DNA from: a virus | Length of the DNA stretch: 55,857 nucleotides | Reading direction: 5' to 3' (one strand) | IMG/VR virus record: IMGVR_UViG_3300010357_001710 | Shown here: positions 1-55,857 of the stretch, piece by piece | Numbering within the stretch: the first letter of the stretch is position 1 | Layout of the letters: each line of letters starts with the position of its first letter | The notes under the pieces: model-generated | Database searches by the model: none | Seen by the model: only the letters and a program-made list of their open reading frames with translations | What the model was told of the DNA's origin: nothing | Position numbers and translations under genes: made by a program

Positions 1-127
1 ATAACTAAGTTTAATGAAATACTTACAACAGTAAAAATGAAAGTCTTATTTTTATTTTCAAATTTTGTGGCAAATGATAAAGATTTGAAAAAGAAAGAAA
101 GCTAAGGAGAATAAAAATGGCTCAAAC
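1..127. repeat. Terminal overlap copy 1 (identical to 55731-55857). Indicates a circularly closed contig with unique length 55,730 bp
   Basis: The 127 nt from 'ataactaagtttaatg' to 'aaaaatggctcaaac' occur verbatim at both ends. The overlap cuts through the start of the tape-measure ORF (ATG 117 = 55847). Confidence 0.95.
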
Positions 128-2174
128 TTTTACTGACATGATATTAAACTTCTTTTTTAAAGTAAACGGTGATGATATACCAAAAACGTCAGAGGATGTA
201 GACGGTCTTGGAGAAAAAACAAAAAAGACCACTACATCTATAACTGACTTAAATCAAGCAGTTCAACTTCTTTCTTCACAATTAAACTCAGCAAAAAATT
301 ATATTTCTGGATTTGTAACCGCTTTTGCAGAAAGTGAAAATTCTGTAAATCTATTAAAGTCTGCTATTGAAATAACTGGTAATTCTTCTACAGAACTTTA
401 CCCAAAATTTGAAAAGTTATCTAAACTTATGCAGAAAAATTTTGGAATAAGTGACGAAACTATTCTTGATTTACAAAGATATGGATTGCAACTAGGGGCA
501 TTACCAGGTGAATTAGAACAAATGACTCAGTATGCAATAGGCGTTTCAAAATCTTTTGGAATAGATTTAACTTTAGCAATGCGTCAAGTAATTTCTGCAG
601 GTGAAGGAAATTACATGATGCTTCAAAGATATTTACCTTCATTAAGAAACGCAACAAGTGAAACTGAAAAAGCTGCTATAGTTCAAAAATTCTTTGCAGA
701 TGCTTGGAATATTGCTAATGAAAATGCAGGAAATACAAAATCTGTGCTAGATAGAACTACTGAAACAATTGGTGATGTTAAAGAAATTATAGGTGAAACA
801 TTAGCACAAGCAATAAATCCATTGCTAACAGCCTTTGCTGATTTAATTGATTCTACTCCAAAATGGGTTATTCAAACAACCGGATTGATTACAGTAATTG
901 GCTCGCTAACAGCTATTTTAATTCCAGCAGTTGCAGCAATAAAATCATTATCTGTTGCTTTCAAAGCTCTTGGAGTTCAAATGTCATCTACACTAGGTGT
1001 TATTGGATTAGTATCTGCTGCTTTAAGCTCATTAATTTTTTTACTTATTGATTATAAGCAAAAAGAATTAGACGCTTTTGATTTAGAAGTAGAAACTAAT
1101 AATCAAAGAACAAAAGCGTTAGATGAAATTGCTAAAAAATATGGTTTGAACGCTGCTGAGTTAAGAAAAATAGTTGTGTATGAGAGGTATATCTCAGAAG
1201 AAAAGAACAAACAAAAAGAATTAGAGTCACAATTAGAAACTATTAAAAATTATGCCGGTGGTCAATATCGTGATGAATTAATTTTAGCAAAAGAAAAAGA
1301 AATATCAAAGTACAAAGAAAGACAACTGATGTGGACAACAAAACTTAATGAGCAACAAGAGATATTGAAAAATGCGATTGGCTCTACAGATTGGGACGCT
1401 ATTTTAAAAGCAGGAGAAAAAGTTCCGGATATAGGAAACAATCAATTTACAGTTACTGATGAAGATGAAGTTAGAGCACAGCTATATTTACAGTGGTTGA
1501 ATGAAAAATTGATGGAACAATATAACTTAAAAAAAGCATGGCAGCAATTTGAAATTGATGAAGATTGGAAAAATAAAGAAGAAGAAGAAGAAAAAAGAAT
1601 TGAAGAAGAAAAAATAAAACGTATGAAAGAAAAACTATTAGAACAAGAAAATATGTTACGCCAAAGCTGGGGTTCTATTTCTAAGGGTTTTGCAGATATG
1701 TATGAGCAACTTTTAAAAGGAGAAAAAGGCTGGTGGAAAGCTATGCTAACTGGAATGAAAGACGCAATAGCTTCAGCAATAAGAATGCTTGAAGCTAAAG
1801 CATTAGCAACAGCTTTTTCAAAAGGCTTTGCAGGAATACCAGAAGCTTTGTGGGTAACTTTAAGATATGAATCACTAATTGGTGCACTTCAAGCAATTAA
1901 ATTTGCTCAAGGTGGAGTAGTTGACCAACCCACTTTAGCTCTTTTAGGAGAAGCAGGACAACGAGAATTCGTGACTCCAGAAATTACATTTGAAAAGAAA
2001 TTTGACCAACTAGCAAGTAAGTTATTCTCAAAAAATTCTGGAAGTACAGGTCAAACAATTATTGTAGAATTTAAACCACAAACGGCTCTTGCATCTGATG
2101 AAGAATCAGCAAAAAATCTTATCAATATGATTAGAGAATTTTCTGAAAATCAAGAAGGTTTGGTCTTATCATGA
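117..2174 (+). CDS. Tail tape measure protein
   Basis: 685 aa directly after the chaperone/frameshift pair. Central hydrophobic stretch (WVIQTTGLITVIGSLTAILIPAVAAIKSL...LIFLLIDY) and a long E/K coiled-coil segment. RBS AAGGAG upstream. Confidence 0.85.
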   Translation: MAQTFTDMILNFFFKVNGDDIPKTSEDVDGLGEKTKKTTTSITDLNQAVQLLSSQLNSAKNYISGFVTAFAESENSVNLLKSAIEITGNSSTELYPKFEKLSKLMQKNFGISDETILDLQRYGLQLGALPGELEQMTQYAIGVSKSFGIDLTLAMRQVISAGEGNYMMLQRYLPSLRNATSETEKAAIVQKFFADAWNIANENAGNTKSVLDRTTETIGDVKEIIGETLAQAINPLLTAFADLIDSTPKWVIQTTGLITVIGSLTAILIPAVAAIKSLSVAFKALGVQMSSTLGVIGLVSAALSSLIFLLIDYKQKELDAFDLEVETNNQRTKALDEIAKKYGLNAAELRKIVVYERYISEEKNKQKELESQLETIKNYAGGQYRDELILAKEKEISKYKERQLMWTTKLNEQQEILKNAIGSTDWDAILKAGEKVPDIGNNQFTVTDEDEVRAQLYLQWLNEKLMEQYNLKKAWQQFEIDEDWKNKEEEEEKRIEEEKIKRMKEKLLEQENMLRQSWGSISKGFADMYEQLLKGEKGWWKAMLTGMKDAIASAIRMLEAKALATAFSKGFAGIPEALWVTLRYESLIGALQAIKFAQGGVVDQPTLALLGEAGQREFVTPEITFEKKFDQLASKLFSKNSGSTGQTIIVEFKPQTALASDEESAKNLINMIREFSENQEGLVLS

Positions 2175-4489
2175 GCTTTAAGTATTATTTACATATTAAT
2201 AATTTAGAAGAAGCAAACAAATATGAAATAACTTCAGATGTTCACATGGGTTCAGTATCAGAATTGTCTGAGTACTTAGATTTAAAAGATTTTTCTTATA
2301 AACTTTCAGATGTAAATATAAAGATTGCAGATTTTGACTTACAAAATTCTTTGAATGTTACTTCTTTGTATAACTTACTACTAACTAATGATTGCTTTTT
2401 ATCTATTTACTATAAGACATCAATAATATTCTTAGGAAAGCTTAAGAAAAATACTTTAAAGAAAAAAATTGATAAAATGAAATTTTTTACAGAAGCTACT
2501 TTTGTTAATTTTATTTCATACTTATCTAGCCAAAAAATTAGTACACCGTATAAGCAAAATTTGTCTATAAAAGAGTCTATAGAGTATGTATTGAATCGAG
2601 CCTATGGAAATAAGGTTGGAAAATATCAAACAAATGGAACGATTAATGGCTCTTCTCCGAATTATAATCTTATTCTCACTAAAGACTCTAATAATCCTAT
2701 GCTAGAACTTTCTGAATCTACTACTTATTGGTTATTAATAGGAGATGAGATTATTGAGATTTCTTCAGTAAATATCTTCAATTCACAAGTAATTTTATAT
2801 TTTTTAGAAAGTAATAGAGAGCAATTTAATTCAGATAGATACACTTCAGGAGAAACTGAATGTTATGTGTATAAAGACATGGATGACATCAATTATATAT
2901 CTGGTGTTGTTGCTGAGGATTCTAAAAATATGTTTTTAAGAATACCCGGAATTCTTGGTGACTTAATTGAGTACGGAAAAAGTGATACTGATGTAGATTA
3001 TAATTCTACAAAAGCTTATGTATTAAGTAATGCTTCTAATTTGTGGGATAGAGAATTATATCTTTTAGAAACTATGACTACATCTAATGTAATAAAAGAA
3101 AACATTGGAAAAATTTTTGATCAATATGTTCAACTTGGTGGATTAGATTATGAAGTTTACAAAATAATTCCAGTAATAAAAAACTATTATGCAAAAAGTA
3201 ATGGAATTACTTCAGACCATATAATATTTAAAGTTATCTATATTCGAACTAGCATGGGAATTACTACATACGTGAAAGGTTGGAGAGTTTATAATACTTC
3301 TACAAAAGCATGGATTACTTCTGGTACTTCAACAATAATAAACCCAACGACTATTACAACGTCGTCAGAACTTACATCAATAATGAATGAAAAAGCAATA
3401 ATAAATAAAGATGCACTTAGAGGTTCTCCAATTTATTTATCAAGCGGAACTTGGTATGAAGTTGATTATTTCTCAATACGGATTTCTGCAGTAGTGAATG
3501 GAAGAACATATTTAACTTTATCAGATGGAAGCGTTCAAGTTTCTGGTGTTGGAAATTTTGTAATTCTTCCTATAGTTTTTAGTGATTTAATTTCTCAGTA
3601 TTTTTATTTTATTGAAAAAGATATAGATGGAAAATGTTACATAGTTGGAGAGAACGGGTTTGATTTATCTTATCAAACAGATTTGTTCACCACTATAGAT
3701 GGAGCAATTTCATCTACTAAAGAAGAAATACCTACTGGATTTATTGTGGGTTCTATGAAATATAGAAATGATGTTGAAACTAATTGCTATTCTAAAGTAA
3801 TGTATCAATATGTTTCTAATCAAGAGTATAAGCAAATTTATATTCATTGGAATTATAATACAGCTACATTTTCTTTTGAAGACATTGAAAACGTATTGCT
3901 AGAAACTGAATATTTAGAGCATTTGCAAATTGGATATACTTCTGCATATTCATATAATAATAAATTTTTAAATACTGCAGATGTTTATTCAACATTAGTA
4001 GATGACAAAGATAAATTAAATATTTTTAATGATTTTAGAAAATTAATATTGAACATTTTTTACTATAATTTTTCTGATAATAAAATCTATTTTAGAAACT
4101 TATTTTTATTGTTTGAGCAAGAATCTTCTTATACTTTAGAAAGTAATCAATACGAGATTGTTGAAATTTTTGAAATAAACCCTACAGATGTTAGTGATTC
4201 TTTTTTAAAAGATGTCCAAGATAAAATAGTTCAATACGTATGTAGAAAAAAATTTGAAAAATTCTTTTCACTATATTATAAAGTAGTAAAAATAAAATGC
4301 GCAAAGGATTCAATATTAAAGATTTTAGAGCATGGAGCATTAAAAACTTCTGATGGTGATGAATATAAATCTGTAGTAATAGGAACAAAATATTATACAG
4401 ACGAAAAGTCTTATAACGAGTATACTCTAATTTATGGATATTCTAATAAGATTTATACTTATAACGTTACAGCAAATATTACTACTTAG
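2171..4489 (+). CDS. Tail/baseplate protein (distal-tail or hub position)
   Basis: 772-aa ORF overlapping the TMP stop (ATGA). Position matches siphovirus Dit/Tal-type proteins. No motif recognised. Confidence 0.4.
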   Translation: MSFKYYLHINNLEEANKYEITSDVHMGSVSELSEYLDLKDFSYKLSDVNIKIADFDLQNSLNVTSLYNLLLTNDCFLSIYYKTSIIFLGKLKKNTLKKKIDKMKFFTEATFVNFISYLSSQKISTPYKQNLSIKESIEYVLNRAYGNKVGKYQTNGTINGSSPNYNLILTKDSNNPMLELSESTTYWLLIGDEIIEISSVNIFNSQVILYFLESNREQFNSDRYTSGETECYVYKDMDDINYISGVVAEDSKNMFLRIPGILGDLIEYGKSDTDVDYNSTKAYVLSNASNLWDRELYLLETMTTSNVIKENIGKIFDQYVQLGGLDYEVYKIIPVIKNYYAKSNGITSDHIIFKVIYIRTSMGITTYVKGWRVYNTSTKAWITSGTSTIINPTTITTSSELTSIMNEKAIINKDALRGSPIYLSSGTWYEVDYFSIRISAVVNGRTYLTLSDGSVQVSGVGNFVILPIVFSDLISQYFYFIEKDIDGKCYIVGENGFDLSYQTDLFTTIDGAISSTKEEIPTGFIVGSMKYRNDVETNCYSKVMYQYVSNQEYKQIYIHWNYNTATFSFEDIENVLLETEYLEHLQIGYTSAYSYNNKFLNTADVYSTLVDDKDKLNIFNDFRKLILNIFYYNFSDNKIYFRNLFLLFEQESSYTLESNQYEIVEIFEINPTDVSDSFLKDVQDKIVQYVCRKKFEKFFSLYYKVVKIKCAKDSILKILEHGALKTSDGDEYKSVVIGTKYYTDEKSYNEYTLIYGYSNKIYTYNVTANITT

Positions 4490-4499
4490 TGGAGGAAAT

Positions 4500-4955
4500 A
4501 TGCCGGTAGACAAAAGACTTTCTTTATTGACAGGGGATAGAAAACTAACTTTTAATATTTATAATTCTTCTACTGATGCTCTTATTGTTTCTTATAATTT
4601 TCCAACCCCACAAGTATTTTTTCCAGATATAGAAGAGACAAAGTTTTCTTATATAGACGGAGGATTTACTAAGAGACAAAAAGTTTGTGGTTATTACAAC
4701 AAGGTAAAAATAGAATATTTTCCGTCAATTCTTACAAGTACTCAGCTAACTAATTTTAATGCTATAAAAGAATATTCAAGACAAAGTGGAGTTTATATTA
4801 AATTGAAACCTTCTACAGATGTTTCTTTTACTGACATAATTAATATTCAAAAATTAGAGTTTACTCAGGAAGATAATAATAACAATATTGTTGGGGTAAA
4901 GATGGAAGTAGATTTTATAACATTTCAAACTGACTCAACTTATTTAGTTCTTTAG
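4500..4955 (+). CDS. Tail/baseplate-associated protein, function unknown
   Basis: ATG at 4500 is preceded by GGAGG (4491-4495). The track start at 4434 lies inside the upstream gene. Confidence 0.5.
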   Translation: MPVDKRLSLLTGDRKLTFNIYNSSTDALIVSYNFPTPQVFFPDIEETKFSYIDGGFTKRQKVCGYYNKVKIEYFPSILTSTQLTNFNAIKEYSRQSGVYIKLKPSTDVSFTDIINIQKLEFTQEDNNNNIVGVKMEVDFITFQTDSTYLVL

Positions 4956-4968
4956 GAGGTGAAAAATA

Positions 4969-6579
4969 ATGCGAGTATATGTAAATTTAGTAGATAAATT
5001 TGGAAATCCACTTTCTAACGACTATGTTACTACAGCTATTTTGAAGTTATCGTCAGATAATTCTACAGTAACAGACATTTTTACAAAAGTTGGAAAATTT
5101 TGTCTATATTTTGAAATAGCTGATTCATCAAAAATAGACTGTTATGTAGTTATTAATGGAAACACAATAATTAGTGATTATAATATCTTAGGTGTAAGTC
5201 ATACTCATGTTAGTAATGAACTTGACTTATCTAGTATAATAAATGTTGCTAATGGAATTGCAGGACTTGATTCAAATGGAAAAGTAGCTACTGCTCAATT
5301 GCCAGATTCTATATTAGGAGCATTGAAATATCAAGGAGTTTGGAATGCTTCTGGTGGGACTTATCCAGCTTCTCCACAAGACGGATATTACTGGATAATA
5401 TCTGTTGCAGGAACTTTAGGTGGAGTTGATTATGAAATAGGTGATTGGTTAACTTATAATTCTTCAACTTGGTCTAAAATAGATAATAGTGACAAAGTTA
5501 GTTCTGTAAATGGAAAAACGGGTGTTGTTACTATAACTTTAGGAGATATAGGTGCAGAAGGAGCTATTTCAAAATCTACTGGATATCTTACATGGACTGG
5601 AAGTGCTTGGTCATGGAAAAATGAAACTTATAGTTTAAGTAGTCATAATCATAGCGGAGTTTATCAACCTATAGATTCTGATTTAAGTGCAATTGCAGCA
5701 CTATCTGTAAGCGGAGTACCTTATAAATCCAGTCTTGGAGTTTGGTCTATGAGTATTTACTTATTAGAGCTGGCTGAGTTTTTAAGCACAGCAGCTACTG
5801 ATGGATTCTTAAAATATAGTCATTTGTCTGGATTATTTTCAATAGATACTACTACTTATTTATCTTCTATTGCTGCAAATTCTATTTCAAATACTATGTT
5901 AAATGATATGGCTCAATCTACAATTAAAGGAAGAGCATCAGGCGCCGGAACTGGAGACCCAACTGATTTAACAGCTGCACAGGTGAGAACAATTATTAAT
6001 GTTGCTGATGGTGCAAATGCGTATGTTCACCCTAACCATTCAGGAGACGTAACTTCTGTTGGAGATGGAGCAACGACTATTGCAAGCAATGCAGTGACAA
6101 ATACTAAGTTAGCAGATATGGCTGCAAATACTATTAAAGGCAATAACACAGGTTCAGCTGCAGACCCAAAGGATTTGACTGTTGCAGAAGTTTTGTCGCT
6201 GTTGGGTGCTATAACAGCAGCATCAACAGACACTCTTACAAATAAAACATTGACAGCACCAAAATTTGCGAATAGTGGATATTTAGCAGATACAAACGGT
6301 AATGAGCTATTGAAGTTTATAGTGGTAGCTTCGGCAGTTAATGAGGTTTCATTAAAAAACAACACTACAGGTAATGCACCAGAAGTACAAGCAACAGGTG
6401 GAGATACTAATATAAATCTTAAACTTGTTGCAAAAGGAACTGGACAAATAGAAAATGGTTCACCATTCAAGAATTATTTATGCACATCTTTTCCTACAGG
6501 TGTTGAGGGAATGAAAGTTTATAGAACAGATTTGCATGGAGAATTTACTTACAATGGAACTTCTTGGGTAGAGGTATAA
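4969..6579 (+). CDS. Tail fibre / receptor-binding protein
   Basis: 536 aa, Gly/Thr/Ser/Asn-rich. Contains the motif 'GIAGLDSNGKV..QLP' and a tandem internal repeat ('NTMLNDMAQSTIKGRASGAGTGDPTDLTAAQV' / 'NTKLADMAANTIKGNNTGSAADPKDLTVAEV'). The C-terminal part is visibly richer in G+C than the genome. Confidence 0.75.
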   Translation: MRVYVNLVDKFGNPLSNDYVTTAILKLSSDNSTVTDIFTKVGKFCLYFEIADSSKIDCYVVINGNTIISDYNILGVSHTHVSNELDLSSIINVANGIAGLDSNGKVATAQLPDSILGALKYQGVWNASGGTYPASPQDGYYWIISVAGTLGGVDYEIGDWLTYNSSTWSKIDNSDKVSSVNGKTGVVTITLGDIGAEGAISKSTGYLTWTGSAWSWKNETYSLSSHNHSGVYQPIDSDLSAIAALSVSGVPYKSSLGVWSMSIYLLELAEFLSTAATDGFLKYSHLSGLFSIDTTTYLSSIAANSISNTMLNDMAQSTIKGRASGAGTGDPTDLTAAQVRTIINVADGANAYVHPNHSGDVTSVGDGATTIASNAVTNTKLADMAANTIKGNNTGSAADPKDLTVAEVLSLLGAITAASTDTLTNKTLTAPKFANSGYLADTNGNELLKFIVVASAVNEVSLKNNTTGNAPEVQATGGDTNINLKLVAKGTGQIENGSPFKNYLCTSFPTGVEGMKVYRTDLHGEFTYNGTSWVEV

Positions 6580-6581
6580 TT

Positions 6582-7148
6582 ATGGCTGTTGGTGATGCTT
6601 GCACTGTTGGACAAAGAGCAAAAAAGAATGGGTATTGGTATGAATGCGTTTCTACTAATGTTTGGAGGATTGTGCAGCCAACTTGTCTTGAGTGCACAAA
6701 ATTTACCGGTGGAACGCTTAACAACGGAGGTTATACTTTTACTAGTGCTTCTCCACCGAACGGTGCTAAAATAGCCGGAGACTATCCTTCTACAGGTGAT
6801 AGATTTTGCTGGGTTTATAGTACTATAGTTGGTGCTTGGCAAAAGAAAAGTAATGCTGATTGCGGTGATGAAACTTCTGGCGGTGCGTGGTATGGGTGTA
6901 CAGTTACCTCATGCGTAGCACTTGGAGGAATCTGTATACAAAACACTGATTGTTGTTATTATGACGGGTCAGGTTATATTATCTGCGAAGAAGTATTTGG
7001 CGGGAAAAAATGTATTACATGCCAAAGTTGTGTAATGCTATGGGAAGGTGTAGGTTGTAGCCCTAACGGTGCATATAGGTGTAATAACACGTTACGGTGC
7101 ATCGCTGGCGTATGGACATCAGTTGGTACTTGTCCTGAACCATCTTAA
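6582..7148 (+). CDS. Cysteine-rich protein (19 Cys in 188 aa), tail-module accessory, function unknown
   Basis: ATG 6582 follows the fibre stop (6577-6579). Many CxxC/CC spacings (CLEC, DCC, CITCQSC). Locally elevated G+C. Confidence 0.6.
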   Translation: MAVGDACTVGQRAKKNGYWYECVSTNVWRIVQPTCLECTKFTGGTLNNGGYTFTSASPPNGAKIAGDYPSTGDRFCWVYSTIVGAWQKKSNADCGDETSGGAWYGCTVTSCVALGGICIQNTDCCYYDGSGYIICEEVFGGKKCITCQSCVMLWEGVGCSPNGAYRCNNTLRCIAGVWTSVGTCPEPS

Positions 7149-7163
7149 AAAAAAGGAGTTTTT

Positions 7164-7451
7164 ATGGAGATTGTTTTATTTTCAAAAGACGGTTGTCAAT
7201 ACTGTGATATGATGCAAATGGCTATAATGAAAGAAGAAAGCATTCCAGATGGCGCTACTTTTTCTGTAATAACTATTGATGAGAATAACATTAAAGATTA
7301 TAGAGAAGAATTTATAGAAGCTACAGGCTCGCAGCAAATTGGATTTCCAATAACAAAGATTAAGACAGTTAAAAATGAAGTTAGATATTTAGATTACATC
7401 GTTGGTTATAGTTTAAAACAATTGAAAGAAATAATAACAAAGAGAAAATAA
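7164..7451 (+). CDS. Glutaredoxin/NrdH-like thiol-disulfide oxidoreductase
   Basis: N-terminus 'IVLFSKDGCQYCDMM' (beta-strand followed by a CxxC active site), ~95 aa thioredoxin-fold size. AAGGAG RBS. Confidence 0.65.
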   Translation: MEIVLFSKDGCQYCDMMQMAIMKEESIPDGATFSVITIDENNIKDYREEFIEATGSQQIGFPITKIKTVKNEVRYLDYIVGYSLKQLKEIITKRK

Positions 7452-7472
7452 TTACTACATCGGGAGGAAATA

Positions 7473-8147
7473 ATGGAAGTCTTTTTTGCTGAATTTGTAA
7501 AAGTTTTAACAACACAGGGTGGAGTAATAAACTCAATACTTTTTCTACTAATGCTTATAATGTGGTGGAAAAAACCCAATGAGTTAGATAAAAAAATAAT
7601 AAAGCTTGAAGAAAACTTAAATGAAAAGCATAAAGAATTGCATCATAATATTGTAAAGATAGCAGAAAAGATTGACTTACGATTGTCTTTTAAAGAGCAA
7701 TTAGACTTTTTTAGAGAAGAATTGCAGGAAATTGTTGCTAATGGAAATCAGTATCTTCAAAATAAAAATATTCAACAATACTATTGTTATAAAATGAGTA
7801 TGGTAATTGATTCTTTTATGAAATTACATTTTTCAAAATACGAAAAGCATGAAGATTTTTTATTTTTTAAAGCTTCTATTCAACAAAAATCTGATGAGTG
7901 TTATGAAAAAGCTATAGAATTTGTGAACGAACTATTTGCGAATACTTTTTATTTAGACCACTCTGTAAGAACTGTTAAATTATTAGAAGACTTAGAAAAA
8001 ATCTTCAATGATAGAGTAAATGCAAAAGTAGAAAGAGCGCAAGTAGTATATAAAAAGTTCATACAAGAAACAATTAGTGATTTTTATTCTACACAAAATG
8101 AAATTGGTAATAATGTTGAAACTAAAATATCTCAAGTAGAGATTTAA
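7473..8147 (+). CDS. Membrane-anchored coiled-coil protein, unknown function
   Basis: N-terminal TM segment (VINSILFLLMLIMWW) followed by an E/K-rich helical region. GGGAGG RBS. Confidence 0.5.
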   Translation: MEVFFAEFVKVLTTQGGVINSILFLLMLIMWWKKPNELDKKIIKLEENLNEKHKELHHNIVKIAEKIDLRLSFKEQLDFFREELQEIVANGNQYLQNKNIQQYYCYKMSMVIDSFMKLHFSKYEKHEDFLFFKASIQQKSDECYEKAIEFVNELFANTFYLDHSVRTVKLLEDLEKIFNDRVNAKVERAQVVYKKFIQETISDFYSTQNEIGNNVETKISQVEI

Positions 8148-8158
8148 AGGAGGAATTT

Positions 8159-8716
8159 ATGTCACATGAAGATGTATCAGTTTTTGGTCATGGTGGATTT
8201 ACTGGTGCGCTTGACAGGGAAGGCCATTTTTGCGACCTCGCAGAGTCTATGATAGAAAGATATGCAAATCAAGGAGAAGTGTGGAGAATTGGTTCAGAAT
8301 ATCAATCATTAGCAGCAGATGGTGATTCATATACTTTACACTTTAAAACTCCTCTTACAGGAATCTCTTTATATGGTTTTTCTTCAATAGCAAAAACTGG
8401 TAATGAATTACTTGTAACTTTAATAGAAGGTGGAACTTATTCTGATGGTAGTGAAATTACTGCTTGGAATCTAAATAGAATAGTAGGAGATTCTAACTGT
8501 CCTTTTACACTATTGAAAAAAGGTGGGACAATAGCAGATGGAACTTCTGCTCCTAGTAATATGATTCCTGGAACTGCACAAGGAAATGTTAAACCTGGAG
8601 GTTCGTCAGAGGGTTCTGGATTTATTCTATTAAAAGCAAATACAGAATATACTTTAAAAGTTACTGCAAAAGGAGCTGTTACTTTTGCTATTATTGCAAC
8701 ACTAATTAATACTTAG
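8159..8716 (+). CDS. Hypothetical Gly/Thr-rich protein (possible virion or fibre accessory)
   Basis: 185-aa ORF with AGGAGG RBS and higher G+C than its surroundings. No motif recognised. Confidence 0.45.
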   Translation: MSHEDVSVFGHGGFTGALDREGHFCDLAESMIERYANQGEVWRIGSEYQSLAADGDSYTLHFKTPLTGISLYGFSSIAKTGNELLVTLIEGGTYSDGSEITAWNLNRIVGDSNCPFTLLKKGGTIADGTSAPSNMIPGTAQGNVKPGGSSEGSGFILLKANTEYTLKVTAKGAVTFAIIATLINT

Positions 8717-8725
8717 GAGAAAAGA

Positions 8726-8932
8726 ATGAGAAAATTTACAGCAAAGTTGCAATCTATAAAATTAAATATTTTGATTTTTTCTTTACTGTTGTCATTTTTA
8801 CTTTGTTGGAAAGAAAAAATTTCTGGAGAAAATTTATCAACTATTTGGGTCGTTATTATACCTGCCTTCTTTGCGGTCAATGGGTATCAACACTCTGTTT
8901 ATAGTAAAAAAGAAAGCGAGGATTCTAAATGA
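8726..8932 (+). CDS. Holin (putative)
   Basis: 68 aa with two hydrophobic segments (LNILIFSLLLSFLLCW, IWVVIIPAFFAVNGY) and a charged C-terminus (KKESEDSK). Overlaps the start of the amidase gene. Confidence 0.6.
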   Translation: MRKFTAKLQSIKLNILIFSLLLSFLLCWKEKISGENLSTIWVVIIPAFFAVNGYQHSVYSKKESEDSK

Positions 8933-9489
8933 AAATAATTGAAGCGTATGTTCCTATTTCACAATTTACAAGAACTGGTAAAAAACTCAAAGAATTTAGA
9001 GGCATAGTAATTCATTATCCAGAATGGCCAAATGGCAGTGCTAAAAAAATTATTGATGACAATACAATGATACCAAAAATAAATGCTAAATTGCCACCAG
9101 AAAAGTTTAAATTCGCATCTTTTAACGAAGTTATTGATTTAAATGGAGATATTTATTTGACAGTTCCAGAAGATGAAATGTGTTACCATGTTGGAAGCAA
9201 TTCATATAGTGAACTAATTAGAACTAGATTGAATAATCGCTATCCTAATTTATATCTATATGGGATTGAAGCAACACATATAGACAAAGAAGGTAGAATG
9301 ACTGATGAAACTTTTGATTCACTTGTGAAAAGATGCGCATATTTACTAAAAAAATATTCTCTTACAGTAAACGAATTATATAGACATTTCGACATTACAG
9401 GAAAAAGATGCCCTTTGTGGTTTGTAACTAATTATGGAGAATGGATTCAATTTAAAAAGCTAGTAGATTCTGAGATGAGAAAAATATGA
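8929..9489 (+). CDS. N-acetylmuramoyl-L-alanine amidase (endolysin, Amidase_2/PGRP type)
   Basis: Motifs 'GIVIHYPEWPN', 'CYHVG' and 'YRHFDITGKRCPLWF' (H..D..GK.CP). No appended cell-wall-binding domain. Confidence 0.85.
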   Translation: MKIIEAYVPISQFTRTGKKLKEFRGIVIHYPEWPNGSAKKIIDDNTMIPKINAKLPPEKFKFASFNEVIDLNGDIYLTVPEDEMCYHVGSNSYSELIRTRLNNRYPNLYLYGIEATHIDKEGRMTDETFDSLVKRCAYLLKKYSLTVNELYRHFDITGKRCPLWFVTNYGEWIQFKKLVDSEMRKI

Positions 9490-10019
9490 AAGAAAGAATA
9501 CTTTTTTATCTTTTATTTCTTACTGTAATTTTTGGAGGCTATTATTATTTGAAAGACAAATATTCTTTTAAAGATACCTTTGAGAAAATTAAAATAGTTG
9601 AGAAAAAGACTAAAGAAGTAATACTAAAAGGGTATATACTAAATCCACAAACAAATGAAAAGAAAAATTTTGAATTTGTTTTAAGGGAAAATTCTTTTGG
9701 CGATTTTTCTTTTGACTTTGATAAATCAAAATTTGATAGAGATTTCTTTTTTATTGAAGAAGTAGTTACAAAAAAAGAATATGATTATTTAGAAAATATT
9801 AGATTTGATTACAACTATAGTTTTGCAAAAGAAAAAATGAAGCTAAATGTAGGGTATGTTTTAATAAGATATGAAAATTTCGACTTAATAAAACCTGTTA
9901 CAGATTTCTCAGATGTTGGACTTTCTTTAGGAGCAAATTACAAAAATATCGGCGGAAATATTACCTATATGATTTTAGAAAAAGAAATTCAAGTAGGTAT
10001 TAGTTTTAAGCCATTTTGA
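9486..10019 (+). CDS. Membrane-anchored lysis-cassette protein (possible spanin-like or outer-membrane-directed protein)
   Basis: N-terminal TM (ILFYLLFLTVIFGGYYYL). The C-terminal half alternates hydrophobic residues and ends in '...ISFKPF' (terminal Phe). Overlaps the amidase stop. Confidence 0.3.
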   Translation: MKERILFYLLFLTVIFGGYYYLKDKYSFKDTFEKIKIVEKKTKEVILKGYILNPQTNEKKNFEFVLRENSFGDFSFDFDKSKFDRDFFFIEEVVTKKEYDYLENIRFDYNYSFAKEKMKLNVGYVLIRYENFDLIKPVTDFSDVGLSLGANYKNIGGNITYMILEKEIQVGISFKPF

Positions 10020-10034
10020 GTCATGAAATTGAAA

Positions 10035-10076
10035 AGAGGTAACCCAGTTTTCATTGAGGGTTACCTCTCTTTTTTC
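10035..10076 (+). terminator. Rho-independent terminator at the convergence point of the late and early arms (probably bidirectional)
   Basis: Stem AGAGGTAACCC (10035-10045) / GGGTTACCTCT (10058-10068), followed by CTTTTTTC. Confidence 0.7.
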
Positions 10077-10132
10077 TTAATATTATTTATTAAATTAATA
10101 TAGATTATAGTGAGAAGACCTCACACAGCAGC

Positions 10133-10585
10133 TTAATCTGGAAGACCTTCTTCATCATCTTCAGAAGTATCAATATCTTCATTTTCTTCATCATCTACTT
10201 CAATATCGTCTTCTGATTTTACAAAAGGAAATACTTTTAAAATTTCATTTTGTTCTTGACCCTCATACATTTTCTTACCAACTAAAATAACACATTTCTT
10301 ACCCTGAAGTTTTGTAAAATCAAGCTCTACTGCTCCTTCTAATTTCCACTTTGGATTGATAGCTTCAACCATTTCTTTCAATTTAAATAGAGCTTGTTGT
10401 TTAAGAGAAGTAATAGCAAACAATCTACGATTTTTGTATTTTCCATCAATAATAGAAAATTGCCAACTTACATATTGACTATCTCCTGCTTTTGTGTCTT
10501 TTATCTCATTTGAAAAAACAACAGCATTGTATTTTCCTTCTGGAATAGCTGTAAAACTCTGAACACCAGTAAAGTCTAAACGCAT
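10133..10585 (-). CDS. DUF669-family protein (ssDNA-binding-like partner of the Sak4-type ATPase)
   Basis: ATG at 10585 with GGAGGA RBS (the track start at 10684 lies inside the upstream gene). 'IPEGKYNAVV...AGDSQYVSWQFSIIDGKYKNRRLF' plus a very acidic C-terminal tail. Confidence 0.65.
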   Translation of the reverse strand: MRLDFTGVQSFTAIPEGKYNAVVFSNEIKDTKAGDSQYVSWQFSIIDGKYKNRRLFAITSLKQQALFKLKEMVEAINPKWKLEGAVELDFTKLQGKKCVILVGKKMYEGQEQNEILKVFPFVKSEDDIEVDDEENEDIDTSEDDEEGLPD

Positions 10586-10586
10586 A

Positions 10587-11462
10587 TTATCCTCCTTTGT
10601 TTGATTGCTTAATCTTAGAAATAATTTTTTCAATAGTTGGTTCGTCAATATACTTTCCAAATAAATCAAATCTATCTTTTGCAAGATATTTTTTTGTTTT
10701 TTGAGTTAAAAGACGATTTGAAAAAACTTTTTCTTTTTCACCATTTTCATGCTCAATTACTTTGTCATATTGATATAAAAATCCAACTATGTCAAAATAA
10801 CCGCCTATATCATTTGCAAGTTGTCCTGAAAGAGAAGGTATTACTTTTACTTCACCTGTGGTTGCATCAGTAATATCTTTTGTGTGTGCAGAAACAAAGA
10901 AATGAATGTCAAGATTTCTAAAATAGCGAATAGCAGTTCTTAAAGCATCACCAGATTTTCCCCAATCTTGATGTGTTTTATTTTTAAAAACTTCCATTGC
11001 TATTGAAGAATCATCTTGCTTAAGAACACTTGACATTACATATCTTTGAATTTCGTCAAGTGTATCAAAGCAAACAGCTCTAAAAAGTTTTGGCTCATCA
11101 TTTGGATTGTCAAAGAATTTTTTCTCAAGCGTCTTAAGCTTTAATTTACAAGATTTCAATTCTTCGCTATCTTTTTTCTTTTGAGCCAAGTAATATAAAT
11201 CTCTTAATTCAGTGTGAGACCTTAGAAAATCGTAAACATCACATAAGTCTTCATAAGATTTTATTTTTACAACTGTTGTGTTTGGATAAAATTTACGTAA
11301 TGACTTTGTTCCAGCTTCACAATCTACAAATAAAGTTTCACTAGAATCTTGACAAGCTGCTGAAGAACCTAAGAACACAGTTTTTCCAACTCCAATTTCT
11401 CCAAAAATAATCATTTTCAGCCAAAGAGTCTCGTCATTCAATGGATTGTCTATTGTTAACAT
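10587..11462 (-). CDS. Sak4-like / AAA_24 RecA-fold ATPase (recombination)
   Basis: Walker A 'IFGEIGVGKT'. ~290 aa with the typical synteny to DUF669 and a nuclease. Confidence 0.7.
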   Translation of the reverse strand: MLTIDNPLNDETLWLKMIIFGEIGVGKTVFLGSSAACQDSSETLFVDCEAGTKSLRKFYPNTTVVKIKSYEDLCDVYDFLRSHTELRDLYYLAQKKKDSEELKSCKLKLKTLEKKFFDNPNDEPKLFRAVCFDTLDEIQRYVMSSVLKQDDSSIAMEVFKNKTHQDWGKSGDALRTAIRYFRNLDIHFFVSAHTKDITDATTGEVKVIPSLSGQLANDIGGYFDIVGFLYQYDKVIEHENGEKEKVFSNRLLTQKTKKYLAKDRFDLFGKYIDEPTIEKIISKIKQSNKGG

Positions 11463-11485
11463 TTATCCTCCTTTCCTATAGTTAT

Positions 11486-11515
11486 ATTATTGCTCGTTTT
11501 CTACTTTTTCGTCTA
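11486..11515 (-). promoter_or_regulatory. Class-II promoter candidate (TAGACG-N18-AATAAT)
   Basis: Minus strand: -35 at 11510-11515, -10 at 11486-11491 inside the motif GCAATAATA, ~22 nt before ATG 11462. Confidence 0.35.
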
Positions 11516-12503
11516 CTATTTCTGAATTTTTTTCTTGCTTAAAAAGATTTTCTAAGACAAATTTATAATCTAGCCCATCATTCATCATAACACAAATTTC
11601 TTTAAACCCACAAAACCAATTACAATCTCTTGAAGGCGTTGGATAGATTCTTGGGTTTTCTGCCATATCAAGACAAATTTCTCTATATCTTTGAACTATA
11701 TCTTTAATTTCATGCTGAGTTTTAAAAATACGCTGTCTATCAAAATAACTATCAAGAGTTTTTAGCTCAGATTTCATTTCTAAATAATCTTCTTCATTTA
11801 ACTTTAGCTCTTTTATTTTTTGCTGATACAACTCCCAAGTAGTGTTTTGTGATTTACTTTTTGAAAGTGTTCCATTTTTCAAAACATTCGGAGCTTCAGG
11901 ATAACTTTTCAAGAGAGTATTGTATAAAATACCTTCTATTTTTACTCCAAGAATTTTTTCAGCTAAATAACAATACAAAACAGGTTGTTCATTCAAAGCT
12001 AAGTTTGTATCAACACTTTTTGCAGTTTTATGCTCTAGAATCCAATATTTTCCATCTTTGTCTTTTACTATTCCATCTATTCTACAAACCAAGATGTGGT
12101 CTAAATCTTTGAATAATTTAACTTCAATTTTTTTCTCTGTAGAAACTATTTCAGCAATTTGTTCTTTGTCAATTTTTTCACTCCAAATAACGTAGTTTTT
12201 TAGCATTTCTAATCCAAGAATTTCTTGCTCATTAAAAGCTTGAATGTCTTCTTGAGAAATATCAACTTTCAATTCATTCTTAATTTTTACTAAACTTTCT
12301 TTAAAAAGTTTCTTAAACTCTACTTGCATATCGATAGTTTTTCCAGATGAGTAAAACTTATCAAGACATTCATGAACTAAAGTTCCTAAGAATAATTTTG
12401 TGTTAACTTTTATCTGTTGCCATCCTTGTCTATTCCTAGACCCCAAATCCCAAGACCTCCTACATTTTCTAAATGCGTTTGCTTCTGAAAATGAAATTCT
12501 CAT
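11487..12503 (-). CDS. PD-(D/E)XK exonuclease, Cas4/RecB-like with Cys cluster
   Basis: 'RIDGIV...WILEHKTAK' (D...E.K core). Cys14 plus a C-terminal 'CNWFCGFKEIC', as in the Fe-S cluster of Cas4/AddB nucleases. Confidence 0.7.
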   Translation of the reverse strand: MRISFSEANAFRKCRRSWDLGSRNRQGWQQIKVNTKLFLGTLVHECLDKFYSSGKTIDMQVEFKKLFKESLVKIKNELKVDISQEDIQAFNEQEILGLEMLKNYVIWSEKIDKEQIAEIVSTEKKIEVKLFKDLDHILVCRIDGIVKDKDGKYWILEHKTAKSVDTNLALNEQPVLYCYLAEKILGVKIEGILYNTLLKSYPEAPNVLKNGTLSKSKSQNTTWELYQQKIKELKLNEEDYLEMKSELKTLDSYFDRQRIFKTQHEIKDIVQRYREICLDMAENPRIYPTPSRDCNWFCGFKEICVMMNDGLDYKFVLENLFKQEKNSEIVDEKVENEQ

Positions 12504-13849
12504 AGGTTTCTCCCTTCTATTAAGTCGTTCATAATTTCTTTTATGAACAACGCTTCTGATATTATTATTGTCTTTTTTGATAGCGTTTGTATTATTTTTT
12601 CTTCAATAGTTTCTTCAGCAACTATGTCATATATAGTACAAACTTTTTCTTGTCCTATTCTATGAATTCTATTCTCAGCTTGCTCATTCATTGCAGGGTT
12701 CCATGCTTTTTCCATAAATATTAAATTGTTTGCAGATTGCAAATTTAAACCCTCACAACCTGTTGCTATAGTTAAAACTAAACATTTAGTTTTTTCATTT
12801 GTAGAAAACTTTTCTTGAGATATTATTCTTTCTTCAGATGAGTTATCCCCACAAATTAATTCTGATTCTATCTTATTGCTATTTAATAATTTATGCAAGT
12901 ATTTTGAAAATGATTTATGCCATGTGAATATTACAAACTTCTCGTTTGAGTCTTCTAATATTTCTAATAGTGCTTTAATTTTTTCACTAATAATATTTAT
13001 ACCGTAAAATTCTGGAAATAGCACTAATCTTCTAAGATTAGTATATAGAGTTATTTGATTCTCTATTCTTAAAACTTCTTCATTATTATCGTTAAAAAGT
13101 TGTAAATTCTTTATAAGGTCTTTGTATATTTTTTGATGTTTTTGTTCTAATTTTACTGGAATTGTTGAATATATTTTTTTCGGTAATTGAATTTTAACGT
13201 CTTCTTTAGAGCGTTTTATCATATACTTAAAAATTTCTTTTTGAAATTCTTCAATATTTTTTATAGTTGTTGGTTCATTAAATCCAGAAAAATAGTTTAC
13301 TTGTGTATTGAAATGCTTTTCTATAAATTTCCAATAAGACTTGAAGTTTTTTCTATCGAGTAAATGAAGAAGATGCCAAATCTCCGATGGGTGATTTTGC
13401 ATAGGAGTTCCAGAAAGAAGAAGTACTTTCTTTGCTTTTAATAACTTTGCTTTTTTAGAAATTTGAGCTTTTCTATTTTTTAAACGATGTGCTTCATCAA
13501 AAATAACTAAGTCCCATTTTCTAGAGAAAATACCAAAATCTTCCACTCGTAAGATAGCATAGTTACAGATGAAAAATCTTTTATTTTCTTCAAACTCTTT
13601 TTTTCTAAGAGAAGCTTTATCTGGAGAAATTGTAAAGTCATCATTATTGAAAACTTTTCTTATTTCATTTCTCCAAGAAAGCTGAACTGTCTTAGGACAT
13701 ACAATAAGAACGCTTTTGTAATTGTTTTGCTCAGCTAACATTAAAGCTGTTCTTGTTTTTCCAAGGCCCATATCATCTCCGCAGATACCTCTTTGTGGGA
13801 ATTCATTTAAGAAATCTATTGCTTCTTGTTGATATTTATAGAGATTCAT
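12500..13849 (-). CDS. SNF2-family DNA helicase/translocase
   Basis: Motifs 'DDMGLGKT', 'FDEAHRLKN', 'LSGTPMQN', 'QAENRIHRIGQ'. Start taken at the ATG for MNLYKYQQ. An alternative in-frame start is at 13876. Confidence 0.9.
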   Translation of the reverse strand: MNLYKYQQEAIDFLNEFPQRGICGDDMGLGKTRTALMLAEQNNYKSVLIVCPKTVQLSWRNEIRKVFNNDDFTISPDKASLRKKEFEENKRFFICNYAILRVEDFGIFSRKWDLVIFDEAHRLKNRKAQISKKAKLLKAKKVLLLSGTPMQNHPSEIWHLLHLLDRKNFKSYWKFIEKHFNTQVNYFSGFNEPTTIKNIEEFQKEIFKYMIKRSKEDVKIQLPKKIYSTIPVKLEQKHQKIYKDLIKNLQLFNDNNEEVLRIENQITLYTNLRRLVLFPEFYGINIISEKIKALLEILEDSNEKFVIFTWHKSFSKYLHKLLNSNKIESELICGDNSSEERIISQEKFSTNEKTKCLVLTIATGCEGLNLQSANNLIFMEKAWNPAMNEQAENRIHRIGQEKVCTIYDIVAEETIEEKIIQTLSKKTIIISEALFIKEIMNDLIEGRNL

Positions 13850-14309
13850 TTTTAATAATCTTTCTGAAGTTATCATGAAAGTAAAGATACAGTTTTATAG
13901 TGTCTTTTATATGCTCACTTTTTTCTTCAAAACCTAAAAATTTCAAACGCTCATCAGTCCAGAATTTTTTTACATTTGGCATTAATGCAATAGGATTATA
14001 ATTATTTTTCTCACATAAGTATTTTAGTACTCCTATAAATTCTACTTCAGGGAAAGTTGAACCCATCTTGAATTTAGATGAAGCATACAATTGATAGCGT
14101 TCAAAAATAACAAAATCGAAAGTATAACCTATTGGACCACCACAAATAATTCCTTCTAGCTCTTCAAAAGTTTTTAATTCTTTTGAAAATACTTTAGAAA
14201 AAACATTTTCCTCTTTGTTTATAAGATTTATTTTATTATAAAAGTTATTTGTAGTAAATACAGAGACCCCAGTTGTTACACCGGGGTCAATTACTAAAGT
14301 TTTAATCAT
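13836..14309 (-). CDS. RuvC-like Holliday junction resolvase
   Basis: N-terminus 'LVIDPGVTTGVSVF' (RuvC-type catalytic Asp motif). ~157 aa. Confidence 0.55.
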   Translation of the reverse strand: MIKTLVIDPGVTTGVSVFTTNNFYNKINLINKEENVFSKVFSKELKTFEELEGIICGGPIGYTFDFVIFERYQLYASSKFKMGSTFPEVEFIGVLKYLCEKNNYNPIALMPNVKKFWTDERLKFLGFEEKSEHIKDTIKLYLYFHDNFRKIIKNESL

Positions 14310-14848
14310 AAAGCAAATTCTTTTCTATTTTTTATAAAGAAAGTCATTTTTTGAATCGCTGATTGTCTTAATTGATAAAAATCATATTTGCTAATATTAT
14401 TAGTTTCCATTATTTCTTCTCTATTTATGTCTTCTAAATAGAATCCAGAAATAACTTTAAATTCTAAAGGGCTCAATAGTAACATAATAGATTTTACATC
14501 AATAGAATTTTTAGTTGTTGCTAAAAATATATCAATGTCAAAATTTTCTTCAGAAGAATGTGAAAGTTCAGTAATCGATTTCTCAGAGTCTGTTGCTGAA
14601 AAAACATTATTTGAGCGAAAAATGCTAAGTAGAGAAAATTTTATCTTAGTATATGCATGAGTAGAAAATTTTGTCCCATTTTCAGGGTCGAAAGTTCTAG
14701 CTGCTTCACATAATGCAGAATAGGCAGTAGATAAAAGTTCATCATACTCACACCAACTGTGCTTAAATGATGAAGCTAATTTTCTAGCTAAGTTTAAATT
14801 TTCTTCAACTAATTTATTTCTTTCTTTTATGGTAAGATTGTTTGTCAT
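14306..14848 (-). CDS. Sigma-70 family RNA polymerase sigma factor (phage-encoded)
   Basis: Region 2-like 'YDELLSTAYSALCEAARTFDPENGTKFSTHAYTKIKFSL' and region 4-like 'LSPLEFKVISGFYLEDINREEIMETNNISKYDFYQLRQSAIQKM'. SD of the GAAAGGCGGAA class. Confidence 0.85.
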   Translation of the reverse strand: MTNNLTIKERNKLVEENLNLARKLASSFKHSWCEYDELLSTAYSALCEAARTFDPENGTKFSTHAYTKIKFSLLSIFRSNNVFSATDSEKSITELSHSSEENFDIDIFLATTKNSIDVKSIMLLLSPLEFKVISGFYLEDINREEIMETNNISKYDFYQLRQSAIQKMTFFIKNRKEFAL

Positions 14849-14867
14849 ATAAATCTTCCGCCTTTCC

Positions 14868-15062
14868 TTATTTGCTCATTATGAAAGTTTCACCAAAGCA
14901 CTCATTCATAAACTCGATTGCACGATTTTCAGATAACCCCATTATGAATGATTCACCTTCACAAGATACACGACCAGTGTTTTCATTCCAACGGACAGAT
15001 TTTCCATTCATTGTTCCAATTTTCTTTCCGAAGAAGACTTTTGAGAGTTTTTTTGTTGCCAT
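14868..15062 (-). CDS. Small early protein (64 aa), unknown function
   Basis: ATG at 15062 lies 6 nt after GAAAGGCGGAA and directly behind early promoter cassette E1. The track start at 15095 lies in the leader hairpin. Confidence 0.55.
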   Translation of the reverse strand: MATKKLSKVFFGKKIGTMNGKSVRWNENTGRVSCEGESFIMGLSENRAIEFMNECFGETFIMSK

Positions 15063-15113
15063 TTGTTTCCGCCTTTCTGAAAGGATTTTATCCATCCTTT
15101 CCTTTATGATTAG

Positions 15114-15141
15114 ATTATATCATATTCTAGCGAAATGTACA
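15114..15141 (-). promoter_or_regulatory. Early promoter E1 (TGTACA-N16-TATAAT) with structured leader
   Basis: Minus strand: TTTTTTCCTGTACA, then 16 nt, then TATAAT. The 15079-15101 hairpin (GAAAGGAT/ATCCTTTC) follows, then the SD GAAAGGCGGAA. Confidence 0.6.
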
Positions 15142-15160
15142 GGAAAAAAAACATAAAAAA

Positions 15161-17293
15161 CTAAGTTTTTTTCTTTTTATTTCCCCAACCAGTATTACTA
15201 ATCTCAAAACTAGCTCTAAATGGCATATTTGTTTTGAAAATTAATTTTGGAAGAGTTTCCATAACTTTTCTCATTACTTCTATAGTTTCTTCTACTTTAT
15301 CTTCTTTACATTCTACCAAAATTGAGTCATGAATTAGATTTAATACGCATCCAATACTTTTTTTTCTTAAAATATTATCCACAACTATGCCAGAAGATAG
15401 TGTCATGTCTGATGAAGATGATTGAATAATAAAGTTACAATTCTCATTCTCTAATTTATTTTTATTATCTTCAGTTATTATATAAAATCTTCTTTGCTTT
15501 CCAAAAACACTTTTTGCGACTTCTGAAGTTCTAATCATATTTCTATATTTCTTAATAAATTCCCCAGCCTTTGGAACTTTTTCCATCCATTTATCTATCA
15601 TTTGTTGTGCTTCTTTAGTTGATATCTTATACTCATTTGCAATCGAATAAGCTCCTCTTCCATAAACTATCCCGAAATTTAATCCTTTAATTTGTGATCT
15701 TTGAGCTTTGGTAAAATTTTCTCCATATATTTCAACAGTAACTGCGTCATGCAAATCTTTTTCTTGAAAATAAACATTTTTCAAAAATTCGTCATCAGAT
15801 AATACTGCTAGTACTCTAAGTTCTGCTTGAGAGTAATCTGCTTCGATTAAAACATGTCCTTCTGATGGAATAAAAACATTTTTAACATCTTTTGCGTTCG
15901 ATGGAATATTTTGCATGTTTGGGTCTTTGCTTGAAAGTCTTCCAGTTACTGTCCCATGCAATAAATAATTACTATGAATTTTATTATTTACGTCTGTGTA
16001 TTCAAACATTGGCACTATGTAAGTAGTAAAAAGTTTATGCACTTTTTTGTACTCACAATAATCAAATAAAAATCTGTGAATCAAATTTTTATTTTTCCAC
16101 TCTATTATTTCTTCCATATTTTGTGGACAACCATATTTTTTTAAAAGCTCCTGTCTTACTAAATCATCGAAGTTCATAGCTTTTGAAATTGGTTTTATTT
16201 TTAAAACTTCATACACAAAATAATTGATTTGCTTTGGTGAATTTAAATTAAATCTTACTATTTCTGCTTTTGCACCTGTAAACTTTTGATATTCTTTAAA
16301 TGAAAAACCACTATCAATTGCTAATTTTGTTAAATCATTTTCCATCTCATCAAGTTTTTTATTGTAAGTTAGCTCAAGTTCTCTAGCGTATTTTCTATCA
16401 AATTTAATTCCTCGCATTTCCATATTTTGTAAAAGTTTTGATGCTTTCATCATAAACTTTAACGCTTTTATATCTACTTTTTTTGAAAAAAGTTTAAATA
16501 ACTTCCAAGTGTATACTATATCTTTTGCAAGGTATTTATACATCTCTTTTCTATCTACATTATAGTAGTCATTTTTATTTCTCATAGATTTTTTCATATC
16601 TTTTTCATAATCTTCTTCATTAAAATATTTTTGAGACAAAGTCAATAAGTCATGTTTTCCTCTTCTTTCATCTATTAAATAATGCATAAGCATAGTATCA
16701 TAATTAAAGAAAATCTTTTCTTGAAAAAATAAAGTTAAAAATTTACAGTCAAACTTTCCATTATGCAGAACTAAAATCTTATTTTTAATTAATTTTAATA
16801 AATCTTTTTTTGCTTCTTGTAATTTTTCTTCAGGAATTATCATTTTTGTGTTTTCATCACATAAACCAATAAGAAAAATTTTATCTTTTATAAAGTTAAG
16901 TCCGGTAGTTTCTATGTCTATTACTAAGTGCTTTCCAGTAAATTTTTCAAAATCTTTAGAATTTTCAAATAACTCAAAAGAAAAAGAAAAATCTTTAGTT
17001 TCTTTTCCTTCTAAAAAATCAATACAATCTAATAAGTCTCTAAAATCAGATTCAAAATTATAATACCAAGACAGACTTCTCATTGGAATATAAACAGCAT
17101 CTCCCAAATCGTACTTATGATATAAAATATGATTTTCAATTTGTGGTAATATTTGAGAATAGGTTTCTTTTCCACATAAAAAAATAAATTTCTTTTTATA
17201 TTCTTTTTGTAAATACCTCTTTTCTAGCATGTTTAAAATTAAGTTATCTTGAAAGTTTAACTTTTTTACTGAATAAAATTTTAGTTTATACAT
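15161..17293 (-). CDS. Family A DNA polymerase (Pol I-like) with 3'-5' exonuclease domain
   Basis: 'VIDIETTGL' (Exo I), 'TVTGRLSSKDPNMQNIP', 'ADYSQAELRVLA', 'QRSQIKGLNFGIVYG', 'LIHDSILVE'. Confidence 0.92.
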   Translation of the reverse strand: MYKLKFYSVKKLNFQDNLILNMLEKRYLQKEYKKKFIFLCGKETYSQILPQIENHILYHKYDLGDAVYIPMRSLSWYYNFESDFRDLLDCIDFLEGKETKDFSFSFELFENSKDFEKFTGKHLVIDIETTGLNFIKDKIFLIGLCDENTKMIIPEEKLQEAKKDLLKLIKNKILVLHNGKFDCKFLTLFFQEKIFFNYDTMLMHYLIDERRGKHDLLTLSQKYFNEEDYEKDMKKSMRNKNDYYNVDRKEMYKYLAKDIVYTWKLFKLFSKKVDIKALKFMMKASKLLQNMEMRGIKFDRKYARELELTYNKKLDEMENDLTKLAIDSGFSFKEYQKFTGAKAEIVRFNLNSPKQINYFVYEVLKIKPISKAMNFDDLVRQELLKKYGCPQNMEEIIEWKNKNLIHRFLFDYCEYKKVHKLFTTYIVPMFEYTDVNNKIHSNYLLHGTVTGRLSSKDPNMQNIPSNAKDVKNVFIPSEGHVLIEADYSQAELRVLAVLSDDEFLKNVYFQEKDLHDAVTVEIYGENFTKAQRSQIKGLNFGIVYGRGAYSIANEYKISTKEAQQMIDKWMEKVPKAGEFIKKYRNMIRTSEVAKSVFGKQRRFYIITEDNKNKLENENCNFIIQSSSSDMTLSSGIVVDNILRKKSIGCVLNLIHDSILVECKEDKVEETIEVMRKVMETLPKLIFKTNMPFRASFEISNTGWGNKKKKT

Positions 17294-17317
17294 ACTTCCT
17301 CTTTCCTACTTAAGATT

Positions 17318-17347
17318 ATTATTGCTAAAATAAAAATAAAATGTCTA
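17318..17347 (-). promoter_or_regulatory. Class-II promoter candidate (TAGACA-N18-AATAAT) upstream of the polymerase gene
   Basis: Minus strand: TAGACATTTTAT...AGCAATAATAAT. The -35 overlaps the stop codon of the primase gene. Confidence 0.45.
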
Positions 17348-19894
17348 CAATAACATTGTACCAACATCGACTATTTCACTTTGTTTTTTATTCATAAGCA
17401 ATAAAAATTCTTCTTGATAAACTACGCCAATCCAAACATCTTCTGGAAACTCTTTTTTGCATCTAATTTTTGTGTCGCATAAATCTGAAAAAGATGCTTT
17501 AGCTCTTTTGCTAAATTTTATTTTTGAAACAGGTTTTCTTGTGTTTAAAGCACACCAATAAGTATAAGAATTATACATATCTGCTTTTGTTATTACATGT
17601 TCTGAGTTAGTTTTCTTTATATTGTTAAAGAAAAAATCAATCACAGAATCATTTTCTTTTTTATAATTTTCCTTGTATTCTGAATGATGTTTAGTAGAAA
17701 TAGTAAAGTCTTTATTTTTAAGAAGTCTAAAACCACCTTCAATAGCTCTATTTAAAAATGTGCTCATAGCTTCTTCAGTTGATATTTTTTCAAATAAGTT
17801 AACGTCACGAGTTTCTTCATTAAATTTTGTCAAGCATTGAACTATTTGAAGACGATTATAAAAAGCTTCGTCTCCACCGTTTGTTAAAATCGGGAGTTGA
17901 TTACATGAAAAAATTAAATGAGCGGTGTTTTTAAATTGGAAAGGTTTTAGAAATTTTCTATCTGCGGTTATTAAATCGTCACCAGTCAATGATTTAATCA
18001 TACCTGTGGCTCTTACATCTTCTTCATCCAGGTCTGCAGAAATATTAGCTAGCTTTCCAAAAAGATTAGAAGCTGAAAATCTATCCCCTGCTAATCTTTG
18101 TAAAGTATCACTAGATACGTTATCTTCTCCAAGAAATTTTATAAGTAATCTTAAAAATACAGATTTTCCGTTATCTCCGGAGCCGACTAAAACTAAAAAT
18201 CTTTTTAAATTCATTTTTCCAAGAAGAATGTACCCAACATTTTCCCACATAGTATACACTTGTTCTTTTGTTTTAAATACTTCTTCCATAAATTTATCTA
18301 GTCTTTCACACTTTGCGTCTTTATTAAAATTAGCATTTATTTGATACAAGAACTTTATATTAGTATTATGTGGCAATAATGAATTAGATTCGAAGTCAAA
18401 AATTCCATTTTTTAAATTTACTTTCATTGGAACTCTTTCAGCTTCTTTTGCATTAATACTTGTTTGGATTTTTATAAATTCCAAAGTCTCATCTGAGTAT
18501 TTTGAAGACCACTTATCATCTAAAATTTCTTGTATAGATTTTTCAATTTGCATATTTACATTTTCTGTATAATATCCATCTTTATATGTGTAAATTCTTT
18601 GATGAATGGTTATTATTTTATACTTATCGATAAGATATTCTGCTAATTTTACAGGAAGAAATGAAGCTACTCCATTTTTTCCAATCAAAAAAAACTGAGA
18701 ATATTTTTTAGATTTTACAACTTCTGCATTTACATGATAATTTAACTCTTTTTTCAAAAGAGCATTAGTCAAACCAAATTTTTTACCAAACCTATTATTT
18801 AGATTTTGTAATATTAAATCCCGTTCGAAAGAACTTTTTTTAGCTATAATAGCTAAAATCTTATCAAGAATATAAAATCTTTCTTGCTCAGTATTTGAAT
18901 TATCTAAGTTTCTGTAAAGAGTTTCTAAAGAAAATACTTTACTTTTAGCATTAATTAAAGTGTATTTTTTTAAATAAGCTTCTCCTCTATCTTTGAATTT
19001 TTGACTAACATCAAAATTATTTTCAAGAAATATTTTAAAGCATTCAAATACTTCTCTATCATTTAACCCAGCTTCATATAATTTACAAGCTATTGAAAAA
19101 TCATGAGAACTTCTATCGCCATCAAATCTTTCTGGAATTTGTTTTGCGTCATTTATAACATCAAGAGAGACTAATAATTTTATATCATCTAATGAAAAAA
19201 TTCTAGAAGGTAATAAAGAGAAGTCATCTAAAATAATTTCATCTATGCTTTCTATTTTAATTGAATTAACAGAAGAATGAATAAGTTCTAATGAATAAAA
19301 ATTTGAATTCACTGAATCTATTTTGCAAAATTTCATGTTGTCTGGATTCTTAATATTTCTAGTACCAGGTACTCTTAAGATTCTTGAAAGATTAAAAGTA
19401 GAATCTGCGTTAACTATTCTATGAACTCTTTTTGAAATCATAAGAGCTTTATCAAAGTTTTCATCTTTACTAACGTTAAATACAGAATCTAAAATCCAAT
19501 AAACATGATACCCATTTCCTGAATCAATTATCATAGTTGGAGTAAGTGGAAAGTTTGTTATTGATTTCTTAGCTTCTACTTTCTTTTCTTCTGCTGTTGT
19601 CCCTTTAAAATCTTTTGCATCTATGTCTGCCCAGAAAAGTGCAACTTCTTTTATATCTGTATCAGAAGAATCTGAACTTCCGTTTCTTGGTTGAATACCA
19701 CAAAAAATATTATATTTTCCCTCATACTTCTTTATGTACTTTAAATATTCTTCTTTCTCTTCTATCTTAAAAAAGTTTCTAAGAATATTTTTCTCGTTAT
19801 CTATTAGTCTAAATTCTATATATTTAGATTTGTCTACTTTTTCAAAAATCTTATCGAAAAATAAGATTGCGTCTTGCTCTTTGATAATAATCAC
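17345..19894 (-). CDS. Bifunctional primase-polymerase / D5-P4-type replicative helicase
   Basis: N-terminal prim-pol motifs 'LFWADIDAKD' and 'DSGNGYHVYW'. C-terminal P-loop 'LVGSGDNGKS' with D5_N-like context. Confidence 0.85.
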   Translation of the reverse strand: MIIIKEQDAILFFDKIFEKVDKSKYIEFRLIDNEKNILRNFFKIEEKEEYLKYIKKYEGKYNIFCGIQPRNGSSDSSDTDIKEVALFWADIDAKDFKGTTAEEKKVEAKKSITNFPLTPTMIIDSGNGYHVYWILDSVFNVSKDENFDKALMISKRVHRIVNADSTFNLSRILRVPGTRNIKNPDNMKFCKIDSVNSNFYSLELIHSSVNSIKIESIDEIILDDFSLLPSRIFSLDDIKLLVSLDVINDAKQIPERFDGDRSSHDFSIACKLYEAGLNDREVFECFKIFLENNFDVSQKFKDRGEAYLKKYTLINAKSKVFSLETLYRNLDNSNTEQERFYILDKILAIIAKKSSFERDLILQNLNNRFGKKFGLTNALLKKELNYHVNAEVVKSKKYSQFFLIGKNGVASFLPVKLAEYLIDKYKIITIHQRIYTYKDGYYTENVNMQIEKSIQEILDDKWSSKYSDETLEFIKIQTSINAKEAERVPMKVNLKNGIFDFESNSLLPHNTNIKFLYQINANFNKDAKCERLDKFMEEVFKTKEQVYTMWENVGYILLGKMNLKRFLVLVGSGDNGKSVFLRLLIKFLGEDNVSSDTLQRLAGDRFSASNLFGKLANISADLDEEDVRATGMIKSLTGDDLITADRKFLKPFQFKNTAHLIFSCNQLPILTNGGDEAFYNRLQIVQCLTKFNEETRDVNLFEKISTEEAMSTFLNRAIEGGFRLLKNKDFTISTKHHSEYKENYKKENDSVIDFFFNNIKKTNSEHVITKADMYNSYTYWCALNTRKPVSKIKFSKRAKASFSDLCDTKIRCKKEFPEDVWIGVVYQEEFLLLMNKKQSEIVDVGTMLL

Positions 19895-19905
19895 TCTCCT
19901 AGCTG

Positions 19906-20748
19906 TTAAATATTTTCTAATACAAAATTGACTAATTTATCTTGGCACAATTCTTTCTTGTTTTCTTCTATGTATTTTATAAAACCTTCGTGCAGTATTA
20001 AAGAAGTGTTGCTTTCTGGTAACTTAAATTCTTTTATGCTATCATCATTAGCCATAGTATCTAGCAATTTAAAATCAGATTCATAAACATGTAATGACCC
20101 AACATTGTGGTATAGTTCTCCAAGAATCAATTCTGGGTACCAATACTTTAAAACTTTGAAAGCTTCTTTTTGAACTAATATAAAAAATGGAATGTCATAA
20201 GTCATTCCTTTTATTAAGTCTTGAGACCGCATATTTGAAATAAGAATAAGTTTATTGTTTCTTATGAATAATTGTAAATACATTGTGCAAACAAAATCTT
20301 TGTTCTCAAAGAATTGATGAGAAGAATTATTGAAATGCATAATAGCTTGTCTTGAATTCTTGTCTTTTATTAAAGAATTAATAGCCCAAAAATATTGCGT
20401 ATTTCCAAAAATATTTTCTTCTTTAAATATTAAAGCTCCATAATAACTATGAATAGGTTGCAATTTTAGCCAAAATTTTGAATATTTAGAAATAAACTCT
20501 AAAGAAGTAGAACCACCAAAATACCAGCACGTTTCTGCACAAAGATATTTTAAAATGTTTGGTCTGCTATTCATAGAAAAAAATTCTTCTGTAGTACGTC
20601 TTATACACAAATTTGCATTTATAGTTTCAATTACTTTGAAATCTCTTATTTTTACTTCGTTAAATTCCAACTCTTGAAAATAATTATGATTATTGAAACA
20701 CAGCAATAAGTTTGAGTAAAGAGAAGCAAAAGTATTACTTTCAATCAT
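19906..20748 (-). CDS. ThyA-fold pyrimidine C5 hydroxymethylase/methylase, most like T4 gp42 dCMP hydroxymethylase
   Basis: 'DFVCTMYLQLFIRNNKLILISNMRSQDLIKGMTYDIPFF' has the catalytic Cys and RS.D. It carries Asp in 'TYD' where ThyA has Asn in 'PFNIASY'. 'NVGSLHVYESDF' resembles gp42 'NVGSLHVYSRHF' (recalled from memory). Confidence 0.7.
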   Translation of the reverse strand: MIESNTFASLYSNLLLCFNNHNYFQELEFNEVKIRDFKVIETINANLCIRRTTEEFFSMNSRPNILKYLCAETCWYFGGSTSLEFISKYSKFWLKLQPIHSYYGALIFKEENIFGNTQYFWAINSLIKDKNSRQAIMHFNNSSHQFFENKDFVCTMYLQLFIRNNKLILISNMRSQDLIKGMTYDIPFFILVQKEAFKVLKYWYPELILGELYHNVGSLHVYESDFKLLDTMANDDSIKEFKLPESNTSLILHEGFIKYIEENKKELCQDKLVNFVLENI

Positions 20749-20755
20749 ACTTATT

Positions 20756-21355
20756 CTATCCTATTAATCCAGAATATTGTGATTTCATTATGTAAATTTC
20801 TATTAGAGATACAACTTCTTCTTTACTTGTTTTATTCAAATCAAAAAGCATAATTTTTTTAGACAAGCTTTTAGTTAAATTGATAATTGAAAACTCTTCA
20901 TGTTCTTGTATCATTTCTAAATTGTAATCTCTTATCAATTCTTGTTCTTCTGTTGGCTTAATACTTTTAAACAAACAAGTTAAATCATACAATTTATCAT
21001 AAGCATTCAAAGTGTCTATAAATTTATGTAATAAATTAAAGTAGTCTTTTTTCAAAGAATCAGAAAGTTGCGTATGATTTATATAATTTGTGAAATAAAA
21101 AAAGCAATCTACTAAAGTTCTATCACTTAAGTAAACTGTGTGCTTTTTTGATTCAAAAATTTTACTCAATCTGTCTTTAAATATTTTTTCTTGAACTTCT
21201 AAATTCATTGATGGGTTTTTTCTAAGTTCATTTATATCTTTAATCATTTTTCGTATCGGCTCTTCAATAAGAACAAAATCTTTATTTTTTTCTATAAGAG
21301 CTCTCATAATAGTAGATTTTCCACTATGTGATGCACCAGAGAATCCTATAATCAT
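20756..21355 (-). CDS. P-loop (deoxy)nucleoside-monophosphate kinase (putative)
   Basis: 'IIGFSGASHSGKST' P-loop at the extreme N-terminus and 'LSDRTLVD'. Sandwiched between the hydroxymethylase and the dCMP deaminase. Confidence 0.5.
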   Translation of the reverse strand: MIIGFSGASHSGKSTIMRALIEKNKDFVLIEEPIRKMIKDINELRKNPSMNLEVQEKIFKDRLSKIFESKKHTVYLSDRTLVDCFFYFTNYINHTQLSDSLKKDYFNLLHKFIDTLNAYDKLYDLTCLFKSIKPTEEQELIRDYNLEMIQEHEEFSIINLTKSLSKKIMLFDLNKTSKEEVVSLIEIYIMKSQYSGLIG

Positions 21356-21786
21356 ACTCCCTCCTGTTTGTATACTAGTATTCCACTATTTCTAAACATT
21401 TTTGTTGTTTCATTTCCATGATAGTCTTGTAAAAAATGAACTTCAGAAATTTCTAGATTTATTAATAGTCTTGCGCATTCTATACATGGAAGTGTAGTAC
21501 AATACAAAAAAGAACCTTTCAATGAAATCCCATGTTTTGCAGCTTGAACAATAGCGTTTTGCTCCGCGTGTACCGCATGACATAAATGTAAATCTTTTCC
21601 AGATTCTTCTCTAACGCAATTTTCACAATGCTTAAAGCCAATAGGAACTCCGTTATAACCAGTTGCCACTATGTTGTCATCTTTTACAAAAACTGCTCCT
21701 ACATTTCTTCTTAAGCAAGTAGAACGCTGAGCAACAGTCATAGCTATTTTCATAAAATATTGTTCTTTACTCATTCGAAAACGCAT
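21352..21786 (-). CDS. dCMP deaminase (zinc-dependent cytidine/deoxycytidylate deaminase family)
   Basis: 'HAEQNAI' and 'PCIECARLL' zinc-binding motifs. 144 aa. Confidence 0.9.
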   Translation of the reverse strand: MRFRMSKEQYFMKIAMTVAQRSTCLRRNVGAVFVKDDNIVATGYNGVPIGFKHCENCVREESGKDLHLCHAVHAEQNAIVQAAKHGISLKGSFLYCTTLPCIECARLLINLEISEVHFLQDYHGNETTKMFRNSGILVYKQEGV

Positions 21787-22183
21787 AATTTTTCTCCATG
21801 TATTCTTTAAATTCTACTAGAGAATTTATTTTTACTACTGGTAAATTTTCTCTTAAAGAAAGATTGTCAATAAGCGTAAATTCTTTTTTGTTTGTTTTAG
21901 CTCTAACATCGTTTAAAATAAAAATTTTAGAATAATGATGTGCTAAATTAAATCCCAACAAAGTTGGAATATATACTACATCATTAATGCTTCTAAAAAA
22001 TTCATCGTTGCCAACATGAACTATTTTAAAATAATTTTTTAAAATATTTGCAACTCTTACCGGAAAAGAATTCTCTAATTTGCTTAAAGAAATAGTACTT
22101 TTAGAATCTAATACAAGAGCATAGCCTTCACATTTTTCTGCGTTTGAAAGATTTTTTTCTATATCTTTTGTTATGCTTTCCAT
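21767..22183 (-). CDS. Hypothetical protein
   Basis: 138-aa ORF with AAGGAGGA RBS, preceded by a GCAATAATA motif. No motif recognised. Confidence 0.5.
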   Translation of the reverse strand: MESITKDIEKNLSNAEKCEGYALVLDSKSTISLSKLENSFPVRVANILKNYFKIVHVGNDEFFRSINDVVYIPTLLGFNLAHHYSKIFILNDVRAKTNKKEFTLIDNLSLRENLPVVKINSLVEFKEYMEKNYAFSNE

Positions 22184-22235
22184 ATAAATCCTCCTTTATT
22201 TATATTATTGCTAAAAGCTATGCTTTTTGTATTAT

Positions 22236-22676
22236 TTAATTTGTACTACCAAAACCACCAGAACCACGTTGACTTTCTTTATCAAATAACTCAGATTCAT
22301 GTGTTTGTAATAACTCAACTGAATTAAAATCTAATAGTATGAATTGAGCTATTTTATCACCAGCTCTTATTTCAGCAACTTTATTACTATAGTTTATAAG
22401 ATGAAGATGTATTTCTCCTTGATAGTCTGAATCAATTACACAAGCGCCTATAATAAGTTTTTTCTTTGTGGAAACCCCACTCTTATTGAATGAAATTAAA
22501 ACTTTTCCTTCTGGAAGATTCATTTTTATCCCAGAGGGAATAAGAATGTCTTCACCAGACATTAAAGCTACATCAATAAAATCATTTGGCACAAAGAAAT
22601 CAATACCTGCTGAACCAGTTGTTGAAACAAGTGGACTCTTAACATCTCTAACTTTTGCAAAATTAATTTTTTCCAT
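22236..22676 (-). CDS. dut: dUTP diphosphatase (trimeric dUTPase family)
   Basis: 'GSAGIDF', 'GACVIDSDYQGEI', 'RGSGGFGSTN'. ATG 22676 has an AAGGAG RBS. The track start at 22697 is a GTG within that RBS. Confidence 0.9.
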   Translation of the reverse strand: MEKINFAKVRDVKSPLVSTTGSAGIDFFVPNDFIDVALMSGEDILIPSGIKMNLPEGKVLISFNKSGVSTKKKLIIGACVIDSDYQGEIHLHLINYSNKVAEIRAGDKIAQFILLDFNSVELLQTHESELFDKESQRGSGGFGSTN

Positions 22677-22911
22677 CAATAATCTTCTCCTTTTCACTTC
22701 TTATTTTTTCTTTTATAGCTTCTAGCATATTTAAATCTTCATAAATAGTGTATAAATTTTTTGCATACCCTATTGACAAAAATAAACACAATATTCTTAC
22801 TATTAAGTCAGTGTGTTCTAAAAACAATATTGAAGTAATAATAAAAAATACAAAACTAAATAATAATTTTATTCTAAGCTGTTTTTTCAAGTAAGAATAC
22901 GTTTCTTTCAT
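22663..22911 (-). CDS. Small membrane protein
   Basis: 82 aa with hydrophobic segments (LLFSFVFFIITSILFL, ILCLFLSIGY). Confidence 0.45.
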   Translation of the reverse strand: MKETYSYLKKQLRIKLLFSFVFFIITSILFLEHTDLIVRILCLFLSIGYAKNLYTIYEDLNMLEAIKEKIRSEKEKIIDGKN

Positions 22912-23294
22912 TATATTTTTTCTTTCATTAATTTTGCAAGACCCTCATTTTCAAGCTTTCCTTCTTCTTGTAAAATTCTTTTTTCTAAATACCATTTAGC
23001 TTTTTTCAAATCTTCAATAGTATTTTGCTTTTTACCCGCTCTTGCAAGATATTTCACAACAGTAAATAGTATAGGGTCATTTTTAAACCAATCAATAAGA
23101 ACATAAAAAACCTCATAAAGTCTATCTGTATAATGTTGTGGATTATTGACGTTGTCAAAATTTTTATCTTTTCCTTGAATATTTAAACCTGTTTCTTTAA
23201 TAAGTTCTTTTGCTTCAACAGAAAAGGGTTTTTCTAGTAATGGATTTGGAACAATTATTTTATTATCAGAATTATACTGTCCTTTCAAATTCAT
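22911..23294 (-). CDS. DUF3310-family protein
   Basis: 'NNPQHYTD..YEV..VLIDW...FTVVKYLARAGKK..IEDLKKAKWYLEKRI' matches the DUF3310 signature. Confidence 0.55.
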   Translation of the reverse strand: MNLKGQYNSDNKIIVPNPLLEKPFSVEAKELIKETGLNIQGKDKNFDNVNNPQHYTDRLYEVFYVLIDWFKNDPILFTVVKYLARAGKKQNTIEDLKKAKWYLEKRILQEEGKLENEGLAKLMKEKI

Positions 23295-23322
23295 AGTTAT
23301 CTCCTCTTTATTTTATTATTGC

Positions 23323-23346
23323 AAAAATAAGCAGGAAGTGTCCTGC
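23323..23346 (-). terminator. Rho-independent terminator after the GroES-like gene
   Basis: Minus strand: GCAGGA-cact-TCCTGC followed by TTATTTTT. A GCAATAATA promoter motif comes immediately after. Confidence 0.6.
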
Positions 23347-23643
23347 TTAATTTTGTTCTTGAATTACTCCAATAATATCTTCATAACGAACAATTAAATA
23401 TTCAGCGTCTTCAAAAGAATTAATCTTAATTCCTGTACCTGAAAACTTAGAAATAATTATTTCCATTTCAGGTTGAAGATTAAGTTTTGAAATTTCTTCT
23501 CCAGAACCAATTCTTTCTACAATGCCAATTTGAGTTTTTTCTCTAGAAACATCTGGAATAAACAAACCACTTTTAGTTTTTTCTTCCTCAATTTTCAATT
23601 TAACTAAGACACGGTCTTCTACAGGGATTACGATTTTTGTCAT
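23347..23643 (-). CDS. Co-chaperonin GroES/Cpn10 homologue
   Basis: 98 aa. 'IPVEDRVLVKLKIEEEKTKSGLFIPDVSREKTQIGIVERIGSG' matches the GroES pattern, including the mobile-loop region. Confidence 0.7.
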   Translation of the reverse strand: MTKIVIPVEDRVLVKLKIEEEKTKSGLFIPDVSREKTQIGIVERIGSGEEISKLNLQPEMEIIISKFSGTGIKINSFEDAEYLIVRYEDIIGVIQEQN

Positions 23644-23900
23644 ATCTGACTCCTTTCTAGTTGTTCATTAATTTCTTTCACAATTTCTAAAATTATTTCT
23701 ACGTCTTCTCGTAATTCTCTTAAAGAATTTTTTTGAATAGTTACACAATTAATATAATATGTATGTTCAGAGTCATCTATAGATTTAGACTTTAATTCTA
23801 TAGACTCTTCTTTTTCAATTTTATCAATGTATTTTTCTCTCAAGTCATTCCAAGAATTGAAATGTGGCGGTAATATATCAAAAAAATCTATTTTCTTCAA
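23640..23900 (-). CDS. Hypothetical protein
   Basis: 86-aa ORF with overlapping stop/start on both sides. Confidence 0.45.
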   Translation of the reverse strand: MKKIDFFDILPPHFNSWNDLREKYIDKIEKEESIELKSKSIDDSEHTYYINCVTIQKNSLRELREDVEIILEIVKEINEQLERSQI

Positions 23901-24607
23901 GAGTACTTCTCCTTAAGCAACTTAGCTGCAGTAAATTTACAATCTTCATCGTCTATATTTTTTGCCATCCACACAATATAGTTTGGATCTTCTTCAAAAA
24001 CTTCTTGAAATGATTTACCTCTATATTTTCCAAGGGGTAAATTTTCCAATTCACAAGGGCTATTGCAAACACTAATCATTTTTTCTGGAGTATAAGACTT
24101 CAAAAATTCTTTAAAAATATCTACAAGTAGAGAAGTATCACTTAATGCGTCATGAAAAATAGTTTCTTCATATTTTTCACTGAAGCCCATTCTATGCTTT
24201 AAATATTGAAGTGAGCAAGGTCTTTTAAAATGAAATTTAGCAACTTTTAATGTATCAATAATTTTATAATTCAACTTAAGATATTTTTCAATCATTCCTA
24301 CATCAAATTGAGCATTATGAGCTACTATGAAATTATGAGAAAAATTATGAAAAAGTAGAGTTTGATAAGAAGATGAAGAAGTAATATGCGGAGCATTTTT
24401 GATATGTTTTTCTAAGATATTATGTGTAGCCATAGCATCAAAAGAAATAGGAATATCACTATTTTTACAAAAAGACTTTGTTCTAATTTCTTCTTCCTCT
24501 AAGCAATTATTATCTTCATTATACTCATACGCAATAACCGCAATCTGAATTATATCATCTTTTTCTTTATCTAATCCAGTTGTTTCTGTGTCTACAAAAA
24601 TAATCAT
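23897..24607 (-). CDS. DnaQ/ExoX-like DEDDh 3'-5' exonuclease
   Basis: 'IFVDTETTGLD', 'AHNAQFDVGM', 'HDALSD', and a C-terminal 'LPLGKYRGKSFQEV..DPNYIVWM' domain. ATG 24607 has a GAAGGGGA RBS. The track start is a TTG at 24640. Confidence 0.85.
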   Translation of the reverse strand: MIIFVDTETTGLDKEKDDIIQIAVIAYEYNEDNNCLEEEEIRTKSFCKNSDIPISFDAMATHNILEKHIKNAPHITSSSSYQTLLFHNFSHNFIVAHNAQFDVGMIEKYLKLNYKIIDTLKVAKFHFKRPCSLQYLKHRMGFSEKYEETIFHDALSDTSLLVDIFKEFLKSYTPEKMISVCNSPCELENLPLGKYRGKSFQEVFEEDPNYIVWMAKNIDDEDCKFTAAKLLKEKYS

Positions 24608-24609
24608 TA

Positions 24610-24843
24610 TTATTCCCCTTCTTTTTTCTTGTAAAAACAAGCTTTTATTTTTTCTTCTGCTTCTTTGATGATATCTAATACGTTTGTAAATTTTTCTACA
24701 AATATATTTTCTTCTTCATCTGGAACTTCTGAAAAAGAGTTAAAAAATTCAGAAATAGACTCGTTAAGCTTTTTTTGGCGTAAGGAAAACTTTGTCAATA
24801 TTATTATTTGTTCTTCAGTTAGCTCATTATTTTTTAGTTTCAT
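24610..24843 (-). CDS. Hypothetical acidic protein
   Basis: 77-aa ORF in an operon context. Confidence 0.4.
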   Translation of the reverse strand: MKLKNNELTEEQIIILTKFSLRQKKLNESISEFFNSFSEVPDEEENIFVEKFTNVLDIIKEAEEKIKACFYKKKEGE

Positions 24844-24844
24844 T

Positions 24845-25999
24845 TTATTCTCCTTTCTTTAAAGTGTCATTAATATTATTGTAAAGTAGATAACTTTCGT
24901 CAAGTAATTCTATCTTGTTATTAAGAAAATCTAAAACAAAATTAGTATAATCTGCAGCTGTATTTACAGGAACATTTTGAAAAACATGATGAAAATCTTC
25001 ACTTTGAAGTTTAAAATCATTTGGCAAAGACATTAATATCATAGTATCTCTAACACTTAAATATCTTTCTTCAATAGGATGAATTATTCTACAATTCTTT
25101 CCGATAATTGCATTTGTGTAATCTGATACTATGATTGGAGAAGGATTCCAATAACCAAGTCCATCATCTAATTTAGAAAGTATTCTTTTGAATCTTCTTA
25201 ACTCGTTATCATTTAAGTATTTTTTCAAAGTAGAAAGATTTTTTTTCTTTACACAGTAAGCAAGAATTGAATTTGTATTTTTGCCTTCAAGAATTATTTC
25301 TCTATAATTTTTTCCAAGTTCTTTTAGTGCATATAAGTAATAGCCATTTTCTTTTAGTGTATCTTTAACAATAAAATCATCAAAGTGCTTTAATGACGAG
25401 TAATTTTTTACACTTAGAAATTCATCAAGCTTAGTATAGTGTTTTTTTATTTGTTTTGGTTTTGGAATTTTATTACCCTCAAAAAAGAAATAAAAAGTTC
25501 TTACTCTATTTTGAGGTACTCCATGATTTAAAGTGCTAGTTTTAATTACAAGAAAAGTATACCCATTAGCTTTTCCAATTCTTTGTAATTTTTCTCTAAC
25601 AGCTTTTCCAGCGTCTGTAAATAAGTTAGGTGCGTTTTCTCCAAACATTACTCTTGGTTTTATAGTAGAAAGAACATAAGAAGCAGTTTTATACATCCAT
25701 TGATTTTGAATTGCTTCTTCCCCTCTACTTTTTTCTCCATTATCTTTAGAAGAGTTTAACATACTTAAACCTGCACAAGGACATACAGAAGATACAAAGT
25801 CAATTTTTTCTTTGAAAGAATATTTCTTTTCATCTAGTAAATAATAAGGAACGTTCTTAAGGTATTTAACTAAATGATTGTCATTATTGGAAAAAATAGA
25901 ATATGATAATAAACACTTTGGTTTTACTTTTGTAGCTTTTATATTTCCAAGAGTCATTCCACCTATCAATGGAATTATAGTTATATAGTTATACCCCAT
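24845..25999 (-). CDS. DNA (cytosine-5)-methyltransferase
   Basis: Motif IV 'CPCAGLS', VI 'ENAPNL', VIII 'QNRVRTFYF', X-like 'QNVPVN'. Motif I is degenerate ('PLIGGMTLG'). Confidence 0.75.
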   Translation of the reverse strand: MGYNYITIIPLIGGMTLGNIKATKVKPKCLLSYSIFSNNDNHLVKYLKNVPYYLLDEKKYSFKEKIDFVSSVCPCAGLSMLNSSKDNGEKSRGEEAIQNQWMYKTASYVLSTIKPRVMFGENAPNLFTDAGKAVREKLQRIGKANGYTFLVIKTSTLNHGVPQNRVRTFYFFFEGNKIPKPKQIKKHYTKLDEFLSVKNYSSLKHFDDFIVKDTLKENGYYLYALKELGKNYREIILEGKNTNSILAYCVKKKNLSTLKKYLNDNELRRFKRILSKLDDGLGYWNPSPIIVSDYTNAIIGKNCRIIHPIEERYLSVRDTMILMSLPNDFKLQSEDFHHVFQNVPVNTAADYTNFVLDFLNNKIELLDESYLLYNNINDTLKKGE

Positions 26000-26001
26000 T
26001 C

Positions 26002-26574
26002 TTATTTACCCCCATTTAAAAATTTTTCTTCTAACTCTAAAATTAAATCTCGTGCTTTTATAGACTCTACTGTTTCTTTTTCTAACTTATTTATTCTATC
26101 TCTTGATTTAGTAAAAAGCATGTCTAAAGTTTTCTTAATAACTTCTTCTTTTGTCTTATACATTTCATACTCATTATGCACTGAACGAGAAAGAGAATTT
26201 TTTTCTACAGAGAAATACTGCGGAAATTTATCAAAACCACTAAATCTTATTTCTGACACTACTAATTCATCTACTATCATATTTTCTTCAAAGCTTTCTT
26301 TTTCTAAAAATTTCAAAAAGTCTTCAAAACAATATATTGTAGGCTGATAAAAAGTTTCTCCTACACTAAATTTTGGTTCAGCTAATTTTTCATATTTTGA
26401 CTTTAGCTTTTCAGACTTTATTCTAATATTAATAGTGTCTAAAAATAACTGAATACATCCCCCCATAGCACAATAATTTTTATAAGTATCATTAAATGCA
26501 AAACAATCAACTTTTACACATTTAAGTTCTGAAGAAAATAATTTTTCTCTAAGTTCTTCTAAATGTCTATCCAT
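26002..26574 (-). CDS. Hypothetical protein
   Basis: 190-aa ORF. No motif recognised. Confidence 0.45.
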   Translation of the reverse strand: MDRHLEELREKLFSSELKCVKVDCFAFNDTYKNYCAMGGCIQLFLDTINIRIKSEKLKSKYEKLAEPKFSVGETFYQPTIYCFEDFLKFLEKESFEENMIVDELVVSEIRFSGFDKFPQYFSVEKNSLSRSVHNEYEMYKTKEEVIKKTLDMLFTKSRDRINKLEKETVESIKARDLILELEEKFLNGGK

Positions 26575-26766
26575 TCACTTTTCTCCTATCTGCTTTAGAG
26601 TTCTTCCAACTAGTGTTTTAAAAACAAAGTCAATTCCCTCATTAAAAGATGTTCTTTCATGATGATTGTATTCTTCTAAAATTTTAGAAAGTTTACTAGA
26701 AATCTCATCATTTTCATTTTCAATAATTGGCAAAATAAAATTTTCAAATATTAATTCTTCGTTCAT
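26575..26766 (-). CDS. Hypothetical small acidic protein
   Basis: 63-aa ORF abutting its neighbours. Confidence 0.35.
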   Translation of the reverse strand: MNEELIFENFILPIIENENDEISSKLSKILEEYNHHERTSFNEGIDFVFKTLVGRTLKQIGEK

Positions 26767-26773
26767 ATTTATT

Positions 26774-27127
26774 TCATTCCTTTGTTACTATATTTTCTTT
26801 AGGCGTCTCTTCTGTAATTTTATTTCCAAACTTATCATAGTTAGAATAAAATTCTTTTATTTTTCTTTGACGTTGTTCTTCTGATAATTTCTTAACTTTA
26901 GAAAATGGCATAAAAGAATACAAAGGACAATCTTCTGATTGACAATCTTCTTTTCCGTCTACAAAGTCATTCATACATTCAGCACATTTTGCTAAAATAG
27001 CATCTTCAGCTTTTAATGGAAATCCTAGCAAATGAAATTTCAAACGAGTAGAATAAATATTTTGTGCCCTTTCTTCTCTGTATTGAATCTTCTCTTCTTT
27101 CAAAAGTTCTTCTTTTCTTTTTCTCAT
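26774..27127 (-). CDS. Hypothetical Cys-cluster protein (possible zinc binding)
   Basis: 'CAECMNDFVDGKEDCQSEDCPLY'. 117 aa. Confidence 0.4.
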   Translation of the reverse strand: MRKRKEELLKEEKIQYREERAQNIYSTRLKFHLLGFPLKAEDAILAKCAECMNDFVDGKEDCQSEDCPLYSFMPFSKVKKLSEEQRQRKIKEFYSNYDKFGNKITEETPKENIVTKE

Positions 27128-27159
27128 ATTTATTCACCTTTCTTTATTTATCTATTATT

Positions 27160-28578
27160 TCAATTGCATAAAGAATTTGTCTTATATTTGTGGTTTTCTA
27201 TTGAATGAATTTTCTTTTTAAAAGAACCGCGCATTATTTCTGCTTTTTTTACTTCTGACACGAAAGTTTTTAATTCTTCTTTTGAAAGGTCTAAAGCAAC
27301 TTCATCAAAATGAACCCATTCATGGTCTTTATATTTCACATGCTTTTCAATCATTATTGCTCCAGCTGCTATAGCCATCATAGAACCAATACTTCCTAAG
27401 TCATGTCCAGAATAACCCGGTACAATATTTTTCATTCTACTTTTTAATGCAAATAAGATATTTATAACTCCAGTATTTATTTCTTCTAAAGGCGTTGGAT
27501 AACTAGAAAGAGTATGCAAAATAAATAAAAATCTTTTTTCTGAATAGAACTTATCAACAATTTCACTTATGTATTCTTCTCCTGTTGCACCAGTACTAAT
27601 AATTATGTCTTTGTGATAATTTTTGCTAACATACTCAATAAAATTTTTATGATTTGAAACTGTAGAAGGAATTTTAACTAGCTCAAGATTAAAAGTAGAG
27701 TTCATTAAATTAAAAGAAAATTTGTCTAAGATTGTACTAAACCACAAAATATTTTCTTTTTTGCAGAATGAGTCAAATTTCTTTAAATCATCTACTGTCA
27801 ATTCAACCCCACGTCTATAATCTCCATAAGTTTTTCCAAACTTAGATTCATATGGGCGTTGCAATTCTTCTTTAGTATAAAATAAATTCACATCTCTTTT
27901 TTGAATTTTAACTAAATCAGCTCCCTGTTCTGTAGCTAATTTTGCTATTTTACATAGTAAATCAATGTCTCCTAAGTGGTTATTTGTAATCTCTGCTACT
28001 ATTATTACTTCATTATTATTTACTTTCTCATCAATTAATGATTTTATACTTTTTTCTTTTTTAGTATAAAATTCAATATTTTGTTCTTTTATGAATTTAT
28101 TAAATTCTTCTTTTTGTTTTTCAAAATAGACTTTATTGAAGTCTTCAGTATTTATGCTTAATTTATTTGTTGAAGAATCAAAATTATATCCATCAATGTA
28201 TAGTCTCTCGCATCCTAATCCTTTTGCTATCTTTATAGAAAAAATAGCTGGATTTAAAATTAATGATGAGTCTATTAAATCTTCTTCTTCTAAAATTATT
28301 ATATTAGAAGAACTAATTTTATGTAATTTTTTAAAATCTTCTATTAAATCATATGGTATTAAATTTATGATGTTGAAATCTATATCTTTAATACTATATT
28401 TAGACTTAACAATATTAATTATAGTATTTGTTCTAAGGTTTCTATTTAAAGAGTTGTTCACTGTTATACAAAAAGAATTCTGAGCTAGTTCATGTTGTAA
28501 TTCTCCATTTCCAATTATATGGCACTCAGTTGGAAATTGACAATGAATATCTTTTATCTTCTTGCAAATATTTTCCAT
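27160..28578 (-). CDS. Fusion protein: N-terminal GT42/DUF115-like (CMP-sugar transferase-like) domain plus a NeuB-type nonulosonic acid synthase TIM barrel
   Basis: C-terminal ~280 aa: 'VAEITNNHLGDIDLLCKIAKLATEQGADLVKIQKR', 'LWFSTILD', 'VKIPS', 'IIISTGAT', 'LHTLSSYPTP', 'GYSGHDLG..AAGAIMIEKHV'. N-terminus: 'CHIIGNGELQ', 'CITVNN', 'KGLGCERLYIDGYNF', recalling CstII. No SAF domain at the C-terminus. Confidence 0.8.
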   Translation of the reverse strand: MENICKKIKDIHCQFPTECHIIGNGELQHELAQNSFCITVNNSLNRNLRTNTIINIVKSKYSIKDIDFNIINLIPYDLIEDFKKLHKISSSNIIILEEEDLIDSSLILNPAIFSIKIAKGLGCERLYIDGYNFDSSTNKLSINTEDFNKVYFEKQKEEFNKFIKEQNIEFYTKKEKSIKSLIDEKVNNNEVIIVAEITNNHLGDIDLLCKIAKLATEQGADLVKIQKRDVNLFYTKEELQRPYESKFGKTYGDYRRGVELTVDDLKKFDSFCKKENILWFSTILDKFSFNLMNSTFNLELVKIPSTVSNHKNFIEYVSKNYHKDIIISTGATGEEYISEIVDKFYSEKRFLFILHTLSSYPTPLEEINTGVINILFALKSRMKNIVPGYSGHDLGSIGSMMAIAAGAIMIEKHVKYKDHEWVHFDEVALDLSKEELKTFVSEVKKAEIMRGSFKKKIHSIENHKYKTNSLCN

Positions 28579-29200
28579 AGTATTTTTCTCCGTCTATTAA
28601 AACTTTACAATTAAATTGAATTGCTAAATTTATTCCAGCTAAAATATCCCAAGAACATGCTCTAGGATTATAATAATTTTTGAAACTTTTTGTTATAACA
28701 GAAAAAATATTATAAGTTGCACATCCAGTTATTCTATATTCTTCATAATTTTTAGACTCAGTAATAATTTCTTGTAAAGTCATAGAAGAAGATAAAGCAA
28801 CTATTCTACTTTTTTGTTTTGTAGAAATTGTTTTTTCGTCTAATGATGAAAGTTTTAAATTTAATTTTGGAAAATACAATAAAGAATATTCGTGGCTTTC
28901 ATTAAAATAAATTGCTAAACTGAACCCGAAAATAGGTATATTGTTTGCAAAATTTTCTGTACCGTCAATAGGGTCAATTACAATAGTATAAAGGGCTCTA
29001 TTGTTTTTTGTTATTTCTTCTTCTGATATAAATGAAAAATCATCAAAAAAGTGTTTACAAAGTACTTTAATTTTTTTACTTATAAGTTTGTCTATGTCTG
29101 TTACTATTGATTTGTCTTCTTTAATAAAAAAATTTGAAGGTTTTCTTAAATTTTCATCAATAGTTAAAATAACGCTTTGTTCAAAACTATCATAGCGCAT
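28526..29200 (-). CDS. Inositol-monophosphatase-fold sugar-phosphate/nucleotide phosphatase
   Basis: 'IVTDIDK', 'ISEEE', 'VIDPIDGTENF', 'SWDILAG'. ATG 29200 has a GAGAGGTGGA RBS and overlaps the upstream stop (ATGcgctaTGA). Confidence 0.75.
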   Translation of the reverse strand: MRYDSFEQSVILTIDENLRKPSNFFIKEDKSIVTDIDKLISKKIKVLCKHFFDDFSFISEEEITKNNRALYTIVIDPIDGTENFANNIPIFGFSLAIYFNESHEYSLLYFPKLNLKLSSLDEKTISTKQKSRIVALSSSMTLQEIITESKNYEEYRITGCATYNIFSVITKSFKNYYNPRACSWDILAGINLAIQFNCKVLIDGEKYYGKYLQEDKRYSLSISN

Positions 29201-29924
29201 TTGAAAATCCACCTCTCATTTTTTCAACATACATACTTCTTGCTAAAAGAAAATCTTCAATAGTGTCTACATCAATAGAGTCTATAACTCTATTTTCTAA
29301 AAAGTATGGATTTTCACCGATGAAATATCTTCTTTCTAAAAGTTTTTCAAATTTTCCACCATATAGTGCGTTGTTAACTTCAAACACTGGAGAAATGTTT
29401 TGTGTATATTGATGATTCTCATTTGCACAATAATTTACTGTTTTGCCATGGTACCAGAAAAAACCTCTTTTCATAACTCCTGAAATTATAGAATCATAAG
29501 AACCACAAATAACTTCAGAATAATATTTATAAATTGCATCTCTGTATAAAGATTCATCAAACATAGGAGAAGTTGGATAAGTTATTAGTAAGTGTGAAAC
29601 TTTTCTTTTCTTTTTTATTTCTGTAAAAAGATTGTGTAAAAGATCACTAAATTTGATAGAATCATCTGTAAATAGAGTAGTATCTCTAATAATTTGCGTG
29701 CAATTATTTTCATTTAAAGAAAAATCAAAGCTTGTAAGAATATTACTTTTTGGAATACCAGAGTTTATAATTTGATTCATCTTTATTTCTATAAGAGATT
29801 TTTCTCCATAAAATTGTCTTGTGTTTTTTTCTCTTACTCGTGAAGAATTAGACCTCGCTAAAACTAAAATGTAAATTTTTTCTTTTTTACAAATTTTTTG
29901 TACATATTGATAATTAAATATCAT
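29190..29924 (-). CDS. Acylneuraminate/KDO-type cytidylyltransferase (CMP-sugar synthetase, NeuA/KdsB family)
   Basis: N-terminus 'YILVLARSNSSRVREKN' (the ..ARxxS.R...KN signature). ~244 aa, the typical size. Confidence 0.6.
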   Translation of the reverse strand: MIFNYQYVQKICKKEKIYILVLARSNSSRVREKNTRQFYGEKSLIEIKMNQIINSGIPKSNILTSFDFSLNENNCTQIIRDTTLFTDDSIKFSDLLHNLFTEIKKKRKVSHLLITYPTSPMFDESLYRDAIYKYYSEVICGSYDSIISGVMKRGFFWYHGKTVNYCANENHQYTQNISPVFEVNNALYGGKFEKLLERRYFIGENPYFLENRVIDSIDVDTIEDFLLARSMYVEKMRGGFSNAL

Positions 29925-29925
29925 T

Positions 29926-31176
29926 TTAATCTTCCTTTCTAAAAAGAACTGATTCTTTATAAAAAGTATTTTTGTTAGTTTCTTTGTTATTTGTCTTAGT
30001 TACTTTAGAAAGATATTTTAAAAAAATGTTATTTACAAATTCTCCAGTAAAATACTCTTTTTTAAATTGAGAAGAATGAAATTCTAAAATTTGATTGTAA
30101 AATTGTGGATTAGATTCTAAGAAGTTTATTTTCTCAACTAATTCTTTTCTAGAAGATATTCTTAAGTATTCATGAACTGGTTGATTTTTTTGAGAGTCCA
30201 TAGACTTATGATAGAACGGAATTATACCAAAATTAATCATCTTCCAAAATTTTGAAGAAGGAAAACCATCTTCAAAATGAAACATTAAAGTATATTTTGT
30301 TCTATATAATCTATCAGTAGCATCAACCATTGGAAGATTGAAAAAATATTTTTTGTATTGTTCTTCTATTAGTTCTTCACTCCATTTGCCAAGACAATAA
30401 AATGGAATTTTATGCATATATTCTTTTATGATTTTAAATTTCTTTTCTCCAGCAGACCCATTCCCATTTGTGTAGATATCTAAAAAATTTGTTTTCTTAT
30501 ATTTTTTGTAATCATATACTTTTTCTATATCTTCAGAAACTAAAAACCATCTATCATATTCTTCATTAATTATTTGTTCTTTTATAGAAACTAAATCTTT
30601 AGATAAGTATTCTTTTGCAAATTTAGTTTTAACTTCTATATTTTGAGTTGATAAATAAGCTAATGGTCTATGAAATAAATCTCTTGCTGGTATTGGAAAA
30701 TATCTTGGATCTTCACCCATTACAACATACGGTATTTTACTTTCATTTAAAAAGTGAACCATCGGTCCACAATAAAGTTTTGACATGTTTATTACTTTTG
30801 CGATTTCTCCTGATTTTAATTGGTAGCTTTTTTCTGGAATATTTACTTGAGAAACTGGACCTAAGTGAAGATAACCAAAATCTATTGAAACTTTTTTCTC
30901 ATTAAAATAATCTATGATGTAGTTTATTCTGTCATGTTTTTTTGCATCGAAGTCTTTCCAAACGTCAATTACATTATTGTTTGGAAAATATTTTTCTTTA
31001 ATCTCTTTTGAAAGAGAACTAAAGTCATTTGTTCCTATAATGAAGAATTTTTTACTCGGGTTTAGTGCTGCAAGAGTAATTATAAGAGAAGATACTTCAG
31101 AATCTCCAGAATCTATAGTCCATTTATTTCTATTAAAATAGAACTTTTTTCCCAATTTTCCTACAGCTATATTCAT
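29926..31176 (-). CDS. Glycosyltransferase-like protein, possibly T4 beta-glucosyltransferase-like (GT-B)
   Basis: 416 aa. By-eye colinear resemblance to T4 BGT as I recall it ('MNIAVGKLG' vs 'MKIAIINMG', 'MGEDPRYFPIP' vs 'TDIRLPF', 'IYTNGNGSAGEKKF' vs 'IYGGSFRSGQRE', C-terminal 'SSRKELVEKINFLESN' vs 'NNRAELIDRVNELKHS'). Needs a profile search. Confidence 0.4.
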   Translation of the reverse strand: MNIAVGKLGKKFYFNRNKWTIDSGDSEVSSLIITLAALNPSKKFFIIGTNDFSSLSKEIKEKYFPNNNVIDVWKDFDAKKHDRINYIIDYFNEKKVSIDFGYLHLGPVSQVNIPEKSYQLKSGEIAKVINMSKLYCGPMVHFLNESKIPYVVMGEDPRYFPIPARDLFHRPLAYLSTQNIEVKTKFAKEYLSKDLVSIKEQIINEEYDRWFLVSEDIEKVYDYKKYKKTNFLDIYTNGNGSAGEKKFKIIKEYMHKIPFYCLGKWSEELIEEQYKKYFFNLPMVDATDRLYRTKYTLMFHFEDGFPSSKFWKMINFGIIPFYHKSMDSQKNQPVHEYLRISSRKELVEKINFLESNPQFYNQILEFHSSQFKKEYFTGEFVNNIFLKYLSKVTKTNNKETNKNTFYKESVLFRKED

Positions 31177-31201
31177 AAAACCTCCGCTTTCTTATAAGTA
31201 T

Positions 31202-31231
31202 ATTATTGCGAGTGTATGTAAAAAATGGCTA
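31202..31231 (-). promoter_or_regulatory. Class-II promoter candidate (TAGCCA-N18-AATAAT) for the sugar-modification operon
   Basis: Minus strand: TAGCCAttttttacatacactcGCAATAATAT, 24 nt upstream of ATG 31176. Confidence 0.4.
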
Positions 31232-31240
31232 AAAAAATTT

Positions 31241-31359
31241 AACTTATAGGTATTTAATAACATAGAGCGTCTGTATACCAATTTGTATACCAATTTCTGA
31301 GCTCAAAAATGATATAACTTATAGCTATTTAACAACATAGATCATTCTGTATACCAATT
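31241..31359. repeat. Iteron region: ~44-bp direct repeat (31241-31283 and 31316-31359), each ending in TGTATACCAATT, plus an extra tandem copy at 31284-31296
   Basis: 'aacttataggtatttaataacatagagcgtctgtataccaatt' vs 'aacttatagctatttaacaacatagatcattctgtataccaatt'. TGTATACCAATTT occurs at 31272-31284, 31284-31296 and 31348-31359. Confidence 0.85.
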
Positions 31360-31485
31360 GATACCTATTTTGCACCGGAGAGCCTATATATTTCTTTTTT
31401 ATTTTATATATTTCTTTTTCTTACTGATTAAATAGAAAAAACATATCAATTGGTAACATTGAAGCAGGAGAATAACTTAGACTAG

Positions 31486-31498
31486 AAATTGGTATACA
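31486..31498. repeat. Inverted copy of the TGTATACCAATT iteron
   Basis: 'aaattggtataca'. A degenerate inverted copy, 'atcaattggtaac', lies at ~31445-31457. Confidence 0.75.
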
Positions 31499-31547
31499 AA
31501 AGGATATACAAAATTCCCAATCTGGTTAAGTTTACACATATTTCCGG

Positions 31548-31770
31548 GTACTTTTTAAAAATGGTCTTGATAAAAAGTAGAAATAAAGTACAAAAAAGTA
31601 AATTATAGTACACTTTTTTAAGCTTACTTTTTAAAAAGTACAATTGTCTTAAAAAAGTAAGATTTATATTATTGTTACTTCTTCGTACTTTAATAAAGTA
31701 CAACAAAGTACAAATAAGTAAAAAATACTTTTTTGTACTTCAATTGTACTATTTGTTACTTTTTGTACTT
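31548..31770. repeat. Dense array of AAAGTAC / GTACTTT heptamers (10 exact GTAC cores plus ~10 degenerate AAAGTAA/TTACTTT copies, both orientations)
   Basis: GTAC at 31548, 31588, 31608, 31638, 31685, 31698, 31708, 31735, 31746 and 31765, each flanked by A3 or T3 runs. No credible ORF. Confidence 0.85.
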
Positions 31771-31774
31771 TTAC

Positions 31775-32317
31775 TCACCTATGAAAAGTATTCTCTACTA
31801 TAATGTGTTCAAAATATCTATCATTAATGTTCAAAAAATCATTAAAAATAGTATTCAAAGATTTATTCATACGCAAATAATTCATTTTGTACTCCGCGTA
31901 GTCAATTTTTCTTTCATCTAACTCCATAAACTTATACTGTTGAAAATTGTTGACTTTAATTTCTACAATAATATCTGGAAAAAAATCAATTTCTCTTTTT
32001 GCACACTTGCGAAGAAGTCTATAACCAAGACAACCTTCAATAATTAATTTCTTTCTAGTAGATTGTGGAACCATATTATGTCTTTCAATACTTAACATAA
32101 GAGCAGACAAACCTTCTTGTCGTAAGTAGTCATCGCAATAAATTAATTTATGCGTCCCATCTAATTTTTGTATAGTAATTTCTGCTATTGCAGTTTTTCC
32201 TGAAGCAGCATTTCCAACAATGACTGCATTTTTATTTTGAAAATACATTGCCAATTTTGTGGAAATTTCTTTTAAGTTATCACTTTCAATAATTATAGAA
32301 TCTTCTCTTATAAACAT
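31775..32317 (-). CDS. P-loop NTPase (kinase-like), unknown specificity
   Basis: 'AVIVGNAASGKTAIAE' Walker A. 180 aa. Confidence 0.45.
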   Translation of the reverse strand: MFIREDSIIIESDNLKEISTKLAMYFQNKNAVIVGNAASGKTAIAEITIQKLDGTHKLIYCDDYLRQEGLSALMLSIERHNMVPQSTRKKLIIEGCLGYRLLRKCAKREIDFFPDIIVEIKVNNFQQYKFMELDERKIDYAEYKMNYLRMNKSLNTIFNDFLNINDRYFEHIIVENTFHR

Positions 32318-32426
32318 ATAGCAAAACTCCTTTTTATTGTTGCCCGCTTGTAGAGTACCATTCTTTTACATTGAAAAATCAAGTAAGAATATTAAAAATT
32401 TTATAACAATTTTGTGGTATAAAGTT

Positions 32427-32663
32427 TTATTCATTTTTATTCTCCTTTCTTTGTGATTCAAAAAATTTTTTACCTACTTCATATATTTTATCAAGTTCTT
32501 CTTCTGTGAATGGTGGTAACCATAAAGTAGCTCCAACTACAGAGAATGAAATACAAAGCTCTACCATTCTTGTTGTAAACGGGTTTGTTGGAGGTTGTGC
32601 TCTACAGTAAAAACCAGCTTTTCTTTTATTTATTTTCTTAGTTATGTAGTCTTCCGAATTCAT
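32427..32663 (-). CDS. Hypothetical protein
   Basis: ATG 32663 has a GGAGAAAATT RBS. The track start at 32690 overlaps the upstream gene. Confidence 0.4.
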   Translation of the reverse strand: MNSEDYITKKINKRKAGFYCRAQPPTNPFTTRMVELCISFSVVGATLWLPPFTEEELDKIYEVGKKFFESQRKENKNE

Positions 32664-32676
32664 AATTTTCTCCACT

Positions 32677-33030
32677 TTATTTAAGTACATTAGACCAAGA
32701 AGACTCTTTACCTGAAATATACTGCACTTTAATTCTTGCTGTAAAACTTTTACTAATTTCTTTTGGTATTATTATTTCATAAGTATTTTCAATAGAATAA
32801 ATAAATATTTCTTCATACTCTAAAGTAGTTGAATTTCTTTTCCATTGAATTGTATACTTTTCTGCTGTAGGAATAAAGTTCCAAACTAATTTAACTTTAG
32901 ATGTTGAGTCATCAATTTTTTCTATTGATTCAATTCTAAAATCATACGGCCCTGGAAAATCTTTTTCTGGTTCTGTTATTGAACAACTAAATAACCAAAA
33001 TGCTGCTAAAATTACAATGAATACTTTCAT
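32677..33030 (-). CDS. Lipoprotein (signal peptide plus lipobox), possible surface or exclusion protein
   Basis: 'MKVFIVILAAFWLFSC' has a lipobox L-F-S-C. The mature part has an Ig/FN3-like alternating pattern. Confidence 0.55.
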   Translation of the reverse strand: MKVFIVILAAFWLFSCSITEPEKDFPGPYDFRIESIEKIDDSTSKVKLVWNFIPTAEKYTIQWKRNSTTLEYEEIFIYSIENTYEIIIPKEISKSFTARIKVQYISGKESSWSNVLK

Positions 33031-33055
33031 AAGTACCTCCTCTATGTTTATATTT

Positions 33056-33085
33056 ATTATTGTTGAAAAACTTTAATATTGTCAA
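33056..33085 (-). promoter_or_regulatory. Class-II promoter candidate (TTGACA-N18-AATAAT)
   Basis: Minus strand: TTGACAatattaaagtttttcaaCAATAATAAAT upstream of ATG 33030. Confidence 0.5.
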
Positions 33086-33110
33086 ATAAAAAGAGGGCAA
33101 TTAAGCCCTC
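33084..33110 (-). terminator. Rho-independent terminator
   Basis: Minus strand: GAGGGC-ttaatt-GCCCTC followed by TTTTTATTT, just after the stop at 33118. Confidence 0.6.
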
Positions 33111-33117
33111 ATAGATT

Positions 33118-33309
33118 TCAGTGAGGAATTCCTTCATTGACTTTGTCATTCTCTTCCTGAGAATAAGCAAATCCATTTTGCAAAGCATGATTGACTGCTT
33201 TCATAAGCAAATCAAAAACTTCTTTCGTCAACACAACAGTATTTTCATCCATTTTTTCCACCTCCTCTATTAATTTATCTAATTTATTTATTTCTTCATA
33301 ATAGCTCAT
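33118..33309 (-). CDS. Hypothetical small protein
   Basis: 63-aa ORF followed by a terminator. Confidence 0.4.
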   Translation of the reverse strand: MSYYEEINKLDKLIEEVEKMDENTVVLTKEVFDLLMKAVNHALQNGFAYSQEENDKVNEGIPH

Positions 33310-33311
33310 AA

Positions 33312-33575
33312 CTAGTCAACTATTTCAATGTCTTTAAATTCATAACTAAAATAAGTCTTGTACCCATTATTAATAAAAATAGCTTTAAGTTCTTGTCTAA
33401 TTCTAACTTTTTGAAAAAATACTTTTTTGTCTTTTAGATACGTATAAATAAAAAATTTTTTTACTATTCTTGTTATTGGAAAGCAATATTTATTGAAAGC
33501 ATATTTTGTATAAATATTTCTTAATCTATAAAATGGATGAATAGTTTGTTTTCTTTTTCTTACTTTTATTATCAT
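33312..33575 (-). CDS. Hypothetical basic protein
   Basis: ATG 33575 has a GGAG RBS, one nt after the upstream stop (33577). The track start at 33626 overlaps the upstream gene. Confidence 0.4.
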   Translation of the reverse strand: MIIKVRKRKQTIHPFYRLRNIYTKYAFNKYCFPITRIVKKFFIYTYLKDKKVFFQKVRIRQELKAIFINNGYKTYFSYEFKDIEIVD

Positions 33576-33576
33576 G

Positions 33577-33870
33577 TCAATCTCCATATTTTTTATTAAT
33601 GTCAATTCTTTTTTCTGAGTAGTCATATAGATTAGATACTTTTATTTGTGATTCTTCATAATTCTTTAGTAAAAGTTTGCAAATTGTTAACGCTACTTCA
33701 AAAGAAAAGACTTTTGCTAATATTACAAAATGTGCATTGTATACTTTTGTAGAGTCTATTATTTCAAAGTCTTTTCCAGAACAATAAATAAAATATCTTC
33801 CTAGCTTTTCTTTATGACTATTATATATTTCATTTTTATCATATACAGCTACATTGCTCATTATTCTCAT
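33577..33870 (-). CDS. Hypothetical protein
   Basis: 97-aa ORF in an operon context. Confidence 0.4.
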   Translation of the reverse strand: MRIMSNVAVYDKNEIYNSHKEKLGRYFIYCSGKDFEIIDSTKVYNAHFVILAKVFSFEVALTICKLLLKNYEESQIKVSNLYDYSEKRIDINKKYGD

Positions 33871-34256
33871 ACTATCTCCTTATAAGTGATTTTTGGTTTT
33901 TCTTTACTTCTTTTGTATTTTTGTAGTAAAATTTCTTCTTTAATTTTTTTCATAGATTCATCTAATTTACAAGCGATGTGATAGTCACTTTTACTTACAG
34001 TTTGCCATCCGAAAAAAGAATTTTCCTGTAATTCAAGAAATCCCATCATTGAATCTATTGTCCAAACAAATCTCATTTTAGATGTTACTTTCATTTCTCT
34101 TTTTCTAAATACTATTCCTACTATCATATTAATAATAATAAAAAAAGTATAAGAAGATAAAAAGAAAAAATTTGGCTCAGATTTCAATACTTCTACTATT
34201 AGCATAATAGAACACAAAGAAATAACAAATAGAATTTGAATATACTTTGCTTTCAT
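33867..34256 (-). CDS. Membrane protein (two TM segments)
   Basis: 'ILFVISLCSIMLIVEVL' and 'FFLSSYTFFIIINMIVGIVF'. Confidence 0.45.
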   Translation of the reverse strand: MKAKYIQILFVISLCSIMLIVEVLKSEPNFFFLSSYTFFIIINMIVGIVFRKREMKVTSKMRFVWTIDSMMGFLELQENSFFGWQTVSKSDYHIACKLDESMKKIKEEILLQKYKRSKEKPKITYKEIV

Positions 34257-34269
34257 ACTTACTACCTCC

Positions 34270-34929
34270 TTATTTTTTAAGCATTGCTTTTATTTTACCT
34301 ACTAAAGACAAAACAAATTCTTTGTTATCATCACTTTCAATAAATTTATTTTGTAATAAGTATTGTGCTTCTTTTTCTAATATAGAAAGAATTTCATAAG
34401 ATGCTTTACTTAATTCACTGCCTAAAAATTCGTAGATATTTTCTCCAATACCCTCTCTATATTTAGACTCTGTCATAGTTATTTCTTCTTTAGTATTAAA
34501 TAGCAAAATAGCCAATCTTCTTTTATTATTTTTTCCATTTATAGCATATAGAACATTATTTACAGCGTATACTTCTATTCTATTATATTTTTTATTTTTA
34601 TATTCTACACCATAGTCACTTTTAAAAGAGTAAACAACATCTTGAAAAAATTGTCTTAACCATTCAACAGTTCCAGGAAAAGTTGACTCCTCTTTATATT
34701 TTTCTTCTATCTTACTTAATTTTTCATTAAGCCTTATTAATTCATTGTCTCTATCTTTTATTTTCCATAAAGCAGATTCAATATCTCTTTCTAAGTTGTA
34801 TATTTTTTTCTTAAATTTCTGAGAATCTATATCTTCTCTATAATAATATATTGCATCTTTTGCTTCTCTGCTAAATGTCATAGAATTATTAGATACAAAT
34901 TCTAAAAAAGTATTTTCTTTATATTCCAC
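34270..34929 (-). CDS. Hypothetical protein
   Basis: 219-aa ORF with a coiled-coil segment. No motif recognised. Confidence 0.45.
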   Translation of the reverse strand: MEYKENTFLEFVSNNSMTFSREAKDAIYYYREDIDSQKFKKKIYNLERDIESALWKIKDRDNELIRLNEKLSKIEEKYKEESTFPGTVEWLRQFFQDVVYSFKSDYGVEYKNKKYNRIEVYAVNNVLYAINGKNNKRRLAILLFNTKEEITMTESKYREGIGENIYEFLGSELSKASYEILSILEKEAQYLLQNKFIESDDNKEFVLSLVGKIKAMLKK

Positions 34930-35202
34930 CTAATTCCTCCCGTCTTGCCAATGGCAATGGTTTTTAAGAAGACACTCAGCTTCATTTTTACAATCTTTTT
35001 CATAAAGTTTACGTGTTCCTCTTGGTGTTTCAAAAAAACCAGTAAACTTGTAATGAGAACAATTCTCGCAATACCTCTCGTATAGGTAGTGCTTTTCGAG
35101 TGCTCGTTTAGAATATAGTAAGTTTTTTAGCAAATCATCTACGCTATTGCAATATTCAATGCTTTGCAACTGTTTACTTGCTTTATACCATTTAAATGAC
35201 AT
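34930..35202 (-). CDS. Hypothetical Cys/His-rich protein
   Basis: 90 aa. 'CENCSHYKF...CKNEAECLLKNHCHW'. Confidence 0.4.
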   Translation of the reverse strand: MSFKWYKASKQLQSIEYCNSVDDLLKNLLYSKRALEKHYLYERYCENCSHYKFTGFFETPRGTRKLYEKDCKNEAECLLKNHCHWQDGRN

Positions 35203-35203
35203 A

Positions 35204-35458
35204 TTATTCTTCTTCTCTTGAATGTTTAAATTTCAAGTTTAACTTAGAAATTGCTAATAAATGTTTTAGTTTAGTTTTTCTTACTTTCAATTTTTTAAGT
35301 TCAAAAGAAATTCTAAATATTCTATCCTTATTAAGTTCTGATAAGCTTCTATAAGGATAAATTTTTTCAAGCTCGTTTGGGTTATTAAGTTCTAAGTTTT
35401 CTTTTTCTTCTTTTGTTATGATTTCTAAAGTTTCCATGTTTAAATAATAAAATTCCAT
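35204..35458 (-). CDS. Hypothetical protein
   Basis: 84-aa ORF with a class-II promoter motif upstream. Confidence 0.4.
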   Translation of the reverse strand: MEFYYLNMETLEIITKEEKENLELNNPNELEKIYPYRSLSELNKDRIFRISFELKKLKVRKTKLKHLLAISKLNLKFKHSREEE

Positions 35459-35472
35459 AATATTACCTTTCT

Positions 35473-35805
35473 TTATTTATTATTGCTTCTTTCTTTATTA
35501 AATGTCAACATCTTTATGCATTGTTCACATCTTTTCTCGTCTAATTTTTCTACACTTGTTTCTAATTTTACTTTTCCAAATGCTCTACATTCAAAATGCT
35601 CTTCACGAGAATTCCAAATTTTCATTATACATTTTTCGCAGAATTCATTTTCTCCTACATTAATTAGCTCTCTTAAGAATAAATACGGAATCATGTCTTT
35701 ATACTTCATGTATGTACCATTCTCGTATGGCTTTATTAATTTCCTGGAATCACCAAAAAGAATAGTACTTCCATCTATTTCATATCTTTGTGGTATTTTT
35801 CTCAT
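35473..35805 (-). CDS. Hypothetical Cys-cluster protein
   Basis: 110 aa. 'CEKCIMK...ECRAFG...CEQCIK'. Confidence 0.4.
   Translation of the reverse strand: MRKIPQRYEIDGSTILFGDSRKLIKPYENGTYMKYKDMIPYLFLRELINVGENEFCEKCIMKIWNSREEHFECRAFGKVKLETSVEKLDEKRCEQCIKMLTFNKERSNNK
35479..35508 (-). promoter_or_regulatory. Class-II promoter candidate (TTGACA-N18-AATAAT)
   Basis: Minus strand: TTGACAtttaataaagaaagaagCAATAATAAAT upstream of ATG 35458. Confidence 0.5.
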
Positions 35806-36064
35806 AATCTTTTCTTTCTGAAAATATTTTTTGTCTTAATACAAATTCTGACAATAAGGCATGACACAATACCGATACTTCCTGTGGAGAAGAATCTTGA
35901 ACTTCTGATAATAAATAACCAATGAAACACTGTTCTTTATATGAGACTTCTTTTGAAAAATATTGGTCTCTGAATTCATGCCAAAAAGTGTAGAAATTTT
36001 CAGGAACGCAAAGTTCTTTCACTAATTCAGATATTTTTTCTTTGAAGTTTACTAGTATTTCCAT
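35780..36064 (-). CDS. Hypothetical protein
   Basis: ATG 36064 has a GGAGGA RBS. The track start at 36079 overlaps the upstream stop. Confidence 0.4.
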   Translation of the reverse strand: MEILVNFKEKISELVKELCVPENFYTFWHEFRDQYFSKEVSYKEQCFIGYLLSEVQDSSPQEVSVLCHALLSEFVLRQKIFSERKDYEKNTTKI

Positions 36065-36075
36065 ATTATTCCTCC

Positions 36076-36441
36076 TCAATATTTTTGAAATCCTCTAAAT
36101 GATAATTTAGAAAGTTCTTTTGCTGCTTCTTTCATTTTTCTAACGGTTTCTAATTTTTTCTTTTTCTGTTCTGGTGTATCTGCAGAAAACTTTTCTTTTT
36201 TATCTCTACTTAATTGTCCTTGTGCTCTTACACATTCAATTTCACCACAAGTTTTTAAATGAAGATATTCATTTTTGCACTTATTTTTTATTTGAATTCT
36301 ATTACCACATATCGGACAAAATTTAACAGGTATTTCTGCTATTGATAAAACAATTTTTGCACCTACACGTTTTTTAACTACTACTAAATAATGTTTTCCA
36401 TCTTCTGATAGTCTAGTTGGTCTTTCTTGCTTTCTACTCAT
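36076..36441 (-). CDS. Zinc-ribbon protein, basic (possible nucleic-acid binding)
   Basis: 'CPICGNRIQIKNKCKNEYLHLKTCGEIEC'. ATG 36441 has an AAGGAG RBS. The track ATG at 36456 forms part of that RBS. Confidence 0.45.
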   Translation of the reverse strand: MSRKQERPTRLSEDGKHYLVVVKKRVGAKIVLSIAEIPVKFCPICGNRIQIKNKCKNEYLHLKTCGEIECVRAQGQLSRDKKEKFSADTPEQKKKKLETVRKMKEAAKELSKLSFRGFQKY

Positions 36442-36456
36442 TTTAATCTCCTTCAT

Positions 36457-36490
36457 TAAAAAGAAAAAGCAGAGAATTAATCTCTGCTTT
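36457..36490 (-). terminator. Rho-independent terminator
   Basis: Minus strand: AAAGCAGAGA-ttaat-TCTCTGCTTT followed by TTCTTTTTA, after the stop at 36498. Confidence 0.6.
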
Positions 36491-36497
36491 GTGTTTT

Positions 36498-37055
36498 TTA
36501 TAAAACTATTTCAAAACATTCTAAGTCGTTTTTTGGAATAACAAATAGCACATTAAATTTTGCTAAGAACTCTTCAACAAAAGAAAATACTTTATTTTTT
36601 ATAGTATCATTTTCAAACCTCCAGGTGAAATAAAGATTGTATATGATATCCCATTCTCCGTTTGTATAATTACTATTAAGTCCACCTTTGAAAAGTTTAG
36701 CACAAAAATAGTTTTCAGGTGCATTTTTACTGTATTTTGATTTTGAGAAGTAATCAGTATTGCAGCAATATCCATGAGGCAAAGATACAACATTTGGAAA
36801 AGTTTTCTCTATTTCTTTACAAAGATACTTTACAAATGAGTAATAATTTTCGCTAGAAGGATTAAAAATTTCTTTTTCTTTCTTAGTCATAACTTCTAAT
36901 TTTTCTGTAGCTTTACGGCAATTATAATTTGCTTTTGATAACTCAGATTCTAATTTTGCCACTTTTTTCTTTGCCTCAGAAAGTAAGCTTTCTAAGTTTT
37001 CTACAGCTTGAGCTTTGACTTCCAGCATTTTTTCCAATTTTTCTTTTTTTGTCAT
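36498..37055 (-). CDS. Hypothetical protein with N-terminal coiled coil
   Basis: 185 aa. SD of the GAAAGGCGGAA class (37060-37070). Confidence 0.45.
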   Translation of the reverse strand: MTKKEKLEKMLEVKAQAVENLESLLSEAKKKVAKLESELSKANYNCRKATEKLEVMTKKEKEIFNPSSENYYSFVKYLCKEIEKTFPNVVSLPHGYCCNTDYFSKSKYSKNAPENYFCAKLFKGGLNSNYTNGEWDIIYNLYFTWRFENDTIKNKVFSFVEEFLAKFNVLFVIPKNDLECFEIVL

Positions 37056-37088
37056 AATTTTCCGCCTTTCTTTTTAGAGGAAGAACGC

Positions 37089-37367
37089 TTACGCGTTTTC
37101 CTCCATTGCTGCTTGAAATGCTTCCTCAAAGTAATCTTCTGAGCAGTTATAATAGTCGCTTGAATAAAACTTAAGTAAATTTTCTTTTGTTCCTGTTACA
37201 TCAATGATTGAAATTCCTCTGTCAAAATCTGCGTCGATAATTTTGTGGTCTAGTCCAAATTCTTGTGCTGCCATAAGAAATTCAACCATTCTTTTTTCAT
37301 TCTCAAGTAGCACGTCCAAGCTCATCGTTACTTCTGTGTTTTTAGTTTTTCTTCTTAAGTTTTCCAT
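37089..37367 (-). CDS. Small acidic early protein, paralog 1 of 4
   Basis: 92 aa behind early cassette E2. Shares 'GL.hK' and 'I.V.G.KENL..FY' cores with 37656-37919, 38039-38284 and 38303-38584. Confidence 0.6.
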   Translation of the reverse strand: MENLRRKTKNTEVTMSLDVLLENEKRMVEFLMAAQEFGLDHKIIDADFDRGISIIDVTGTKENLLKFYSSDYYNCSEDYFEEAFQAAMEENA

Positions 37368-37413
37368 GGGTTCCGCCTTTCTCGGAAGTTTATTGCCTTC
37401 CGTTTACATGATT

Positions 37414-37441
37414 ATTATACCATATGCAAAGCATATGTACA
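37414..37441 (-). promoter_or_regulatory. Early promoter E2 (TGTACA-N16-TGgTATAAT) with structured leader
   Basis: Minus strand: TTTTTTCCTGTACAtatgctttgcataTGGTATAAT. Leader hairpin CGGAAG/CTTCCG (37383-37402). SD GAAAGGCGGAA. Confidence 0.6.
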
Positions 37442-37496
37442 GGAAAAAAAAACAAAAAAACTATTTTTTTTTTTGTTTTTTTTAATAGCGATGTCT

Positions 37497-37599
37497 TAAT
37501 ATATATTTTAACTATTTACTTGTATGTGTGTTGCAATGCTAATTGCTAAGGTAATTTTTTAATGTGTATGAAACAAAAACTTGAAAGTCAAGTTTTAAC
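37497..37599. repeat. Arm A of an imperfect ~100-bp inverted repeat (partner 38692-38793)
   Basis: Blocks shared with the reverse complement of arm B: TAATATATATTTTAAC, GTGTTGCAATG, GTGTATGAAA, AACTTGAAAGTCAAGTTT. Confidence 0.8.
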
Positions 37600-37607
37600 T
37601 TTGCTAC

Positions 37608-37645
37608 ATAAAAATAGGGGATATTGCTATCCCCTAATTTTTTAG
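37608..37645 (-). terminator. Bidirectional rho-independent terminator after paralog 2
   Basis: AGGGGAT-attgct-ATCCCCT (37616-37635), flanked by an A-run and a T-run. Confidence 0.6.
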
Positions 37646-37655
37646 TCTTTTGTTA

Positions 37656-37919
37656 TTAGTTTGATTCTAACAAAATTTCTTTGAAGCTAACAGTATCTTC
37701 TTCTAAAATTATTTGCTCATAATAAAAGTTTTCCAAATTTTCTTCTGGCCCGAATAACGTAACAGTTATCACAGCATTTGAGCTTCCATCTCGCTTTGGA
37801 ATTTCTTCTACCTCATGAATTTTGTAAGTCAGATTGTAATCCAAAGTAGCAGACTTAAGAATGTTTAGAACCCCGATGCTAGATGTTTCTGGTGTTTCCA
37901 AGGTAAGTTTTTTTTTCAT
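37656..37919 (-). CDS. Small acidic early protein, paralog 2 of 4
   Basis: 87 aa behind early cassette E3. 'YNLTYKIHE' and 'VITVTLFGPEENLENFY'. Confidence 0.6.
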   Translation of the reverse strand: MKKKLTLETPETSSIGVLNILKSATLDYNLTYKIHEVEEIPKRDGSSNAVITVTLFGPEENLENFYYEQIILEEDTVSFKEILLESN

Positions 37920-37965
37920 TTTTTCCGCCTTTCTTGGAAGAGTTTATCCCTTCCTTTATGAATTC

Positions 37966-37993
37966 ATTATAACATAAGCACACGAAAAGTACA
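37966..37993 (-). promoter_or_regulatory. Early promoter E3 (TGTACT-N16-TGtTATAAT) with structured leader
   Basis: Minus strand: TTTTTCCTGTACTtttcgtgtgcttaTGTTATAAT. Leader hairpin 37936-37954. SD GAAAGGCGGAA. Confidence 0.55.
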
Positions 37994-38032
37994 GGAAAAA
38001 ACTGGAATATTTTTAGTATTCCAGTTTTTGTT
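37994..38032 (-). terminator. Rho-independent terminator after paralog 3 (bidirectional shape)
   Basis: ACTGGAATA (38001-38009) / TATTCCAGT (38017-38025), flanked by A5 and T5 runs. Confidence 0.65.
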
Positions 38033-38038
38033 TTGAAA

Positions 38039-38284
38039 CTAATCTTCTAATAATTCTGAAAAATCTCCTGTGTAATCTGGCTCAAATTCTTCAATATAAA
38101 ATACTTTTAAGTCGCTTTCAAAACCATAAAATGTAATGTTTGGGACAAACAACATTGATTCAGAATAACTATCGTTTTCAAATCGAAAAGTCAAGTTATA
38201 TTCTTTTCCAACATTTATTAGAAAGTTTATTAGCTCGTCATTCGTGTAAGCAACGTCTAAGTTTATTTTTTTAATCGGCTTCAT
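38039..38284 (-). CDS. Small acidic early protein, paralog 3 of 4
   Basis: 81 aa. 'YNLTFRFEN' and 'NITFYGFESDLKVFY'. No own cassette. It follows paralog 4 after a short hairpin (GCAGGG/CCCTGC). Confidence 0.55.
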   Translation of the reverse strand: MKPIKKINLDVAYTNDELINFLINVGKEYNLTFRFENDSYSESMLFVPNITFYGFESDLKVFYIEEFEPDYTGDFSELLED

Positions 38285-38302
38285 AGTTTTAAAGCAGGGC
38301 TT

Positions 38303-38584
38303 TTAACCCTGCTCCTCCATTTCTACTTCAAAAAGTTTTTCGAATTCTACTTCAGTATCTATATTTTCAAATAAATTTTCTTCAGCGTAGAAGTTGAAAA
38401 ACCCGCGTAAGTTTTCTTTTTTCCCATAAAAAGATATCACAGAAGTCATTGTGGTAAAGTCAATTTCTTCTAATGTGTACCGTAACCCAAAACCCTTATT
38501 TGCTTCAATTAATAAGTGTCCAAGATCCCCTTCGATGTCGTCCGATAAGATTTCGATTTCGATTTTCCCGATTTTCTTTTCCAT
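38303..38584 (-). CDS. Small acidic early protein, paralog 4 of 4
   Basis: 93 aa behind early cassette E4. 'FGLRYTLEE' and 'VISFYGKKENLRGFFNFY'. Confidence 0.6.
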   Translation of the reverse strand: MEKKIGKIEIEILSDDIEGDLGHLLIEANKGFGLRYTLEEIDFTTMTSVISFYGKKENLRGFFNFYAEENLFENIDTEVEFEKLFEVEMEEQG

Positions 38585-38628
38585 AGTTTTCCGCCTTTCT
38601 GGAAAGTATTCCTTTCCTTTATGAATTA

Positions 38629-38656
38629 ATTATACCACATGCAAGAAAAATGTACA
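38629..38656 (-). promoter_or_regulatory. Early promoter E4 (TGTACA-N16-TGgTATAAT) with structured leader
   Basis: Minus strand: TTTTTTCCTGTACAtttttcttgcatgTGGTATAAT. Leader hairpin GGAAAG/CTTTCC (38601-38617). SD GAAAGGCGGAA. Confidence 0.6.
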
Positions 38657-38691
38657 GGAAAAAATGAAAAATTTAGTTTTTTTGTTTTATT

Positions 38692-38793
38692 GTTAAACTT
38701 GACTTTCAAGTTCGCATTTCATACACTTTAAAAAGTAGGGATGTTGATTTTCATTGCAACACCCCTTGTACCATATGGTTAAAATATATATTA
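38692..38793. repeat. Arm B of the imperfect ~100-bp inverted repeat (partner 37497-37599)
   Basis: The reverse complement aligns colinearly with arm A. It contains TTGACT-N17-TACACT on the plus strand, pointing at the 3' end of the ligase gene. Confidence 0.8.
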
Positions 38794-38819
38794 TGGGCTC
38801 AATATTGTTTTCAATACTT

Positions 38820-40070
38820 TTATCTATCCAACTTCAATTTTTTATACACAGGAAATCTTAGTGAATTATCTTCAGTAACGTTTTGATATTTTATTTCAAC
38901 TAATTTTCCAAACAATTCTTTGTCTTTGTATAATTTTTTCAACTTAGCACGAGTAGAATCTGTAAGACCTGTGCCAACCCAAGATTCTATATTTTCTTTA
39001 ACAACCTTTAATCTAACAATTTCATTCTCATACTTTGTTCTAGGTCTTCCAAATTCAACATCAATTATTTCAAAATCATCTTCTTTGAATTTTTTGTATT
39101 TTAATAATGCGTTAGAGCGCTCAAAGTTGTATAATTCCTTAGTATCTCTTAGCATTATTCCTTCATACCCAGCATCAACAAATCTATCATGTAATCTTTC
39201 AATTTCTTCTCTTGAGTTTACTAAATAATATTCAACAACATTAAAAAATTCATTTGAAGCATAAGCTCTTAACATATTAGTAGTTTCACAAAAGTGCTCT
39301 AAATTTTTAGCACTTATAGCAAACAAATTAAAAAATATTTTATTTTTTCTTTCCAAACTTATTTCTTTTTTAGTAGTCACTATGCTTTGAATTTCTTCAA
39401 AAAGTAAATCTTTTGAAAATAATTCTCCATCATTAAAATCTAGATGGTTTACTGTGCATACTCTTTCCAAATAGTTTCTTATGTGCTCAAAACCAAAAAT
39501 TTCTTTTCCATTTCTTGTGTACAAAGTTTTTTCTTTTACCCAGTTAGGGTGATGAGGTAATTTATTATGAACATAGAAACATCTCAAGCCGTCAAGTTTT
39601 GGAGAAGCTAACCACATTTTTGTGGGGTATTCTTTTTCTGGATCATACTTATTTGCTAACTGGACTTTAAATTCTTTTATGAAATTATTTCCAAAAACTT
39701 CATTTAGAATTATAGAACTTATACCACATTTCAAATCTCTAGAAAGAATATCGTTTATAAGTTCCTGTGTTTCTTTATTGCATAGAGAAAAAACTTCTGT
39801 AAGTTTCGCTATTGCTTCTTTATGTTCTATTTCTTTATTTACATATTTCATTAAAGTATCAAAAAAATTTGAGTAAACTGCTTCTATATCTAAAATTCCA
39901 GACTTATTACTTTTCAATGACCGTATTCCAAAAATAATATTTTTGTCATAAGTAAGTTTTAAAATTAACATTCCGTATGTTTCAAATCTTTTTAATATTG
40001 TTCTTTTTATCTCACGTTTGTTTGTTTTTCTTAAATCATTTATTAATTCTAAAAATGTTTTTCTATTCAT
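38820..40070 (-). CDS. ATP-dependent DNA ligase
   Basis: Motif I 'SPKLDGLR', 'FNDGELF', 'YEGIMLRD', 'LLKYKKF'. 416 aa. Confidence 0.9.
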   Translation of the reverse strand: MNRKTFLELINDLRKTNKREIKRTILKRFETYGMLILKLTYDKNIIFGIRSLKSNKSGILDIEAVYSNFFDTLMKYVNKEIEHKEAIAKLTEVFSLCNKETQELINDILSRDLKCGISSIILNEVFGNNFIKEFKVQLANKYDPEKEYPTKMWLASPKLDGLRCFYVHNKLPHHPNWVKEKTLYTRNGKEIFGFEHIRNYLERVCTVNHLDFNDGELFSKDLLFEEIQSIVTTKKEISLERKNKIFFNLFAISAKNLEHFCETTNMLRAYASNEFFNVVEYYLVNSREEIERLHDRFVDAGYEGIMLRDTKELYNFERSNALLKYKKFKEDDFEIIDVEFGRPRTKYENEIVRLKVVKENIESWVGTGLTDSTRAKLKKLYKDKELFGKLVEIKYQNVTEDNSLRFPVYKKLKLDR

Positions 40071-40080
40071 AATTTTCTCC

Positions 40081-40428
40081 TTATTTTATATTTTTAAAAC
40101 GGTAATTTTTTACAGTTTCAAAATCTTCTATATTAATTTTCTTTACGTATAGATTCAAAGACATTATGTCTTTTACTCCATCATTATACCCTTTTCGATA
40201 GTATTCTTCTTTGTTTTCTTTTTCTAATCTCTTTACAGATTGTAAAAAACTCTTCATGTCTTCTGATTCTATTTTTTCAATCTTGTTCTCCATTCTTGAG
40301 ACTTGACATCTTAGTGTAAACATGCTTATAAAAACTAATAAAAGAAGAGCAAAGAAAATTGTAGGAATATATGCTAAAACAATATCAAAAACATTTTCAA
40401 ATACGAATCTATGAATTTTCTTAAGCAT
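40081..40428 (-). CDS. Membrane-anchored hypothetical protein
   Basis: ATG 40428 has a GGAGAG RBS, right after the upstream stop (40430). TM segment 'IVLAYIPTIFFALLLLVFISMF'. Confidence 0.45.
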   Translation of the reverse strand: MLKKIHRFVFENVFDIVLAYIPTIFFALLLLVFISMFTLRCQVSRMENKIEKIESEDMKSFLQSVKRLEKENKEEYYRKGYNDGVKDIMSLNLYVKKINIEDFETVKNYRFKNIK

Positions 40429-40429
40429 T

Positions 40430-40729
40430 TCAATCTCTCCAAGCAATAGTGTAAAAATATTTTTCAGCATGAACTATTCTTACTTTTTCATTTTTCAAAA
40501 CTATAAGACTATTATCTACACAATAATTACGTATTGTATACTCGAGCTTAAATGGAAATTTTTCCAATATCTTATTTAAGTTTTCTAAGAATATTTCTTG
40601 GTTAAATTTAGTCTCATATGCTATACCTTGAAAACATTCTGGCAAATGAAAAGCAATCTTTTTTTCTATTCCAAAATTCTCAGGATTAGTAATACTTTCT
40701 AAGTTATTTACTTCTACTATGAGTATCAT
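40430..40729 (-). CDS. Hypothetical protein
   Basis: 99-aa ORF with AGGAGGAA RBS and a class-II promoter upstream. Confidence 0.45.
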   Translation of the reverse strand: MILIVEVNNLESITNPENFGIEKKIAFHLPECFQGIAYETKFNQEIFLENLNKILEKFPFKLEYTIRNYCVDNSLIVLKNEKVRIVHAEKYFYTIAWRD

Positions 40730-40752
40730 AATTTCCTCCTATTTTTATATTT

Positions 40753-40782
40753 ATTATTGTGAAATTTTATTGTTTTTGTAAA
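40753..40782 (-). promoter_or_regulatory. Class-II promoter candidate (TTTACA-N18-AATAAT)
   Basis: Minus strand: TTTACAaaaacaataaaatttcaCAATAATAAAT. The -35 overlaps the T-tract of the preceding terminator. Confidence 0.4.
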
Positions 40783-40815
40783 AAGAAAATGCAATAGAAG
40801 CTTTGCAACTATTGC
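40781..40815 (-). terminator. Rho-independent terminator closing the tRNA/structured-RNA unit
   Basis: Minus strand: TGCAATAG-ttgcaaagctt-CTATTGCA followed by TTTTCTTTT. Confidence 0.65.
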
Positions 40816-41020
40816 ATTTCTTTCTTCAGTGCGAAAGGCGAATAACTCACTGAAGATTTAACAAAGAGAAAGGCGAATAACCTTTGTTAAAAGAATAATT
40901 CTGTTTGGAGGGAAAGCATTTAACTTTCCATTGCCCCCACTTTTCAAGCTGCAACTTCGCGCAAAAAGTTTTTAAAAGCTTTACTAGGCAAGAGTGTCCT
41001 ACACTTAGACGACTCCAAAA
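40816..41020 (-). ncRNA. Candidate structured non-coding RNA downstream of tRNA-Glu (three hairpins, two with identical 14-nt loops)
   Basis: Hairpins at 40907-40938, 40858-40890 (TTAACAAAG/CTTTGTTAA) and 40824-40855 (CTTCAGTG/CACTGAAG). The loops of the last two share GTTATTCGCCTTTC (minus strand). Locally high G+C. The only ORF has atypical composition. Confidence 0.45.
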
Positions 41021-41091
41021 GCACTCGGAGAGGATCGAACTCTCGATGACGGACTGAAAATCCATTGCCTTTACCACTTGGCTACGAGCGC
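41021..41091 (-). tRNA. tRNA-Glu: tRNA-Glu (anticodon UUC)
   Basis: Hand-folded cloverleaf. Acceptor GCGCTCG/CGAGTGC, D arm GCC-AAGTGGTAAA-GGC, anticodon stem ATGGA/TCCGT with loop TTTTCAG, T arm GAGAG-TTCGATC-CTCTC. CCA is not encoded. Confidence 0.8.
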
Positions 41092-41192
41092 GTACCTGAG
41101 ACTGAGAGGGGTTAAGTCCCAGGATTTTTATACGGCTATTATCTTTATATTGATTTCTCATTATATTTTCCCCTCTCCTTCCATAGAATAAT

Positions 41193-41222
41193 ATTATTGT
41201 GCTATTTTGATTGAATTGTCCA
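41193..41222 (-). promoter_or_regulatory. Class-II promoter candidate (TGGACA-N18-AATAAT) for the tRNA/structured-RNA unit
   Basis: Minus strand: TGGACAattcaatcaaaatagcaCAATAATATT. Located at the 3' end of the 41194-41439 gene and directed into the RNA locus. Confidence 0.45.
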
Positions 41223-41439
41223 AAAGATTTTTGTTTTTTACTATATCAATCGGAATGAAAACAAAACATCCACCAGTCTCATTTTTCCAAATAGCAATAC
41301 GAGATTTTGGAATCCATTGTGGTTTTTTAAATTTCAATAATACTGAAATAGAAGTTTCTTTTAAAATAAAGGAGCTAAATTTTTTATAGTGTATAGAATC
41401 TGAATAGTTTCCTTGTACAAATTCTCCAACCATTCTCAT
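41194..41439 (-). CDS. Hypothetical protein
   Basis: 81-aa ORF with AAGGAG RBS. Confidence 0.45.
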   Translation of the reverse strand: MRMVGEFVQGNYSDSIHYKKFSSFILKETSISVLLKFKKPQWIPKSRIAIWKNETGGCFVFIPIDIVKNKNLLDNSIKIAQ

Positions 41440-41459
41440 ATTTAGCTCCTTTTATTTTG

Positions 41460-41660
41460 CTAATCGATAGACGATTTAAGCTCTTTTATCTTATCTGTAG
41501 CAATCTTTCTTGCCTCTCCAGCAGCCATACGAACTTCCTGAAGATTTTTTCGAATGCTAATACCTGCTTTGACATTTTCATTTTCAAATCTTCCAATGTC
41601 ACTTTTAATAACTCCTACTAGTGCCTCCAATTTTACTACCAGCTCTTTCAATTCTTCCAT
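41460..41660 (-). CDS. Histone H1-like Hc1 N-terminal-domain-like protein (putative DNA-binding)
   Basis: 66 aa. 'FENENVKAGISIRKNLQEVRMAAGEARKIATDKIK' parallels chlamydial Hc1 'AEKGNKAAAQRVRTESIKLEKIAKVYRKESIK' (recalled from memory). Confidence 0.45.
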   Translation of the reverse strand: MEELKELVVKLEALVGVIKSDIGRFENENVKAGISIRKNLQEVRMAAGEARKIATDKIKELKSSID

Positions 41661-41683
41661 AAGAATCTCCTTTCGTTTTTAGT

Positions 41684-41712
41684 ATTATTGTTAAAAATCC
41701 ATTCTTTGTCCA
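41684..41712 (-). promoter_or_regulatory. Class-II promoter candidate (TGGACA-N17-AATAAT)
   Basis: Minus strand: TGGACAaagaatggatttttaaCAATAATACT upstream of ATG 41660. Confidence 0.4.
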
Positions 41713-42035
41713 CAAAATTTACAAAATCTATCATTTCTATTCACAAGCGTTTCACATTTAGCACATCTAAAAATAGTTTCTTTTTCTACTGGAGAGATGA
41801 TTTCATTTCTCATTATAAGAACTATTATATCTTTTTCTTCTAAATTTTTCTGTATGCCTGATGTTGGAATAAATTTTGTTCCTCCAATATAACCCCAGTT
41901 TAATTCTAATCCACAACTTCCGCAAAATCTATTGTTTATTTCAGTGACAGAACCAAAACATTTTGGACAGAATCCTTTGTGGACATTTGCGAAATTAAAT
42001 TTAGTAATCATAAGAGGCTTATTTTCCAAGGACAT
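41691..42035 (-). CDS. Double zinc-ribbon protein
   Basis: 'CPKCFGSV...RFCGSCG' and 'CAKCETLV...RFCKFCG'. ATG 42035 has a GGAAGGAGA RBS. The track start at 42092 overlaps the upstream gene. Confidence 0.55.
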   Translation of the reverse strand: MSLENKPLMITKFNFANVHKGFCPKCFGSVTEINNRFCGSCGLELNWGYIGGTKFIPTSGIQKNLEEKDIIVLIMRNEIISPVEKETIFRCAKCETLVNRNDRFCKFCGQRMDF

Positions 42036-42618
42036 AGTCTGGTCTCCTTCCATCTGGTTGAACAGATACAGCAATAATTCTCCAACCCTCATCTAATTGA
42101 GATTGTAAATAATCTGTGCAACAATTCACTTCAACTTTTACTTTTGTAATTTCCATAAGTTTATTTCCCCCAATGTGCACTTTACATTTTTCGTTTGCTA
42201 GTCTTCTTGCTTCGTTTGTAGCATCTAATCTTATTAAGTCTTGAATTGCACCATACAAATCTCCATTATCATATTCTTTAGTATTTGTATGTTGAACTTC
42301 TAAAATTTTAAATTCTAATTCCTTAACGACATCTAAGAAATCATCATTTACTAAACACTCATTAGAACCATAGCAATAGTCAATCATAATGTCAGTATCT
42401 ATAGATTTATTTTGCTTTTTAAAAGCTGCATTGTATTCTTCTACTTTCAGTTCTTCTACAGTTTTTCCTACTTTTTCTGCGTCTTCTTTACTGACCCAAA
42501 AATCATTAGCTGTTCTTTCTTTAAAATACTTTTTTCCAATTACAAAACAGGATTTTAAGTTTTCAAACTCTTCTTTAGAAATAATTTGATTTGACCACTC
42601 GATTTTAAAAAGCCTCAT
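42019..42618 (-). CDS. Hypothetical protein
   Basis: 199-aa ORF. No motif recognised. Confidence 0.45.
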   Translation of the reverse strand: MRLFKIEWSNQIISKEEFENLKSCFVIGKKYFKERTANDFWVSKEDAEKVGKTVEELKVEEYNAAFKKQNKSIDTDIMIDYCYGSNECLVNDDFLDVVKELEFKILEVQHTNTKEYDNGDLYGAIQDLIRLDATNEARRLANEKCKVHIGGNKLMEITKVKVEVNCCTDYLQSQLDEGWRIIAVSVQPDGRRPDYVLGK

Positions 42619-42631
42619 ATTTTTTCTCCTT

Positions 42632-42829
42632 TCAATTAATAATACTTATACAACAAAAATTAGCAAAGTAAAAGCAATCTTTAAAATCTTCACGTTCTAT
42701 CGTAACTGCTACATGGTCTACTCGTGTAACTACACCTACTACTATTTCACCGCTTAATTTTATTGCAGAAATATTTTTTCCTAGTATACTTTCATAATAT
42801 TCTTTTATGTATCTATTTAAAGTATTCAT
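42632..42829 (-). CDS. Hypothetical small protein
   Basis: 65-aa ORF with a GAAAGGAA RBS. Confidence 0.35.
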   Translation of the reverse strand: MNTLNRYIKEYYESILGKNISAIKLSGEIVVGVVTRVDHVAVTIEREDFKDCFYFANFCCISIIN

Positions 42830-42844
42830 TCTTTATTTCCTTTC

Positions 42845-43048
42845 TTATTTTACAGACTTGACAATATAATTTTCAACAACTACTGTGGCATACCAAGAGT
42901 GCGGAGCAGGGTACCAAGGACCTTCTACGCATTCAGTTCCATTTTCTTTTGGTATTCCTATACCAGGAGAATATAGAGTAATTTGTTCACCATTAGCAAC
43001 AGCTTCTTTAAATGCTTTTTTAGTTTTGAAATTTTTTGATGAGTACAT
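42845..43048 (-). CDS. Hypothetical small protein
   Basis: 67 aa. SD GAAAGGCGGAA (43052-43062) and a class-II promoter upstream. Confidence 0.45.
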   Translation of the reverse strand: MYSSKNFKTKKAFKEAVANGEQITLYSPGIGIPKENGTECVEGPWYPAPHSWYATVVVENYIVKSVK

Positions 43049-43070
43049 ATTTTCCGCCTTTCTTTATTTT

Positions 43071-43100
43071 ATTATTGCTACTAAGTTCATCACTTGTCTA
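43071..43100 (-). promoter_or_regulatory. Class-II promoter candidate (TAGACA-N18-AATAAT)
   Basis: Minus strand: TAGACAagtgatgaacttagtagCAATAATAAAAT upstream of ATG 43048. Confidence 0.5.
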
Positions 43101-43127
43101 GAAAATAGGAAGCCGAAGCTTCCTTAT

Positions 43128-43508
43128 TTATGACATTCTTTCAATTGTGTTTGTGTTAGCGTGGTATATTATTCTTGCCGTGTAACTATTTTTTCCTGAA
43201 TTAGCATGAATGTATTTGAATTCTTCTTCAAACAGAACATCTTTTGTTATATAATCAAAAGTTATTGTTATTGATGAAGCCATGCTTTTTACAAAGAACA
43301 TAACATCCACGTTATTTTTTAAATCTACTTCTCTTGTACCAAAGTAAGAAATATACTCTGATTGAGTTCCATAAATTTCTTTTCCCACTACACAGTCATC
43401 GTCTTCAAAGAATCGGTAAAAAGAATTGTTTCCAAATTCTTCTACCAATTTTCTCATAGCTTTTTTGATGAACTCGTTTTGTCTGATTTCTTTTCTCAAG
43501 TTTTTCAT
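43128..43508 (-). CDS. Early protein (126 aa), unknown function; first gene of the minus-strand arm
   Basis: Directly behind early cassette E5. SD GAAAGGCGGAA (43514-43524). Confidence 0.55.
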   Translation of the reverse strand: MKNLRKEIRQNEFIKKAMRKLVEEFGNNSFYRFFEDDDCVVGKEIYGTQSEYISYFGTREVDLKNNVDVMFFVKSMASSITITFDYITKDVLFEEEFKYIHANSGKNSYTARIIYHANTNTIERMS

Positions 43509-43563
43509 TTGGTTTCCGCCTTTCGTTTTTTAGGAGAGGAACCATTCCTTCCTTTATGAATTG

Positions 43564-43591
43564 ATTATACCATATGCACAAGAAATGTACA
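43564..43591 (-). promoter_or_regulatory. Early promoter E5 (TGTACA-N16-TGgTATAAT) with structured leader
   Basis: Minus strand: TTTTTTCCTGTACAtttcttgtgcataTGGTATAAT. Divergent from the plus-strand promoter at 43622-43651. Confidence 0.6.
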
Positions 43592-43621
43592 GGAAAAAAT
43601 GCATTTTTATGAAAAAAAAAC

Positions 43622-43651
43622 TTGACAAAAATTAAAGTTTGAAACAATAAT
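43622..43651 (+). promoter_or_regulatory. Class-II promoter candidate (TTGACA-N18-AATAAT) for the histone-like/ThyX unit
   Basis: An A-tract, then cTTGACAaaaattaaagtttgaaaCAATAATAAT, ~27 nt before ATG 43679. Confidence 0.55.
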
Positions 43652-43678
43652 AATATAAAATATAGAAAGGAGAACAAT

Positions 43679-44212
43679 ATGTTTGGATTGGTATCTAAAA
43701 AGGAGTATGAAAAACTGCTAAATGAGAATCGAGAGTTAAGAGGTGAACTTGCAGAAATTAAATTAGCTGCAAAACGAGGTGTAGCAGGTCTTAAAGAGTT
43801 AGCAAAGTCTAAAAATTGTTTTAGTTGGTTAGATTATAAGCCTACTAAAGCTGAGGTTACTGCTTTCAAGAAAGAAATTGCAGAAGCTAAGAAAAAAGCT
43901 ATGGCTGAGAAAAAAGCAGAGATAGCAAAAAAGAAATCTGAAGCTAAGGCTGCTGCTAATGCAAAAAAAGCTGAAAAGAAAGCAATTGCTTTAGCAAAGA
44001 AAAAAGAAAGAGCTGAAAAGCTTAAGACACGAGAAAAGAAATTGCCCAGAGTGAAAAAAGAAAAAGTTGTTACTGCTCAGGTCAAAGAAAAACCTGTAAA
44101 AGAAAAAAGAGTTAGAGTAAAAAAAGAAAAATTACAAAAAGTTGAGACAGTAGAGCTAAAAACAGAAGTTCCAGAAGTCGAAATTCCAGAATCTTTGACA
44201 ATTTTGGATTAA
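43679..44212 (+). CDS. Lys/Ala-rich histone H1-like basic protein
   Basis: 177 aa. Long low-complexity 'KKKAMAEKKAEIAKKKSEAKAAANAKKAEKKAIALAKKKERAEKLK...KEKRVRVKKEK', with its own promoter and terminator. Confidence 0.55.
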   Translation: MFGLVSKKEYEKLLNENRELRGELAEIKLAAKRGVAGLKELAKSKNCFSWLDYKPTKAEVTAFKKEIAEAKKKAMAEKKAEIAKKKSEAKAAANAKKAEKKAIALAKKKERAEKLKTREKKLPRVKKEKVVTAQVKEKPVKEKRVRVKKEKLQKVETVELKTEVPEVEIPESLTILD

Positions 44213-44234
44213 GAAACTGTTCTTATTATTTTTT

Positions 44235-44262
44235 AGAGAAGAAGAAATTCTTCTCTTTTTTA
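44235..44262 (+). terminator. Rho-independent terminator
   Basis: AGAGAAGAA-gaaa-TTCTTCTCT followed by TTTTTT. Confidence 0.7.
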
Positions 44263-44284
44263 CTTTATAGAAAGGTGGTTATTT

Positions 44285-44944
44285 ATGAAAATAGTAGAAC
44301 AAAAATGCGAATTAATTACTAAAATAAAAGAAGAAGATATTTGTAAAATGATAGAGTATTGTGGTAGAGTTGCGTATTTAAGTTTTGGTAGAATTTCAAA
44401 AGAATCTTACAAAGATTTTATAAATATGCTTTTACAAAAACAGCATCTTTCTGTGTTTGAGCATATTTCTTTTACTTTTAAAATTACGACAGATAGAGGA
44501 ATTTCTCACGAATTAGTTAGACATAGAATAGCAAGTTTTACTCAAGAATCTACTAGGTTTTGCAATTATAACAATAAAGATATAGAATTCATATCTCCAT
44601 TTACTTTTACTGAAGGGAAAGAAGAACAAGTAGAGTTATTTTTTCAAATGATAAAACAAAGTGAATTTGTTTACAAAGAACTTATAAACTCTGGAATGTC
44701 TCCGCAATGGTCAAGAAGTGTTTTACCAAATTCATTAAAGACAGAACTTTTTATGACAGCTAATTTGCGCCAAATTTTTCATATAGTAAAATTACGCGTT
44801 TCAAAACAAGCTCACCCACAAATGCAGCATTTAATTCGTGAAATGGTTTCTCAATTAAAAGCATATTACCCAATAATTTTTAACTCAGAATACTTTAATA
44901 ACGAAATACTTTGTGGGAGGGAACAAAATGAATTTTTATCTTAA
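44285..44944 (+). CDS. thyX: Flavin-dependent thymidylate synthase ThyX
   Basis: ThyX signature 'VRHRIASFTQESTRF' (RHRxxSxxxxS). 219 aa. Confidence 0.9.
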   Translation: MKIVEQKCELITKIKEEDICKMIEYCGRVAYLSFGRISKESYKDFINMLLQKQHLSVFEHISFTFKITTDRGISHELVRHRIASFTQESTRFCNYNNKDIEFISPFTFTEGKEEQVELFFQMIKQSEFVYKELINSGMSPQWSRSVLPNSLKTELFMTANLRQIFHIVKLRVSKQAHPQMQHLIREMVSQLKAYYPIIFNSEYFNNEILCGREQNEFLS

Positions 44945-45134
44945 CTTTAGTAACTCTATTAGACGATTAGAAAATACTAACTTAAAATTTTATCAAAAAG
45001 AACTATTCTTGGTTCCCACTATTTCAATTGGATGGTTTGATAAAGAAGATAGAAAAAAAGTAGGGATTATTTTTTACATTACTTTTTCTTTTTTATTTTT
45101 TCAATTGAATATAATATCATCATCAACTAAATAA
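44928..45134 (+). CDS. Small membrane protein
   Basis: ATG 44928 has a GGGAGGGA RBS. Hydrophobic C-terminus 'VGIIFYITFSFLFFQLNII'. Confidence 0.4.
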   Translation: MNFYLNFSNSIRRLENTNLKFYQKELFLVPTISIGWFDKEDRKKVGIIFYITFSFLFFQLNIISSSTK

Positions 45135-45159
45135 ATTTAATAGTTTTTAAATTTTATCA

Positions 45160-45188
45160 GCGTAGTTATAAAAACTACGCGTTTTTAT
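45160..45188 (+). terminator. Rho-independent terminator
   Basis: GCGTAGTT-ataaa-AACTACGC followed by GTTTTTAT. Confidence 0.75.
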
Positions 45189-45244
45189 GCTTATTTTTAT
45201 AGTTATACAAAAGTATCATAAATTACATTTTTTTATAACTTTTT

Positions 45245-45274
45245 TAGACATTTTATATAAATAGTTGCAATAAT
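45245..45274 (+). promoter_or_regulatory. Class-II promoter candidate (TAGACA-N18-AATAAT) at the head of the late operon
   Basis: TAGACAttttatataaatagttGCAATAATAAT. The first 12 nt match the promoter upstream of the polymerase gene. Confidence 0.5.
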
Positions 45275-45290
45275 AATTATATGGAAAGAG

Positions 45291-45782
45291 ATGATATATA
45301 TGGAATTGAATGATGCAAAAGTAATAAAGGGAGGAATAGCTTATTCTACTATCTATGACTTTTATAAAGCTTTTGCGCAATCTTATGTTATTGATTACAA
45401 TGAAGAAGAAGCTCTTAGAAGACTTAGTTTTACCGAACATTTTGAAGAAGGACAAGAATTATTACAAAATCAAATTGTTAAAACTTTCATCGCAAAAGTT
45501 GCTGCTTCGAGTGTTGGAGATTACGAATCTCAGAGAAATAAACTTTTCAAAGAACTTTATTCAATTGCTACTGGTTCTTCTATGCCAAAAGAGAAGCTTA
45601 AAGCTATTGAAATATTATTACGTTATTTACCAACTGGAAAACAACAACCTTTACAAAATCCAGAGAACCCAGAAAAATCTGGTGACTTATTAAAAGATGA
45701 AAAAATCAAAAATGAACTCCTTAGAAACCCTAAGTTCAGAGAACTTGTTGAATCATATCAAGAATGCCTCGAAGCTAATTGA
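45291..45782 (+). CDS. Putative terminase small subunit (by position only)
   Basis: First ORF of the late operon, directly upstream of and overlapping TerL. The ATG at 45300 is better spaced from the GGAAAGAG RBS. No motif recognised. Confidence 0.3.
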   Translation: MIYMELNDAKVIKGGIAYSTIYDFYKAFAQSYVIDYNEEEALRRLSFTEHFEEGQELLQNQIVKTFIAKVAASSVGDYESQRNKLFKELYSIATGSSMPKEKLKAIEILLRYLPTGKQQPLQNPENPEKSGDLLKDEKIKNELLRNPKFRELVESYQECLEAN

Positions 45783-47250
45783 TTCAGTAAGTTCTCTTGG
45801 CTGGGCTTTTAAAAATAGAATAATAGAAGGTAAGCCTTATACATTAAAAGGTAGAGAGTTTCTTCGTGAAATCTATTCTCATTTTATAAATGAAAAAGTT
45901 AAAAAAGAAGTTGTAATAATGAAAGGTGCGCAGCTTGGAGTTTCTGAGCTTGCTGTGAATCTTGGTTTGTATGTAGTAGACAACATAGGTGACGTTATGT
46001 ATCTTCTTCCAGGGGGTGGAGATGCTAGTAATTTTTCATCTGGGAGATTCAACCCAGCTATAGAAAATTCTGAAAGACTTTCTAATTTGTTCAATGATGT
46101 TTCAAATATAGGGCACAAAAGAACGGGTGAAAGAAATTTATTTGTTCGTGGAGCAAATTCTGAATCTGGACTTCGCTCAACTCCAGTAGATTTTCTTGTC
46201 ATAGATGAATATTCTTTAATGCCAGAACGTTCAGTAGAACTTGCATTAGATAGATTAGATGCAAGTGAGTATAAGTGGATTTTGAAATTATCTACACCTT
46301 TGCTTCCTGAAATGAACATACACTCAGCATTTTTACAATCAGACCAAAGAGAATTTTTTGTAAAATGCTCAAAATGCGGTTTAGAGCAACCAGTAGATTT
46401 TTTTGAAAATATATTTTTAAACCATGAAAAAGAATCTTATTTTTATGGTTGCAAAAAATGTAAAACAGAGCTTAATAGAAATTTTGGACAGTGGAAAGCT
46501 TTAGCTAAGTCTAAAGTTCCGGGTTATCATATTTCTCAAACGTTAAGTCCTACTGTTTCTGCAGACGATTTAATGGATAAATTTGAAAAAACAAAATTTT
46601 CAGCGACAGTAAAAGAAAATTTTTACAATAGCAAGTTAGGATTGCCTTATGTTTGTGAGGGTGACAAACTTTTACATGAAGACTTAGAAGCTGCTAAATT
46701 TGAAGAAGTTAAATTACCTCAAGTTTGTGGTATTGACGTTGGAAGTTATTTACACGTTATTTTTTACGATTCTTTTGGAAATATTTGCAAAGTTCAAAAG
46801 TATAGAGACTTTGCTGAAGTAGAAAGAATAATTTTACAGTCTGGAATTACTGTTGCTGTTATTGATGCGATGCCAGAAACTAGAAAAGCTAGAGAATTGC
46901 AAGAGTCTTTAAAAAAGAATTGTAAAGTTTTTCTATGTCGCTATGTAGATAATTCAAAAGCAGAACTTAACTTTACAGAAAATGAAGACTCTCAATTTGT
47001 TACTGCAGATAGAACTTCTATTTGCGATGCTATTGTTGGAAGATATAAGACAAAGACTATTAAAATTCCTGGTACTGTAGATGAAGAATTTTGTAATCAA
47101 TTAAAAGCACCAATGAGAACAATTGTTGATGGTGTTCCTAGATATGTTGAAGTTGGTGCTGACCATTATTTCCATGCTAACGTATATGCAGAAATTGCTT
47201 ATTCTTATTACAAAGACAAATTAAGAACACCAAGTTTGAGGAGATTATGA
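45697..47250 (+). CDS. Terminase large subunit, GpA (lambda-like) family
   Basis: 'VVIMKGAQLGVSELAVN' (GpA-type P-loop region), 'DFLVIDEYS' Walker B, and a zinc ribbon 'CSKCGLEQ...CKKCKTEL'. The start is uncertain and overlaps the upstream ORF by 86 nt. Confidence 0.8.
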   Translation: MKKSKMNSLETLSSENLLNHIKNASKLIDSVSSLGWAFKNRIIEGKPYTLKGREFLREIYSHFINEKVKKEVVIMKGAQLGVSELAVNLGLYVVDNIGDVMYLLPGGGDASNFSSGRFNPAIENSERLSNLFNDVSNIGHKRTGERNLFVRGANSESGLRSTPVDFLVIDEYSLMPERSVELALDRLDASEYKWILKLSTPLLPEMNIHSAFLQSDQREFFVKCSKCGLEQPVDFFENIFLNHEKESYFYGCKKCKTELNRNFGQWKALAKSKVPGYHISQTLSPTVSADDLMDKFEKTKFSATVKENFYNSKLGLPYVCEGDKLLHEDLEAAKFEEVKLPQVCGIDVGSYLHVIFYDSFGNICKVQKYRDFAEVERIILQSGITVAVIDAMPETRKARELQESLKKNCKVFLCRYVDNSKAELNFTENEDSQFVTADRTSICDAIVGRYKTKTIKIPGTVDEEFCNQLKAPMRTIVDGVPRYVEVGADHYFHANVYAEIAYSYYKDKLRTPSLRRL

Positions 47251-48566
47251 GAATAAAAAATGCTCATATTAAAAAAGAACAAGTAAGTAATGTAGAAGAG
47301 CTATTTAATTCTTCTAAAAATATGCTTGGCATTATGAGAGCATTGCCTATCTTAGAAGAAAACAAAGATACACACTTTAAATTGTATATAGATGTCTTAG
47401 CAAATTATCTTCAATTCTCTGTACTTCGCGGATTGAAACAATATTACAAAGACAAAAATAATTATGAAGCTATTAAATTAATTAATCAAAAACTTAAGTA
47501 CTCTGATTTACTTAGAGAAAAAGACATAAAAATCTCAGCATGTATAATTGCAAAAAATGAAGAAGACTATATTGAAGAATGCTTAAATTCAATAAAAAAT
47601 CAAGTAGACGAAATTATAGTTGTAGATACTGGCTCTTCTGATTCTACAAAAGAAATAGCGTTTAAGTATACGGAAAAAGTTTATTCTTTTATAGAAGAAC
47701 CATTTAATTTCTCAAATGCAAGAAGAGAATCTGTGAAGTATGCTTCTAATGAGTGGATTTTTATAATAGATGCAGATGAAGTTTTAGTAGAGAATTATGT
47801 AAATGCTTCTTTAAGAAAAAGTATTTACAATGCTGTAAATAAAAGTTTTGACTCATTATGTTTTAAAATGATGCACTTACCTGATAATAAGCTTGGTAAT
47901 TTTTCTAATACAAGAATAATAAGAAAAGACTATATTTTATTTGAGCTACCAGTTCACAACCAAATTTTTGGACATTTAATTTCTGTGGGAGATTCAAATT
48001 TTTATTTAAAACATTATGGTTATACTGAAAAAAGAAGAAAAAAAAGTGGTCGTCATATTCAAACAATGAATTCTCTTATCGATGTAATAAAAGAAAAAGA
48101 ATCTAAAAATGAAGTAAGTGACTATTCGTATTTCTACTCTCTATATCAACTTGGAGTATCTAATTTAGAAAAAATAAAATTAAGTGGTGTTTTAAATTAT
48201 ACAGAAGAACAATGTTTTGAAAATTTAAACATTTTTGCAAAAGCATACAATGGAAAAAGTTTATTTCCTGAACATATTAGTTTACAAATTTTAGATTATA
48301 GTTTAAGATTGTTGACAGCTCTAGGAGATAATGAATCTATCTTAAAATTAAAAGAAGAAATAGAAAGTTACTCTCTTTACAGTCTTGACTGTGATTTTTT
48401 CTTATTTTTTGCTTTTATAGAATTAAATAAAATTGAAGAAGCAAAAATAATTGGAGAAAGATTTCTTAGTAAAATTGATAATTTAGAGCAATCAGAACTT
48501 ATTCACTATCATATAGATAAAAAAGAAGTAATTCAAAAAATATTAAAAGAGGTAGTATATGCTTAG
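47247..48566 (+). CDS. Family 2 glycosyltransferase with helical-repeat (TPR-like) C-terminal domain
   Basis: 'ISACIIAKNEEDYIEECLNSIKNQVDEIIVVDTGSSDSTKEIA' and the 'IIDADE' DxD motif. Confidence 0.75.
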   Translation: MRIKNAHIKKEQVSNVEELFNSSKNMLGIMRALPILEENKDTHFKLYIDVLANYLQFSVLRGLKQYYKDKNNYEAIKLINQKLKYSDLLREKDIKISACIIAKNEEDYIEECLNSIKNQVDEIIVVDTGSSDSTKEIAFKYTEKVYSFIEEPFNFSNARRESVKYASNEWIFIIDADEVLVENYVNASLRKSIYNAVNKSFDSLCFKMMHLPDNKLGNFSNTRIIRKDYILFELPVHNQIFGHLISVGDSNFYLKHYGYTEKRRKKSGRHIQTMNSLIDVIKEKESKNEVSDYSYFYSLYQLGVSNLEKIKLSGVLNYTEEQCFENLNIFAKAYNGKSLFPEHISLQILDYSLRLLTALGDNESILKLKEEIESYSLYSLDCDFFLFFAFIELNKIEEAKIIGERFLSKIDNLEQSELIHYHIDKKEVIQKILKEVVYA

Positions 48567-50634
48567 ACTAAAAAATACAGATTTGAAAATGACAAAAATT
48601 GAAAGAAAATCTCAAGATACTTGGGATGTTTCTTATAGTCTAACTGGGGAAACTACAATCTATAAAAATAATTCTTACGTATGTAATGTAAAGACTAAAT
48701 TCGAAAAAGCGATATATGTATATCTTTGCTCAAGTTTAAGAGCATTAAATTTTGCTAGTGTTCCTCTAAAAGTGGGTTACTATAAAAATTCAGATGAATT
48801 TGTTCATGAAAAAAATCATCCTATTCAAAAGTTATTAAATAAACCAAATTCATATTATTCAAAACACAACTTCATGCAATTTTTGATGTTATCTAAAATT
48901 TTAGCTGGAAAGGGAATTGCGGTAATATTGACTGGAAAAATAGATAAAGAACCTGTCGGGATATTTTATTTAAGACCTGATAGATGCCAATTTAATATTG
49001 AAGATTCTAAAATAGTTTCTGTGGAATATGAAGAAGCACCTGGAAAGAAAATATTGTACCATTATGAACAATTGCTCATTACTAAATACATTGACCTATT
49101 GAATTTAAATGATGGAAAATCACCATTACTATCTGGAGAAGCTACTATAGAAATTTCTAACGAAATAGATACTTGGAATAGAATATTCTTTAAAAATGCT
49201 GCAAGACCAGACGGAGCATTTAAAACAAGTGCAACGCTAAGTGACCCACAATATGAGAGATTAAAAAATCAAATAGATAATGATTACATAGGAGTAAATA
49301 ATGCACATAAGCCACTTCTTTTAGAAGAAGGATTAGAATGGCAAGAAATTGGAAAAACACATAAAGATTTAGATTTTCAATATTTACAAGGAAAGATAAG
49401 AGAAGATATTTGTGCATTACTTCAAGTTCCTACAGAGTTGATAATTCCTACAGCAGCTACATATAATAATATTTCAACAGCAAGAAAAATTTTGTGGGAA
49501 AATACAATAATTCCTGACATATTAGATTATGTAGATGAGCTAAATAATAAATTAGTTCCGATGTTTAAAAATTCTAAAAACTTAGTTATCATTCCTGATT
49601 TTTCTAAGATTTCAGCACTAAAAGAAGACGAGACTCCGATTATTGATAACTTAGTAAAACTAGTTAACGCAGATGTAATTACTTTAAATACTGCAGCTAC
49701 TAAACTTGGCTATCCACAAGTTACTACAGAACAGCTAACTCGCTCGGAATTTTTAAAAGCTTTGAATCAAAAATATCCTTCTTTTTCTATGGGAACTTTT
49801 TCTGCTTTAGAAAATGAAGAAGAAACTACTAAAAATATCAATACTAAGTTAGAAATGAAGAAAGTAAAAGAAATAACTATTCCTTCTGGAGTTATTAAAT
49901 CTTCTGAGTTCAATAAGTCTATTTCTAATCTTTTAACTGGAGTAGCAAATTATTCTGCTGAGCAATGGTTAAAAGCTTTAGACAAGACTGTAAAATATAA
50001 TCCTCAAAATAAAAATTTAATAAAGTTCATTAAGAAAAAGACTGGTGAACTTATTTCTAACGTTGATAGAACTACAATAAAGGATTTAAGAAAAGAAATG
50101 ACTAAATCTGCTGAACTTGGAGAAACTATTGACGAAATGAAAGAAAGAATTGAAAAGCTTTTTGATGGTTATTCTAAGGGTAGAGTAGGTGTTATAGCAA
50201 GAACAGAATCTTCTCATGCTGCAAATTATGGAGTTTACAATGCTTACAAAGATACAGACATTGTGGAAAAGAAAGTTTGGATAACTCAAAGAGATGAATT
50301 AGTTAGAGATAGTCATGAGGTATTAGACGGAGAAGCTATAGACTTAGATGAAAATTTTAAAACAGGAGACGGGAACGAGACAGAATTTCCTGGTGATACT
50401 GGAGTTGCTTCTGATGATATAGAATGTAGATGTTTTTTAGCTTCTATTCTTAAAGATGCTTTTAAGTCTTTAATCATTGACAAGTCAGAATTCGAGTTTG
50501 ATACATTAGAAAATAAGAAAATTTATTGGGACAAAAAAGATAAATTGATGAAGTCTTTCGAGCCAAATTTTGAAAAAATATTTTTAAAATATTTTGAAGT
50601 ACAGAAAGAAAAAGTATTAAATTATTTAGACTAA
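48559..50634 (+). CDS. Portal protein fused to a Mu F / SPP1 gp7-like minor head domain
   Basis: 691 aa after TerL. C-terminus 'ARTESSHAANYGVYNAY...WITQRDELVRDSHEVLDGE...DDIECRCF' matches the Phage_Mu_F signature. The N-terminal ~430 aa are portal-sized and portal-positioned. Confidence 0.7.
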   Translation: MLRLKNTDLKMTKIERKSQDTWDVSYSLTGETTIYKNNSYVCNVKTKFEKAIYVYLCSSLRALNFASVPLKVGYYKNSDEFVHEKNHPIQKLLNKPNSYYSKHNFMQFLMLSKILAGKGIAVILTGKIDKEPVGIFYLRPDRCQFNIEDSKIVSVEYEEAPGKKILYHYEQLLITKYIDLLNLNDGKSPLLSGEATIEISNEIDTWNRIFFKNAARPDGAFKTSATLSDPQYERLKNQIDNDYIGVNNAHKPLLLEEGLEWQEIGKTHKDLDFQYLQGKIREDICALLQVPTELIIPTAATYNNISTARKILWENTIIPDILDYVDELNNKLVPMFKNSKNLVIIPDFSKISALKEDETPIIDNLVKLVNADVITLNTAATKLGYPQVTTEQLTRSEFLKALNQKYPSFSMGTFSALENEEETTKNINTKLEMKKVKEITIPSGVIKSSEFNKSISNLLTGVANYSAEQWLKALDKTVKYNPQNKNLIKFIKKKTGELISNVDRTTIKDLRKEMTKSAELGETIDEMKERIEKLFDGYSKGRVGVIARTESSHAANYGVYNAYKDTDIVEKKVWITQRDELVRDSHEVLDGEAIDLDENFKTGDGNETEFPGDTGVASDDIECRCFLASILKDAFKSLIIDKSEFEFDTLENKKIYWDKKDKLMKSFEPNFEKIFLKYFEVQKEKVLNYLD

Positions 50635-50649
50635 GGAGGTGAGAATAAA

Positions 50650-51477
50650 ATGAATATAGAAAAGAAAAACAGTATGTCATTTTATGAGCAAGGAGTGAAA
50701 CTTGAAACTAAATCTGATGAAAAGTATTTTTATTTTAGTGGATTAGCAGCTTCATTTTCTAAAACTCCAGATTTCTATGGAGATATAATTATCAAAGGAG
50801 CTTTTGAAAAAACAATACGAGAAAGAATGCCTGCTAAAAAAATAAAACTTCTTGCATACCATGACGATACAAAAGTAATTGGATTACCAGTAACTTTACA
50901 AGAGACCGATGCTGGTTTGTGGTTAGAGGGTCAAATACCATTGACAAAAACTGAGATAATAGACGACATAAAAGACGGTCTATTAGATGGACTTTCAATA
51001 GGATTTACAACAATAAAGTCTCATAGAGAAGGAGATTTAAGAATTATTGAAGAAGCTAAACTTTATGAAGTTTCAGTAGTTCCATTTCCAGCTATGGAAG
51101 ATGCAAGAATATTTCAGTTCAAGTCTATGTTTGATAGAGTTATTGATAAAATTTATTCTGAGAAAAACGAAGATGCGATAGATGAACTAACTTCTTTACT
51201 TAATGACTTTAAATTAAATATAAACAAAGAAGATAAAGAAGGAAGAGTTTTATCAAATGCAAATTTAGTAGCTCTTAAAAACATCGTCAAAAGTATTGAA
51301 GAGAGTTTCACAAAACTTCAAGCTATTATATCATCAGCAGAGCCCGATAATTCTGATGAAAAATCAGAATCTATTAGCACTAATGATAATATCAATACTG
51401 AAGAAAAAGAAACTGATTTTGAAGGGTTAGGAACTCAATTGTCATTGCTATTAAAAAACTTACAGGAGGTTAAGTAA
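50650..51477 (+). CDS. Prohead protease (HK97 / S78 family) with C-terminal scaffold-like tail
   Basis: 'FSGLAASFSKTPDFYGDIIIKGAF', 'LLAYHD', 'GLSIGF', 'LYEVSVVPFPAMEDA'. Confidence 0.88.
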   Translation: MNIEKKNSMSFYEQGVKLETKSDEKYFYFSGLAASFSKTPDFYGDIIIKGAFEKTIRERMPAKKIKLLAYHDDTKVIGLPVTLQETDAGLWLEGQIPLTKTEIIDDIKDGLLDGLSIGFTTIKSHREGDLRIIEEAKLYEVSVVPFPAMEDARIFQFKSMFDRVIDKIYSEKNEDAIDELTSLLNDFKLNINKEDKEGRVLSNANLVALKNIVKSIEESFTKLQAIISSAEPDNSDEKSESISTNDNINTEEKETDFEGLGTQLSLLLKNLQEVK

Positions 51478-51478
51478 T

Positions 51479-52603
51479 ATGGAAATCAAAGAAATGGAAA
51501 AAATTATAGGTGATATTAATTCTGCTTTTAATGAATTAAAATCAGCTAATGATTCTAACAAGGCTGAAATTGGTGAGTACAAAGCTAAAATCGAAGCAGT
51601 TCAAACTGTTCTTGATGAGCTTACTGAGAAGTATCAGAAATTGAATGAGGCTAATATGCCTGGATTTGATACTAGTGTAAAAAGTGAGAAAAAAGAAACC
51701 ATTATCAATTATATTAGAAAGGGTTATAATGACCTTTCTGAAAAAGAGAAAAAAGCTCTTATTGTAGCTGATGATGCTGAAGGCGGATTTACTGTTGATG
51801 AAGAATTCTTAAGCTCAATGATTGTAGCAGTGCCTGATAAGAATGTAGTAATTCCTACTGTTACTAATATTACCACTTCAAAAGGCGCAATTCGTGTTCC
51901 AAAGGGAAATGGTGGAATGGTTTGGTATGATGTAGATGAGCAAAATTTACCGACTGAATCTGACCCGTCATTTGGTCAAGTTTTAATTCAAACACATGAG
52001 CATGCAGGATTAATAACTTTGTCTAAAGACCTGTTAGAAGATGCTGCTGTAAATCTTGAGCAGTATATTACTGGTGAATTTGTAAAAACGCTTTCTACAA
52101 AAGTAGAAACTGATATTTTCACTGGTAACGGTACTAGTACTAAAGAAGGTATTTTAACAAATACTTCTATTGGTGCTGTAACAGCAGCTTCATCTACTGT
52201 GTTAACAATGGATGATGTAATTAATTTCCTTTATGAGTTGAAAGAACAATACGCAATTCGTGGAACTGTTTTTGCTCGTAGGAAAATGGTTAGAAATTTG
52301 CGTCTTCTTAAAGACACAACTAATAACTATTTGTGGATGCCGCCTGCTGTAAAGGGTGAAACTGCTACTGTTGATGGAATGCCAATTCTTCAGTGTCAGG
52401 CAGGTCTTTCTGAAAATATGACTACTGGTCAGAAAGTAATGCTTGTTGGAGATATGTCATACTACTGGAGAGTAGCAAGAATCAATATGTCTATTCAGAG
52501 AATGAATGAAAAATACGCTCCTCTTATTGGTCTTCTTTTCCGTGTTCGTGAAGGTGGAGCAGTAATGTTACCTGAAGCATTTAAAGTTTTGAAAATGAAA
52601 TAA
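51479..52603 (+). CDS. Major capsid protein, HK97 fold
   Basis: 374 aa after the protease. N-terminal coiled-coil delta-like domain, then 'DDAEGGFTVDEEF'. Typical size and order. Confidence 0.85.
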   Translation: MEIKEMEKIIGDINSAFNELKSANDSNKAEIGEYKAKIEAVQTVLDELTEKYQKLNEANMPGFDTSVKSEKKETIINYIRKGYNDLSEKEKKALIVADDAEGGFTVDEEFLSSMIVAVPDKNVVIPTVTNITTSKGAIRVPKGNGGMVWYDVDEQNLPTESDPSFGQVLIQTHEHAGLITLSKDLLEDAAVNLEQYITGEFVKTLSTKVETDIFTGNGTSTKEGILTNTSIGAVTAASSTVLTMDDVINFLYELKEQYAIRGTVFARRKMVRNLRLLKDTTNNYLWMPPAVKGETATVDGMPILQCQAGLSENMTTGQKVMLVGDMSYYWRVARINMSIQRMNEKYAPLIGLLFRVREGGAVMLPEAFKVLKMK

Positions 52604-52615
52604 GGAGGTGTAGAA

Positions 52616-53005
52616 ATGATATATTCTGTAAAAGATAATATTTTGGCCAAAGTAATTGTAGATACTAAAAGTTATACTCAAGGTTCTACAGACCCGTCTC
52701 CTGCGAAGATAGACCGTCAAACTTGTTTACAAGGAATGCTAGTTGTAGATGTTCGTGACCTTTCTTCTACAGCAGTAGTAGTTAAAGCTTATGAAGCTAC
52801 ATCTGCAGCAGATGGGTCTCCAACTGCTATAACTGGAAAAACTTTGACAATCACAGAAGCTGGAAGATACTACATCGAGCTGTCTAAAAATGATTTCACA
52901 AAGCCATTTATTACAGCTGTAGTTTCTCAGTCTACTGGAAAAGCAGATACTATCGGCATAGAATTCATTGGTGCAAACCCAATAAATCTTCCTGTTACTA
53001 ACTAG
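52616..53005 (+). CDS. Head-associated protein (possible decoration protein)
   Basis: 129 aa between the capsid and connector genes, followed by a strong terminator. No motif recognised. Confidence 0.35.
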   Translation: MIYSVKDNILAKVIVDTKSYTQGSTDPSPAKIDRQTCLQGMLVVDVRDLSSTAVVVKAYEATSAADGSPTAITGKTLTITEAGRYYIELSKNDFTKPFITAVVSQSTGKADTIGIEFIGANPINLPVTN

Positions 53006-53017
53006 TTTGAAAACTAT

Positions 53018-53046
53018 GGGGAGGAAGAAAACTTCTTCCCCATTTA
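53018..53046 (+). terminator. Rho-independent terminator after the capsid block
   Basis: GGGGAGGAAG-aaaa-CTTCTTCCCC followed by ATTT. Confidence 0.7.
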
Positions 53047-53056
53047 AAGGAGAAGT

Positions 53057-53566
53057 ATGAGTTACTATTTAACTACTTATGAAAAAATAAAACTACCACA
53101 AGCAGTAACTGCTACATCTGCTACTATAAAAGAATTTATTAGTGCTGCTACTGAATTATTAGAAAGTACTGAGTTTTGTAATAGAAATTTAGCAGAAAGA
53201 ACTTATGAAAATGAAATACATGAAATAAGAGATAAAGAATCAATGGTTCTTAAAAATTATCCTGTTTCAGAAGTAACAAGCTTACAAACTTTTGGTACTT
53301 CAACAACAGATGTTCCAGAAAATTACTACTACATTGAAAATAACAATGGAATAATTTATACAAAAAACTATTTTAGATTTTTTGGAAAATATTCATGTTC
53401 ATATAAAGCTGGATATGCTATAGGAAGTGTTCCTGATGCGCTTGAAAAAGCTTGTATAATGTTAACACAACATCTATACTATAAGTCTAAAAACTTTACT
53501 TCTAATGAAGATGGTGAGTTTCCAAAAGTAGTTTATAAATTAATTAAGCCATTTGTGGGGAAATGA
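53057..53566 (+). CDS. Head-tail connector (gp6-like) protein
   Basis: Assigned by position and size (169 aa), with an N-terminal helical segment. Weak. Confidence 0.4.
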   Translation: MSYYLTTYEKIKLPQAVTATSATIKEFISAATELLESTEFCNRNLAERTYENEIHEIRDKESMVLKNYPVSEVTSLQTFGTSTTDVPENYYYIENNNGIIYTKNYFRFFGKYSCSYKAGYAIGSVPDALEKACIMLTQHLYYKSKNFTSNEDGEFPKVVYKLIKPFVGK

Positions 53567-54006
53567 AAATGAGTAGTAATTCTGAAAAGCTTTTAAGAAT
53601 TTCAAAAAGTATTAATAAGGAAGCTCCTACACTTATGTTATTATTAGCAAGCATGCAATCTAATAACATAAAAAATAGAACTTCAAGTGGAGTTGACGCT
53701 TCTGGACAACCTTTTATTCCATACTCAACAGCATATGCAAAATTTAAAGAAAGAGTTAGAGGAAATTTAGATTGGCTGAAACTTTCTGGTGACATGATGA
53801 ATGCTATTATACCGGCATTGATGAAAGAAAGAGTAGGTTCTAAATTATTATTTACTAGCTCTGGAAATTCAGAAGGTAAGTTTAATGAAAGTAAAATGAG
53901 TTGGAATAATAAAAAAAGAAATTTCTGGGCAATTTCTTCAGAAGAAGTAGAAGCACTAAGTAGATATGGATTTTCTTATTTACAAGGAGTAATTGACAAT
54001 GCCTAA
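53563..54006 (+). CDS. Head-tail joining / tail completion protein (HK97 gp10- or Mu G-like)
   Basis: Assigned by position. 'SGVDASGQPFIPYSTAYAKFKERVRGN' resembles that family. Weak. Confidence 0.35.
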   Translation: MKMSSNSEKLLRISKSINKEAPTLMLLLASMQSNNIKNRTSSGVDASGQPFIPYSTAYAKFKERVRGNLDWLKLSGDMMNAIIPALMKERVGSKLLFTSSGNSEGKFNESKMSWNNKKRNFWAISSEEVEALSRYGFSYLQGVIDNA

Positions 54007-54448
54007 TATTTATGGTTCTGTTGAAACTTTAATAAATAAACTTAAGACAATTGATGATTTTTCTATTGACCCTGAAAATCCTTATGAAAGAGTTCAGTGG
54101 GGATTTATTTTTCCTGATGAAGTGGGACTAGAAAATTTTCCAGTGTGTTTTGTCTGGGGAGGTTCATTAGATGTTTTGGAGCATATAAATTTACAATTTA
54201 ATTGGCAAGAAAATCTTCAAATCTCTATATATGTGATGAATTATAATGATGAGTCTCAAACTGAAGGAATTAAAAAACTTAATGAGCTAGAATATAAAAT
54301 TGTAGATACTATTAGAAAATCTGGAATTGCGAAAATTCCAGGATTTAAAATAGATAGAGACACAACATTCATAAAAATAGGAGGAATGTTTAATATGCAT
54401 CCACCTTATTTTTGCTCTAGAATTGATTTAACCCTAACTAGGAGGTAA
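53993..54448 (+). CDS. Tail terminator / completion protein
   Basis: Position immediately upstream of the tube gene. 151 aa. Confidence 0.3.
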   Translation: MTMPNIYGSVETLINKLKTIDDFSIDPENPYERVQWGFIFPDEVGLENFPVCFVWGGSLDVLEHINLQFNWQENLQISIYVMNYNDESQTEGIKKLNELEYKIVDTIRKSGIAKIPGFKIDRDTTFIKIGGMFNMHPPYFCSRIDLTLTRR

Positions 54449-54452
54449 TAAT

Positions 54453-55238
54453 ATGGCAACAAAAGAACTTACTTTTGCTGAAAGCTCTGGTGCTATTCTT
54501 CAGTATGGTGGAATAGTATTAGCAGCTAAAAAGGCAGCAAAGAAAATTAGTGAAAACAGAGTTCAAGTTTTATCAGCAGATGTTTCTTCTACTTCAGCTA
54601 CTACATTTTATGTAAATAGCACAAAAGGATTACCATCTACACCTTTTACTGCTGGTATTGGTACTGAGACAGATTTAACTGTTACTGCAGTTTCTCCTTC
54701 TGCAAATTCTATCACTGTAACTCGCGGTGCTAGTCCAACAACACACAACAAAGGTGATTTGATGATAGTTTATACTGCTAATTCTTATAGCAGTACAGAA
54801 CTAAAACCTATTGGCTTTCTTGAAAAAATAGTATTTTCTCCTGGTGTAAAAGGTGGAAGTATTTTAAAAGATTGTGTTGGAAGACAATGTGGAGTAAATA
54901 GGCCAACAGCTGAGCCAACTCTTAAATTGACTCACATGCAAAGTGGTTATAATGAGTTAGCGCTAATGATGGGTGTAAATTTAGAAAGTGTAGAAGTAGA
55001 TGGATTTACTCAACTTTCTAGTGAAGTAGTAACTGATTATGCAATCTTTATACTAACTATGCAGACACCACAAGATAGCTCTGGAATAGTTTATGGTTAT
55101 ATGAAATTCCCGCATGCTTCTTTGATGGAGTCTAGTGATTTAACAATGGATGAGAACGTAAATTATCCTGAAACAACTTGGGGAATATTGTATGATTCTT
55201 TAGATGGCGCTAATAAGTTTATTTCAAAGGGCGCATAA
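54453..55238 (+). CDS. Major tail (tube) protein
   Basis: 261 aa, immediately upstream of the chaperone/frameshift pair and TMP. AGGAGG RBS. Confidence 0.55.
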   Translation: MATKELTFAESSGAILQYGGIVLAAKKAAKKISENRVQVLSADVSSTSATTFYVNSTKGLPSTPFTAGIGTETDLTVTAVSPSANSITVTRGASPTTHNKGDLMIVYTANSYSSTELKPIGFLEKIVFSPGVKGGSILKDCVGRQCGVNRPTAEPTLKLTHMQSGYNELALMMGVNLESVEVDGFTQLSSEVVTDYAIFILTMQTPQDSSGIVYGYMKFPHASLMESSDLTMDENVNYPETTWGILYDSLDGANKFISKGA

Positions 55239-55255
55239 AAGAAAGGATTTACTAA

Positions 55256-55668
55256 TGGAAAAAATTAAAGTAGGAGAAAAAATTTTTACGGTCGTTCAGT
55301 CTGTGGACGACCTCTTTGCTCTTGATTTTGCAGAGTTAACTGTTGCTTATTCTAAGCTGTCAAAAATAATGGGTTCAAGTAATATTGTTGGTTTGCAGAA
55401 TAAAAAAATAGAAGATTTAAATGATGAAGAAAAACTAAACTTGATTACAGCTACTTTTGAGCATACTGGGAGTGTTCATAATATTGAATTATGTGCTGCA
55501 ATTCTTACTGACTCAGAAAATTCTTCTTTTGAAACTCGTCTTTCATATCTAAAAAAGAATATGAAAAGAAAAGAAGAGAAAGAGTTAGTTAGTTTTTTTT
55601 CAAAGAATTTACTGAAAGACCTTCTATCAGCAGAGAGTTCAAAAGAACTAGTGAAGACTTTAGACTAA
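55256..55668 (+). CDS. Tail assembly chaperone (gpG-like)
   Basis: Position between the tube and TMP genes. ATG 55256 follows the tube stop. Contains a T8 slippery run at 55593-55600. Confidence 0.6.
55593..55600 (+). promoter_or_regulatory. Candidate -1 programmed ribosomal frameshift site (T TTT TTT C)
   Basis: Eight consecutive T read as agt-TTT-TTT-tca in the chaperone frame. The -1 frame is open from 55593 to the stop at 55833-55835. Confidence 0.55.
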
Positions 55669-55835
55669 ATGGAGGAAAACCTGTGGCCAGTAGTATTTAT
55701 AAACTTTGTTATTCGTATTCACAAAAAGACATAACTAAGTTTAATGAAATACTTACAACAGTAAAAATGAAAGTCTTATTTTTATTTTCAAATTTTGTGG
55801 CAAATGATAAAGATTTGAAAAAGAAAGAAAGCTAA
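55593..55835 (+). CDS. -1 frame extension of the tail assembly chaperone (gpGT-like fusion part). Its 3' part also has its own GGAGG plus GTG (55683)
   Basis: Open -1 frame '...FFKEFTERPSISREFKRTSEDFRLNGGKPVASSIYKLCYSYSQKDITKFNEILTTVKMKVLFLFSNFVANDKDLKKKES*'. It ends 11 nt before the TMP ATG and continues into the terminal overlap (= 1-105). Confidence 0.5.
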   Translation, partial: FFFKEFTERPSISREFKRTSEDFRLNGGKPVASSIYKLCYSYSQKDITKFNEILTTVKMKVLFLFSNFVANDKDLKKKES

Positions 55836-55857
55836 GGAGAATAAAAATGGCTCAAAC
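55731..55857. repeat. Terminal overlap copy 2 (identical to 1-127)
   Basis: Exact 127-nt identity with the window start. Confidence 0.95.

What the first reader, a model, noticed from the sequence alone, without database searches (positions are those of the whole stretch)
19906..22676. T4-style 5-hydroxymethyl-dCMP precursor module in a 56-kb siphovirus-type genome
Four genes lie together: a ThyA-fold enzyme (19906-20748), a P-loop NMP kinase (20756-21355), dCMP deaminase (21352-21786) and dUTPase (22236-22676).

The ThyA-fold protein keeps the catalytic Cys and RS.D ('FVCTMY...NMRSQDLIKGMTYDIPFF'). It has Asp where E. coli ThyA has Asn177 ('LPFNIASY'). Established mutagenesis and gp42 structures tie that position to cytosine versus uracil specificity. 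'NVGSLHVYESDF' closely resembles the gp42 C-terminal motif as I recall it.

A separate ThyX (44285-44944) already covers dTMP synthesis, so the ThyA-fold enzyme is free for a modification role. No gp56-type dCTPase is recognisable, so replacement of C may be partial or may use an unrecognised enzyme.
Basis: partly seen in the sequence, partly recalled or inferred. Interest (0 to 1): 0.7.

Follow-up and report, generated by a model that had tools for sequence, protein, structure and literature searches.

The report
Phage hydroxymethylcytosine-plus-sugar DNA modification pathway

Summary
Four minus-strand genes lie together: a TS-fold enzyme, a P-loop kinase, dCMP deaminase and dUTPase.

The TS-fold protein is not ThyA. 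It scores 28 bits against equivalog cutoffs of 108-405. Its best solved relatives are MilA and T4 gp42.

By the published residue code (E. coli numbering) it reads 143 Asp, 147 Thr, 169 Asp, 177 Asp, 167 Ser, 126 Arg. That is the same as gp42. It differs from ThyA, SPO1 dUMP-HMase, RB69 5-hydroxy-dCMP synthase, the Xp12 TS homolog and ribo-specific MilA. All 120 relatives share this code. I predict a dCMP 5-hydroxymethylase.

The kinase-then-HMase gene pair recurs in Bacteroides phages next to a carbamoyltransferase.

New finding: about 6 kb upstream in the same gene array lies an operon of four genes. The first is an orphan 416-aa protein whose confident model best matches T4 beta-glucosyltransferase. 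The others are a PseF-like cytidylyltransferase, an IMPase-family phosphatase and a NeuB-like synthase. The same three sugar genes sit beside a GT29 sialyltransferase in a Sphingobacterium capsule locus. A C5-methylase-like gene accompanies the cassette in 8 of 10 contexts, and I cannot explain that.

Most likely product: 5hmC DNA glycosylated with a CMP-activated ulosonic acid. This is a new variant of a known kind. No gp56-type dCTPase exists, so replacement may be partial.

The parts
19906..20748 (-). TS-fold enzyme, predicted dCMP 5-hydroxymethylase (gp42/MilA-like)
   Evidence: Pfam Thymidylat_synt 41 bits. PDB best hits: MilA 1e-14, T4 gp42 4.7e-13, ThyA 2e-4 or worse. Only 28 bits against ThyA equivalog cutoffs of 108-405. 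Residue code 143D/147T/169D/177D/167S/126R matches gp42.
20756..21355 (-). Divergent P-loop kinase, inferred 5hm-dCMP (dNMP) kinase
   Evidence: Walker A motif GASHSGKST. Pfam AAA_28 3e-8. PHROG 'thymidylate kinase' 1e-6. No PDB sequence hit. Its only phage homologs directly precede a TS-fold HMase in Bacteroides phages. ATGA overlap with the deaminase gene.
21352..21786 (-). dCMP deaminase
   Evidence: Pfam dCMP_cyt_deam_1 2.9e-26. PHROG dCMP deaminase 3.5e-46. HAE and PCxxC motifs present.
21767..22183 (-). Unassigned 138-aa ORF inside the nucleotide module
   Evidence: No significant Pfam, PHROG or NCBIfam hit.
22236..22676 (-). Trimeric dUTPase (not gp56-type)
   Evidence: Pfam dUTPase 8.2e-22. 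NCBIfam dut 93 bits. No similarity to CC31 gp56. AAGGAG ribosome-binding site before the ATG at 22676.
22911..23294 (-). DUF3310 protein (T7 gp1.7-type 'nucleotide kinase' PHROGs), a second candidate kinase
   Evidence: Pfam DUF3310 1.7e-12. PHROG_236 nucleotide kinase 4e-19.
23328..23349 (-). Terminator-like hairpin just upstream of the nucleotide module
   Evidence: 9-bp stem with 4 GC pairs and a T-run. This is a consensus match only.
24845..25999 (-). C5 cytosine DNA-methylase-like enzyme, a recurrent partner in the glycosyltransferase cassette
   Evidence: Pfam DNA_methylase 2.2e-15. Motifs I, IV (Cys), VI (ENAP), VIII (RxR) and X (QNVPV) are invariant in 5 cassettes. Present in 8 of 10 U440 contexts.
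27160..28578 (-). NeuB/PseI-like PEP-condensing ulosonic-acid synthase. It has an N-terminal Rossmann-like extension and lacks the SAF domain.
   Evidence: Pfam NeuB 6.9e-44. NCBIfam NeuB 133 bits and PseI 112 bits, both below equivalog cutoffs. AF2 model pLDDT 88; Foldseek hits 6ncs 2.5e-15 and PseI 8h2c. N-terminal domain unidentified.
28526..29212 (-). Inositol-monophosphatase-family phosphatase, inferred ulosonate-phosphate phosphatase
   Evidence: Pfam Inositol_P 2.7e-21. Same position in the Sphingobacterium capsule module.
29190..29924 (-). PseF/CMP-NeuAc-synthetase-like cytidylyltransferase
   Evidence: NCBIfam PseF 2.5e-12 over the full length. PDB CMP-NeuAc synthetase 6ifd 4e-4. Orthologs in other cassettes hit CTP_transf_3.
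29926..31176 (-). U440: T4 beta-glucosyltransferase-like GT-B enzyme, predicted DNA 5hmC glycosyltransferase
   Evidence: No Pfam, PHROG or NCBIfam hit. AF2 pLDDT 90. Foldseek PDB top hits are T4 BGT entries 1j39, 1nzd, 1bgt and 1qkj at about 1e-7. BFVD 'DNA beta-glucosyltransferase' 4e-25. Homolog of Planchet glycosyltransferase PLANC_61 beside its HMase, 1e-41.
44285..44944 (+). ThyX flavin-dependent thymidylate synthase, which supplies dTMP
   Evidence: Pfam Thy1 2.9e-45. ThyX also present in related loci L010, L012, L013 and L021.
47247..48566 (+). GT2-family (GT-A) glycosyltransferase between terminase and portal. It may be a second glycosyltransferase. Its link to the pathway is untested.
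   Evidence: Pfam Glycos_transf_2 1.8e-20. PHROG beta-1,4-glycosyltransferase 9e-24.

Best explanation
The phage encodes a two-stage cytosine hypermodification pathway of the T4 type.

Stage 1 is pre-replicative. dUTPase and dCMP deaminase feed dUMP to ThyX for dTMP. The TS-fold enzyme uses methylene-tetrahydrofolate to convert dCMP to 5-hydroxymethyl-dCMP. Its Cys154 attacks C6, Asp185 reads the cytosine N3/N4 face, and Asp151 admits water to the exocyclic methylene, so no hydride transfer occurs. The adjacent P-loop kinase, possibly helped by the DUF3310 protein, phosphorylates 5hm-dCMP. Host NDP kinase makes the triphosphate, and the phage PolA incorporates it.

Stage 2 is post-replicative. 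A four-gene operon makes and uses an activated acidic sugar. The NeuB-like enzyme condenses PEP with a (phospho)sugar. The IMPase-family enzyme removes the phosphate. The PseF-like enzyme activates the ulosonic acid with CTP. The T4-beta-GT-like protein U440 transfers it to the hydroxyl of 5hmC in DNA.

No dCTPase is present, so replacement of C may be incomplete. The C5-methylase-like enzyme that travels with the cassette may cover the residual cytosines.

What is shown: gene presence and order, folds, active-site residue code, and conserved synteny.
What is inferred: all activities, the sugar's identity, the DNA acceptor, and the extent of replacement.

Confidence by sub-claim:
- dCMP hydroxymethylase: about 0.85.
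- U440 is a DNA glycosyltransferase acting on 5hmC: about 0.7.
- The donor is a CMP-ulosonic acid made by the cassette: about 0.55.
- The kinase acts on 5hm-dCMP: about 0.6.
For: TS-fold enzyme:
- PDB sequence hits are MilA 1e-14 and gp42 4.7e-13, against ThyA at 2e-4 or worse.
- It fails the ThyA equivalogs, 28 bits against 108-405.
- Residue code: 143 D (hydroxymethyl, not methyl), 169 D (not the flavin 5-hydroxylase), 177 D (cytosine), 147 T, 167 S and 126 R (deoxy). It is identical to CC31 gp42. It differs from EcThyA (L/H/D/N), SPO1 gp29 (D/N/D/N), RB69 gp48 (E/T/N/D), the Xp12 TS homolog (N/P/D/D) and MilA at 167/126.
- All 120 relatives share the code.
- The family is sister to the gp42 clade.

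Kinase:
- Its only phage homologs sit directly upstream of a TS-fold HMase in Bacteroides phages, next to a carbamoyltransferase. That is the experimentally validated 5hmC-to-5-carbamoyloxymethyl-C layout.

U440:
- AF2 pLDDT 90. Four of the five best PDB matches are T4 BGT entries. A viral protein annotated 'DNA beta-glucosyltransferase' matches at 4e-25.
- It is homologous to the glycosyltransferase beside the HMase in Enterococcus phage Planchet (1e-41), and to the gene immediately upstream of the HMase in the Agathobaculum phage.
- A TS-fold gene lies in the visible region in 6 of 10 U440 contexts.

Sugar module:
- The same three genes in the same order lie beside a GT29 sialyltransferase in a Sphingobacterium capsule locus.
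- U440 directly abuts a CTP_transf_3-type module in 8 of 10 contexts.

Precedent:
- T4-beta-GT-like phage GTs install Kdo, or cytidylyltransferase-dependent sugars, on 5hmC. GT-B GTs associate with ThyS homologs and dCMP deaminase.
Against: No biochemistry or DNA composition data exist for this phage. Everything about activity is inferred.

The 143 rule (acidic means hydroxymethyl) is correlative. The only 5mC-phage reference available, Xp12, has Asn there and not Leu.

The kinase has no detectable similarity to T4 gp1-type DNMK or to the Planchet kinase. It is absent from the flanks of the related cassettes.

No dCTPase is present.

A conserved, apparently active C5-cytosine methylase would have no substrate in fully 5hmC DNA, which argues against complete replacement.

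U440 could use a host UDP-sugar as T4 BGT does. The fold does not specify the donor.

The NeuB-like and PseF-like proteins score below the NCBIfam equivalog cutoffs, so the sugar's identity is open.

The N-terminal domain of the NeuB-like protein is unidentified.

The sugar genes are about 6 kb from the TS-fold gene in this genome, with unrelated genes between them.
Confidence: 0.7

Rival explanations
1. The nucleotide module makes 5hmC as proposed, but the NeuB/IMPase/PseF genes are not for DNA. They would serve host-surface or virion glycosylation, or sugar-pool manipulation. U440 would then use a host UDP-sugar as T4 BGT does, or the DNA would stay as plain 5hmC.
For: The three sugar genes derive from a capsule-type locus. 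A separate GT2 glycosyltransferase sits in the structural module and could use the CMP-sugar. The fold does not fix donor specificity. The sugar operon is about 6 kb from the TS-fold gene.
Against: U440 and the cytidylyltransferase are directly adjacent or overlapping in 8 of 10 contexts, even though the condensing enzyme varies between NeuB-like and HMGL-like. In L019, L020 and L022 the GT, sugar genes, methylase, kinase-like gene and TS-fold gene form one contiguous block. In the phage, the bacterial GT29 is replaced by a T4-BGT-like enzyme. Kdo on 5hmC has precedent.
Confidence: 0.2
2. The TS-fold enzyme is an Xp12-type dCMP methylase that makes 5-methyl-dCMP, so the DNA carries 5mC.
For: Asp at position 177 is shared with the Xp12 TS homolog. 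A ThyA N177D mutant methylates dCMP. A C5-methylase in the genome shows that 5mC is tolerated.
Against: Position 143 is Asp, as in gp42, MilA and SPO1 HMases. ThyA has Leu there and Xp12 has Asn. Position 147 is Thr, where Xp12 has Pro. Xp12 pairs its enzyme with DHFR. No DHFR was found here, and dTMP comes from ThyX, which does not produce dihydrofolate (the ThyX point is established knowledge). In the tree the Xp12 enzyme branches outside the cytosine-HMase group. The co-travelling glycosyltransferase needs a hydroxyl acceptor.
Confidence: 0.06
3. The TS-fold enzyme is a flavin- and O2-dependent 5-hydroxy-dCMP synthase (RB69 gp48 / DLP3 gp80 type), and the sugar is ether-linked to 5-hydroxycytosine.
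For: These enzymes also have Asp177 and an acidic residue at 143, and they are followed by DNA glycosyltransferases and nucleotide-sugar genes.
Against: The diagnostic D169N substitution is absent. The query and all 120 relatives keep Asp169. They also keep W80 and Y209, where RB69 gp48 has Ala and Phe.
Confidence: 0.04
4. The TS-fold enzyme acts on uracil or on a ribonucleotide. It would be a dUMP hydroxymethylase (SPO1 type), a true thymidylate synthase, or a CMP hydroxymethylase (MilA type).
For: Public annotations call relatives 'thymidylate synthase' or 'deoxyuridylate hydroxymethyltransferase'. The closest homolog, P0002, sits beside radical-SAM enzymes, which recalls thymidine hypermodification clusters. 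MilA is the top PDB hit.
Against: Position 177 is Asp, whereas SPO1 gp29 and ThyA both have Asn. The protein falls far below ThyA cutoffs. ThyX already provides dTMP. Positions 167 and 126 are Ser and Arg (deoxy type), not the Ala and Lys of MilA and BcmA. The protein annotated as a dUMP-HMase in the Agathobaculum phage also has Asp177 and Thr147, so that label is probably wrong.
Confidence: 0.03

Closest known systems
Bacteriophage T4 cytosine modification pathway (gp42 dCMP hydroxymethylase, gp1 dNMP kinase, gp56 dCTPase, Cd dCMP deaminase, alpha/beta-glucosyltransferases)
   Same: A TS-fold enzyme with the gp42 active-site code. A kinase next to it. dCMP deaminase is present. A beta-GT-like GT-B enzyme is encoded in the same gene array.
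   Different: About 28% identity to gp42. The kinase is unrelated to gp1 by sequence. No gp56 dCTPase is present. dTMP comes from ThyX, not Td. The sugar donor is apparently a phage-made CMP-ulosonic acid, not host UDP-glucose. A C5-methylase-like gene is part of the cassette. The virus is a ~56-kb siphovirus-like phage, not a 170-kb myovirus.
Metaviromic ThyS- or MT/5mYOX-linked DNA glycosyltransferase clusters (Pyle et al., bioRxiv 10.1101/2023.12.21.572611), including GT94 (Kdo on 5hmC) and contig 53 (cytidylyltransferase plus GT-B)
   Same: A T4-beta-GT/BshA/MshA-like GT-B enzyme. Association with ThyS homologs and dCMP deaminase. An ulosonic acid or a cytidylyltransferase-dependent sugar on 5hmC.
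   Different: In that work Kdo came from the host pool, and 5hmC came from methyltransferase plus TET. Here the phage carries a complete three-gene NeuB-type supply module and makes 5hmC pre-replicatively. A methyltransferase is present, but no TET was found. NeuB, sialic and nonulosonic sugars are not mentioned in that paper.
MetaGPA 5-carbamoyloxymethylcytosine clusters (TS homolog plus carbamoyltransferase; eLife 2021, PMC8670742) and Bacteroides phage BF503P2
   Same: An Asp177-type TS homolog generates 5hmC as a handle. The same AAA_28 kinase family directly precedes the TS-fold gene.
   Different: The downstream decoration is carbamoylation there and glycosylation here.
RB69 / DLP3 arabinosyl-5-hydroxycytosine pathway (NAR 2026, PMC13326640)
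   Same: An Asp177 TS homolog, a dNMP kinase, phage-encoded nucleotide-sugar synthesis and DNA glycosyltransferases.
   Different: Those enzymes carry D169N and hydroxylate C5 with flavin and O2. The query keeps Asp169. The sugar there is UDP-arabinose, not a CMP-ulosonic acid.
Bacteroidota capsule-locus module CTP_transf_3 / Inositol_P / NeuB(~520 aa) / GT29 (Sphingobacterium wenxiniae)
   Same: The same three genes in the same order. The NeuB-like protein is 45-50% identical and includes the N-terminal extension.
   Different: The bacterial module feeds a GT29 sialyltransferase and capsule export. The phage module is fused to a T4-BGT-like enzyme and sits among replication genes.

Membership tests
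T4 gp42-type dCMP 5-hydroxymethylase (TS fold) | Catalytic Cys (Ec146) and the R166-S167-x-D169, E58, Y94, H207, Y209 core | tested here: met
   All are present in the query and in 120 of 120 relatives.
T4 gp42-type dCMP 5-hydroxymethylase (TS fold) | Asp at Ec177 (cytosine specificity) | tested here: met
   Asp185 in 'MTYDIPFF', at fixed spacing from RSxD. gp42, MilA and the query have D. ThyA and SPO1 gp29 have N. Rule.
T4 gp42-type dCMP 5-hydroxymethylase (TS fold) | Acidic residue at Ec143 (water access, so a hydroxymethyl and not a methyl product) | tested here: met
   Asp151 in 'NKDFVC', the same D-x-x-C spacing as in gp42. Rule. The rule is correlative.
T4 gp42-type dCMP 5-hydroxymethylase (TS fold) | Deoxyribose preference: Ser at Ec167 and Arg at Ec126 | tested here: met
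   S175 and R present. MilA has Ala and Lys.
T4 gp42-type dCMP 5-hydroxymethylase (TS fold) | Catalytic conversion of dCMP plus CH2-THF to 5hm-dCMP | not testable with these tools
   Needs an enzyme assay or in vivo reconstitution.
Bona fide thymidylate synthase ThyA | Score above NCBIfam ThyA equivalog cutoffs, with Asn177, Leu143 and His147 | tested here: not met
   Best score 28 bits against cutoffs of 108-405. Residues are D, D and T.
5-hydroxy-dCMP synthase (RB69 gp48 / DLP3 gp80) | Asn at Ec169 (D169N diagnostic) | tested here: not met
   The query and 120 of 120 relatives have Asp. RB69 gp48 has Asn.
dUMP hydroxymethylase (SPO1 gp29 type) | Asn at Ec177 with an acidic residue at 143 | tested here: not met
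   Position 177 is Asp in the query and Asn in SPO1 gp29.
Xp12-type dCMP methylase | Asp177 with a non-acidic residue at 143, and a DHFR partner to recycle dihydrofolate | tested here: not met
   The query has Asp at 143 and Xp12 has Asn. DHFR is adjacent in Xp12, and none was found in the window. The Xp12 enzyme's own activity is inferred from the phage's 5mC DNA.
T4 beta-glucosyltransferase-like DNA glycosyltransferases (GT-B) | Two-Rossmann GT-B fold closest to T4 BGT | tested here: met
   AF2 pLDDT 90. Foldseek top PDB hits are T4 BGT at 1.6e-7 to 1e-6, probability 1.0, TM 0.5-0.58. BFVD 'DNA beta-glucosyltransferase' 4e-25, TM 0.81.
T4 beta-glucosyltransferase-like DNA glycosyltransferases (GT-B) | Sequence-level membership (Pfam or PHROG family hit) | tested here: not met
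   No Pfam, PHROG, NCBIfam or PDB sequence hit. About 13% identity to T4 BGT in the structural alignment. It forms its own family of 685 representative clusters.
T4 beta-glucosyltransferase-like DNA glycosyltransferases (GT-B) | Genomic association with a 5hm-pyrimidine-generating enzyme | tested here: met
   A TS-fold gene is in the visible region in 6 of 10 contexts. Homologs sit beside the HMase in the Planchet and Agathobaculum phages.
T4 beta-glucosyltransferase-like DNA glycosyltransferases (GT-B) | Transfer of a sugar to 5hmC in duplex DNA | not testable with these tools
   Needs an in vitro assay on T4 gt-minus DNA or LC-MS of virion DNA.
Nonulosonic-acid synthase (NeuB / PseI / LegI) | NeuB TIM-barrel domain | tested here: met
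   Pfam NeuB 6.9e-44. Foldseek 6ncs 2.5e-15 and PseI 8.4e-15.
Nonulosonic-acid synthase (NeuB / PseI / LegI) | Equivalog-level score, which would identify the sugar, and a C-terminal SAF domain | tested here: not met
   133 bits against 400 (NeuB) and 112 against 340 (PseI). The match ends at model position 272 of 329 and the protein ends there, so there is no SAF domain.
T4 gp1-type dNMP kinase | Sequence similarity to DNMK, or a solved dNMP-kinase relative | tested here: not met
   Only AAA_28 and weak PHROG 'thymidylate kinase' hits. No PDB hit. The function is inferred from conserved adjacency to HMase genes.
T4 gp56-type dCTPase | dUTPase_2 / all-alpha NTP-pyrophosphatase homolog in the genome | tested here: not met
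   CC31 gp56 is dUTPase_2. It has no tblastn hit in the window. No MazG or NUDIX domain appeared in the scanned ORFs.
C5 cytosine DNA methyltransferase | Motifs I, IV (catalytic Cys), VI (ENV), VIII (QxRxR) and X | tested here: met
   PLxGGMxxG, [PV]C[AS]GLS, ENAP, RxRTF and QNVPV are invariant across 5 cassettes. Pfam 2.2e-15. Methyl transfer itself was not tested.

The most novel reading that the evidence does not exclude
The virion DNA would carry 5-hydroxymethylcytosine O-glycosylated with a sialic-acid-like ulosonic acid. The phage would make and CMP-activate that sugar itself, using a three-gene module captured from a bacterial capsule locus, and install it with a previously unclassified family of T4-beta-GT-like DNA glycosyltransferases. 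This amounts to 'sialylated' DNA.

The C5-methylase-like enzyme that travels with this cassette would be a functional part of the chemistry and not just a bystander methylase.
Probability: 0.4. Interest if true: 0.8.

Novelty: new variant of a known kind. Interest (0 to 1): 0.6.

Why it matters
On its own, the TS-fold module adds one more non-T4 phage to the growing list that make 5hmC before replication. That is useful but expected.

The wider locus matters more. It predicts a new class of DNA decoration: a CMP-activated ulosonic, sialic-acid-like sugar on 5hmC. It also comes with a self-contained, portable gene set of four genes plus the HMase and kinase. That set could be reconstituted in E. 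coli with published assays.

If confirmed, it would:
- extend the known chemistry of natural DNA;
- define a large family of DNA glycosyltransferases (685 clusters) that current domain databases do not recognise;
- show that capsule sugar modules are recruited for DNA camouflage;
- provide enzymes for labelling 5hmC with charged, bio-orthogonally addressable sugars.

The conserved C5-methylase partner raises a testable question. How do pre-replicative 5hmC and post-replicative 5mC coexist in one genome?

Tried and rejected
- True ThyA: rejected on NCBIfam cutoffs and residues.

- dUMP-HMase: I considered it because the closest homolog sits by radical-SAM genes and some relatives are annotated that way. 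It is rejected because Asp177 is universal in the family, whereas SPO1 gp29 has Asn.

- 5-hydroxy-dCMP synthase: rejected on Asp169.

- CMP-specific MilA-type: rejected on Ser167 and Arg126.

- Window dUTPase as a gp56 analogue: no similarity.

- Hidden TET/5mYOX, MazG or NUDIX: none appeared in Pfam scans of about 58 ORFs. ORFs shorter than about 90 aa, and remote homologs, are not excluded.

- IMG/VR scans for close relatives of the NeuB-like protein and U440 found nothing.

- Megablast of the region failed on query length and I did not repeat it. The terminase has only about 25% identity to cultured phages.

- N-terminal domain of the NeuB-like protein: the profile search against PDB gave nothing. 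Pfam MptE-like matched only 2 of 13 members at E about 0.01. It remains unassigned.

- Promoter scan: uninformative in this AT-rich DNA (100 hits against 83 +/- 9 expected).

- Host: left unresolved. The sugar module and the kinase point to Bacteroidota. However, a related contig carries FlaG and FliS.

- Literature: searches found no report of nonulosonic acids on DNA. The library is incomplete.

Full report
**1. Observation**

The window is ENA contig ERZ27257414:k141_1351317. Its first and last 127 bases are identical, so it is a circular assembly of a complete ~55.7-kb genome. GC content is about 27-28%.

It has head, portal, protease, tape-measure and endolysin genes. No sheath-sized ORF lies between the head genes and the tape measure. 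The terminase is only about 25% identical to any cultured phage.

The four ORFs in the finding are real and all lie on the minus strand. In transcription order they are:
- dUTPase (22676-22236; Pfam 8.2e-22)
- an unassigned 138-aa ORF
- dCMP deaminase (21786-21352; 2.9e-26; HAE and PCxxC motifs)
- a P-loop protein (21355-20756; AAA_28)
- the TS-fold protein (20748-19906; Thymidylat_synt, only 41 bits)

The deaminase and kinase genes overlap by ATGA. The kinase and TS-fold genes are 7 nt apart. ThyX at 44285-44944 is confirmed (2.9e-45).

**2. What the TS-fold enzyme is**

It is not a thymidylate synthase. Its best NCBIfam ThyA equivalog score is 28 bits, against cutoffs of 108-405.

Among solved structures its best sequence matches are the two cytosine hydroxymethylases:
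- MilA: 1e-14
- T4 gp42: 4.7e-13
- True ThyA entries: 2e-4 to 0.5

The query has NVGSLHVYESDF and gp42 has NVGSLHVYSRHF.

The literature supplies an explicit residue code, in E. coli ThyA numbering:
- Position 177: Asn for uracil, Asp for cytosine.
- Position 147: the second-best discriminator between TS homologs on modified-C and unmodified contigs (MetaGPA, PMC8670742).
- Position 143: Leu for a methyl product, Asp or Glu for hydroxymethyl.
- Position 169: Asp normally, Asn in the recently discovered flavin- and O2-dependent 5-hydroxy-dCMP synthases of RB69, DLP3 and RL38J1 (PMC13326640).
- Positions 167 and 126: Ser and Arg for deoxy substrates, Ala and Lys for ribo substrates (MilA paper, PMC5175136).

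I fetched experimentally anchored references and aligned them. Residues at 143/147/169/177:

| Enzyme | 143/147/169/177 |
|---|---|
| EcThyA | L/H/D/N |
| SPO1 gp29 (dUMP-HMase) | D/N/D/N |
| CC31 gp42 | D/T/D/D |
| MilA | D/T/D/D (with Ala167) |
| RB69 gp48 | E/T/N/D |
| Xp12 TS homolog (5mC phage) | N/P/D/D |
| Query | D/T/D/D (with Ser167 and Arg126) |

The query matches gp42 exactly. These positions sit at fixed spacing from the invariant Cys and R-S-x-D, so the reading does not depend on the alignment.

All 120 closest relatives share the code. They come from 315 hits, all metagenomic and about 40% identical. In a neighbour-joining tree the family is sister to the gp42 clade and lies away from ThyA and Xp12 (no bootstrap).

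Xp12 pairs its enzyme with a DHFR. This phage has none. It uses ThyX, which does not generate dihydrofolate (established knowledge). That fits a hydroxymethylase, which releases THF.

My conclusion is a predicted dCMP 5-hydroxymethylase, at about 0.85 confidence.

**3. The kinase, deaminase, dUTPase and the missing dCTPase**

The P-loop protein is very divergent. It has no PDB sequence hit and no similarity to the kinase beside the Planchet HMase.

Its only phage homologs are in six Bacteroides fragilis phages. In BF503P2 the homolog (2e-10) overlaps the start of a TS-fold gene with the D/T/D/D code. It directly follows a carbamoyltransferase, and dut lies just downstream. That is the arrangement MetaGPA validated experimentally for 5hmC to 5-carbamoyloxymethyl-C.

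So the kinase-then-HMase pair is conserved across distant phages. This supports a 5hm-dCMP kinase role, but that role is inferred. A DUF3310 protein (T7 gp1.7-like PHROGs) at 22911-23294 is a second candidate kinase.

T4-type gp56 is a dUTPase_2 protein. It is unrelated to the window's trimeric dUTPase and absent from the window. No MazG or NUDIX domain was found. Related cassettes L019 and L020 do carry a NUDIX gene next to the kinase-like and TS-fold genes.

**4.

About 6 kb upstream in the same minus-strand gene array lies a tight operon. Its genes are 1 nt apart or overlapping. In order:
- U440 (31176-29926): 416 aa, with no hit in Pfam, PHROGs, NCBIfam or PDB sequences.
- A PseF / CMP-NeuAc-synthetase-like cytidylyltransferase (NCBIfam PseF 2.5e-12 over the full length; PDB 6ifd 4e-4).
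- An inositol-monophosphatase-family phosphatase (2.7e-21).
- A NeuB-like synthase (6.9e-44).

A family alignment gave a confident U440 model (pLDDT 90, pTM 0.89). Four of its five best PDB matches are T4 beta-glucosyltransferase entries (1j39, 1nzd, 1bgt, 1qkj; about 1e-7; probability 1.0). The GT-B enzymes MshA and BshA rank alongside them. Pyle et al. report the same set for phage DNA GTs that install Kdo or cytidylyltransferase-dependent sugars on 5hmC.

Against viral models, the top matches are an uncharacterised Myoviridae protein (8e-29, TM 0.79/0.84) and a protein annotated 'DNA beta-glucosyltransferase' (4e-25).

U440 is homologous (1e-41) to the glycosyltransferase PLANC_61 in Enterococcus phage Planchet. 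That phage has the order kinase, HMase, dUTPase, followed by three GTs. U440 is also weakly homologous to the gene immediately upstream of the HMase in an Agathobaculum phage.

An exhaustive profile search shows the family is large: 685 clusters at E<=1e-3 and 236 at E<=1e-30.

**5. The sugar module and its origin**

The NeuB-like model (pLDDT 88) has a C-terminal TIM barrel. It is closest to the SAF-less Leptospira NeuB and to PseI, with KDO8P and DAHP synthases more distant.

It lacks the SAF domain. It carries an N-terminal Rossmann-like domain that I could not identify.

Its nearest cellular relatives are ~520-aa proteins of Bacteroidota, 45-50% identical. In Sphingobacterium wenxiniae the same three genes occur in the same order (CTP_transf_3, Inositol_P, NeuB). 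They sit inside a capsule-export locus and are followed directly by a GT29 sialyltransferase.

So the phage trio is a captured module for making a CMP-activated sialic-acid-like sugar. The presence of a phosphatase implies a phosphorylated substrate, as in the KDN and animal Neu5Ac routes. That point is inference from established pathways. In the phage, the bacterial sialyltransferase is replaced by a T4-BGT-like enzyme.

**6. Conservation of the cassette**

I examined ten U440 contexts (window).
- A CTP_transf_3-type cytidylyltransferase module directly abuts U440 in 8 of 10.
- The condensing enzyme varies. It is NeuB-like in five contexts, HMGL-like plus a HAD phosphatase in three, and a SIS / epimerase / HAD set in one.
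- The common theme is an aldol-type 2-keto-acid sugar that is dephosphorylated and CMP-activated.
- A TS-fold gene lies in the visible region in 6 of 10. The misses are short contigs or contigs cut at the cassette.
- In L019, L020 and L022 the GT, sugar genes, methylase, (NUDIX), kinase-like gene and TS-fold gene form one contiguous block.

This supports the view that the GT uses the cassette's sugar and acts downstream of the HMase.

**7. An unexplained constant**

A C5 cytosine-methylase-like gene (24845-25999) is part of the cassette in 8 of 10 contexts. Its motifs I, IV (Cys), VI (ENAP), VIII and X are intact.

No TET/5mYOX was found in the window. In L019 every cassette gene has another assignment.

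Fully 5hmC DNA would offer such an enzyme no substrate. The simplest reading is incomplete replacement, with methylation of the residual C. A non-methyl chemistry cannot be excluded; CmoX (PMC12783734) is a precedent.

**8. Comparison with what is known, and novelty**

The concept is known. TS-homolog-derived 5hmC, and GT-B DNA glycosyltransferases associated with ThyS and dCMP deaminase, have both been described in metaviromes. Kdo on 5hmC has been reported in a preprint.

I found no report of a phage-encoded NeuB / phosphatase / cytidylyltransferase supply module coupled to a DNA GT, nor of nonulosonic acids on DNA. The searchable library is incomplete.

None of the four cassette proteins has a PHROG family. 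IMG/VR holds no close relatives.

I rate the TS-fold module alone as a new member of a known kind. I rate the whole locus as a new variant of a known kind.

**9. Verdict**

- Observation: confirmed.
- Interpretation: supported, and extended.
- Confidence in the combined mechanism: 0.7.
- Interest: 0.6.

All activities are inferred. The decisive experiments are simple heterologous reconstitutions followed by nucleoside LC-MS.

Noticed in passing
window 24845-25999 (-); also L010:8801-10033, L011:14126-15328, L012:14970-16169, L013:9344-10480, L019:10382-11692, L020:9556-10893, L022:13592-14305: A C5 cytosine-methylase-like gene with intact catalytic motifs is a near-constant member (8 of 10 contexts) of the U440 glycosyltransferase cassette, although the phages also make 5hmC pre-replicatively and no TET was found. 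Its role is unexplained.
   Followed up: partly
window 47247-48566 (+): A GT2-family (GT-A fold) glycosyltransferase sits between the large terminase and the portal. This is an unusual place for one. It may be a second DNA or virion glycosyltransferase.
   Followed up: partly
window 27160-28578 (-), residues 1-185: The NeuB-like enzyme has an N-terminal Rossmann-like domain. Its family motif is IIGKGxS...NLND...GFDF. It is shared with ~520-aa Bacteroidota homologs and absent from the 286-aa version in L021. There is no PDB or Pfam match beyond a faint MptE-like signal.
   Followed up: partly
window 1-127 and 55731-55857: An exact 127-bp terminal overlap shows a circular assembly, so the genome is complete at ~55.7 kb.
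   Followed up: yes
window 23347-23643 (-): A Cpn10/GroES-like co-chaperonin gene lies between the exonuclease and the nucleotide module (precomputed Pfam hit listed).
   Followed up: no
window 41020-41091 (-): A single tRNA-Glu (anticodon TTC).
   Followed up: no
window 14306-14848 (-): A phage-encoded sigma-70 region-2 protein lies next to the PolA / replication genes.
   Followed up: no
L006:3838-4500 (Agathobaculum phage AB434P2, WAX05085.1): This protein is annotated 'deoxyuridylate hydroxymethyltransferase', but it has Asp177, Thr147 and Asp143 (the cytosine-HMase code). The annotation is probably wrong. The gene upstream of it is a weak U440 homolog.
   Followed up: partly
L014 (Bacteroides phage BF503P2) 5166-11196: The order is carbamoyltransferase, AAA_28 kinase, TS-fold, dut, then a second TS-fold gene. 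Both TS-fold genes have Asp177. This is a cultured-phage example of the MetaGPA 5-carbamoyloxymethyl-C layout, with two HMase paralogs.
   Followed up: partly
L020:12277-13953: The TS-fold gene of a related cassette is 558 aa and carries an intein with an HNH endonuclease.
   Followed up: no
L004 (JGI 3300071653, Ga0620611_000708) 7767-14890: The closest homolog of the TS-fold protein (48% identity, Asp177) sits between two radical-SAM enzymes (SPASM type and LAM_C type), next to RNR. This suggests a different, uncharacterised downstream cytosine chemistry.
   Followed up: no
L019:11707-12132 and L020:10883-11320: A NUDIX hydrolase lies between the methylase-like and kinase-like genes in the HMGL-type cassettes. 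It is a candidate functional replacement for the gp56 dCTPase. No counterpart was found in the window.
   Followed up: partly
L013:306-1011: A contig carrying the same cassette also encodes FlaG and FliS (flagellar proteins). This conflicts with the Bacteroidota host hints from the sugar module and the kinase. The host remains unresolved.
   Followed up: no

Follow-up and report, generated by a model that had tools for sequence, protein, structure and literature searches.

The 55,857-nt stretch of phage DNA analysed here (hereafter the window) carries a four-gene block that, in the reading we favour with moderate confidence, serves to decorate pre-replicative 5-hydroxymethylcytosine (hmC) with a nonulosonic acid that the phage itself makes and that is probably Kdn-like. 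All the evidence is comparative and includes no chemistry or genetics. If this reading is true, a CMP-activated sialic-acid-type sugar on phage hmC would be an undescribed DNA decoration, predicted here and not measured.

Organization of the four-gene block

The initial annotation described four closely packed minus-strand genes. An ORF check together with family searches established their positions, packing and identities. From upstream to downstream, all on the minus strand, the block encodes a GT-B glycosyltransferase (29926..31176, 416 aa), a cytidylyltransferase of the CMP-nonulosonate/CMP-Kdo synthetase type (29190..29924, 244 aa), an IMPase-family sugar-phosphate phosphatase (28526..29200, 224 aa from the ATG, with an alternative GTG start at 29212) and a NeuB fusion protein (27160..28578, 472 aa). 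The fusion comprises an N-terminal sialyltransferase-like domain of ~190 aa (28006..28578) and a NeuB-type PEP-condensing ulosonic-acid synthase domain (27160..28005). The first two genes are 1 nt apart, while the cytidylyltransferase and IMPase genes overlap by 11 nt and the IMPase and NeuB genes by 53 nt. This spacing is operon-like. The four-gene order is kept at 41-58% amino acid identity in the independent metagenomic contigs L003, L093 and L099, a recurrence that, judged from the sequences, is far beyond chance. None of the four proteins falls within a PHROG family, and no cultured isolate carrying the cassette was found.

The block is preceded by a repeat-rich intergenic region of 598 nt (31177..31774), a candidate regulatory element. 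It contains four exact copies of TTGGTATACA, with no further exact copy genome-wide, as well as two ~36-nt direct repeats and numerous AAGTAC words, which occur in either orientation. The promoter of its own that had been ascribed to the block was not confirmed: a sigma-70 scan gave 46 sites against 38 +/- 6 expected, which is not significant and is uninformative in DNA of 25% GC. Elsewhere in the genome, a second glycosyltransferase, of the GT2 type, is located in the head module between terminase and portal. Profile searches of the 56-kb genome found no flippase, Wzy or lipid-carrier transferase.

Predicted enzymes of the sugar cassette

The cytidylyltransferase scores 19.6 bits against PF02348, under the cut-off of 22.6. 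Its proposed NeuA/KdsB-type identity, weak on this match alone, is nevertheless upheld by a full-length match to TIGR03584 PseF (E=2.5e-12), by PDB 6ifd, a CMP-Neu5Ac synthetase (3.9e-4), and by 26% identity (E=2e-22) to the L014 orthologue, itself above the PF02348 cut-off. Identity to the L093 orthologue is 41%. The assignments of the phosphatase and the synthase, as first proposed, are firmer. The former matches PF00459 (E=2.7e-21) and contains both metal-binding motifs, DPIDGT (DPIDGTENF) and WD..AG (WDILAG); the latter matches PF03102 over aa 213-454 (E=6.9e-44), with PseI 8h2c (1.4e-21) and SpsE 1vli as best PDB matches. Catalytic motifs are intact in both. On the other hand, the synthase scores far under the equivalog cut-offs of TIGR03569 (132.9 bits) and TIGR03586 (111.9 bits) and has no C-terminal SAF domain, so that it may make another ulosonic acid, a point against our main reading.

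The phosphatase and synthase have close bacterial relatives. The IMPase is 37% identical (E=1e-41) to that of an Empedobacter capsule-locus cassette, and the NeuB domain is 45-51% identical to bacterial-cassette NeuB proteins. In three surface-polysaccharide loci of Bacteroidota and Verrucomicrobiota, the IMPase-NeuB pair adjoins a cytidylyltransferase, and the IMPase/NeuB overlap is kept (53 nt in the phage, 56 nt in bacteria). In view of this synteny, phosphatase and synthase were probably captured from host capsule loci, so that the cassette is in part of cellular origin. The phage cytidylyltransferase barely resembles its bacterial-locus counterpart. GT29-like transferases, ABC transporters, Wzy and other glycosyltransferases lie near the bacterial cassettes; that the closest cellular homologues reside in surface-polysaccharide loci with GT29-like sialyltransferases counts against our main reading. 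The initial annotation held that synteny with host LPS loci would speak against a DNA target. Such synteny exists for the phosphatase and synthase but not for the GT-B, no homologue of which is present in the three bacterial loci. The cassette is self-contained in phages as in these loci: NeuC, aminotransferase or acetyltransferase partners were found beside it in neither, and their absence favours a non-aminated sugar derived from a central sugar phosphate.

The model of the N-terminal domain (pLDDT 84) gives sialyltransferases as its top seven Foldseek matches in the PDB, including ST8SiaIII, ST3Gal-I and CstII, at weak scores (E 0.03-0.1, TM 0.41-0.48). Hence the GT42/DUF115-like character proposed for it is only weakly supported: the model suggests a sialyltransferase-like (GT29/GT42/DUF115-type) Rossmann-like fold of uncertain activity. 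The domain is homologous to the N-domain of ~520-aa bacterial NeuB-family proteins, where GKGPSL and LGFDF are found; in the phage these motifs have degenerated to GNGELQ and GYNFD. It is absent from the NeuB proteins of L014 and L098 (286 aa).

A BGT-like glycosyltransferase

At the sequence level, support for the proposed GT-B fold of the 416-aa protein is marginal (PF13524, E=0.04). Its AlphaFold model (pLDDT 90) bears the proposal out. Foldseek places T4 BGT first in the PDB (1j39, 1nzd, 1bgt, 1qkj; E ~2e-7); MshA and BshA, both GT4 enzymes, come next. The margin between BGT and GT4 is small (1.6e-7 vs 4.7e-7) and TM is only 0.5-0.58. A BFVD match labelled 'DNA beta-glucosyltransferase' reaches TM 0.81. 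The enzyme is phage-specific; 24 metagenomic proteins and 79 IMG/VR loci make up its family. We predict that the enzyme is a DNA 5-hydroxymethylcytosine glycosyltransferase using the CMP-sugar of the cassette; both acceptor and donor are inferred. T4 BGT takes UDP-glucose as donor, unlike the CMP-sugar predicted here, and this difference counts against our main reading. No donor-specific signature was found in the GT family, whose motifs are common to clades with differing cassettes.

Nucleotide genes and the C5-methyltransferase

The T4-like set of hmC precursor genes claimed in the initial annotation is partly borne out. A thymidylate-synthase homologue (19906..20748, minus strand) has MilA CMP hydroxymethylase (1e-14) and T4 gp42 (4.7e-13) as best PDB matches, with ThyA far behind (2e-4). 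At D143, C146, T147, D169 and D177 (E. coli ThyA numbering) it is the same as T4 gp42, and it does not carry the D169N change of 5-hydroxy-dCMP synthases (residue criteria from PMC13326640). These residues predict a dCMP hydroxymethylase, and the same signature is found in all TS homologues linked to the GT family. On the same strand lie a P-loop thymidylate-kinase-like nucleotide kinase (20756..21355; PF13521 E=3.3e-8; PHROG 2107 'thymidylate kinase' E=1e-6), a candidate hm-dCMP kinase, a dCMP deaminase (21352..21786; PF00383 E=2.9e-26) and a trimeric dUTPase-family protein (22236..22697; PF00692 E=8.2e-22). For the latter a dCTPase activity is possible, without an assay. The plus strand encodes a flavin-dependent thymidylate synthase ThyX (44285..44944; PF02511 E=2.9e-45); as ThyX supplies dTMP, the ThyA-like homologue is free for the hydroxymethylase role. 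What the set lacks is a dCTPase: searches of the genome for a dCTPase, MazG or NUDIX protein found none, which counts against our reading and leaves the extent of dC replacement undetermined.

A C5-cytosine DNA methyltransferase-family protein (24845..25999, minus strand; PF00145 E=2.2e-15, motifs IV-X only) had been noted as a neighbour of the block. It is more than that: it adjoins the GT in 65 of the 79 viral loci and is the most conserved partner of the family. It shares 33-38% full-length identity with GT-adjoining orthologues in L003 and L004, with conserved PC, ENxP and QxRxR motifs and atypical motifs I-III. No role for a conserved C5-methyltransferase beside pre-replicative hmC is explained, a point against our main reading.

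Genomic contexts and phylogeny of the GT family

In 79 viral contigs the GT lies among DNA-metabolism genes (gp42-type dCMP hydroxymethylase, dUTPase, dCMP deaminase, C5-methyltransferase). L093 is the clearest case, with GT, cytidylyltransferase, IMPase, NeuB, methyltransferase, TS, dCMP deaminase and dUTPase in one contiguous series. In the nine closest long contexts, the GT always adjoins a cytidylyltransferase and a C-C-forming synthase (9/9), and the cassette adjoins a methyltransferase, gp42-type TS, dCMP deaminase, dUTPase or topoisomerase. The synthase is of the NeuB + IMPase version in the window, L003, L093, L099, L098 and L014. An HMGL-like aldolase takes its place in L094, L096 and L097, with a HAD protein in two of the three; these loci also lack the N-domain. 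Reciprocally, where contigs are long enough, phage copies of this NeuB subfamily adjoin the GT in 6/6 cases.

In the phylogeny, the GTs group by the type of their neighbouring sugar cassette, be it CMP-type, arabinose-like (SIS, RPE and kinase/NTP-transferase) or NDP-sugar (Epimerase and NTP_transferase), which is consistent with a GT that would use the cassette product. Common descent may partly account for this correlation; a single lineage contributes 42 of the 79 loci.

Proposed mechanism and alternative explanations

The BGT-like GT, its DNA-metabolism neighbourhoods and the gp42 signature with ThyX support the route first proposed, from NeuB, phosphatase and cytidylyltransferase to a transferase acting on hmC-DNA. 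The gp42-type hydroxymethylase and the Tmk-like kinase would replace dC, wholly or partly, by 5-hydroxymethyl-dC before replication, with ThyX, dCMP deaminase and dUTPase keeping up the dTTP supply. The NeuB-type domain would use PEP and a phosphorylated aldose from central metabolism to form an ulosonic acid phosphate by condensation; mannose-6-phosphate, giving Kdn-9-phosphate, is the most parsimonious aldose. The translationally coupled IMPase-family enzyme would then remove the phosphate and the cytidylyltransferase form the CMP-ulosonate, the place of the phosphatase step and the Kdn-like nine-carbon acid being inferred. Finally, in duplex phage DNA, the T4-BGT-like GT-B would attach the sugar to hmC at the hydroxymethyl oxygen. 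The product, an acidic and bulky nonulosonate-hmC, would block restriction and other DNA-targeting defences. In this scheme neither the sialyltransferase-like N-domain nor the conserved C5-methyltransferase-family neighbour is given a step.

Other enzymatic routes can be drawn from the same genes. The GT-B might add a host hexose, e.g., from UDP-glucose, to hmC, and the N-domain cap it with the CMP-nonulosonate. This two-step glycan would fit the donor of T4 BGT, the closest solved relative, the sialyltransferases that are the only structural relatives of the N-domain and normally act on hexose acceptors, and the N-domain-synthase fusion in phage and bacterial versions alike. We consider it improbable, as L014, L098 and the HMGL-type loci do without the N-domain, the conserved residues of GKGPSL and GFDF are missing from phage copies, the structural resemblance is weak, and the BGT-like GT94 was enough by itself for putative Kdo transfer (Pyle et al.). 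With the pathway logic and the DNA target unchanged, PEP could also be joined to a pentose or other sugar phosphate, yielding a Kdo-like or novel 3-deoxy-2-ulosonic acid. The low equivalog scores and the missing SAF domain, which shapes the hexosamine pocket, leave room for this, as does the exchange for an HMGL-like aldolase with GT and cytidylyltransferase kept, which suggests a generic 'CMP-ulosonate' requirement; a Kdo-sized adduct is moreover the sole ulosonate reported on 5hmC to date. Yet, to our knowledge, all characterised PF03102 enzymes give nine-carbon acids, Kdo-8-P synthases form a separate family, and GT29-like (sialyltransferase-family) genes come after the bacterial cassette, so that a product of another size seems unlikely.

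Should the acceptor not be DNA, the block would be a host-derived auxiliary glycan module that sialylates virion proteins or, as infection proceeds, remodels the surface of the host, e.g., for immune mimicry or superinfection exclusion. The bacterial surface-polysaccharide loci, where the closest phosphatase and synthase homologues stand beside a cytidylyltransferase, agree with this, as do the GT2 gene between terminase and portal and the position of the four proteins outside all PHROG families. However, the bacterial loci do not contain the GT-B, which is BGT-like, and searches of the genome gave no flippase, Wzy or lipid-carrier transferase. In addition, the block is absent from structural and lysis modules in every context examined, its flanks being genes for the C5-methyltransferase, a gp42-type TS, dCMP deaminase, dUTPase, polymerases or topoisomerases. 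We hold a non-DNA acceptor to be quite unlikely; of the readings tested, the NeuB, phosphatase and cytidylyltransferase route to modified hmC-DNA has the best support. The sub-threshold cytidylyltransferase and the degenerate N-domain motifs might point to a passenger, newly acquired and non-functional or in decay, but this is very hard to reconcile with intact ORFs, coupled starts, retained NeuB and IMPase catalytic motifs and a gene order kept at 41-58% identity in at least four independent contigs.

Comparison with known DNA glycosylation systems

Decoration of hmC by a nonulosonic acid, the reading we prefer, has to be set against what is known of DNA glycosylation. A keto-acid sugar on DNA is undescribed in its nine-carbon version only, as the 8-carbon ulosonic acid Kdo has already been reported on 5hmC by heterologous reconstitution (Pyle et al.). 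The novelty thus lies in the nine-carbon sugar and the phage-encoded pathway, not in keto-acid sugars on DNA. The GT shares its Foldseek profile (BGT/BshA ~2e-7, ~11-13% identity, 416-429 aa) with GT53, GT66 and GT94, which are experimentally active phage DNA glycosyltransferases (Pyle et al.). In E. coli, GT94 yielded 5-Kdo-mC, and heptosyl-5mC was obtained when GT53 was combined with a HAD enzyme and a cytidylyltransferase (Pyle et al.). Lastly, a sister GT subclade (L027, L018, L019) has the synteny C5-MTase, Tet_JBP, GT, CTP_transf_3. This corresponds to the MT + 5mYOX + GT architecture that puts heptose or Kdo on 5hmC (Pyle et al.).

The phage genome and its four-gene block

The 55,857-nt window is in essence a whole phage genome (about 55.87 kb), carried by two public contigs of equal size and different starts, with a GC content of 24–34%. 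The four minus-strand open reading frames of the initial annotation were reproduced at exactly the same coordinates. They encode a glycosyltransferase (GT) of 416 aa (31176→29926), a cytidylyltransferase of 244 aa (29924→29190), an IMPase-fold phosphatase of 224 aa (29200→28526, with an alternative GTG start at 29212) and a NeuB fusion protein of 472 aa (28578→27160). The first two genes are separated by a 1-nt gap, the cytidylyltransferase and IMPase genes overlap by 11 nt, and the IMPase and NeuB genes by 53 nt. None of the four proteins has a match in PHROGs.

The block had also been credited with a promoter of its own, on which a promoter and terminator scan of the window was uninformative in such AT-rich DNA. 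Upstream of the block, the 598-nt non-coding stretch 31177–31774 is dense in repeats. The sequence TTGGTATACA is present there in four exact copies and has no exact copy elsewhere in the genome. The word AAGTAC recurs many times, in either orientation, and there are two direct repeats (~36 nt). A regulatory or origin-like role is possible.

Elsewhere, the genome encodes its own sigma-70 region-2 protein (14306–14848, minus strand) and a single tRNA-Glu(UUC) (41020–41091, minus strand), the only element returned by an Rfam scan of the window. Between the large terminase and portal genes lies a 439-aa GT2-family glycosyltransferase (47247–48566, plus strand; PF00535 E=1.8e-20; PHROG 13126), which might act on DNA, as a second such glycosyltransferase of GT-A type, or else on virion proteins.

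A glycosyltransferase resembling T4 BGT

The AlphaFold model of the window GT, built with 24 homologues, has a pLDDT of 90. A GT-B-like fold had been proposed for this protein, and a structural check against T4 BGT using Foldseek supported it: the top four PDB matches are BGT entries (E 1.6–3.4e-7, probability 1.0, TM 0.46–0.58, identity 11–13%), with the GT4 enzymes MshA and BshA narrowly behind. Among the predicted viral structures of BFVD, a protein named DNA beta-glucosyltransferase matches the window GT at a TM of 0.81. Rank 7 of the BFVD matches is A0A6J5PJY0, an uncultured-phage protein of 545 aa annotated as 'acylneuraminate cytidylyltransferase'. It aligns structurally with the GT-B model (E=1.1e-5), and the two activities may be joined in it by a natural cytidylyltransferase-GT fusion.

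The GT family comprises 24 metagenomic proteins and 79 IMG/VR loci, where it is embedded among DNA-metabolism genes. No donor-specific residues are evident in its alignment. No homology to the arabinosyltransferases of phages RB69 and DLP3 was detectable. In addition, the IMG/VR contig identifiers and GT motifs gave no match in the supplement of Pyle, Lund, O'Toole & Saleh (bioRxiv 10.1101/2023.12.21.572611).

No cultured phage was found to carry the sugar-donor cassette. The GT family itself was found, among cultured phages, only in Enterococcus phages Planchet, 9183 and TJE4 and in Pseudoalteromonas phage XG4. Planchet (L001, 52199–57148) has the order kinase, gp42-type thymidylate-synthase homologue (TS), dUTPase, PNK, GT, GT, RNase H and GT, and XG4 (L002, 1–6568) has TS, PNK, two GTs and a C5-methyltransferase-family protein (MTase). 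Nothing on DNA modification is reported in the papers on phages 9183 and Planchet.

The predicted sugar-donor enzymes

The family assignments made for the other three proteins mostly stood, with NeuB and IMPase above their Pfam thresholds and the cytidylyltransferase weak when taken alone. The NeuB domain (aa 213–454) matches PF03102 with 150.5 bits (E=6.9e-44; model positions 3–240 of 241; threshold 22.1 bits), and its best PDB sequence match is PseI (8h2c, 1.4e-21). It does not meet the cut-offs of the equivalog models for NeuB/NnaB (TIGR03569, 132.9 bits for a cut-off of 399.65) and PseI (TIGR03586, 111.9 bits for 340.25). Where canonical NeuB, PseI and LegI have a C-terminal SAF (antifreeze-like) domain, the phage protein has a 190-aa N-terminal domain. 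No SAF Pfam match was found in the fusion, whose NeuB alignment stops at model position 272 of 329, 8 residues before the end of the protein. Scores far under the equivalog cut-offs, together with the missing SAF domain, thus define a distinct subfamily. In NmeNeuB structures, the motifs AE..NH, K.Q, GYS.HD and EKH bind the metal and PEP. The sequences VAEITNNH, KIQKR, GYSGHD and IEKHV are invariant in the alignment of the subfamily and align to PseI and SpsE.

The phosphatase matches PF00459 (76.7 bits, E=2.7e-21) and has the metal-binding motifs DPIDGTENF and WDILAG. The cytidylyltransferase remains under the gathering threshold of PF02348 (CTP_transf_3; 19.6 bits for 22.6). It aligns over its full length with PseF (TIGR03584, E=2.5e-12) and matches the CMP-Neu5Ac synthetase 6ifd (3.9e-4). 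It shares 41% identity with its orthologue in the related contig L093 and 26% (E=2e-22) with that of the IMG/VR contig L014, which itself scores 66.9 bits on PF02348.

The N-terminal domain of the fusion had been described as 'GT42/DUF115-like'. Its model (pLDDT 84) has only sialyltransferases (ST8SiaIII, ST3Gal-I, CstII) as its top seven PDB matches in Foldseek, which makes the description plausible, but these matches are weak (E 0.03–0.1, TM 0.41–0.48) and do not establish it. Only G23, G25, N41, G130 and F133 are invariant in the alignment of this domain, and no catalytic base was identified.

A bacterial counterpart in surface-glycan loci

Hundreds of relatives of the NeuB fusion, of about 520 aa, are found in Bacteroidota and Verrucomicrobiota. 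They are 45–51% identical to the phage protein over the NeuB domain and their N-domain, homologous to that of the phage, bears the motifs GKGPSL and LGFDF; in the phage copies, GKGPSL and GFDF have degenerated. The order CTP_transf_3, IMPase, NeuB fusion occurs in capsule/O-antigen loci of Empedobacter (L011, 8675–12348), Rubritalea (L012, 9379–12261) and Sphingobacterium (L013, 8672–12327), where the fusion also lacks a SAF domain. Between the IMPases of the phage and of Empedobacter, the identity is 37% (E=1e-41). Phosphatase and synthase are both orthologous to their bacterial counterparts, with the same fusion architecture and a similar overlap of the two genes (56 nt in bacteria, 53 nt in the phage). 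The two cytidylyltransferases have marginal similarity only. Unlike the phage block, with its BGT-like GT-B among DNA-metabolism genes, the capsule/O-antigen loci have a GT29-like gene downstream of the cassette in two of the three cases (Empedobacter and Sphingobacterium), and no counterpart of the window GT was found in the bacterial loci examined. Shared synteny, gene overlap and IMPase/NeuB homology indicate that the phosphatase–synthase pair was probably captured by the phage from a cellular surface-glycan locus, as far as sequence comparison allows.

NeuC and the amino-sugar enzymes leading to Neu5Ac, Pse or Leg are absent from both the bacterial and the phage cassette loci. A product without amino groups, derived from a central sugar phosphate, is therefore favoured, and Kdn from Man-6-P is inferred as the simplest case. 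The bacterial cassette seems to represent a nonulosonate pathway, so far undescribed, that employs an IMPase-fold phosphatase; a literature search found no paper on an IMPase-NeuB cassette.

Predicted hydroxymethylcytosine genes and a conserved methyltransferase family

The product of the ThyA-like gene (19906–20748) has as its best PDB matches the CMP/dCMP hydroxymethylases MilA (1e-14) and gp42 (4.7e-13), as compared to 2e-4 for thymidylate synthases. It has the signature D143/C146/T147/D169/D177 (E. coli ThyA numbering), which is the T4 gp42 pattern and is also present in the TS homologues of contigs L093, L094 and L004 and of phage Planchet. In this alignment, the T4 segment is consistent with the PDB match. 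Under the criteria given by Lee et al. (PMC13326640), Asp177 marks cytosine specificity, and keeping Asp169 speaks against a 5-hydroxy-dCMP synthase. The D169N test was negative, and a 5hoC base of the RB69 type was therefore rejected.

ThyX (44285–44944) supplies dTMP separately, and genes for a Tmk-like kinase, a dCMP deaminase and a dUTPase adjoin the TS homologue. No MazG, NUDIX or gp56-like dCTPase match was found among the window ORFs, which hold only a trimeric dUTPase in this respect. None of the ORFs scanned has a Tet_JBP or 2OG-Fe(II) match, and a post-replicative methyltransferase plus TET (5mYOX) route was rejected for this genome on that ground.

No neighbour accompanies the GT more constantly than the MTase family, found in 65 of the 79 viral loci and represented in the window at 24845–25999 (minus strand). 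Members also occur in L003, L004, L014, L044, L093, L094 and others, identity over the full length is 33–38% across lineages, and the family is kept where hydroxymethylcytosine (hmC) is predicted to be pre-replicative and TET is absent. Catalytic motifs IV, VI and VIII (PC, ENxP, QxRxR) are retained; the SAM-binding motifs I–III are atypical, with 'IPLIGG', no motif II Glu and a family-specific ND.H. The enzyme may methylate residual C, and a non-methylation role cannot be excluded. A homologue is also present in cyanophage S-TIM5, near the TS gene.

Gene neighbourhoods of the GT relatives

Co-occurrence of the block with gp42 homologues had been suggested initially as a check in related contigs, and a TS homologue accompanies the block in L093 and L098. 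In L093 the order GT, cytidylyltransferase, IMPase, NeuB, MTase, TS, dCMP deaminase, dUTPase is contiguous, and L098 has TS and dCMP deaminase followed at a distance by GT, IMPase, a 286-aa NeuB and CTP_transf_3. L014 has GT, IMPase, NeuB (286 aa), CTP_transf_3, MTase, UvsX and DnaB. Contig L003 shows GT, cytidylyltransferase, IMPase, NeuB and C5-MTase, an order shared by L099 with two MTases. A reciprocal IMG/VR scan with the NeuB subfamily returned L014 only, and the NeuB variant is thus rare in that collection. L003 (96.7 kb) also carries, 4 kb downstream (18032–19922), a GmhB-like HAD phosphatase and a bifunctional, HldE-like kinase/nucleotidyltransferase (PfkB + CTP_transf_like), a heptose-nucleotide pathway by which a second sugar might be added.

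In three other contigs the order is GT, CTP_transf_3, then MTase and TS further on. Here the gp42-type TS is kept, and a 511–515-aa HMGL-like aldolase/synthase takes the place of NeuB and IMPase (L094, 7650–10379; L096, 5934–8681; L097, 9329–11591). A small HAD phosphatase/hydrolase lies beside it in L094 and L096. From gene content, this swap hints that a CMP-activated keto-acid sugar for DNA can be reached in a second, non-orthologous way. In L096, the TS homologue (12277–13921) contains Hint/intein-splicing and HNH_3 domains and is an intein-interrupted hydroxymethylase gene. Directly upstream of the GT, the same three contigs encode a eukaryotic-type topoisomerase IB (Topoisom_I_N, Topoisom_I, Topo_C_assoc; L094, 4695–6299; L096, 2293–3981; L097, 6303–7985).

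In a neighbour-joining tree of 84 GTs, the clades track the adjacent cassette, which may partly reflect shared ancestry. A distant clade is associated with an arabinose-like cassette (SIS isomerase, ribulose-P epimerase, a 532-aa protein and a HAD enzyme) resembling that of RB69/DLP3. Another adjoins DNA polymerase B and has an NDP-amino-sugar set (NTP-transferase, 4,6-dehydratase/epimerase, DegT, APH-like kinase). In the sister subclade of the window GT (L018, L019, L027), the order is canonical C5-MTase, Tet_JBP, GT and CTP_transf_3.

A proposed route to ulosonate-modified DNA

We favour, with some reserve, a mechanism in which a CMP-activated sugar is placed on hmC in DNA. Hydroxymethyl-dCTP would be synthesized and incorporated into DNA, to an extent of dC replacement that is not known. 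The NeuB domain would condense PEP with a sugar phosphate, the IMPase would strip the phosphate from the ulosonate product, and the cytidylyltransferase would activate the sugar as a CMP-sugar. Finally, the BGT-like GT would move it onto the hmC hydroxyl. Behind this scheme, the identities of the genes, their operon structure and conservation, their origin and their genomic associations are observed; its acceptor, donor and sugar are inferred.

A hexose might instead be added first, with the N-domain of the fusion then capping it with a nonulosonate. The sialyltransferases found for this domain speak for such a step, and its degenerate motifs speak against it; we regard it as unlikely. We are similarly sceptical of an ulosonic acid of a different kind, a reading open to a synthase that falls short of the known equivalogs. 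A target other than DNA would suit the surface-glycan origin of the phosphatase–synthase pair. It sits poorly with a BGT-like GT lodged among DNA-metabolism genes and is, in our judgement, improbable. That the block is a dead passenger seems very improbable: the invariant active-site motifs and the recurrence of its gene order in other contigs speak against it.

Within the favoured reading of CMP-sugar transfer to hmC, we advance more tentatively, and without counting it as the likelier outcome, that the virion hmC carries a Kdn-like nonulosonate as one branch of an unrecognised 'CMP-ulosonate' class of DNA glycosylation, in which the MTase possibly acts beyond methylation. In such a class, the synthase module would be swappable (NeuB with IMPase, or an HMGL-type aldolase with HAD) and the divergent C5-MTase-family enzyme invariant.

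Decorating hmC with sugars is a classic counter-defence of phages, and its chemical diversity has recently proved far greater than the glucose of T4. Our literature search found no paper in which the modification of phage DNA is tied to nonulosonic or sialic acids. If correct, the proposal would provide the first nonulosonate-nucleic acid conjugate, and a phage that makes its own CMP-nonulosonate would bring the sialic-acid family into DNA glycosylation. A large product with negative charge and immunological meaning would result, with a bearing on evasion of restriction, CRISPR and DNA-glycosylase defences, on the physics of DNA packaging, on sequencing artefacts and on new enzymatic tools for 5hmC labelling. 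The evolutionary route would be the fitting of a capsule-locus phosphatase–synthase pair and a cytidylyltransferase into a phage DNA-GT/MTase chassis, which takes other sugar modules by swapping. An uncharacterised bacterial NeuB-IMPase pathway is also brought to attention.

Comparison with known systems

The 9-phosphate routes to CMP-Neu5Ac and CMP-Kdn are represented by animal NANS-NANP-CMAS and by the Kdn-9-P synthase and phosphatase of Bacteroides thetaiotaomicron. As in the predicted phage pathway, a NeuB-family synthase acting on a sugar-6-phosphate is followed by a dedicated phosphatase and a CMP-sugar synthetase. However, the window phosphatase has an IMPase fold instead of a HAD fold, and the synthase, whose substrate and product are inferred, lacks the SAF/AFP domain and has a sialyltransferase-like N-domain.

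With the T4 hmC pathway and BGT (GT63), the window shares the hydroxymethylase active-site signature, dCMP deaminase, kinase and a post-replicative GT-B. In contrast, its GT is only ~13% identical to BGT (TM 0.5–0.58), no dCTPase was detected, ThyX is found in place of Td, the predicted donor is a CMP-ulosonate and not UDP-glucose, and the conserved C5-MTase partner has no T4 counterpart. In RB69/DLP3 (Lee et al., NAR 2026, PMC13326640), as in the window, a modified dCMP made by a TS homologue is clustered with a phage sugar-nucleotide pathway and DNA GTs. There, arabinosyl-5-hydroxycytosine is made with an isomerase, a kinase/NTP-transferase and a phosphatase from a UDP-arabinose donor, whereas the Asp169 of the window TS predicts hmC and not 5hoC.

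Further parallels are the clusters of Pyle et al. (10.1101/2023.12.21.572611), in which an MT + 5mYOX + GT architecture was reconstituted. In their subclass III, the BGT-like GT94 alone gave a 477-u '5-KdomC', and GT53 with a cytidylyltransferase and HAD (HAD/APH) gave heptosyl-5mC. By calculation, the nucleoside hm-dC (257.2) reaches 477.4 with Kdo, in agreement with that 477-u species, and would reach 507.4 with Kdn, 548.5 with Neu5Ac and 573.5 with a di-N-acetyl Pse/Leg-type sugar. GT53, GT66 and GT94 (419–429 aa) have the same top Foldseek matches as the window GT (3MBO, T4 BGT; about 2e-7, ~11% identity). Because Kdo-5mC and BGT-like DNA GTs with cytidylyltransferases have already been reported, the window system is not a new category. 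Common to both are a BGT-like GT-B of ~420 aa paired with a cytidylyltransferase and a C5-MTase, a precedent for an acidic ulosonic sugar on 5hmC, and the MT-TET-GT-CTP_transf_3 synteny found in the sister subclade of the window GT. On the other hand, hmC in the window is predicted to arise before replication through a gp42-type enzyme, with no TET found, the full donor pathway is phage-encoded instead of drawing on the host CMP-Kdo pool, and the predicted sugar has nine carbons.

Follow-up and report, generated by a model that had tools for sequence, protein, structure and literature searches.

On the minus strand of the window analysed here, a 55,857-nt stretch of viral DNA (IMG/VR record IMGVR_UViG_3300010357_001710), we find about 240 nt without a conserved open reading frame, which follow a tRNA-Glu gene, close with a strong hairpin and U-tract and present, on two successive hairpins, one identical loop sequence complementary to a special Shine-Dalgarno (SD) motif in front of eight early genes. 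An earlier note on this DNA had drawn attention to the tRNA-linked structured RNA with motif-complementary loops, an observation that is confirmed here, and had interpreted it as an anti-SD RNA, which is partly supported. We propose that the element is a trans-acting antisense sRNA, processed from a tRNA precursor, that would mask a private SD 'address' of early mRNAs, a reading to which we give an even chance of being correct on the basis of modelled folds and duplexes; the candidate RNA would probably serve to turn early translation off or to tune it. The phage is apparently virulent, and it has a full replication module, while neither an integrase nor a repressor was detected among its annotated genes. 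Coordinates of all features are collected in Table 1.

Table 1. Features of the tRNA/sRNA unit and its predicted target sites (positions in the window; energies are predicted for the duplex with the loop).
Feature	Position	Strand	Remarks
Promoter-like site TGGACA-18 nt-(CAC)AATAAT	41222-41193	minus	Ahead of the tRNA/sRNA unit; consensus scan, 10/12 matches
Transcript 5' leader	41192-41092	minus	9-bp hairpin 41123-41095 immediately 5' of the tRNA
tRNA-Glu, anticodon UUC	41091-41020	minus	ARAGORN; Rfam RF00005, 59.1 bits
sRNA 5' domain, nt 1-116	41019-40904	minus	MFE and consensus folds
Hairpin C	40891-40857	minus	10-11 bp stem (UUUAACAAAG(G)); 13-nt loop with GUUAUUCGCCUUUC; core 40881-40868
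Hairpin D	40856-40823	minus	9-bp stem (UCUUCAGUG); 16-nt loop with the same GUUAUUCGCCUUUC; core 40846-40833
Terminator-like hairpin AAAGAAAUGCAAUAG...CUAUUGCAUUUUCUUU and U-tract UUUUCUUUUU	40826-40780	minus	Folds; inverted repeat I2
SD motif GAAAGGCGGAA	43514-43524	minus	5 nt before ATG of 126-aa early gene 43508-43128; -15.4 kcal/mol
SD motif	43052-43062	minus	67-aa gene 43048-42845; -14.9 kcal/mol
SD motif	38589-38599	minus	93-aa early gene 38584-38303; best predicted duplex, -16.7 kcal/mol
SD motif	37923-37933	minus	87-aa early gene 37919-37656; -14.6 kcal/mol
SD motif	37371-37381	minus	92-aa early gene 37367-37089; -14.6 kcal/mol
SD motif	37060-37070	minus	185-aa gene 37055-36498; conserved in third-strain fragments L151/L152
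SD motif	15067-15077	minus	64-aa gene 15062-14868; -16.2 kcal/mol
SD motif	14856-14866	minus	Phage sigma factor gene 14848-14306; -14.5 kcal/mol
Possible ninth target GAAAGGUGAAUAAA	27129-27142	minus	RBS of 117-aa gene 27127-26774; -16.5 kcal/mol, 13 pairs (one of them G-U), window-wide the second-best predicted loop duplex

The motif, GAAAGGCGGA, is an A-to-C variant of the host-type SD sequence GAAAGGAGG and occurs exactly eight times in the window, always on the minus strand. With one mismatch allowed, 11 sites are found against 0.79 expected, a count that 0 of 100 shuffles reached, and on the plus strand of the entire window the only near-matches are the two loops. The earlier note had described the SD motif 5-9 nt before the start codons of eight early genes including the sigma factor. 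The full 11-mer GAAAGGCGGAA is present at 8/8 sites, each 3-7 nt before the ATG and with differing flanks, while ordinary GGAGG-type sites are used by about 70 other genes. Since the spacing to the ATG is tight (3-7 nt) and that to the early -10 box loose (30-40 nt), the motif behaves as a ribosome-binding-site element and not as a promoter element. An early promoter and a 5' hairpin precede the sites at 43514, 38589, 37923, 37371 and 15067, and on each of three early operons two cistrons are led by the motif. The sigma factor gene was assigned through PHROG 351 (E = 3e-15). A decoy ribosome-binding site on the plus strand was considered and rejected, as no start codon follows the motif there.

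The loop sequence UUCGCCUUUC can form 10 bp with GAAAGGCGGA, one of them a G-U pair. Lying at position 9, the G-U pair makes the loop an imperfect complement; the phage does not contain the perfect 14-nt target GAAAGGCGAAUAAC. A loop G stands opposite the motif C, and this central C:G match separates the motif from canonical SDs. Predicted duplexes between the loop and the eight motif sites range from -14.5 to -16.7 kcal/mol and are 2-5 kcal/mol stronger than those of a 16S-like tail on the same sites (about -12 kcal/mol). Over the whole minus strand, where the background averages -2.7 kcal/mol (sd 2.1), the motif sites make up eight of the nine best loop-pairing sites. Duplexes of -14 kcal/mol or better are predicted at 10 start regions, the eight and two others; shuffled loops reach 0.5 such regions on average (1/1000 reach 10) and random 14-mers 0.04 (0/1000 reach 10). 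Both partners are predicted to be accessible, with loops about 83% unpaired and opening costs of 0.5-1.2 kcal/mol for the loops and 0.5-2.9 kcal/mol for the targets. From pattern counts, duplex energies and shuffles, the complementarity pointed out previously is real, specific and far past chance. Contacts of 10 bp are short, though typical for loop-mediated antisense RNAs. It should also be mentioned that the loop core with a G-to-C substitution reads UUCCCCUUUC and the SD motif with the converse C-to-G change reads GAAAGGGGGAA.

For comparison of the locus, retrieval anchored on ligase and TerL yielded 80 TerL loci that are only distant and a single real, diverged relative, L056. The unit opens, at the position where a promoter had been claimed (41193-41222), with a promoter-like site by consensus scan, whose TTGACA-like/ACAATAAT architecture is shared with the promoters of the genes at 40761, 41692, 33064, 24883 and 43643(+); this promoter class is insufficient to place synthesis of the sRNA later than that of its targets. 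The 9-bp leader hairpin reported at 41095-41123 was recovered as inverted repeat I8, and two A>G changes in L056 convert U-A pairs of this hairpin to U-G pairs. By itself, the leader fold is not significant (z = -1.1); the loop of the hairpin, CCCCUCUC (41111-41104), finds its complement in the leader segment GAGAGGGG (41177-41170). ARAGORN and Rfam agree on a tRNA-Glu(UUC) at 41020-41091, which had been placed at 41021-41091, with U41020 as discriminator and no encoded CCA. The sole sizeable frame in the unit, 104 aa at 41161-40847, crosses the tRNA and is not conserved, a 1-nt insertion in L056 causing a frameshift that leaves 16 codons. A coding gene was therefore rejected, and the earlier judgement that the unit holds no credible ORF was right.

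The sRNA begins at 41019, right after the discriminator, and ends with the terminator-like hairpin at 40822-40780; no minus-strand promoter-like site was found by consensus scan between the tRNA 3' end and the terminator. Where about 200 nt with three hairpins had been described, the last two hairpins (C and D) hold, and an additional structured 5' domain (nt 1-116) had been overlooked. This domain is closed by a 7-bp helix, UUUGGAG/CUCCAAA (nt 1-7/110-116), which starts at the first post-tRNA nucleotide, and contains hairpin B (40929-40911) with the arms GGAAAGU/GCUUUCC, extended by GGGG/CCUC; for its interior, nt 8-90, predictions disagree and the fold is ambiguous. The segment CUUUCCCUCC, said to be exposed by the first hairpin, is instead buried as the 3' arm of a hairpin in the 5' domain, with a predicted P(unpaired) of 0.01.

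Hairpins C and D are built around a 14-nt direct repeat (D1), GAAAGGCGAATAAC on the plus strand and GUUAUUCGCCUUUC in the RNA, at 40833-40846 and 40868-40881, whose copies are flanked by perfect inverted repeats, TTTAACAAAG/CTTTGTTAAA (10 bp) and TCTTCAGTG/CACTGAAGA (9 bp). Both hairpins coincide with perfect inverted repeats (I5 for C, I7 for D) and have a mean loop P(unpaired) of 0.83, at an opening cost of 0.5 kcal/mol for C and 1.2 kcal/mol for D. The unrelated stems with an identical 14-nt loop core described previously are borne out by repeat analysis and folds: the two stems differ almost everywhere yet remain perfectly paired, and the core is the same at 14/14 positions. The same loops on such different perfect stems argue for a selected RNA structure. 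Neither hairpin has a U-tract, and a tandem terminator was therefore rejected; a CRISPR-repeat mimic was likewise dismissed, since differing stems with equal loops are the reverse of what would be expected. As to the terminator claimed by the earlier note, hairpin and U-tract are seen in the folds, its arms of 18 nt being 83% complementary, and a simple terminator scan made no call at this position because the 11-nt loop exceeds the 8 nt of the scan.

L056 is identical to the window at 236/240 positions of the sRNA, at 64/72 of the tRNA and over about 80% of the downstream gene. Three of its four sRNA substitutions fall within consensus pairs with pairing kept and none is compensatory, counts that come from one diverged copy only. 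The identity profile between the window and L056 is mosaic, and a neighbouring 1.4-kb block is 99-100% identical; recent exchange, not selection, could thus account for the sRNA being 98% identical. Early promoters and 5' hairpins differ in L056 and GAAAGGCGGAA is the same; loops and motif are unchanged both there and in a JGI contig (Ga0116178_10039245, L271) that carries the exact two-loop pattern. Hairpin C is identical in both, and the single change of hairpin D in L056 turns a stem U-A into U-G. Sequencing data in which the phage is present include SRR12022141 and the runs behind ERZ27257414 and ERZ795044. Deviating early leaders were also seen, GAAAGGGGGAA in fragments of a third strain (L151/L152) and GAAAGGTAGAT and GAAAGGCGTTT in L056. 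A profile of the four paralogous early proteins retrieved only the third strain, in contigs under 800 nt, and a look-up of the identical 66-aa neighbour protein gave identical copies only, or contigs broken before the RNA.

Beyond these strains, the 80 distant TerL loci gave no match to the sRNA by blastn, nhmmer or covariance model, and ARAGORN found no tRNA in the 19 of them that were scanned. Scanning 40700-41300 against Rfam 15 (4227 families) with cmscan, at gathering thresholds and at E <= 10, gave only the tRNA as significant, and when 50,697 phage records were searched with the locus by blastn, tRNA matches alone came back; the TerL protein is at most 25% identical to that of any isolate. 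In IMG/VR, JGI metagenome contigs and GTDB genomes, the two-loop DNA pattern matched nothing beyond unrelated tandem repeats and coding repeats of collagen-like type; as the metagenome search missed Ga0116178_10039245 with its exact pattern, its negative outcome is weak. A TATAAT...GAAAGGCGGAA pattern gave scattered single matches in IMG/VR and no phage with the same system.

In our preferred model, promoter-like site, leader, tRNA-Glu, the ~240-nt RNA and terminator would be transcribed as a single precursor. A missing encoded CCA is the rule for substrates of RNase Z, and since the tRNA lacks it, 3' processing of the RNase Z kind would cleave behind the discriminator, freeing the sRNA. The released RNA would have its first seven nucleotides locked in a helix and the terminator hairpin as its 3' end, and its two open loops would pair with GAAAGGCGGA at the head of eight early cistrons, including that of the sigma factor. 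The loop G facing the motif C would provide tighter binding than the 16S tail and discrimination against ordinary GGAGG sites. Once bound, the loops would cover the ribosome-binding site, and the mRNA, no longer translated, would probably be degraded, so that early protein synthesis would be shut off or damped and the sigma factor would come under feedback. We infer that the sRNA is transcribed and processed, that it pairs with its targets in vivo and represses them, and when it does so.

Several other readings have to be weighed against this model. The unit might be no regulator at all, but simply the 3' trailer of a tRNA, in which a hairpin was duplicated and a terminator lies; in this case GAAAGGCGGAA would have spread by duplication of a leader cassette and the complementarity would be an SD/anti-SD-like by-product. 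We consider this unlikely. Some leaders do share descent, as four early genes form a paralogous family, yet these paralogues have only about 30% of their amino acids in common and carry different leader hairpins around an invariant 11-mer, and four motif-led genes are not members of this four-member family. Anti-SD-like pyrimidine strings are common in this AT-rich genome, where the sequences closest to the loop, at 2 mismatches, complement ordinary ribosome-binding sites; however, the distinguishing central C of the motif is mirrored exactly by the loop G. The one in 1000 shuffled loops that also reached 10 start regions and a mosaic exchange behind the high identity to L056 would fit a by-product as well, whereas the perfectly paired, dissimilar stems of C and D around equal loops would not. 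The signal could alternatively reside in the DNA, since in duplex DNA the loops and the SD motif spell one 8-10-bp word, read in opposite directions, and 5/8 sites follow an early -10 box at a distance of 30-40 bp: a dsDNA-binding regulator would then read GAAAGGCG(G/A)A in either orientation, block transcription past the early promoters and bind twice in the tRNA/sRNA unit. This appears very improbable, because the three sites that are not promoter-proximal still lie 3-7 nt from an ATG, spacing is tight towards the ATG and loose towards the promoter, the motif was kept at the ribosome-binding site in L056 while promoters changed, and a DNA site needs no perfect flanking inverted repeats of unrelated sequence.

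Equal loops on different stems are also a signature of protein-binding hairpins, as known from coat-protein operators, boxB and RsmZ/CsrB, and the structured 5' domain without a predicted target would be compatible with an operator, decoy or assembly site for which SD pairing is not the mechanism. There is little likelihood of this, since a sponge should copy the mRNA motif and the loops carry its complement, which leaves the protein sponge offered as an alternative by the earlier note without support. The loops moreover lack a CsrA/Rsm-type GGA core, no RegA/RegB-like, CsrA-like or other RNA-binding protein was recognised among about 48 products scanned with PHROGs or Pfam, and the statistical link to eight start sites would be left unexplained. 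Pairing with the motif could also follow another logic, in which early leaders titrate the RNA off a perfectly matched host target, or the RNA protects or activates early mRNAs or guides an RNase. The absence of the perfect complement from the phage leaves room for a host target, and short duplexes with two loops per RNA fit several outcomes. We regard such a logic as rather unlikely, as the pairing covers the SD itself; because the SD is already predicted open, activation by unmasking is unnecessary and occlusion the simplest outcome. Far-fetched at present is an orthogonal SD/anti-SD code, with the RNA going beyond silencing as a trans adaptor whose SD-like and anti-SD-like 5' domain would dock on 30S while its loops grip the private SD, or with the two loops bridging paired cistrons; in both versions some of the ribosomes would be partitioned to or from early mRNAs. 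Equally faint is its component that the loops mimic the 16S 3' tail (CCUCCUUUC to CGCCUUUC), matched to the early GGAGG-to-GGCGG change. The SD-like segments of the 5' domain, relevant to an adaptor, are predicted to be paired.

The masking model has partial counterparts in known systems. The phage c4 RNA is cut from a longer precursor by the tRNA-processing enzyme RNase P. In P1/P7, this antisense RNA prevents translation through complementary loop sequences that anneal around a ribosome-binding site (PMC12197685). The candidate is alike in being a structured phage RNA with complementary loops, here two against eight ribosome-binding sites, a likeness in working and not homology; 40700-41300 has no match to Rfam C4 or CI even at E <= 10. 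While c4 serves immunity of a temperate phage at one icd/ant operon, on the same transcript and upstream of its target, the candidate follows a real tRNA and is predicted to address eight early cistrons dispersed from 43.5 kb to 14.8 kb. In T4, early mRNAs share the SD-containing address GG*AGRAYARAA, through which the trans factor RegB inactivates early translation, autoregulation of one early gene included (PMC3014915). The regulatory logic of a phage-made trans factor reading an early SD address is the same; however, RegB is a non-homologous protein, an RNase that depends on ribosomal protein S1 and cuts within the SD, which the candidate RNA would mask by base-pairing. For T4 RNA C and RNA D, we know of no target complementarity. 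They are small stable RNAs of the tRNA cluster that share a transcript with the phage tRNAs, are released by tRNA processing and whose function is still unknown (PMC3014915). The candidate is likewise joined to a phage tRNA and predicted to be released by tRNA processing, but has no sequence or Rfam relationship to them and comes with an explicit predicted target set. In E. coli, 3'ETS-leuZ is a base-pairing RNA from the 3' trailer of a tRNA precursor, which ends at the operon terminator and acts, Hfq-dependently, as a sponge for the sRNAs RyhB and RybB. The candidate similarly lies between tRNA 3' end and terminator without its own promoter, whereas its predicted partners are ribosome-binding sites of mRNAs and it is about four times longer, with a structured domain of its own. 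Sponges of the CsrB/RsmZ type titrate CsrA/RsmA with GGA loops that equal the motif of the target mRNAs (PMC4894983). Several hairpins showing one identical short loop motif are common to both, but GGA is missing from the loops GUUAUUCGCCUUUC, which are complementary to the mRNA motif.

Virulent phages face, as a central problem, the timely shut-off of their early genes, and to our knowledge RegB/RegA of T4 is the one well-studied case of post-transcriptional early shut-off, which is protein-based. The prediction made here lends itself unusually well to testing, with one RNA, one 10-nt seed and eight identical targets. If it is true, a lytic phage would tag all mRNAs of one temporal class by means of a private SD variant that differs in a single base and would read this tag with a small RNA obtained free from a tRNA precursor. 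Phage RNAs linked to tRNAs could then act as regulators, and the loop and its motif would constitute a natural orthogonal SD/anti-SD pair, a compact and portable translational switch for low-GC bacteria.

Except for one wrong detail, the observation of the earlier note as a whole could be confirmed. The tRNA-linked unit that it had described on the minus strand, running from a promoter through a tRNA-Glu to a terminator without a credible ORF, was recovered at the positions collected in the table, although a simple terminator scan missed the closing hairpin because its loop comprises 11 nt. The sole sizeable ORF (104 aa, 41161-40847) crosses the tRNA and is shortened to 16 codons by a 1-nt insertion in L056, a diverged relative strain carrying the unit. 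The tRNA transcript leader contains GAGAGGGG (41170-41177), which lies within SD-like GGAAGGAGAGGGG followed by an ATG and is fully complementary to the loop CCCCUCUC (41104-41111) of the hairpin immediately 5' of the tRNA; the two could pair in a long-range helix or pseudoknot, the leader fold around them being by itself not significant. Directly upstream of the unit lies an 81-aa gene (41439-41194), in or just after which independent assemblies of the phage from four other samples (L270, L272, L273, L274) end. These breaks point to heterogeneity among strains or to a boundary of recombination at this place and agree with the mosaic identity profile against L056.

Positions of the tRNA-linked unit, early-gene features and accessory genes
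Feature	Position	Strand	Remark
Promoter-like site TGGACA-18-AATAAT	41222-41193		upstream of tRNA
Transcript leader, 100 nt			between promoter-like site and tRNA-Glu
tRNA-Glu(UUC)	41091-41020	minus	CCA not encoded
Strong hairpin followed by UUUUCUUUUU	40826-40780		closes 240 nt downstream of tRNA-Glu
Five early promoters, -10 boxes	43572, 38637, 37974, 37422, 15122	minus	
Small acidic early proteins, four paralogues of 81-93 aa	38303-38584, 38039-38284, 37656-37919, 37089-37367		signature G-x-[KE]-[EK]-N-L...FY
GAAAGGGGGAA (C to G)	L151 150-170 / L152 226-246		
Histone H1-like Hc1-domain protein, 66 aa	41460-41660		just upstream of tRNA unit; Pfam PF07432, 23.7 bits (cut-off 23.5)
GroES/Cpn10 homologue	window 23347-23643		
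Gene regions behind the suggested DNA or virion modification	window 27160-29924, 47247-48566, 19906-22676, 44285-44944; L056 4806-5834		

Since CCA-less tRNAs are cut at the discriminator by RNase Z-type processing, such a cut is implied here and would release an sRNA whose 5' end is paired and whose 3' end is the terminator, both stabilising. In the predicted folds, nt 1-7 (UUUGGAG), directly 3' of the discriminator, pair with CUCCAAA at 110-116 and close a 5' domain containing hairpin B, whose interior folds ambiguously, with two fold predictions in disagreement, followed by hairpin C, hairpin D and the terminator. The one detail of the earlier note that proved wrong is the exposure of CUUUCCCUCC by the first hairpin, as this string is the 3' arm of a stem, with a predicted P(unpaired) of 0.01. 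The single direct repeat that a repeat finder reported here is a 14-mer with two copies at a distance of 35 nt, reading GUUAUUCGCCUUUC in the RNA; each copy is flanked by the arms of an inverted repeat without mismatches (UUUAACAAAG/CUUUGUUAAA and UCUUCAGUG/CACUGAAGA). As described before, the loops of hairpins C and D are identical (14/14 positions), while their stems, both perfect, have nearly no sequence in common. No structural argument available is stronger: provided that the hairpins are duplicates, all stem positions were swapped with compensation and the loop was held frozen. In the full-length RNA, the loops are predicted to be unpaired to a mean of 83%, with an opening cost of 0.5-1.2 kcal/mol. 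A two-hairpin covariance model weakly matched the antisense of the 38599 leader, an early-gene leader with the best predicted loop duplex (17.8 bits, E ~4), to which the loop surroundings show 13/15 identities, hinting that the loop hairpins derived from inverted duplication of an early leader.

The prospective target GAAAGGCGGA occurs in eight exact copies in the window, all on the minus strand, and with one mismatch at 11 sites versus 0.79 expected, the two loops being the only sites on the + strand. All eight motif sites share the 11-mer GAAAGGCGGAA with an ATG 3-7 nt downstream; five are preceded by an early promoter and a 5'-proximal hairpin and three are operon-internal. The early promoter is highly stereotyped (T-tract, CCTGTACA, 17-18 nt, TGnTATAAT), its five copies being near-identical across ~40 nt (TTTTTTCCTGTACAT...TGnTATAAT), and the hairpins of the five transcripts combine an SD-like 5' arm (GGAAAGG) with an anti-SD-like 3' arm (CUUUCC). 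Since its spacing to the ATG is fixed and that to the -10 box varies (30-40 nt), the motif is, judged by position, an RBS element. The genes led by it encode the sigma factor (PHROG 351) and small proteins without assigned function. Among the latter are four acidic paralogues, three of whose genes carry the motif; they match no family, a search of 5.8 billion proteins gave no homologues outside the phage's own lineage, and a role in host takeover is probable. In a crude survey of ~85 starts, other genes use ordinary GGAGG, AGGAG or GAAAGGAG. From this usage, a canonical anti-SD can be presumed for the host, and GGCGG would differ from GAAAGGAGG deliberately and by a single base.

Ten consecutive positions of the loop can pair with the motif (eight Watson-Crick pairs, then G-U, then A-U) at eight sites including that of the sigma factor, as already noted earlier, and the diagnostic C of the motif faces a G of the loop. 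When the 14-mer was slid across every 20-nt window of the minus strand (background mean -2.7 kcal/mol, sd 2.1), the motif sites reached -14.5 to -16.7 kcal/mol and made up eight of the top nine, the remaining one being the RBS of gene 27127-26774 (GAAAGGUGAAUAA). Ten of 80 start regions scored -14 or better, namely the eight motif sites and the RBSs of 27127 and 24607. By the same count, mononucleotide-shuffled loops gave a mean of 0.5 and reached ten in 1/1000 cases, and random same-strand 14-mers gave a mean of 0.04 and reached ten in 0/1000. Opening of the motif sites is predicted to cost 0.5-2.9 kcal/mol, and the loop duplex on them to be stronger than that with a 16S-like tail by 2-5 kcal/mol.

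The window represents an essentially complete ~55.9-kb phage genome with a G+C content of 28.5%; ENA contig ERZ27257414 k141_1351317 is identical to it, and portions are also present in JGI sample 3300009781. Structural genes lie on the + strand at both genome ends, and a 33-kb minus-strand block carries DNA polymerase, primase/helicase, SSB, Sak4, exonuclease, ThyA/ThyX, dCMP deaminase, dUTPase, ATP-dependent ligase and the sigma factor. Since neither integrase nor repressor was detected among the annotated genes, the phage appears to be virulent. Among cultured phages it has no close relative, its TerL sharing no more than 25% identity with that of any isolate, and its lineage is very thinly sampled. 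It also carries NeuB-family, inositol-monophosphatase-like and cytidylyltransferase-like genes, with a glycosyltransferase between TerL and portal, and has both ThyA-like and ThyX genes besides dCMP deaminase and dUTPase; together with an extra HMUDK_hel-domain gene after the ligase in L056, this set suggests sugar or base modification of DNA or virion. An Hc1 gene is also present in L059, a ligase-related contig. Between 31230 and 31790, ~550 nt poor in genes are densely filled with short repeats in either orientation, comprising 4-5 ATTGGTATACA units and 12 or more of the AAGTAC/GTACTTT type. The stretch resembles an iteron array, which would serve as replication origin or for regulator binding; the GTAC core of its repeats also occurs within the -35 region (CCTGTACA) of the five early promoters.

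The one diverged strain with the entire unit, L056 (Logan SRR12022141; ligase 87% identical), shows 89.6% identity to the window over 4.8 kb, with 64/72 in the tRNA, ~80% in the downstream gene and 236/240 in the sRNA. Three of the four sRNA substitutions fall within consensus pairs and keep pairing (G-U to G-C, A-U to G-U, U-A to U-G), the remaining one is located where the 5' part folds ambiguously, and none of the four amounts to a double (compensatory) change at any pair. As identity between the two phages varies in a mosaic manner and reaches 99-100% in a nearby 1.4-kb block, this conservation is suggestive, not decisive. Early promoters and 5' hairpins of L056 are unlike those of the window (promoter type TTAAAAT(T)AGTATATAAT; third early promoter TGTATTATAAT), with GAAAGGCGGAA retained at three leaders and the variants GAAAGGCGTTT and GAAAGGTAGAT at two further ones. 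A third strain, represented only by contigs <800 nt (L151/L152), carries GAAAGGGGGAA at one leader, which would bring back a G-U-containing match to the canonical 16S tail with loss of pairing to the sRNA loop, and standard GAAAGGCGGAA at the next gene. No sRNA homologue was found in Rfam or phage GenBank records, nor by blastn, nhmmer or the covariance model, the search advised in the earlier note, in 80 distant TerL-related loci, and pattern scans of IMG/VR, JGI and GTDB recovered no further system. The JGI scan missed L271, a JGI contig with the exact two-loop pattern, so that this collection is evidently incomplete for such scans.

Against coincidence or non-function stand the shuffle and random statistics and the constancy of the loops on altered stems. 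The two roles initially proposed for the RNA fared differently: complementarity statistics and loop accessibility partly support an anti-SD function, whereas the protein sponge is disfavoured, since protein-binding hairpins would not explain loops that are the complement and not a copy of the mRNA motif, and an RNA-binding protein was not detected among ~48 phage products scanned. A duplex-DNA operator fits poorly with a motif that follows the ATG and not the promoter, and leaves the hairpin stems unexplained. Pairing might also have another outcome, with a host target and the leaders as sponge, with protection, or with guided cleavage, which would alter the story but not void it.

We consider it most economical that the RNA masks a private SD by antisense pairing of its loops, and give this explanation about an even chance. 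The A-to-C change would cost little with the ribosome, as GAAAGG pairing remains (predicted ~-12 kcal/mol), and would act as the address read by the G of the sRNA, against which ordinary GGAGG sites would face a central G:A mismatch. The same end as proposed here, the shut-off of early translation, is reached in T4 by RegB through recognition of a consensus in early mRNAs that spans 11 nt and includes the SD (PMC3014915). The nearest RNA precedent is the P1/P7 c4 RNA, which pairs through its loops around the ant RBS (PMC12197685) but, unlike the proposed sRNA, controls a single operon and belongs to a temperate phage; the literature searched contained no account of a phage RNA with private SD/anti-SD pairing across a whole regulon. 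The sRNA belongs to no known RNA family and would work like loop-presenting antisense RNAs, its regulon-wide design being new. It can be regarded as a well-defined and statistically strong, partly supported candidate for a tRNA-linked anti-SD regulatory RNA, through which early translation would be selectively shut off or damped and the sigma factor placed under negative feedback.
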